The notes under the pieces: generated by a model
Seen by the model: only the letters and a program-made list of their open reading frames with translations
Databases searched by the model: none
Told to the model about the DNA's origin: nothing
Position numbers and translations under genes: made by a program
Source: an uncultured virus (IMG/VR IMGVR_UViG_3300037087_000281)
Lineage: Duplodnaviria > Heunggongvirae > Uroviricota > Caudoviricetes
Reading direction: 5' to 3' (one strand)
IMG/VR virus record: IMGVR_UViG_3300037087_000281
DNA: 20,000 nt
Shown: positions 1-20,000 of the stretch, piece by piece
Numbering within the stretch: the first letter of the stretch is position 1
How the letters are laid out: each line of letters starts with the position of its first letter

Positions 1-1242
1 CTGAATGAACGCGGCGACTCCCGTGTACGTCTTGAAGTACTTGTCGTAGAGCTTGACGAGCCGCTTGTAGGTGATCCCGGTCATGTCGGCGTTCTTCCCG
101 TCGATGGCCCTGATCTTGGCGACCACGTACGGGTAGAGGGACTCCCTGCCGAGGCCGAAGATGACGCCAAAGTGCATGTTCTTCACCATCTTGCGGAGGT
201 TCTTCTCGGCTTTGATCCTCTCCACGGGCCACCCCGTGAGGGAGTTCCCGACGAGGCAGTGGATGTCCTGCCCCGTGTTGAACTGGGAGATGAGGAGCCG
301 GTCCCCGGATATCTCCGCGAGCATCCTTACCTCGATCTGACTGTTCTGCGTGACGACGCCGCAAGCCAAAACATAGTTGTGATCCGGCTCCACCGTTATC
401 GTGAACATCGGTTGAGTTCCTGCCGGTTCGATGGCGATGATCTTGTGATTTAATCCGCGCTTTATTTTCTTTACGAGCCGATTAGAGTACCCGTAACTAA
501 GGCCGAAATGATCAGCTACTTTTGAAGCTGTCCAGTTGTCGACGCATACAAACTGATGTAGGAACTGCATGTCTTCATCAGACAGTTTGCTGTTTGGGTT
601 CCCTCGCCCGTTGTAAGAACGGCGCTTTTTAACGCCTTCTCTAAGCGCCTTGATCCTGACCGCATGATCTTGTTTCGCGTAGATGACTCTCATGTGTTCC
701 GCTCGATGATCGTACCTCAACTTGTACTCTAAATTTCCCGGAGAGTTGTTGGTAGGATCATCGTCTTTATGATGAACTTCATGCCCTTCTGGGCAAGGTC
801 CCAAATAAGCTTCGGCCACCAAATGATGCTCGTAGTCATATATGAAATGAGACCTGGAGTACCACGTCTTGTAACCTCCTCCGTTAGATCCCGGGCGACA
901 AGGCACCATCCGTTCCCCGATCCGTAACTCTTCTGTGGTTTTGACTACAACTCCGGAAGTTTTTCTCGCTTGTACTTTTTCCAGAGTGGGCCATCTGTGA
1001 TCATAGGAAGCGATGACGGACTCATCGTTGTCGAACGTTACTTTATACGCTTTTTTCGGACGGACCGTCTTAATGCGTGTTACTGCGCCCCATTTTATTC
1101 TTCCATCTCTGTAAGTAAGCACGGGGGTGCCGACGCTTAAGCTGCTTATCTTTACTGCCCCATTCAATGTTTGTATGAGGGTGTCCGGATGCAAGCACTG
1201 GTCGGCAGCGAGGAACACCCAGAGGTCATCGAGATCCTTCAC
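1..1242 (-). CDS. polA: DNA polymerase family A, C-terminal (palm/fingers) half, intein-containing; 3' end runs off the window
   Basis: Manual translation from GTG 1242 (GTGA overlap with the upstream stop; alternative GTG 1260 with GGAGG 7 nt upstream): MKDLDDLWVFLAADQ-[intein]-SQIEVRMLAEISGD (motif A), then GQDIH, RKMVKNMHFGVIFG (motif B) and YDKYFKTYTGV. The frame is open to position 1. Not in the supplied ORF track. Confidence 0.95.
   Translation of the reverse strand, partial: MKDLDDLWVFLAADQCLHPDTLIQTLNGAVKISSLSVGTPVLTYRDGRIKWGAVTRIKTVRPKKAYKVTFDNDESVIASYDHRWPTLEKVQARKTSGVVVKTTEELRIGERMVPCRPGSNGGGYKTWYSRSHFIYDYEHHLVAEAYLGPCPEGHEVHHKDDDPTNNSPGNLEYKLRYDHRAEHMRVIYAKQDHAVRIKALREGVKKRRSYNGRGNPNSKLSDEDMQFLHQFVCVDNWTASKVADHFGLSYGYSNRLVKKIKRGLNHKIIAIEPAGTQPMFTITVEPDHNYVLACGVVTQNSQIEVRMLAEISGDRLLISQFNTGQDIHCLVGNSLTGWPVERIKAEKNLRKMVKNMHFGVIFGLGRESLYPYVVAKIRAIDGKNADMTGITYKRLVKLYDKYFKTYTGVAAFIQ
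343..1197 (-). mobile_element. Intein (285 aa) with HNH homing endonuclease, inserted in PolA motif A
   Basis: Starts CLHPDTLIQTLNG (block A); has SYDHRW (block B), an HNH core HHLVAEAYLG...EVHHKDDDPTNNSPGNLEY, an HTH-like segment, and ends MFTITVEPDHNYVLACGVVTQN/S. Removing it restores AADQSQIEVR. Confidence 0.93.
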
Positions 1243-1394
1243 TCGCGCGTCACCGTCCACGACGCGCCCTCCAGGAGCGCCGTTACGTCCTCTTGAATTA
1301 GCTCTATGACCTGGGCGTCGGACATGGATGCGAACTGCTCCTCCGTGGCCCAGAAGTCCTCTAACTCCTTGGTGACCGTGACGGAGACGCGCAT
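1239..1394 (-). CDS. Small acidic hypothetical protein (51 aa, MRVSVTVTKELEDFW...)
   Basis: ATG 1394 overlaps the upstream stop (TGATG) with a GGAGGG RBS; its stop overlaps the polA-C start. Confidence 0.6.
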   Translation of the reverse strand: MRVSVTVTKELEDFWATEEQFASMSDAQVIELIQEDVTALLEGASWTVTRE

Positions 1395-1780
1395 CAGTCC
1401 CCCTCCCGGCGGTACGAGAACGGCTCCCGCATTCTGGAACCGCTGTGCCCGAGGTAGGTGCTGGTGTCGCTGCGCTCGTGGGGCCGGGTGGCACTCTCCG
1501 CCGCCGTGTTCCAGTGGAACAGCGGGTTCTCCGGAGCGCGGGTCTCCAACCAGGCGTAGTTGAAGAGGTTGCGGAGGTTCTCGGAGTTGCCGGTCCGCTC
1601 GTACTTCTCCAGCTCCTTCCGCATCCGCGTCATGTACTTCATCCTCCTGCTCGGACCGCCGTGCGGGGCCTCGTAGCGCGGGTACCCGAAGGCGAGGCGA
1701 TTGGCGGCCTGCTGGACGAACTCGATGAAGTGCGGCCAGTCGTGACGGAACTTGCCGCTGCACCAGACGGTGAACTCCAT
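1394..1780 (-). CDS. Hypothetical phage protein (128 aa), possibly all-alpha NTP-pyrophosphatase-like
   Basis: ATG 1780 with TGATG overlap and GGAGG RBS. NRLAFGYPRY...YERTGNSENLRNLFNYAWLE resembles helical phage proteins with an ExLxDxxNY motif; the function is an inference only. Confidence 0.7.
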   Translation of the reverse strand: MEFTVWCSGKFRHDWPHFIEFVQQAANRLAFGYPRYEAPHGGPSRRMKYMTRMRKELEKYERTGNSENLRNLFNYAWLETRAPENPLFHWNTAAESATRPHERSDTSTYLGHSGSRMREPFSYRREGD

Positions 1781-1944
1781 CAGTAACCTCCATCCGTGCA
1801 GTAGTCGCAGCACCCGCAGCTGCCGTCTTGACAACTCCCGCCACTACGATACTCGGCGTTCTTTTGCGCTTCTTCCGCGAGGTACCGACGAATCCGTTCT
1901 TCCCGTTCGTCGATCTTCTTGATCTCAGCAGCGATGGATATCAT
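1780..1944 (-). CDS. Small protein (54 aa) with Cys-rich C-terminus
   Basis: Manual translation MISIAAEIKKIDEREERIRRYLAEEAQKNAEYRSGGSCQDGSCGCCDYCTDGGY; ATGA and TGATG overlaps at its two ends fill the gap exactly. Confidence 0.6.
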   Translation of the reverse strand: MISIAAEIKKIDEREERIRRYLAEEAQKNAEYRSGGSCQDGSCGCCDYCTDGGY

Positions 1945-2357
1945 CGGTCATCTCCGTCGCCGTGAAGAGTTCCTCGTAAAACTCTCCCAGCGTATTTCTC
2001 CAGCGCGATGTCGGCTACCTCTTGAAGGGTCATCCCGAGCTCGAAAACTGTCGCTGACACGTACCACATCACGTCGCCCAGTTCTTTGCAAATGGCCAAG
2101 CGCCGTTCCTCGTTCAGGTGTCCGTCGTAGTCTCGGAGCAATTTCTTTACTTTCTCCGCCACCTCACCGCTCTCTCCGCATAGCCCCAACGCAGTATAAG
2201 GGAGATTACTTCCTTTGTCAGGATATATGGCAGTGTCCATGCAACGCTTTTGAAACTCATTCAAAGTAAGTTGCTGGCAGACCGAGCAAAGTTTCCCAGC
2301 CGTTCCGACTTCTCGACTCTGGCACTGCGGGCAATAGTCTAAATTCGGATCTTTCAT
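1941..2357 (-). CDS. mazG: MazG-like nucleoside triphosphate pyrophosphohydrolase with N-terminal CxxC..CxxC finger
   Basis: LGLCGESGEVAEKVKK...KELGDVMWYV (ExxE...ExxD MazG signature); start at ATG 2357 via ATGA overlap. Confidence 0.88.
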   Translation of the reverse strand: MKDPNLDYCPQCQSREVGTAGKLCSVCQQLTLNEFQKRCMDTAIYPDKGSNLPYTALGLCGESGEVAEKVKKLLRDYDGHLNEERRLAICKELGDVMWYVSATVFELGMTLQEVADIALEKYAGRVLRGTLHGDGDDR

Positions 2358-2563
2358 TTGCTTATCCTCATTTCGATTGTTATCAAGTGCATCTCGGCTA
2401 TGGTATCCTTGTACCCCAAGTAAGACATCTGAGTATAAAGTGGCTCTTTGCCAGATCTCGTATGCCCCTTGACGTAAGTACAAGAAATTCCATTCACTAA
2501 CTGATACCGGGCAAGCAGCATGAATCCAGCTAGCTTCAAAAACTCCCGTTCCCAATTCTTCAC
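2354..2563 (-). CDS. Hypothetical protein (69 aa)
   Basis: GTGA overlap with the thyX stop and ATGA overlap with the mazG start. Confidence 0.55.
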   Translation of the reverse strand: MKNWEREFLKLAGFMLLARYQLVNGISCTYVKGHTRSGKEPLYTQMSYLGYKDTIAEMHLITIEMRISK

Positions 2564-3225
2564 CGCATCTTACTCATAGCCGCCGTCTGTTTCGTTAGTG
2601 GCTCAATGTCATCGAACAGTATCGGAATCTTTACCTTCAGTTCAGCCAGTAGTGGAATGGTCACCTGTCGCATCTGCGGATGGGCTTCTTTGGTCGTCCG
2701 CATGATCATAATGTGCCGAAGATTGCGGAGGTTAGTCGTCGTGATTATCCTGCTGGCAAGGGCGTTGGGAAAGACAGAGCGGGCAATCTGAGGAGCGCAT
2801 CCCTCGTTGATTAACTTCTGGTACCACTTCTCGGCGTCCTCGATCCCACATATCCACGAGGCCTCTCTCGCTACCTCGTCTGGCTCCCCGTTGAAAGGCG
2901 TGATAAAGCTAGGGGGCATCTTCTTCTGGTAGTTGACAAAACGCGTACTTTCCTGTGTGAAAGCGCACAAGCGGTGCCGCACCCACTCGTGGGTAATGCC
3001 GCGGTCCACCACCATGTCGATGGTAACCGAGGCGTGCTCCACGATGCTCCAGTCCCCGTGGCCCAGAACCACGGTTTCGATGAATCGTCTCCAGGAGTCC
3101 TCGGTCTGCGCTTCTTCAGAGCGGTGGGAGATCCGCCCGCACCACTCGATCTTCTTCAGCAGCTTGACGCCGGCCTCCAGGTCGGGGACGTCCATCAGCC
3201 GCGCGTACGGCGTCACTATGTTCAT
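2560..3225 (-). CDS. thyX: Flavin-dependent thymidylate synthase ThyX family protein
   Basis: RHRx7S signature (RHRLCAFTQES-TR), SIVEH, QIARSVFP, NLRNLRH..MR; ATG 3225 with GGAGGAG RBS and ATGA overlap with the polA-N stop. Confidence 0.93.
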   Translation of the reverse strand: MNIVTPYARLMDVPDLEAGVKLLKKIEWCGRISHRSEEAQTEDSWRRFIETVVLGHGDWSIVEHASVTIDMVVDRGITHEWVRHRLCAFTQESTRFVNYQKKMPPSFITPFNGEPDEVAREASWICGIEDAEKWYQKLINEGCAPQIARSVFPNALASRIITTTNLRNLRHIMIMRTTKEAHPQMRQVTIPLLAELKVKIPILFDDIEPLTKQTAAMSKMR

Positions 3226-5045
3226 TTCTCCTCCAAAGCCAATCTCCACCGGCGGTCCGACACCATCAAGTTCTGCATCATCGGGTTCCCGTGCGTATTC
3301 TGGAAATTGAGGATGCCCTCGGCCTCGGCCCGGTCCCCCTTGCCGCTTCGCAGCCTCCCCGTGACCGCGCCAACTAACCACCATATAGTTCTAAGTTCGC
3401 CATCGTGGAGTTCTGCGCTCCTCGCGTACCCGGCGAGGTAAGTCGACGCGATCTTGCCGATAGTCCTACGCTTCATGACTAATTCCAACACCGGGTCTCC
3501 GGTCTCAGCGAGGAGAAGTTCCAGGATCTCCTTCCCGGTCCCGCGCGTGACAGTCCCCCTCCTGTCCGTCGGCGTCGGCAGCTTCAAGACGTCGTAGAGC
3601 AGGTGGGCCACCTGCTGCGAGGAGTCGCACTCGAAGCCGGGATCGTCGGCTAACTGCCTGAGATGCCTATCTAACTCTGCGATCATCTTCGGGACTGCCT
3701 CCGACGCTTTCTTCCAGTTTTCCCAATCAAGGATCGGCCCGCGCCGCTCCATCTTGTCGAGAGTCATCCCGGCCCTTACGTACACTTTGGCGAGAGCTTG
3801 ATTGACTTGCGGGCTAAACCTCTCTTCCAGTCGCTTCGTCACGTCACAGTCTCCGCAGTTGCGCAAGACGAGGAGATCGAGCGGCACGTTGGCATAGTTG
3901 ACCGATCCGAAAGTGCCGTCGCCGCCCGCATGTTCGATCACGGTGTCTTTGTAGTCTCCGAACTCGGGGAAGAACAGGTATGTGAGATTCTCTAATCCGC
4001 AGCTACGAAGAAAAGAATGCCGTAGGAACGTCCCGTACATCGTGTCATAATCGTACCCTCGCAATTTGGCTCCGAGGTATATCGCGCTCGCGGCCGAGTC
4101 ATATGACCCGTTCTGGAGAGTCTTCGGAATCGATACGTCTTCTAACAAGAGTTTCAACCGCCGACGTAAACTCTCACGCGTCTTCAAATCGGAACTCGCT
4201 TCAGGATGATCGATGACTACGGACCAAGCGCGGCCCGTCCAAGTCTTCCAGTTCCCTATGACGCGAAACTTTCCGACTCCGAATCCCGCCAGTAGCATCA
4301 CTTTCTTCCCATTGACTGTTCCATCTTCTACGTCATAACTGACTCGCCGTCCGGCCTTTGCTTCGGCCTTGATGATCTTCTCCATCGCGTCGAACGTCTC
4401 GACGGACTCTACCGCTTCGTAGCGCCTCGACTTTATGTAACCCCATCGACCGGGATTCTTTAAGATCGTTGCGACGGCCCGCAGCTTCTCCTTCCAGACG
4501 TTGAACTCCCATCCAGCCGCTTCTCCTCTTCGCAGAAGGTATGACGGGTGCTGGAGATAAACACAATACGCATTCCACGGTTCGTGCCAAAATACCGGAT
4601 GATCTTTCTTTAATGCTTTCCCGAGAAGTTGTTCTCCCGCTATATCCCCGAGTATCACGTGAACGACGGCCTCTCCGCGGTTAAGGTCGAGAGCTTCCGA
4701 GTTGTAAACGGCACAGCACTGGAGTTCCCGCTTCGTCGGGTCGCGCTCTTGGCCATCATCGGCAGGCCAGCACCTCACTCCCGCGTTCTGCACGTCGAAG
4801 TGGCCCCTCGTTAATCCGACCTCCGACAGCGCCTCCCACAAGAGCTTACCGGAGCTCCCCGACAGCTCCAAGCCCTTCGCGTTGTCGATCTTCCCCGGCC
4901 ACGCTCCCCAAAGCATGGCCCGTCTGCCCTTGACGCGCGATAGTCCCTTGATCTTCTTGACTCCGGCTATACCGTCGAGGGGGCAATGCGAACACCCCAA
5001 GACTTCGCCTCGGCGGGTCACCGGCTGGTTAAACAGATTTTTCAC
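3222..5045 (-). CDS. polA: DNA polymerase family A, N-terminal half: family-4 UDG-like domain + 3'-5' exonuclease + thumb
   Basis: UDG-like: CSHC, GAWPG..D..G..SG.SGKLL, RCWP, QCC, HPSYLLR. Exonuclease: YDVE, NGSYD, YDTM, NCGD. Thumb: MERRG, SSQQVAHLLYDVLKLP, STYL, then TGRLRSG...NFQN, followed by a stop before motif A. Confidence 0.93.
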   Translation of the reverse strand: MKNLFNQPVTRRGEVLGCSHCPLDGIAGVKKIKGLSRVKGRRAMLWGAWPGKIDNAKGLELSGSSGKLLWEALSEVGLTRGHFDVQNAGVRCWPADDGQERDPTKRELQCCAVYNSEALDLNRGEAVVHVILGDIAGEQLLGKALKKDHPVFWHEPWNAYCVYLQHPSYLLRRGEAAGWEFNVWKEKLRAVATILKNPGRWGYIKSRRYEAVESVETFDAMEKIIKAEAKAGRRVSYDVEDGTVNGKKVMLLAGFGVGKFRVIGNWKTWTGRAWSVVIDHPEASSDLKTRESLRRRLKLLLEDVSIPKTLQNGSYDSAASAIYLGAKLRGYDYDTMYGTFLRHSFLRSCGLENLTYLFFPEFGDYKDTVIEHAGGDGTFGSVNYANVPLDLLVLRNCGDCDVTKRLEERFSPQVNQALAKVYVRAGMTLDKMERRGPILDWENWKKASEAVPKMIAELDRHLRQLADDPGFECDSSQQVAHLLYDVLKLPTPTDRRGTVTRGTGKEILELLLAETGDPVLELVMKRRTIGKIASTYLAGYARSAELHDGELRTIWWLVGAVTGRLRSGKGDRAEAEGILNFQNTHGNPMMQNLMVSDRRWRLALEEK

Positions 5046-5773
5046 AGCAAAGACCTGCGAGGTGATTTCTTTTTCACAGAAACGCTTTTGTTGAAAAGGA
5101 GACGACGTGTCTGGTTAAGTCTCTTCACGGCGATGGCGCAGTATTTCTCCTCGATTTCGATGCCGATGGCGCGGCGGCCAAGTTGCTTCGCGGCTACCAG
5201 CGTTGTGCCGCTGCCCATAAACAAGTCGAGAACGACCTCGTCTTGCAAGGTTCCGAGTCGGATGAGCTTATTGATGACGCGCAGCGGCTTCACCGTCGGA
5301 TGCATGAAATCATTTTGCTCCGACGGGCTGACGATGAACCTGCTCTTGTCTCGAAAGGAGCCGTGCAGCTTGTTGGCCGAGAAGTGGTGCACAATGTACT
5401 CGGTGTCCGGAAGGTAGTTCCCGTTGGACAGCGGCGTGGGGTTCGGCTTGTTCCACGTGATTAGCATCCATCTCCTTTCGGGGCTTTGAGCGGCGCGCAA
5501 GATCTCAATTAGTTGATTTTTCCCGCAGAAGCAGAACCAGTTGTCGAATGACCGTAGCAACCCGACGTCGAACCCCCCGTCGATGTGCCCGTGGATGTCG
5601 GCAAGGTACTTGCGCCGTGCGCCGATGCCGCCTCCCTTCGCTCCGATTTCGTAGGGAGGATCAGTAAGCACTAAATCCACCTTCGGAAGATGAGGCAGTA
5701 TGTCGTTGCAATCAGCGCAATAGATCGTGATACCTTTCCCGTCATCGTAGTAAGGTTTGAGCAGTTTACTCAT
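5042..5773 (-). CDS. DNA amino-methyltransferase (N6-adenine or N4-cytosine), beta-class motif order
   Basis: LVLTDPPY catalytic motif N-terminal; HPTVKP; LDLFMGSGTT SAM-binding motif C-terminal; IGIEIEEKY. Confidence 0.93.
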   Translation of the reverse strand: MSKLLKPYYDDGKGITIYCADCNDILPHLPKVDLVLTDPPYEIGAKGGGIGARRKYLADIHGHIDGGFDVGLLRSFDNWFCFCGKNQLIEILRAAQSPERRWMLITWNKPNPTPLSNGNYLPDTEYIVHHFSANKLHGSFRDKSRFIVSPSEQNDFMHPTVKPLRVINKLIRLGTLQDEVVLDLFMGSGTTLVAAKQLGRRAIGIEIEEKYCAIAVKRLNQTRRLLFNKSVSVKKKSPRRSLL

Positions 5774-5886
5774 TTCAATCGTCGCTTAAATCACGTTTCT
5801 TGCCCTCTACCGTGGCCTAGGATCGCTCGCCGGGGTCGAACCCATGTTGAGCTACCTGTTCCGGGAAGGATCGCTTAGAATAAACT

Positions 5887-6600
5887 CTACGCACTCGGTC
5901 TCCCTTTCAATTGCGCCGGTTTTCTTTCGGTCTTCGCTTTGGCTCGCCTTTGATGGTTTACCGGATGCAAATATGGAGTCCCAACTCCCTCCCCGAAGAC
6001 CTCAGCCAGTTCTGGCGCGAATGTGAAGTAGCAGTAGTTCGGGTTGGTCAGCGTTCCCAGAAGCATCCGCTGCGCCTCTGCCTTGGCGATCCCGCGCGTT
6101 CGCAGATAAAACAACGCTTCTTCGTCAACTCGCGCTTCGTCGCTGAGGTAGTGAATGCGAAGCCCGTCTTCCTCGCAAAATTCCAGGAACTTCGTGATAT
6201 CGACTTTTTGGTACTCGTGCGGCCAAATGTGGACCGCTCCGTCCGGTGTATTGATGACTGCCTGTTGCAGATGAACGTACTCCCGCTCCTTCCGCCGTTT
6301 GATCCCAAGGTCATGCAACAGAACCCGCGAATTGGAAACATGCGGCATCGCGTACCAAAGCGACAAATGCGGGACGGTGACCACTTTTGTGCTGGCTGCA
6401 TCGACCTGTCGCCCGACCGTTACCGACACCAGCAACATGATCCAACCGCCGCCCTCAGGGATCGCTTTGCCGTATTCTTCTGGAAAGGCGTCTTCTGGGC
6501 ATTCGCGCCGATGGACCATATCGGTGATTGTCGAGTCCTTCTGGAGTTTGGCGTCCTCCGATTCGGTCCAAGCGGGATTCGGAATCATTCGAGGTATCAT
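5887..6600 (-). CDS. Hypothetical protein with a SufB/SufD C-terminal helical motif
   Basis: VDEEALFYLRTRGIAKAEAQRMLLG matches the SufB/SufD C-terminal consensus (D-e-e-x-lFYLxSRGi...A); the remainder is unrecognised. Confidence 0.7.
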   Translation of the reverse strand: MIPRMIPNPAWTESEDAKLQKDSTITDMVHRRECPEDAFPEEYGKAIPEGGGWIMLLVSVTVGRQVDAASTKVVTVPHLSLWYAMPHVSNSRVLLHDLGIKRRKEREYVHLQQAVINTPDGAVHIWPHEYQKVDITKFLEFCEEDGLRIHYLSDEARVDEEALFYLRTRGIAKAEAQRMLLGTLTNPNYCYFTFAPELAEVFGEGVGTPYLHPVNHQRRAKAKTERKPAQLKGRPSA

Positions 6601-6627
6601 GTCAGCTTACTCGTTGGTACAAAAATT

Positions 6628-7674
6628 CTACAGGTCCGCGAAGACGAGCGCGCTTCTTATTTTCCCGTCGAGGTACCGAAGGCAGGTCGCGTTGGCGGTC
6701 TTGGCGATCTCGACGCGCGCCTGGCACGCGGCGGCCCTCTCCAGCCACGGAGCCAGCCTCCTTATCGGCCACACGGCGGCGGCCATCCCGTTGACGAGCT
6801 TCGCCGGAACTGTCTTCTGGAACTTCCCGGCTCCGAGGTCCACCGTGAAGGAAATTCCCTTCGCGGCCGGCTCAACTTTGGCGTCTTCCGCCTTGTCCAC
6901 CAGGAACTGAGACGCCGTCTGGATGACTTCCAGCAAATCCTCAGCCGAAGCTTCGGCGACCGTCGGAGACTTCAACGCTATAGCGAGGGAGGTCTTGCAC
7001 ATGTCCAGCGGGTAGTTGTCGAGGTCGGCGGAGCGCGGCTGGAATACGTGCCCGTCCGGCGTGACCGCCCCCGCTCCCCTGTCGTCCGTGGCCAGCTTGC
7101 CGCCGGATGATGCCAAGAACTGCGCGACCGCCGCGGGGAGGAAGAAGCTCTGCTTGATCGACGGCGACAGGTACGCCGCGAGGAAGATCGTGTCGGTCGC
7201 GACGACACCGTAACCCTTGACGAAGTTGACCGCTTCCACGCTCTCGGCTCCGGCGGCCGATGGGAGGTATTTCACGGCGACTCCGACGGCGGCCTTCAGC
7301 TCGGGAGAGAGATCATATTCACCGACGGGTTTCCAAGACTCGTACCCGGCGACGACGGCGCGCGCCGGGATCTCCAGGCGCTGACCAGCTTTCATCAAGA
7401 TGGCCCCGCTCTTGTCGACGAAGACCTCCACCTCATCCTTCCGCGCCGTGGCCAGGAACGCCTTGAGCGCACGGCGGTCGACGTGGGCGGTCCACTTCCC
7501 AGGCTCGGCGACGGCGACCCTCGACTCTGCGAAGGATATCCCGGTCAATGCCAGCGAGAGTTCCGAGTCGGTCCTCTTGAGCCTGACGTGCTGGCTGCTC
7601 TCCAGGGCCGCGACCGCGACCACGGCGTCGCAGACCGCGAACGCCGACTTCAACTTCTCAAGTTTGATCTTCAT
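6628..7674 (-). CDS. dnaN: Divergent DnaN-like (beta) sliding clamp
   Basis: 348 aa. N-terminal pattern MKIKLEKLKSAFAVCDAVV...VRLKRTDSELSLALTG; VVATDT (cf. vATDg); NYP (cf. gxYP); three-domain alpha/beta periodicity; replication context. Confidence 0.7.
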   Translation of the reverse strand: MKIKLEKLKSAFAVCDAVVAVAALESSQHVRLKRTDSELSLALTGISFAESRVAVAEPGKWTAHVDRRALKAFLATARKDEVEVFVDKSGAILMKAGQRLEIPARAVVAGYESWKPVGEYDLSPELKAAVGVAVKYLPSAAGAESVEAVNFVKGYGVVATDTIFLAAYLSPSIKQSFFLPAAVAQFLASSGGKLATDDRGAGAVTPDGHVFQPRSADLDNYPLDMCKTSLAIALKSPTVAEASAEDLLEVIQTASQFLVDKAEDAKVEPAAKGISFTVDLGAGKFQKTVPAKLVNGMAAAVWPIRRLAPWLERAAACQARVEIAKTANATCLRYLDGKIRSALVFADL

Positions 7675-7690
7675 TTATTGAGTTTCCTTG

Positions 7691-8422
7691 TCAAAATAAC
7701 CCTTTGCGTCCGCGTTTTGATTTAACCCATACGGAGGCAGATTGTTGTGATTCTATTCTCTCGGCGAGCACGATTCCGCGAACGGCTTTAGAAGGCGGTT
7801 GATAACTTCCGTTCCACCGGTTGTCTAGCCCGATGCTGCGCGCGACATTTGTGCTGTCGGTGGAAGCGAATGGAAACTTGGTGAAGATTTCTGGATCCAG
7901 CATTCTCAATCCATGCAGTTTGGTAAAAGGCCTGCCGTTTTTAGTAACCACGGCCATCGCCTCATTCATGCGTGCCCACCATCTTATGGTTCCAATAGTT
8001 GAATACTGTCCGCTAGACCCAAAAGCCACCTTTTCATACTTCTCCGTTAACGAACTCAAGCGTGCGAGTGACTCGTGAATGTGCCAAACGGGAACTCCGG
8101 TTTTATTTCCCGCGAGTTTCCACTTTTTCAAAAAATCATCGTTTTCTTTTTCACTCCCGTCAATGACATCGGGTATCAAGGCCCAGTCGAACCCGGGGTG
8201 ACACTCCCACTCCATAACCCACTTATGATAACCATCAAAATCAACTTGCTTACCGAGTTTCCACTCTGAAAACGCCCCGTTATCCAAAATAAAAGACTGA
8301 CAAATTTCGGCGACCAACTCGATTTGTTCCGGATTGGCAAAAGACACGCATGCATGCCTTCCCATCAAAATCTTCGCGGCGGCAGAATCCGGAGACATCG
8401 GCGTTCCATGATAATGGATCAT
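7691..8422 (-). CDS. TGT/DpdA-like transglycosylase (putative 7-deazaguanine DNA base-exchange enzyme)
   Basis: MIHYHGTP start (ATG 8422, TAATG overlap with the queD stop); motifs ILDNGAFS, IPDVI, VPVWH, LHGL, STDST typical of TGT-fold enzymes; adjacent to queD. Confidence 0.75.
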   Translation of the reverse strand: MIHYHGTPMSPDSAAAKILMGRHACVSFANPEQIELVAEICQSFILDNGAFSEWKLGKQVDFDGYHKWVMEWECHPGFDWALIPDVIDGSEKENDDFLKKWKLAGNKTGVPVWHIHESLARLSSLTEKYEKVAFGSSGQYSTIGTIRWWARMNEAMAVVTKNGRPFTKLHGLRMLDPEIFTKFPFASTDSTNVARSIGLDNRWNGSYQPPSKAVRGIVLAERIESQQSASVWVKSKRGRKGLF

Positions 8423-8775
8423 TAGATGTCCAAAGAAACCCCGCACCTCTCGGTCTCTCTTATTTCAATTCGACAGATCCCGGGAAGGGAACCTTTCAAA
8501 ATCCCGGCCATCCACATCGCTAGATGCTCACACGTAGGATTCTCCAACAGCGGGATTTCGTTCAAGCATCGATGATCCACCAATACTTTTACAGACTCCC
8601 ACATTATCTTCACGTCTGCGTAATCGACTACCCATCCAGAAGTGTCTCCGACCTTTCCTGAAACTTCTAGTCGGATTTTGTAAGTATGCCCATGAAGAGC
8701 GTGACACTTGTGATTCTTTGGAACGTTAGGAAGCCAATGCGCAGAGTCGAAGCTGTCTTCTATAAAAATTTTCAT
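8422..8775 (-). CDS. queD: 6-carboxy-5,6,7,8-tetrahydropterin synthase QueD
   Basis: FDSAHWL..HKCHALHGHTY (CxxxHGH), LVDHRCLNEI..ENPTCE, IRETE; 117 aa. Confidence 0.95.
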   Translation of the reverse strand: MKIFIEDSFDSAHWLPNVPKNHKCHALHGHTYKIRLEVSGKVGDTSGWVVDYADVKIMWESVKVLVDHRCLNEIPLLENPTCEHLAMWMAGILKGSLPGICRIEIRETERCGVSLDI

Positions 8776-9081
8776 TTATTCTTCCGGCTTGCTAACTATA
8801 CGGCAGCACACGCGGCGGTCGGGGCAGTTGGTCGAACAGTCTTCCGAGGACACGTCGTACCCGAGGAGCCGCTTGCCGTCCGGCATGACGACGGTCGGCT
8901 TCCCGAAGCAGCTCTTCGCGTGAGGAGCGAGCTGCATCTCCCGGTAGCAGCGGGAGCAGACCAGCTCCTCGATCTGGTAGTCGCCGCGGGCGATGTCCTC
9001 GGCGGAGTACCTCTCGAAGCACAATAAGCACTCCAGCACCCCCCTCGACTTCCCGCGGTTGACTTGGTTGACGACGGACAT
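8776..9081 (-). CDS. Cys-rich putative zinc-binding protein (101 aa)
   Basis: CLLC..CSRC..C..CSTNCPDRRVCC; its stop abuts the queD start. Confidence 0.7.
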   Translation of the reverse strand: MSVVNQVNRGKSRGVLECLLCFERYSAEDIARGDYQIEELVCSRCYREMQLAPHAKSCFGKPTVVMPDGKRLLGYDVSSEDCSTNCPDRRVCCRIVSKPEE

Positions 9082-9092
9082 AAAGTCTCAAG

Positions 9093-9192
9093 CGTTCTGG
9101 CCGCTTCTAAGGCCTCCGGGCGCTCCGGACGGTACTTTTTACCCGGAACGCCCCGGAAACGCAGCCACGGCCTCCTAAACGGCCCAGAAACG
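9093..9192. repeat. ~100-nt imperfect inverted repeat filling the intergenic space
   Basis: Nested arms CGTTCTGGCCG/CGGCCCAGAAACG, AGGCC/GGCCT, TCCGGGCGCTCCGG/CCGGAACGCCCCGGA and GGTA/TACC around a CTTTT loop. Confidence 0.7.
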
Positions 9193-9198
9193 GCGTCC

Positions 9199-9756
9199 CT
9201 ACGCGATCATCTGGCGGTAAACCGCCACGAAGTCGTCCGCCGAGGCCCCGCAGCGCCTCGCCGTCTTGACCAGGTCGTCGAAGGACTCCCGCGACGCCTC
9301 CCTCGCCCGCCCCTCGAAGATCAGCTGGAGGAGGTCGAGGACGCCGTCCGATCCGATCATGAGGACGCGCTCGACGACGTTGGCGGACTCCGCTAGCTCT
9401 TCGTCGGACTGCGTCGCCAGAGCTTCGGCGCACTTCCCGATCTGCCGCGGAGTCATCGTCTCCAAGTCCACCGTCTCGCACGCGGCGTACTTCATCGTCT
9501 TCATGTGCAGGAGGATCGACAGGCAGCAGTTGTCGGCGACGTGGTGGATCCAGGTGGACTCCCGCGCCTTCGCGGCGTCGTACATCGTCTGTTTCCGCCA
9601 AACGTGTGCGCGAACCTCCGAAATCATGTCCTCGGCGTCATACCATGCCCTGGCCCGAGCCGGCAGTTTGCGCCACCAGTACAGGCACCTCCCGGATATG
9701 ATGCCCAGGTGACGGGCGGAGATGTCGTCTTCTTCTTCTTTCTTGAACCGTTTCAT
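9199..9756 (-). CDS. Phage sigma-70 family (ECF-like region 2) transcription factor
   Basis: YDAEDMISEVRAHVW...YDAAKARESTWIHHVADN matches sigma region 2 (AEDlxqe...W....yd....f.tWl..ia.N); ATG 9756 with AGGAGA RBS. Confidence 0.75.
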   Translation of the reverse strand: MKRFKKEEEDDISARHLGIISGRCLYWWRKLPARARAWYDAEDMISEVRAHVWRKQTMYDAAKARESTWIHHVADNCCLSILLHMKTMKYAACETVDLETMTPRQIGKCAEALATQSDEELAESANVVERVLMIGSDGVLDLLQLIFEGRAREASRESFDDLVKTARRCGASADDFVAVYRQMIA

Positions 9757-9775
9757 CAAAGTTGCTCTCCTATCT

Positions 9776-10708
9776 CTAAGTCTCAAAAAGCTGGTGCCGT
9801 AAGGACAAGATGTGGGTCAAGTCCCTGTCGGCGCAGAACTGCCCGAACGCAGCTGCGCTCGCCGCTCGGTCCTTCCATCGTTGCGCACCGTCCAATCGCC
9901 AGCCGTTCACGTCCACCTTGGCGACGCACTCCCTCACCCGCGGGTCGGACCACTTGCGGGGGAGGCGGGCAGCGAACCAAGAGAGGCGGATCGCCGGCCA
10001 CGCCTCGCCGTACTTCTTCTGGATCCACGGCGGCTGGTCCTCCAGCTCGGTTATCAAGCTGATGCCGCCGTGGATCAGCTTCTCGGCGGTCTTGGGACCC
10101 ATGCCGCGCATCGGCTTGATGTTGTCGCTCTTGTCCCCGCCGAGAGCGAGGTACTCCGCCCAGCGATTGATCGGGAAGCCGTGCTCCTTCTCGACGCTCG
10201 CCGCGCTCAAGGTTTGGAACACGCTCTTCCCTTTCTGAGGCACGAGGATCTTCACGCGGTCTCCATCGAGAAGCTGGTAGAAGTCCTTATCCGTGGAGTA
10301 GATCAGCTTGTTGCCGGGACCGCTGACCAAGATCCCGATCACGTCATCGGCCTCCAGTCCCATCACCGACGCGCTCTCGTAGCCGAGAAGACGAATCGCT
10401 CGGTTGAGGTCGGCGAACTGGCCGAGGCACCGGGCGCGCTCCTCGGCGTTGGAAGTTCTGTTGGCTTTGTAGCCGGGAAGAAGGTCGTCGCGCCAGTTCT
10501 TGGGTTTCTTAGCTCCCGCGACGGGAACGCCGTGGTCCCAGCAAAAAATGATTCGTTTAGAAACAGTTCTTCGAAGATCGGCTATTATTCGCAGCACGCC
10601 GTGCAGGACGCTGGTCGGCTTCCCCGAGGAGCTCTTGAGTTGCGGGGCCGCGTAGTGCGTGCGGAAGCCGACGTTGCTGACGTCCACGAGGATAAGTGGT
10701 TCCCTCAT
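9776..10708 (-). CDS. 5'-3' exonuclease / flap endonuclease (PolA N-terminal domain type)
   Basis: LILVDVSN..FR..YA, YKANR, EADDVIG, STDKDFYQL, ALGGDKSDNI..GMGPKTA; ATG 10708 via ATGA overlap. Confidence 0.95.
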   Translation of the reverse strand: MREPLILVDVSNVGFRTHYAAPQLKSSSGKPTSVLHGVLRIIADLRRTVSKRIIFCWDHGVPVAGAKKPKNWRDDLLPGYKANRTSNAEERARCLGQFADLNRAIRLLGYESASVMGLEADDVIGILVSGPGNKLIYSTDKDFYQLLDGDRVKILVPQKGKSVFQTLSAASVEKEHGFPINRWAEYLALGGDKSDNIKPMRGMGPKTAEKLIHGGISLITELEDQPPWIQKKYGEAWPAIRLSWFAARLPRKWSDPRVRECVAKVDVNGWRLDGAQRWKDRAASAAAFGQFCADRDLTHILSLRHQLFET

Positions 10709-10947
10709 AAAGGCCACTCTACACCCAACAGTTTCGCTCCCGTCGCGGTGAGTGGTTTACCGCCGCGCACATGCTCTGTGCAAGAACTTGTTTGCTCTTC
10801 GACATAAATCTCATGGTTTATCCGCCGCACGACTAAGTCTACCGCTTCTGAGTATCGATCTCGAAGATAAGCATGATGCTCCATCTTATTTTCACTACCA
10901 ATCCGACGCGGGTCGACTTTTACTTTTTCCCCAAAATGCCTGCTCAT
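10705..10947 (-). CDS. Hypothetical protein (80 aa, MSRHFGEK...)
   Basis: ATG 2 nt after the HTH stop; its stop overlaps the exonuclease start. Confidence 0.55.
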   Translation of the reverse strand: MSRHFGEKVKVDPRRIGSENKMEHHAYLRDRYSEAVDLVVRRINHEIYVEEQTSSCTEHVRGGKPLTATGAKLLGVEWPL

Positions 10948-10949
10948 CG

Positions 10950-11132
10950 TTATGCCGCCTTGAACCCCGTCGCCCACTTGTAGGTCACGCCGCGGAGGAT
11001 CATGCTGACCGCCGTCTGCGAGATCCCCATCTTTTGCGCGATTCGACTCTGCGACCACTTCTCTTTTATAAAGAGAGTCAGGACGCTCTGAACCTGCGCC
11101 GCGGTCAACTTCGCCACCTTGCTCTTCCTCAT
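10950..11132 (-). CDS. Small helix-turn-helix DNA-binding protein (60 aa)
   Basis: AKLTAAQV...SQSRIAQKMGISQTAVSMILRG; ATG 11132 lies 7 nt after a -10 box. Confidence 0.8.
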   Translation of the reverse strand: MRKSKVAKLTAAQVQSVLTLFIKEKWSQSRIAQKMGISQTAVSMILRGVTYKWATGFKAA

Positions 11133-11139
11133 GTTTCTC

Positions 11140-11168
11140 AATATATACTAACCGAGCGGAAAAGTAAA
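11140..11168 (-). promoter_or_regulatory. Sigma-70-type promoter, probably giving a leaderless transcript
   Basis: TTTACT-N17-TATATT, 7 nt before ATG 11132. Confidence 0.7.
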
Positions 11169-11175
11169 CACTTTT

Positions 11176-11190
11176 TAACTTGTGAAGTTA
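11176..11190. promoter_or_regulatory. Candidate operator (perfect inverted repeat)
   Basis: TAACTT-GTG-AAGTTA just upstream of the -35 box. Confidence 0.45.
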
Positions 11191-11199
11191 TCCGCCTGC

Positions 11200-12120
11200 T
11201 TACTCAGACCGCTGGGCGACGCGGAGCCGCACGCCGAGCAGGCGAGAGTACTCGACGGCGGACTCGACGGCGCATCTTATGTCAGGTAAGTCCGCCTCGT
11301 CCGCCGGCAAGTCGATGGGCCACGCGACCTTGACAGATCCTCCCCAACTCTCCCGCAGCTTGTCGGCTATCTTAACGACGCCCGCGATCCCCGGCGCATC
11401 CGGGTCAGGATACAAGACGATCTCCTCGCAGGCGCTATCGCTTATCTGCTTTAGCTGTCTGTCCGTCAGCGTGCTTCCGAGCAAGGCACCGGCGGATGTG
11501 TGCATAGACCGTCGCACGCGAAGCGCCTTGATCGCGCCCTCACAGAGGACCACCTGCTTGGCCGTGAGGTCGAAGGCGAAGATGCCCTTGTCTCCGCGGC
11601 TGTTCAGGTACTTCGGAATCCTCCTGCCCGTGAAGTCCCTCGCGTTGATGCTGACGAGCTCTCCCTTGTCCCACGCCGTGAACAAGATCCGATAAGCGTA
11701 CCTCCCGACGTAACTGACGCCGACGCGGTGCTTGCGCATCTGTAAGTCGGAGACCCCGCGCTTTGACAGATAGTCTTTCGCCTGCCGGTCGAGGTCGTCG
11801 ATGGGATCGCACAGTAAGCGGAAATCCGCTGGGAGTTCAGTCCGCTCGATGGCGACGTCTTCCTGCCTCACCTCGAATCCCGTTGGAACTTCTGCGATCC
11901 GAAGAGCTTTCAAGAAATATGGGATGGCTCGCGAAGACTTCCATTCGCAATGCACGCATTTTCCCCATCCTAGCTTAGAGTGAAGGCATAAGCGATACTG
12001 CGTATCTACGCCTTTACCTTTACCTATGCAAAAGACGCAGCACACATGAACCTTGGCGGGGTCGCCCGAGGAGACCCGAAACGGCACGCCTCGGCGGCGC
12101 AGAATGTCTTGCAAAGTCAT
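11200..12120 (-). CDS. DnaG-like DNA primase (zinc finger + TOPRIM)
   Basis: CVFC...CVHC zinc finger, YLSKRG, RILF, ARDF..KYLNS, VLCEG, YPDPDAPG (DxD). Confidence 0.9.
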   Translation of the reverse strand: MTLQDILRRRGVPFRVSSGDPAKVHVCCVFCIGKGKGVDTQYRLCLHSKLGWGKCVHCEWKSSRAIPYFLKALRIAEVPTGFEVRQEDVAIERTELPADFRLLCDPIDDLDRQAKDYLSKRGVSDLQMRKHRVGVSYVGRYAYRILFTAWDKGELVSINARDFTGRRIPKYLNSRGDKGIFAFDLTAKQVVLCEGAIKALRVRRSMHTSAGALLGSTLTDRQLKQISDSACEEIVLYPDPDAPGIAGVVKIADKLRESWGGSVKVAWPIDLPADEADLPDIRCAVESAVEYSRLLGVRLRVAQRSE

Positions 12121-12136
12121 CTGCTAAATTTTACGG

Positions 12137-12166
12137 TTTACAACGGCACGCAAGTTGGTGTAAGAT
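12137..12166 (+). promoter_or_regulatory. Sigma-70-type promoter for rightward transcription
   Basis: TTTACA-N18-TAAGAT; same GTTTAC -35 core as the other two promoters. Confidence 0.55.
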
Positions 12167-12211
12167 TTAATTGCGGTTGCGTGTACCAGGCCAGGGACGT
12201 AATCGAGAGTA

Positions 12212-12276
12212 AAAGTGGTCAGGGTGGGAGTTGGTACTTCAGACTTCCAGCCCCACCACCCCACTTTAAGTCTGAA
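12212..12276 (+). promoter_or_regulatory. Predicted H-type RNA pseudoknot in the 5' leader
   Basis: Stem 1: AAAGTGG/CCACTTT, GGTGGG/CCCACC, GTTGG/CCAGC. The loop TTCAGACTT (12238-12246) is perfectly complementary to AAGTCTGAA (12268-12276), which is followed directly by ATG 12277. Confidence 0.7.
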
Positions 12277-12999
12277 ATGTTATCAAAAAAGCCTCTAAAC
12301 TTCTCGCCTGCCACGAACAAGCCGTTAGAGCCATATGCTCCGGCTTCCCTCCTTCAAAGCCTCCCGGCTAACCATCAAGTTCCGTTCTTCCAAGCGTACC
12401 TCGAGGGTGCTGCTTCGACGTTAACCAACCGCGTGGTGCGCTTATCTGTGCCCAACCGTTTCGGACCACGCATTGTTTTCAGCCCGTACGAAAGAGTTGT
12501 TCCTCACATAGCGGGCGGCGCGGGAGCTACGCAGAGAACCTGCGAGATCGTGGCGCGTGGGGTGACCACAAACTCAAAAAGCAAGCTTCGTCCAGAAGGT
12601 GGATGGCGGGACGGCAAACCGACGCGAGCCGGACGGGCGGAGCTCTGCGTGATCAGCTGGACGGCGAGGAATCCCCGCCATAGGTGCGGCCTATGGGAGA
12701 GTGAACTCGCCAGTCTGAGGTCAATTAACACGATCCTGTGCGAACGGTCCGGCGATAAGACCGGTGCTCTTGCTAAGAGAGCGTGCGGCGATGAGCCTGG
12801 ATGTCTGAGACGGGGACAACATCCTCAAGCTTTTACGGAGGCGATTCAACTTATCATGCCGGTCTGCCGCGTCAAGTTCGGCGGCCAAGATCGCATGGTG
12901 AGCGACTTCGCAGAGGACTTCAACCGTGGGGAAAGCGTTGACTTTCACCCGCACCGCAACGTAGGTCTCCTAATTCGTTTGTCTTCGCGCCTAGTTTGA
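12277..12999 (+). CDS. Possible 240-aa ORF of unknown function (may instead be structured non-coding sequence)
   Basis: Open frame starting right after the pseudoknot; no recognisable motifs and hairpin-rich, so coding status is uncertain. Confidence 0.3.
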   Translation: MLSKKPLNFSPATNKPLEPYAPASLLQSLPANHQVPFFQAYLEGAASTLTNRVVRLSVPNRFGPRIVFSPYERVVPHIAGGAGATQRTCEIVARGVTTNSKSKLRPEGGWRDGKPTRAGRAELCVISWTARNPRHRCGLWESELASLRSINTILCERSGDKTGALAKRACGDEPGCLRRGQHPQAFTEAIQLIMPVCRVKFGGQDRMVSDFAEDFNRGESVDFHPHRNVGLLIRLSSRLV

Positions 13000-13088
13000 T
13001 TTCCAAATTCTTGATGAACTTGGTTTCGGATTTAACGTGTCGATGAATGGGTTAGGGGGCCTACGCTTTTAAGATGATCATATGGTGA

Positions 13089-13168
13089 CTACAAGACACA
13101 TACGATCAGAACCACTAACGTGGTTCTTCTCTAGTGTCTTGTAGAGAAATCTCAAAAACGGAGATTTC
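13089..13168. repeat. Nested and tandem perfect inverted repeats (candidate origin or regulatory element)
   Basis: CTACAAGACAC/GTGTCTTGTAG (11 bp) encloses AGAACCAC/GTGGTTCT (8 bp); then GAAATCTC/GAGATTTC (8 bp); AT-rich context. Confidence 0.75.
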
Positions 13169-13243
13169 CTAAAGCAAAGTTCTCACTTTCACGTAAAGGG
13201 ATGGAACCAAACTGTTTGAACCGTATAGTTAAATGTATCGTTT

Positions 13244-13756
13244 ATGTCATCTATAAAAGCAGAGACTTCAAAATGGAATCGCACCGTCGCCGCGTCGATG
13301 ATCCGATTGGACAACGCGGAGCGTCGGAAGAAAGGGTTAGACTTGTTCACGTCGGAACCATTGGTTGGAATGCCTGAGGGTCCGATAGCGTCGCTGACGC
13401 TGATGAACTACAAGGTATGGGCCGCGCGGTACGGGGTTTCACTCGACTTCGTCCTCGAGGCGGTCTTCTTCAAGTGGCGGTACAAGCGTAAAACGCGCAA
13501 GGGCAATGTTTGCGCGTTCGGACTTGAGCCGAGAGCGGCCACGGGAGAAGAAACGAGGCGTTTCGTCGAAGAGACGGTCGCCCGCGTTTACCCTTGCGGA
13601 GAGAACAAGAGACAGTCATTCCAGTTTCTCCCGATGGAGCCGAACGGCCATCACGGGATGGATGACTTCCTCGTCACGTACGGAAAAGAGATGAAGCGGA
13701 GACAGGCGGAGTTCGCGAAGCCGGCAGCACGCGGGGAACGGAACTATCGTCGATGA
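13244..13756 (+). CDS. Hypothetical protein (170 aa) coupled to the helicase; possible initiator or loader
   Basis: ATGA overlap with the helicase start; the role is inferred from position only. Confidence 0.7.
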   Translation: MSSIKAETSKWNRTVAASMIRLDNAERRKKGLDLFTSEPLVGMPEGPIASLTLMNYKVWAARYGVSLDFVLEAVFFKWRYKRKTRKGNVCAFGLEPRAATGEETRRFVEETVARVYPCGENKRQSFQFLPMEPNGHHGMDDFLVTYGKEMKRRQAEFAKPAARGERNYRR

Positions 13757-15114
13757 AGACTCAGCAAAGCGACCGCTGGTGGGACGACGCGGATTTTCAA
13801 GACGGCCTTGTCGCGCTGTTGACGCGTGATTACCGCACGCTCAAGGACTGCGCCGCGCTCCTGGACACGGACGACTTCCAGCCGCAGAAGGGGATGCGTG
13901 ATGGGCGTTCTCGCTGGATCGTGGCCGAGCGCGCGCTAGAGCACTACAAGCGGCATCGTGAGCCGGTCGGATCCCTCCTTCGCGCCGACGTTCTCCAGCA
14001 CGTCCACGGGATCGGGTTCGGGGCCGCGCAGAAGGCGGAGGTCCAGGCGTACCTCGCCAAACTAGATGCGCTTCGCACTGAGGCCCCGGCCGCCATCGTC
14101 GAGAAGGTTGTCCAATTTAAAAGCCTTCGACTCAAGGCGGCAGCGATAGAAGAGCTCGCCGATTTACATGCGTCCGGCGCGCTGACCGACGAGAAATGGT
14201 CAGAAATTTCCAAGAAAGCCATGGCTGCGACGTGCCGGGAGACCGCCACTACGGACTACATGACGACGTTCGATTCCCGGGCCGAGCGCCGCGCCAGGAA
14301 CGCGACGCACCCGCGCGCCCCGTGGACGTTCATCGACCCGCTTGACTCCATGGTCAGCACCGTGGGTCGCAAGCAGCTCGGGATGTTCCTCGCGCCTTAC
14401 AAGCGCGGGAAGAGTGCCGCGCTCCTCTGGATGGCGGCAGCCTACGCCCTCCAGAAGCTGCGCGTGCTCTACGTCACGCTAGAGGATCCGGAAGAGCTCA
14501 TGGAGGACAGGCTTGACTCGATCATCACGCATGTCCCGCTGAAGCAGCTCACCGACTACCCGAAGATGACGCGGCGTAGGTTCGAGCGCCGCCGCGGGAC
14601 CACGGGGATGCGCCATGGCGGGATCCAGATATATGACGGGACGGAGGGCGGGACGACGGTCGCCGTCCTGGAGTCGCTCCTAGAGACGATGCGTGACGAG
14701 GGGGAGCCGGCGGACGCACTCATCGTGGACTACGACGACGAGGTCGTGGCTTCTCAGAGGTACAAGGAGAAGCGGTTCGAGACGGACGACGTGTACCGCG
14801 GCCTTCGCGCCCTCAACGCCAAATACAACACGATTGGGTGGACGGCTGCTCAAACTCAAAGAGATACGCGGCAGTTGAAGATTCTCAGCGGCGATAAAGT
14901 GGCCGAGGACATCGGCAAGATGCGTAAGGTCACCTGCGGGCTCTCGCTCGGGAAAGGCGAGTGGACGGAGGACAGTATATTCTTGTGGGTGGCGGCACAC
15001 AAGTCCGACAAGATGGACGTCGGGTGTGAGATTATTCCTGATATGCGCCGACTTTTAATTTTCGACCGCGAAGCTACTAGAAAAGCTATGAAAGAACACG
15101 GTGGCCAATCATGA
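13753..15114 (+). CDS. dnaB: Replicative SF4 (DnaB/T4 gp41-like) helicase
   Basis: Walker A APYKRGKS, VLYVTLE, LIVDYDD (Walker B), WTAAQTQR, VAEDIGK. Confidence 0.92.
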   Translation: MKTQQSDRWWDDADFQDGLVALLTRDYRTLKDCAALLDTDDFQPQKGMRDGRSRWIVAERALEHYKRHREPVGSLLRADVLQHVHGIGFGAAQKAEVQAYLAKLDALRTEAPAAIVEKVVQFKSLRLKAAAIEELADLHASGALTDEKWSEISKKAMAATCRETATTDYMTTFDSRAERRARNATHPRAPWTFIDPLDSMVSTVGRKQLGMFLAPYKRGKSAALLWMAAAYALQKLRVLYVTLEDPEELMEDRLDSIITHVPLKQLTDYPKMTRRRFERRRGTTGMRHGGIQIYDGTEGGTTVAVLESLLETMRDEGEPADALIVDYDDEVVASQRYKEKRFETDDVYRGLRALNAKYNTIGWTAAQTQRDTRQLKILSGDKVAEDIGKMRKVTCGLSLGKGEWTEDSIFLWVAAHKSDKMDVGCEIIPDMRRLLIFDREATRKAMKEHGGQS

Positions 15115-15581
15115 ATTTGGGATCGAGGCACTCCAAAGAAACACGCGCGAAAATGTCCGCTGCTCAAAGAGTTTTTTGGAGTGCCGAAGAAAACCGTAAA
15201 AAGAAATCGGCATCTCAAAAGGCTTTATGGACTCCTGAAAAGCGCCGCGCTCAATCCGACCTTTTCAAAACCGGTGCCGTTGTAAACGGGATGACCGGGA
15301 GAAAGCATTCTAAAAAGTCTATAAAGTTGATGTCTGACGCAGCCAAGAAAAGAAAAATATCTCCTGTTGGGAAGAAACTCTCCTTAGCTGAAGGCGCCGT
15401 CGGGATCTTAGTAGTTCAGTTGCGGTTTGGCGTTCATCACGTGATCGTCAACGGGTTGCCGGCCGACGAGTGTTACGAGACCATGGAGGCGGCGAAGCAG
15501 GCGGGCGTCGACCTCGCGCGGCGGATCATGCAGCACGCGGCGTACCAACTGGATCTCTTGAAGATGCGGGAGGAACCGTGA
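15111..15581 (+). CDS. NUMOD3 DNA-binding repeat protein without a nuclease domain
   Basis: GSRHSKETRAKMS and GMTGRKHSKKSIKLMS NUMOD3 motifs; no GIY-YIG or HNH motif seen. Confidence 0.75.
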   Translation: MNLGSRHSKETRAKMSAAQRVFWSAEENRKKKSASQKALWTPEKRRAQSDLFKTGAVVNGMTGRKHSKKSIKLMSDAAKKRKISPVGKKLSLAEGAVGILVVQLRFGVHHVIVNGLPADECYETMEAAKQAGVDLARRIMQHAAYQLDLLKMREEP

Positions 15582-18500
15582 AGCGCGCCTCTAAGCCATC
15601 GGTGGCTTCCGGGGATGCTGCGGCAAGGGGCGGGGCCGGAGAACGCGTCCTGGGAGCCCGGAGCGGCCTAGGAATGCGTCCTGCGGGGCTCCTGGAGATG
15701 GAGGTTCCAGTCTCGGTGACGATCTATGGCTCCGGCAGGCAGCCGCCGCAGACTACCGAGGTCTGCCCGACGGTGCAGGCTATCGGGATCGGCGGCGGGT
15801 TCAGGTCGCAGTACGAGGTCAACGTAGAATCAACCATGGGAGATCAAGCGATGAGCATCGGCAAGACACCGCGGGGCGGGGCGGTCACGAGGAAGACGCT
15901 GTTCGGGGAGGTGGTTATCCAGCCAGACTTCGCGGCGGTGGACGGGCGGATCGCGACCAACTGCCAATGCCCCGCTTGCGGGTACGAATGGAACGCGCCG
16001 CTCGCCAAGAAAGTCGCGCGCCCCTTGTTTGGGAAACCCGCGCCGGTGGTCACCGCCGGTTTCAGCTGCCCGAAGTGCAAGCACGCTTGGGAGGGGAAGC
16101 CGCGGGCCGCTCAGAGGTTCGGAGCCAAGGACGGGAAGTCTATAATCGCTAAGACTTCAGTCGCGGTGGAAAAACCTCTTTATCGAGTGCCGTTAATGAG
16201 CGAGATCAAAAAGTTCTCGCGGAACGGGTTCAAGGTCGTCAGCACGTTCTCGGGTTGCGGCGGTTCTTGTACCGGGTACAAGATGGCAGGGTTCGACGTC
16301 GTGTGGGCCAACGAGTTTGTTCCGGCGGCGCAGGACTCTTACCGCGCGAACTTCCCGGACACGATCTTGGATTGTCGAGACATACGGAAAGTTACTGCAA
16401 TGCAGATCCTCAAGGCGACGGGGTTGAAGAAGGGAGAATTGGACTTGTTCGATGGATCGCCGCCTTGCTTCCCCGCCGGTGCTTTGGTGCTGGCCAAGCG
16501 TGGTTTGATTCCGATAGAGGAGATCGTTGTCGGCGATGAAGTTCTTACGCACAAAAACCGCTGGCGTTCCGTGCTACGCGTTGGGAGTAAGGAAGCCGAG
16601 ACGATCGTCTTGAAAGGTCATGGTCATTGGGGGTTGGAGACTACCAAGGAGCACCCGTTCTGGTCTCGAAGGTTGAATCAGCGTTACGTACGCTGCGGGG
16701 GCGGGAAGAGCCGCTACGTAAAGACGTGGAACGATCCGGAATGGATCGAAGCTCAGGACATGAAGAAACTGTTTTGGGCGACGCCGAACATGGTGGAAGA
16801 TACTCCTTTATCGATTCCGGCCGTGGCGGGGAGAAAAGTGAACTTTAACCAAAGGTTCTGGTGGATGGTAGGACGTTGGCTCGGCGACGGTTGGATTATA
16901 AATCCGCGCCGAAACAATTTCGGTATCTGCTGTTCGCAAGAGGAAACTTCATTTTTGGAGTCTATGTTGAAGTCGGTGGCTCCGATTGCTGGATCGGGCA
17001 ATGCTGGAGACGGAGAGTTGCGTTGGACGGTTATAAAAGTTAGGACCGGAACGCAGTTTAGCTGCGCTCATAAGGGTCTTGTGGAGTGGTTGCAAGACAA
17101 TTTTGGTTGCGGAGCTGCTGACAAGACGATTCCGGCATGGGCGTTGACTATGAAAGATAGTTGGCGGCGTAGTCTTTTGGAGGGTTACTTTTCAGCAGAC
17201 GGTTTTAAGATGAAAGAAGAGGGTCATTCAGCTATAAATACGGTAAGCAAGAAGTTGGCCGTTGGTACGCGATTGCTAGTTGAATCCCTAGGGATGACGG
17301 CTACGCTTGTTTGGCAAGACATGCCTAAGAAGACGATGATTGAAGGGAGGGAAGTAAATCAGAAACCGTTTTTTAGAGTCGCTTGGCGTTATGGGGAAAC
17401 GAGATGTGTTCAGCGGGATACTGAATATACTTGGGGCCGCGTTCGCCGTGTGCTTGATGGCAAGGAATCTGTCATTGTTTATAACATCGAAGTGGAAGAA
17501 GATCACAGTTTTACTGTTGATGGAATGGTTGTCAAAAACTGTCAAAGTTTTTCGACCGCCGGTCGGCGCGAGAAAGGCTGGGGCAAAGAGAAGAAGTACG
17601 AGCACGGGGCCAAGCAGATGAACGAGGACTTGTTCTTCGAGTACGTTCGCCTGCTCAAAGGGCTCCAGCCGAAGACGTTCGTGGCGGAGAACGTGAGCGG
17701 CCTCGTCAAGGGCACGGCAAAGGGGTACTTCAAGCTGATCCTCGCGGCGCTGGAGGGATGCGGGTACGAGGTCGCGGTCAAGGTCCTCGACGCGCAGTGG
17801 CTCGGCGTCCCGCAGATGCGGCAGCGCGCGATCTTCGTCGGCGTCAGGAACGACTTGGCCGCGCTGGGGTTCCACCCGGCGCACCCCGAGCCGCTGCCCT
17901 ACCGGTACACGGTGCGGGAGGCGCTTCCGTGGGTCGTCAAGCCAGTTCACGGCGGTTTCTCCGTCACTAGCTGCGAGGATACTCCATCGCCGACCGTGAC
18001 TTCTACGCAGTGTAGGATGACGACTGAGGTTCCAGTCATAAAGACGCGGGTGGTCCACGACACGAGTGGTAAGGGCGGCGCGGCGGGCGTCAACAGCTAC
18101 AGCGCGGGGGACATCACGGACAAGCCGTGTCCCGCAGTCACCGTGGGCGTCAACTCCTTGAACAGCTCTCACTTCCAGGTCCTGGAAGTGAGAGGGGGCG
18201 CGTCGCGTTGGAGGTCGGTTGTCTATGAGCATGAGATTCGGGCCGGGGAGCTGCGGGTCAGCGTGATGAGCACCGGGTCGATCCGGCACCAGGAGGCTGG
18301 GAGGATGCGCAGGTTGGACGCGGGCGAGGAGCCGAGACCGGCCATCATGACTTCGCCCCCGGCGTACTCGCTGGAGGTGGAGCCGGAGGCCGCGCTGCGC
18401 GGGGCCGTCGGGGAGGAGTGGGACAGGCTGGCCGACGGGGAGCAGAGCGGCAAGTACTTCAGCTTGGTCAAGCCGCCGCTGGACGAGCCGAGTCCCGCGG

Positions 18501-18748
18501 TCACCGCCGTCGGCGGAACGAGCTGCGCGTCCGTCACGCATCCGGTTGAGAGGCGTAAGTTCACGATCGCGGAGCTCCGTCGCGTGTGTGGGATGCCGGA
18601 TGACCTGATATTGACTGGATCATACTCACAAATGTGGGCAAGACTCGGAAACGCTGTTCCAGCAGTGATGGCGGCTGCTATAGCGAAGACGGTGAGAGAC
18701 AAGATATTGATTCCAGCGCGAGACTTGGAAAAGAAGAGGAAAAAGTAA
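15578..18748 (+). CDS. dcm: DNA (cytosine-5)-methyltransferase with intein, N-terminal zinc ribbons and a long variable region
   Basis: FSGCGG (I), GSPP-[intein]-CQSFS (IV), ENVSG (VI), VPQMRQR (VIII), RKFTIAELRR (IX), LGNAVP (X). Start at GTG 15578 (GGAGG RBS, GTGA overlap); ATG 15851 is an alternative. Confidence 0.93.
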   Translation: MKRASKPSVASGDAAARGGAGERVLGARSGLGMRPAGLLEMEVPVSVTIYGSGRQPPQTTEVCPTVQAIGIGGGFRSQYEVNVESTMGDQAMSIGKTPRGGAVTRKTLFGEVVIQPDFAAVDGRIATNCQCPACGYEWNAPLAKKVARPLFGKPAPVVTAGFSCPKCKHAWEGKPRAAQRFGAKDGKSIIAKTSVAVEKPLYRVPLMSEIKKFSRNGFKVVSTFSGCGGSCTGYKMAGFDVVWANEFVPAAQDSYRANFPDTILDCRDIRKVTAMQILKATGLKKGELDLFDGSPPCFPAGALVLAKRGLIPIEEIVVGDEVLTHKNRWRSVLRVGSKEAETIVLKGHGHWGLETTKEHPFWSRRLNQRYVRCGGGKSRYVKTWNDPEWIEAQDMKKLFWATPNMVEDTPLSIPAVAGRKVNFNQRFWWMVGRWLGDGWIINPRRNNFGICCSQEETSFLESMLKSVAPIAGSGNAGDGELRWTVIKVRTGTQFSCAHKGLVEWLQDNFGCGAADKTIPAWALTMKDSWRRSLLEGYFSADGFKMKEEGHSAINTVSKKLAVGTRLLVESLGMTATLVWQDMPKKTMIEGREVNQKPFFRVAWRYGETRCVQRDTEYTWGRVRRVLDGKESVIVYNIEVEEDHSFTVDGMVVKNCQSFSTAGRREKGWGKEKKYEHGAKQMNEDLFFEYVRLLKGLQPKTFVAENVSGLVKGTAKGYFKLILAALEGCGYEVAVKVLDAQWLGVPQMRQRAIFVGVRNDLAALGFHPAHPEPLPYRYTVREALPWVVKPVHGGFSVTSCEDTPSPTVTSTQCRMTTEVPVIKTRVVHDTSGKGGAAGVNSYSAGDITDKPCPAVTVGVNSLNSSHFQVLEVRGGASRWRSVVYEHEIRAGELRVSVMSTGSIRHQEAGRMRRLDAGEEPRPAIMTSPPAYSLEVEPEAALRGAVGEEWDRLADGEQSGKYFSLVKPPLDEPSPAVTAVGGTSCASVTHPVERRKFTIAELRRVCGMPDDLILTGSYSQMWARLGNAVPAVMAAAIAKTVRDKILIPARDLEKKRKK
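16466..17539 (+). mobile_element. Intein (358 aa) with LAGLIDADG endonuclease in C5-MTase motif IV
   Basis: CFPAGALV start, TKEHPF block B, VGRWLGDG and LLEGYFSADG endonuclease motifs, VYNIEVEEDHSFTVDGMVVKN/C end; visibly AT-richer than the flanks. Confidence 0.95.
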
Positions 18749-19315
18749 ATGCCTCGATGGCCGATTACAACTTTGGAAGAGAGATTTTGGAAAAGAGTAA
18801 AGAAGACTAGAACTTGCTGGGTGTGGACAGGTAAAACGAGTTCTCAAGGTTATGGAATAATCCACATCGGCAACGGGAAGTTTCAAGTGGCCCATCGGAC
18901 TTCTTGGGAAATACACACGGGGGAAAAGGTTCCAAAAGATCTTATGGTTTTGCATAAGTGCGATAATCCGCCTTGCGTCAAGTTCAAGCATCTTTTCACG
19001 GGAAATCAGTTTGACAATATGCGAGACATGATTGCGAAAGGAAGAGCGCTTTTTCAAAAAGATCCAGAAAAAGCAAGAGCTATAGCGCGTGCCGGAATGA
19101 ACTATGCCGGTAGAAAACATTATTTTTTAGAACATCATATTGGAGAAGAGTCTTCCAAAGCAAAGCTTAATAACCGCATGGTAAGACAAATCAGAAAACT
19201 GCGCTCTAATGGAGCAAGTTCCAAAGAGATTGCATATAAGTTCAAGATTGGGAAATCAACGGTCAATCGCGTAGTTAATAAAGATGCTGTTGGTGGATGG
19301 AGGCACGTTGTATGA
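18749..19315 (+). CDS. Free-standing HNH (homing) endonuclease with C-terminal HTH
   Basis: RFWKRV..CWVWTG..GYG..AHR...VLHKCDNPPCV..HLFTG...NMRDM; AKLN...EIAYKFKIGKSTV; AT-rich. Confidence 0.92.
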   Translation: MPRWPITTLEERFWKRVKKTRTCWVWTGKTSSQGYGIIHIGNGKFQVAHRTSWEIHTGEKVPKDLMVLHKCDNPPCVKFKHLFTGNQFDNMRDMIAKGRALFQKDPEKARAIARAGMNYAGRKHYFLEHHIGEESSKAKLNNRMVRQIRKLRSNGASSKEIAYKFKIGKSTVNRVVNKDAVGGWRHVV

Positions 19316-19782
19316 GGACGCTATTTCCGGATGCGTTGACGAAGCCGACGCCACGGTCCGACGCCGTCCTTAGGGAGGCGCGCGCGAAGAGCCTCACGAA
19401 CACGCGGGCGGCGTTCCGCGTGATTCAGGCGGCGAGGCACGGGGTGCTGTCGGTCAGCGATGGCGCGATCCAGCGGTGGACGGCGTCGTCGGAAGAGAAC
19501 GCGGCGCTGATGGGTGAGATCTCGGCGGCCGCCAACTACGTCTCTTGCAGCGACCGCCTTCGCCTGCTGGGGACCCCGGCGGTGACGAGCGCGGCCTACT
19601 TTTGGATTCGAAGGTTCCATCCGGGGAAGTTCGAGGATTGCGCGGGGACGCTGCGCGTCCGCAAAGACTCTGGATGGCGAGAGCAGCTAGCTTCATGGAA
19701 CCGCGTCATAGCGAACATGTTGGGTTCTCGGATGGACTTCTCGCTCGTTCCGTCTGCGCGTCCGTTTCTGAGGTTGCGGTGA
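19312..19782 (+). CDS. Hypothetical protein (156 aa)
   Basis: ATG 19312 with GGAGG RBS and ATGA overlap with the HNH stop; GC-rich codon style of the core genes. Confidence 0.65.
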   Translation: MRTLFPDALTKPTPRSDAVLREARAKSLTNTRAAFRVIQAARHGVLSVSDGAIQRWTASSEENAALMGEISAAANYVSCSDRLRLLGTPAVTSAAYFWIRRFHPGKFEDCAGTLRVRKDSGWREQLASWNRVIANMLGSRMDFSLVPSARPFLRLR

Positions 19783-19819
19783 GATCGTTCTTATCAAATA
19801 ACTTGTTGAAATAAAGGTG

Positions 19820-19848
19820 TTTACATCTCCTTACGGATGAGTTATATT
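19820..19848 (+). promoter_or_regulatory. Sigma-70-type promoter
   Basis: TTTACA-N17-TATATT with an AT-rich upstream element. Confidence 0.75.
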
Positions 19849-19917
19849 ATCAATAGCTTGCGCGTCGCCCGCGCGTATCTCCACAGCGGGCAGCCTCTCC
19901 AAGTCGACAACTCCGGG

Positions 19918-20000
19918 ATGTCTAACCACAAGCAGAAGATCAAGCTCATACGCTCGGAAGCCTTGTTCCACGCGCTCTCCGTGACCACCTTGCCCGTCAA
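19918..20000 (+). CDS. Possible start of an ORF running off the window (MSNHKQKIKLIRSEALF...)
   Basis: Open frame downstream of the promoter; weak RBS; only 27 codons visible. Confidence 0.3.
   Translation, partial: MSNHKQKIKLIRSEALFHALSVTTLPV

Follow-up and report, generated by a model that had tools for sequence, protein, structure and literature searches.

The DNA analysed here, referred to as the window, is a 20,000-nucleotide stretch from an uncultured virus (IMG/VR IMGVR_UViG_3300037087_000281). It carries a family A DNA polymerase gene in two parts, polA-N and polA-C, and the gene order on the minus strand is methylase, polA-N, thyX, orf69, mazG, orf54, orf128, orf51 and polA-C. The features of the locus are as follows.

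9776 to 10717, minus strand: separate 5'-3' exonuclease (FEN; PF02739, E 2e-26; phrog_107), context outside the split
5042 to 5773, minus strand: N6/N4 DNA methyltransferase, 243 aa (PF01555, E 7e-31), at the head of the overlapping chain
5045 to 3222, minus strand: polA-N, 607 aa, GTG start; UDG-like domain, 3'-5' exonuclease region, thumb and first palm strand
2560 to 3225, minus strand: thyX, flavin-dependent thymidylate synthase, 221 aa (PF02511, E 9.4e-39; phrog_85); ATGA overlap between its ATG and the stop of polA-N
2354 to 2563, minus strand: orf69, 69 aa, function not assigned; GTGA overlap with thyX
1941 to 2357, minus strand: mazG, MazG-like nucleoside triphosphate pyrophosphohydrolase, 138 aa (PF03819, E 1.3e-9; phrog_229, E 1e-27); ATGA overlap
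1780 to 1944, minus strand: orf54, 54 aa; ATGA overlap
1394 to 1780, minus strand: orf128, 128 aa; TGATG overlap
1239 to 1394, minus strand: orf51, small acidic protein; TGATG overlap with orf128, GTGA overlap with polA-C
1 to 1242, minus strand: polA-C precursor, 583 aa at full length (P0084), GTG start at 1242; continues past the window edge
1198 to 1242, minus strand: N-extein of polA-C, VKDLDDLWVFLAADQ; motif A strand and catalytic Asp14, aligning to Klenow ...YVIVSAD705
343 to 1197, minus strand: intein in polA-C, 285 aa (aa 16-300), from CLHPDTLIQT to VVTQN, followed by Ser
724 to 834, minus strand: HNH endonuclease domain of the intein (HNH_3, 48.4 bits, above the cut-off)
1 to 342, minus strand: start of the C-extein of polA-C, SQIEVRMLAE...; motif B (RKMVKNMHFGVIFG) and the remainder of motif A, extending beyond the window

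All eight junctions in this chain of nine genes, from the methylase through polA-C, are stop/start overlaps. Those from polA-N to polA-C (in order, ATGA, GTGA, ATGA, ATGA, TGATG, TGATG and GTGA) had been described in the initial annotation of this DNA, and the methylase/polA-N junction adds a further GTGA. The end of polA-N, ...TGRLRSGKGDRAEAEGILNFQNTHGNPMMQNLMVSDRRWRLALEEK (that is, ...NWRLALEEK) with its stop at 3222, and the six open reading frames before polA-C were likewise borne out. Within polA-N, the family 4 UDG-like domain occupies aa 42-186 (nt 4488-4922; PF03167, 47.3 bits), and the GTG start is backed by N-terminal conservation among relatives. The products of orf69, orf54, orf128 and orf51 had no family match in Pfam, PHROG or NCBIfam, and orf69 had no tblastn match in related loci. 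For orf128, weak Atlas leads pointed to MazG/PRA-PH at 0.82-0.83.

The assembly is sound at the split locus. The window is metagenome-derived, and an assembly or frame error could in principle have broken a continuous gene and inserted a chimeric cassette; however, independently assembled contigs from all four peat runs, from four studies, span both junctions and both intein borders without a single difference, indel or joint. Furthermore, a 40-kb record (G001, 42% complete) containing 100% of the words sampled from the window has the same layout, and we regard such an error as having next to no chance of being the explanation.

The break falls within the polymerase domain, parting the thumb and the TGRLRSG...NFQN segment from motifs A, B and C, which lie entirely in the C-half. 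It had been placed at motif A; more exactly, the cut lies not within the motif but 13 residues ahead of the motif A Asp. Comparison with PolA profiles, one of the checks proposed earlier, showed that the halves are exactly complementary, with nothing lost or duplicated. Positions 4-123 of Pfam DNA_pol_A (PF00476, 381 positions) are in the N-half, and the C-half resumes at position 160 (160-256 for the part inside the window); of the 889 positions of NCBIfam Pol I (PRK05755), 273-632 are covered by the N-half and 668-882 by the C-half. Measured across the break, the conserved Trp and the motif A Asp are 20 residues apart, compared with 17-30 in 17 measurable fused relatives.

The C-half itself is interrupted. 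Its beginning had been read as VKDLDDLWVFLAAD running directly into SQIEVR, but the 285-aa HNH intein lies between Q15 and S301, inside motif A. Against 26 intein-free homologues it is a precise insertion, and one related locus (L034) has an intein at the identical site, 46% identical to that of the window. The window part represents the first 414 of 583 aa, for which P0084 is 100% identical with the identical GTG start; without the intein, 298 aa with motifs A, B and C remain. Columns D13, R64, K68, H202 and D203 are invariant across 26 aligned intein-free stand-alone C-halves. In the window's polA-C, the motif A Asp is followed by Gln, a residue absent from this position in the 26 intein-free relatives, which have G, Y, F or E there. 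Because the penultimate residue of the intein is Gln, where His is usual, and its matches to Hint_2, Intein_splicing and TIGR01445 are all under the curated cut-offs, its competence for splicing is assumed here. Since the intein interrupts motif A, the C-half would have to splice itself before a catalytic centre exists. The description of the polymerase as nonspliced therefore applies to the relation between the halves and not to the C-half, which carries an intein needing excision.

Inteins are frequent in the polA-C gene, and the authors of a report on a similar split in phage MEP401 floated an intron (PMC10580990). It might thus be proposed that a single chain is formed in the end, through splicing of a large intron containing open reading frames from the RNA, through bypassing by the ribosome or through trans-splicing of the proteins. 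In agreement with the initial annotation, however, an Rfam search of positions 1-5800 gave no match at E values up to 1, and Pfam detected no intein halves or intein fold at the break and, for the N-half, no domains other than UDG and DNA_pol_A. The gap is filled by six overlapping same-strand coding genes, leaving no noncoding space. The N-half stops exactly where fused relatives go on and the C-half has just 13 residues ahead of its motif A Asp, so that there is no room for intein halves. In addition, a lone in-frame TAA parts the halves in two related loci (L031 and L041). Joining of the halves is consequently very unlikely.

In related phages, as predicted, the same break point recurs with different intervening genes. 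The search with polA-N found 80 relatives. Of 75 relatives compared, 55 have the same ...WRxAL end (43-78% identical), and the other 20 are fused, single-chain proteins of 856-954 aa. The tail beyond the Trp measures 4-9 residues in 53 of 56 cases, counting the window. Among 35 proteins from the C-half search, P0084 included, 32 have the motif A Asp 12-82 residues from the start, 24 of them at 12-20. A census of 54 loci comprised 18 split loci with the C-half 0-3.2 kb downstream, 1 split locus with just 601 nt of sequence left, 20 fused loci and 15 without a call. Judged from these sequences, the break before motif A is a family trait. Some metagenomic "split" calls could nevertheless be assembly or sequencing errors, e.g., P0028, which is nested among fused forms. 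Split and fused forms interleave on the tree, with at least six changes, and a single split clade was rejected by the AU test (p 6e-5); fused forms are nested among split ones, so both appear to be viable. Divergence of the N-half and C-half was correlated (26 loci; r 0.75, a value reached in 0 of 2000 permutations), a result to which we attach little weight, since shared descent alone can yield such a correlation. Within the collections searched, the clade of the window's PolA comes from metagenomes only and is mostly split, and no N4-like or SPO1-like phage was among the 38 tblastn matches of the N-half.

The contents of the gap vary. Across 17 related split loci, its size ranges from an overlap of the genes to 3.2 kb, and its contents differ, including genes for a methylase, homing-endonuclease-like, SNF2-methylase, glucosyltransferase, dATP/dGTP pyrophosphohydrolase, DUF6884, DpdA-like and orf51-like proteins; an endonuclease-like gene occurs in 1 of 10 gap-bearing relatives (L005). 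In L001, a PF01555 methylase (E 3e-29) lies between the halves, whereas that of the window heads the chain, and thyX is downstream of polA-C rather than in the gap. In six related loci the gap is empty and the halves abut or overlap; the split is thus not defined by the nucleotide metabolism cassette seen in the window. Nor is there support for a fission of polymerase I into three pieces, as had been suggested with the separate 5'-3' exonuclease gene counted in: the fused relatives also begin with the UDG-like domain and lack a 5'-3' exonuclease domain. Phages usually encode FEN in a gene of its own.

Could the split gene be a decaying relic, with replication carried out by the host polymerase or by another one encoded elsewhere in the phage genome, outside the recovered sequence? 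The nearest record is 42% complete, and the unusual motif A Gln and the intein without a penultimate His would fit such decay. Both halves are, however, full-length open frames with invariant catalytic residues, and the break is kept in the majority of relatives at the identities given above. The two PF00476 matches are the sole DNA polymerase signal both in G001 and in an 83-kb relative that is 80% complete (G003), and no second PolA, PolB or DnaE was found in either. We consider decay improbable. Slightly less improbable, though still unlikely, is the idea that the products act apart: the N-half would serve by itself as a UDG-like or proofreading exonuclease factor, and the C-half would be a minimal polymerase or would team up with some other protein, for example the orf51 product. 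LUZ24-like and S-SBP1-like phages have their exonuclease and polymerase on separate proteins, and three lineages have an orf51-like gene immediately before polA-C (by tblastn and alignment, in L022/L023 and L035), with all tblastn matches of orf51 in related loci falling within the gap and none outside. Against independent action, the cut is within the polymerase domain and not between domains, close relatives alternate between fused and split forms, and the halves co-occur in 18 of 19 split loci, the exception being the locus with 601 nt of remaining sequence.

We therefore think it likely that at this locus an uncultured peat phage encodes its replicative UDG-fused-type family A DNA polymerase as two associating proteins. 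The split polymerase is probably a working two-protein enzyme, since most related phages have the same cut. It can be envisaged that the 607-aa N-subunit supplies the UDG-like domain, 3'-5' exonuclease, thumb and first palm strand, and that the C-subunit is made as a 583-aa precursor from which the HNH intein, after the motif A Asp-Gln, excises itself, so that the mature C-subunit of 298 aa consists of the palm and fingers and bears motifs A, B and C. Association of the N- and C-subunits would be noncovalent, with the last strand of the N-subunit (...WRLAL) pairing alongside the motif A strand of the C-subunit, as in single-chain relatives. The nine overlapping genes are probably carried on one mRNA and translated in a coupled manner, which may balance the subunits.

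The break point is already in print for the marine phage MEP401, whose PolA belongs to an unrelated lineage. In MEP401 and MEP402 (Methylophilales, OM43), PolA is cut into gp13 and gp15 at the same structural point within the polymerase domain (PMC10580990). MEP401 gp13 ends ...TGRLSSSSPNLQNFDGEIKTLFLSRYGE at its stop and gp15 starts MILNADAKALEWV, by eye motif A (record OP830906); in a profile alignment, its N-half and that of the window end within about 7 residues of each other. An unrelated open reading frame also lies between the MEP401 halves, one small frame compared with six in the window, but the MEP401 enzyme has neither a UDG domain nor an intein, and the similarity is at the profile level (22%). 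The published account of the split leaves intron versus split open and does not analyse the break point.

Two genes for a family A polymerase, with reassembly assumed, are also described for S-SBP1/S-TIP37-like T7-like cyanophages (Czernecki 2023, PMC10201439; PMC12695635) and for LUZ24-like phages ("DNA polymerase part I/II"; PMC3890496; NC_010325), and in LUZ24 eight other genes lie between the parts, comparable to the window's cassette. As described, these cuts fall at the exonuclease/polymerase boundary, whereas that of the window runs through the polymerase domain, with the thumb and first palm strand on one side and motif A on the other. The domain order of the window's clade, N-terminal family 4 UDG-like domain, 3'-5' exonuclease and polymerase, is that described for UDG-PolA fusions of N4-like cluster 17 and of the SPO1/SP-10/SP-15 type (Czernecki 2023). 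Fractured genes with split inteins are likewise phage-type replication genes in two open reading frames, often with a gene between, but there both parts bear half an intein and become ligated (Dassa 2009, PMC2677866); unlike these, the window has no intein parts at the break and a contiguous intein 15 residues into polA-C.

Essential replication enzymes cut in a functional region, some with and some without genes lodged at the cut, whose two polypeptides must reassemble, include PolB (43A/43B) of Aeromonas phages 25 and 44RR, and the same kind of cut is seen in Aeh1 nrdA-a/mobE/nrdA-b and T4 39/mobA/60 (PMC2988022). These belong to other enzyme families, and their inserts are described as homing endonucleases or untranslated spacers, unlike the nucleotide metabolism genes in the window's gap. 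Activity of the reassembled enzyme is reported for 43A/43B and NrdA (PMC2988022), and the products of 43A/43B of Aeromonas phage 25 copurify and are active (cited in PMC2988022), providing a precedent for a polymerase working as two proteins.

All genes between positions 1 and 12120 of the window lie on the minus strand, and nine of them form a chain with overlapping stop and start codons that runs from 5773 to past position 1:

5773 to 5042, minus strand, N6/N4 DNA methylase (243 aa)
5045 to 3222, minus strand, polA-N, first gene of the split polymerase (607 aa)
3225 to 2560, minus strand, thyX (221 aa)
2563 to 2354, minus strand, orf69 (69 aa)
2357 to 1941, minus strand, mazG (138 aa)
1944 to 1780, minus strand, orf54 (54 aa)
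1780 to 1394, minus strand, orf128 (128 aa)
1394 to 1239, minus strand, orf51 (51 aa)
1242 to 1, minus strand, polA-C, second gene of the split polymerase, extending outside the window (583-aa precursor)

The eight junctions, from the methylase to polA-C, read GTGA, ATGA, GTGA, ATGA, ATGA, TGATG, TGATG and GTGA. The polymerase domain is not carried on one polypeptide; between the stop at 3222 and the new start at 1242 lie 1980 nt and six genes. Promoter and terminator scans of positions 1 to 6200 gave counts no higher than those of shuffled sequence (4 versus 3.0; 7 versus 5.6), no tRNA genes were found, and around the six-gene cassette there were no direct or inverted repeats beyond short chance-level matches. 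A search of sequencing runs for this sequence turned up none with RNA. For orf128 (1394 to 1780, minus strand), the nearest Atlas clusters are viral hypothetical proteins (0.91 to 0.92), with MazG/PRA-PH-like clusters as weak leads (0.82 to 0.83); its product may be a second pyrophosphohydrolase of the cassette.

Coverage of the Pol I profiles is divided between the two genes. In Pfam (PF00476; cut-off, 34.3 bits), positions 4 to 123 of 381 are matched by the N-half (48 bits) and positions 160 to 256 and beyond by the part of the C-half that lies in the window (61 bits); in NCBIfam (PRK05755), positions 273 to 632 are covered by the N-half and 668 to 882 of 889 by P0084, a full-length polA-C precursor that is 100% identical to that of the window. 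The initial annotation, which had described these genes, their junctions and two complementary halves and had proposed the comparison with PolA profiles, was therefore correct on these points.

A profile of the family matched the Klenow fragment 1dpi_A with an E value of 5e-71. In this alignment, the last conserved segment of the N-half (...sdknWRkAl) falls on Klenow RIRQAFI, the C-half segment ...vFLaaD falls on YVIVSAD705, and the break corresponds to Klenow residues about 694 to 698; it therefore lies in the short connection that joins two palm strands. The break had been placed at motif A, but its actual position is 13 residues upstream of the catalytic Asp. The variable length of the connection suggests that it is a surface loop. 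In the measurable fused relatives (17 of 20), 17 to 30 residues separate a conserved Trp from the motif A Asp. Among split forms, the tail of the N-half after this Trp is 4 to 9 residues long in 53 of 56, and the leader of the C-half before the Asp is 12 to 20 residues long in 24 of 32. The window's own tail of 7 and leader of 13 add up to 20, within the range of the fused linkers; nothing has been lost or duplicated, and intein halves would not fit.

Without its intein, the C-half is a protein of 298 aa that contains motif A (FLAAD14-Q, then the intein, then SQIEVR in P0084), motif B (RKMVKNMHFGVIFG) and motif C (IHDA, within MEIHDALVF), the match of the motif A Asp to Klenow D705 coming from the profile alignment. 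The columns that correspond to the motif A Asp, to motif B (R..K...FG..YG type) and to motif C (HD) do not vary among 26 relatives.

The break before motif A is a trait of the family. Of the 83 proteins found with polA-N as the query, one is the window's own, 2 are distant bacterial Pol I proteins and 80 are relatives with 33 to 88% identity over the aligned part. After five fragments were left out (P0060, P0074, P0076, P0077 and P0079), 55 relatives are split forms of 544 to 660 aa, all of which end in ...W(R)xA(L) plus 0 to 24 residues, and 20 are single chains of 856 to 954 aa. A search with the C-extein gave 35 proteins, 32 of which begin 12 to 82 residues ahead of the motif A Asp. In a census of 54 DNA loci from IMG/VR and JGI metagenomes, the window included and four contig-repeating records removed, 18 were split with a C-half downstream, 1 was split with 601 nt left, 20 were fused and 15 were unjudgeable, the tail of the N-half lying outside the locus or the frame running off its end; near copies (L010/11/12, L016/17, L022/23 and L024/25) make the distinct lineages fewer than the loci. 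A profile search of genome contigs with the N-half found no relative and thus no prophage or host clue. Among phage records, megablast of positions 1 to 5800 gave no match, and tblastn of the N-half gave just distant PolAs with no more than 29% identity; none of the 38 records matched belonged to an N4-like phage, the type of UDG-PolA cluster 17, or to an SPO1-like phage.

A quick IQ-TREE analysis (LG+G4) was run on 76 rows covering the N-half region. Fused forms make up its three most distant relatives and the branch that follows. Most of the other 72 rows are split, but fused forms occur inside this group at four places, and one split form lies within a fused clade. With states set by length before the tree was built, at least 6 state changes are required (17.8 on average after shuffling; 0 of 500 shuffles gave so few). 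Forcing all split rows together cost 1101 log-likelihood units (AU P = 6e-5, in a test run after the tree had been seen). Sequencing errors in individual metagenome proteins may account for some of these changes; at face value, conversion between the two states is easy, an argument that both forms work. An alternative genetic code as the source of apparent splits was rejected, since the stops at the break include both TGA and TAA and the halves lie mostly in different frames.

The C-half had been read as continuing directly through ...FLAAD(Q)SQIEVR. This reading was wrong: it passed over an insert of 285 aa, so that polA-C runs VKDLDDLWVFLAADQ, then from CLHPDTLIQT to HNYVLACGVVTQN, then SQIEVRMLAE. 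The insert appears to be a contiguous intein within motif A (1197 to 343, minus strand), between Q15 and S301, with Cys as its first residue (C16), a C-terminal Asn (N300) and Ser at position +1 (S301) in P0084. It contains an HNH endonuclease domain at aa 137 to 173 (HNH_3, 48.4 bits; cut-off, 24.8), and its Hint-fold matches are all under their cut-offs, given in parentheses: Intein_splicing, 25.6 (35.8); Hint_2, 21.7 (28.4); and TIGR01445, 22.3 (24.5) bits. The borders are exact when compared with 26 aligned stand-alone C-halves without an insert, and the relative locus L034 carries an intein of 46% identity at the same site (MFDY/CLHPET...VVTYN/SQNELR, with slashes at the borders). Instead of the usual penultimate His, the window has Gln (VVTQN) and L034 has Tyr; this His is not universal among active inteins, and we assume that the window's intein is competent to splice. 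The description of the enzyme as "non-spliced" therefore needs qualification: no splicing unites the halves, but the C-half must splice itself to gain its catalytic centre.

Residue 15 of polA-C (1198 to 1200, minus strand), directly after the catalytic Asp, is Gln, whereas the 26 intein-free relatives have Gly (14), Tyr (8), Phe (3) or Glu (1) there, and the intein-bearing L034 has Tyr; this Gln may be adaptive at the intein junction. Inteins recur in the C-half, which is a hot spot for them (proteins P0099, P0108, P0113 and P0110; loci L018, L021, L036, L037 and L043). Relatives have a second site with inserts of roughly 320 aa before N/TPIQG, with C...N/T borders and weak LAGLIDADG_3 matches, and an insert inside motif B (NMVFGV/C...SN/CYGLG) is found in P0110 only.

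Several other accounts of the break can be weighed against these data. Joining of the halves through an intron or ribosomal bypass is argued against by the lack of any Rfam match at E values up to 1 in positions 1 to 5800 and by the lack of non-coding space. Protein trans-splicing, as with a split intein in a fractured gene, would need intein parts at the break; these are absent, and the N-half has no Hint match in Pfam. Misassembly is countered by contigs from all four of four peat runs, from 4 studies, which span both junctions and both intein borders with zero differences, indels or joints, and by the identical layout of G001, the IMG/VR record nearest to the window. Mapping across both junctions had been proposed as a check, and the assembly proved sound.

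The split gene could also be a relic in a phage that another polymerase replicates. In G001 (40 kb; 42% complete), PF00476 matches nothing but the two halves, and neither PolB nor DnaE gave a match; the same holds for G003, a relative (83 kb; 80% complete). Of the smaller records, G002, G004 and G005 contain the two PolA halves only and no PolB, and G006 has no PolB, its single DnaE candidate having given no match. These observations argue against a relic; however, the records are incomplete, so the lack of a second polymerase is not proof. Finally, the halves might work apart. Against this stand the position of the cut, which puts the thumb and the TGRLRSG...NFQN segment on one chain and motifs A to C on the other, and the presence of both halves in 18 of 19 split loci. 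Divergence of the N-half is correlated with that of the C-half (r = 0.75 over 26 loci, a value reached in 0 of 2000 permutations), a correlation for which shared descent alone suffices.

The same breakpoint with other intervening genes was found in related phages, as the initial annotation had proposed. Relatives' gaps hold a DNA methylase (L001), a 64-aa ORF (L004), a DUF559 homing-endonuclease-like protein (L005; phrog_559/9084), three genes including an SNF2-methylase fusion over 3.2 kb in total (L007), an orf51-like small protein (L022/23 and L035), a TET-associated glucosyltransferase (L029), a dATP/dGTP pyrophosphohydrolase (L037), a DUF6884 protein (L039) or a DpdA-like protein (L051). 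The gap is empty in six loci, where the halves meet at ATGA (L003) or TAATG (L036), overlap by 8 nt (L048) or 29 nt (L034), or share one frame that is interrupted by a single TAA, with GTG following immediately or one codon on (L031, 3254 to 3259; L041, 1364 to 1372), an arrangement that is the minimal form of the split. Furthermore, thyX lies in the gap in the window and downstream of polA-C in L001, and the methylase in the L001 gap shares its Pfam family with the methylase upstream of the window's polA-N. Since gap contents vary between loci, the cassette does not belong to the split, which is a stable site that different genes have entered. The role ascribed to the cassette was an overreach, as was the view that Pol I is encoded in three pieces. 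The initial interpretation was otherwise largely right, apart from the missed intein.

The orf51 products (window 1239 to 1394, minus strand; L022, 7856 to 8071; L035, 2956 to 3219) form a small acidic family with 13 invariant columns among 3 sequences. All members in the loci examined lie in the gap, immediately upstream of polA-C, and they come from three lineages. A profile scan of IMG/VR gave no match, and the Atlas gave one lead only (0.83).

The N-half also carries a domain resembling the uracil-DNA glycosylases (UDGs) of family 4 at aa 42 to 186 (PF03167, 47.3 bits in Pfam; cut-off, 24.3), with TIGR00758 at 57.6 bits, under its cut-off of 125. Over aa 18 to 186 (window 4488 to 4996, minus strand), C18, C21, C92 and C111 are invariant in 45 sequences. 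The domain retains an HPS motif, but the position of the Glu that is usual in motif A of family-4 UDGs appears to be substituted (AWPG). With this domain N-terminal to its exonuclease and polymerase regions, the window's enzyme has the UDG-PolA architecture, which is described by Czernecki et al. (PMC10201439).

The replication module is dense in mobile endonucleases. A second intein interrupts a 1092-aa C-5 cytosine DNA methylase (15470 to 18748, plus strand), with Hint_2 from aa 332 (32 bits, above the cut-off), LAGLIDADG_3 at aa 565 to 614 and the methylase profile again from aa 691, and free-standing homing-endonuclease-type genes lie on either side of it (15111 to 15581 and 18749 to 19315, both plus strand), with NUMOD3 in one and HNH_3 plus HTH_7 in the other. 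In addition, a homologue of DpdA-like queuine tRNA-ribosyltransferases (7691 to 8775, minus strand; phrog_887, E = 8e-70) adjoins a QueD-like gene (phrog_2389), a pair that suggests 7-deazaguanine modification of the phage DNA.

The window's PolA shows a clade-wide intra-palm split of UDG-PolA that appears to toggle with the fused state and serves as an insertion slot; in this phage the split is combined with an intein in motif A. Most likely, one polycistronic message would be translated with coupling along the overlapping genes, the C-precursor would excise its own intein, and the two chains would then associate, the last strand of the N-chain lying next to the motif A strand, an arrangement that single-chain relatives have as well. 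A broader joint reading, which we hold to be unlikely, is that phage family A polymerases undergo recurrent and reversible fission in the loop just before motif A; that the two-chain state, with the palm sheet completed in trans, is ancestral and commonest in the clade and has been re-fused several times; that the gap is a privileged landing pad for genes of DNA modification and of the nucleotide pool (those for methylases, a glucosyltransferase, a DpdA-like protein, MazG-like enzymes and ThyX), whose expression keeps pace with that of the polymerase; and that the small acidic orf51-type protein, encoded in every case immediately upstream of the C-half, may serve the split enzyme as a dedicated partner in assembly.

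Textbooks present family A polymerases, the workhorses of biotechnology, as enzymes of a single chain. In this phage clade as a whole, PolA appears to operate as two chains, with the palm cut 13 residues before the catalytic Asp, and to alternate between the split and the fused form; if so, this is a natural split-tolerant site of use in split-polymerase engineering and in the study of palm folding. The family offers a natural series of fused, abutting and separated halves (0.2 to 3.2 kb apart), in which inteins are present or absent at three sites. In metagenome annotation, "UDG family 4" proteins of about 600 aa and "DNA polymerase-1" proteins of about 300 aa are halves of one enzyme and not truncations.

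Two-gene PolAs are described in passages of earlier papers, both for cyanophages like S-SBP1 and S-TIP37 (PMC10201439 and PMC12695635) and for LUZ24-like phages, as "part I/part II" (PMC3890496; annotation of NC_010325); in both groups, the cut falls between exonuclease and polymerase. The window differs from this type in that its N-half has the exonuclease plus positions 4 to 123 of the PolA profile (PF00476). Our literature search found no paper that treats a PolA break before motif A as a two-subunit enzyme; PMC6027278 was rejected as a precedent, its subject being a split tail spike gene. According to portions of a review (PMC2988022), the split PolB of Aeromonas phage 25, 43A/43B, co-purifies and is active; it is the nearest functional precedent, together with Aeh1 NrdA and T4 gp39/gp60 from the same source. 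Unlike Aeh1 nrdA, T4 39/60 and phage 25 gene 43, the window has no endonuclease family match in its six gap ORFs, four of which are without assigned function, and among the relatives an endonuclease-like gap gene occurs only in L005.

A closer parallel in position comes from the OM43 phages MEP401 and MEP402, in which, according to sections of PMC10580990, the cut lies within the polymerase domain; there it was left unanalysed, and the authors suspected an intron. In the MEP401 record (OP830906, 6111 to 8221), gp13 ends ...NLQNFDGEIKTLFLSRYGE at its stop codon and gp15 begins MILNADAKALEWV. Alignment of the MEP401 C-half to our C-half alignment with hhalign began only at residue 47, so its N terminus and motif A were matched by eye. 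The MEP401 break falls at the same structural point before motif A as that of the window, and the ends of the N-halves align within about 7 residues, although the two polymerases are only remotely related. The site before motif A seems to be generally permissive.
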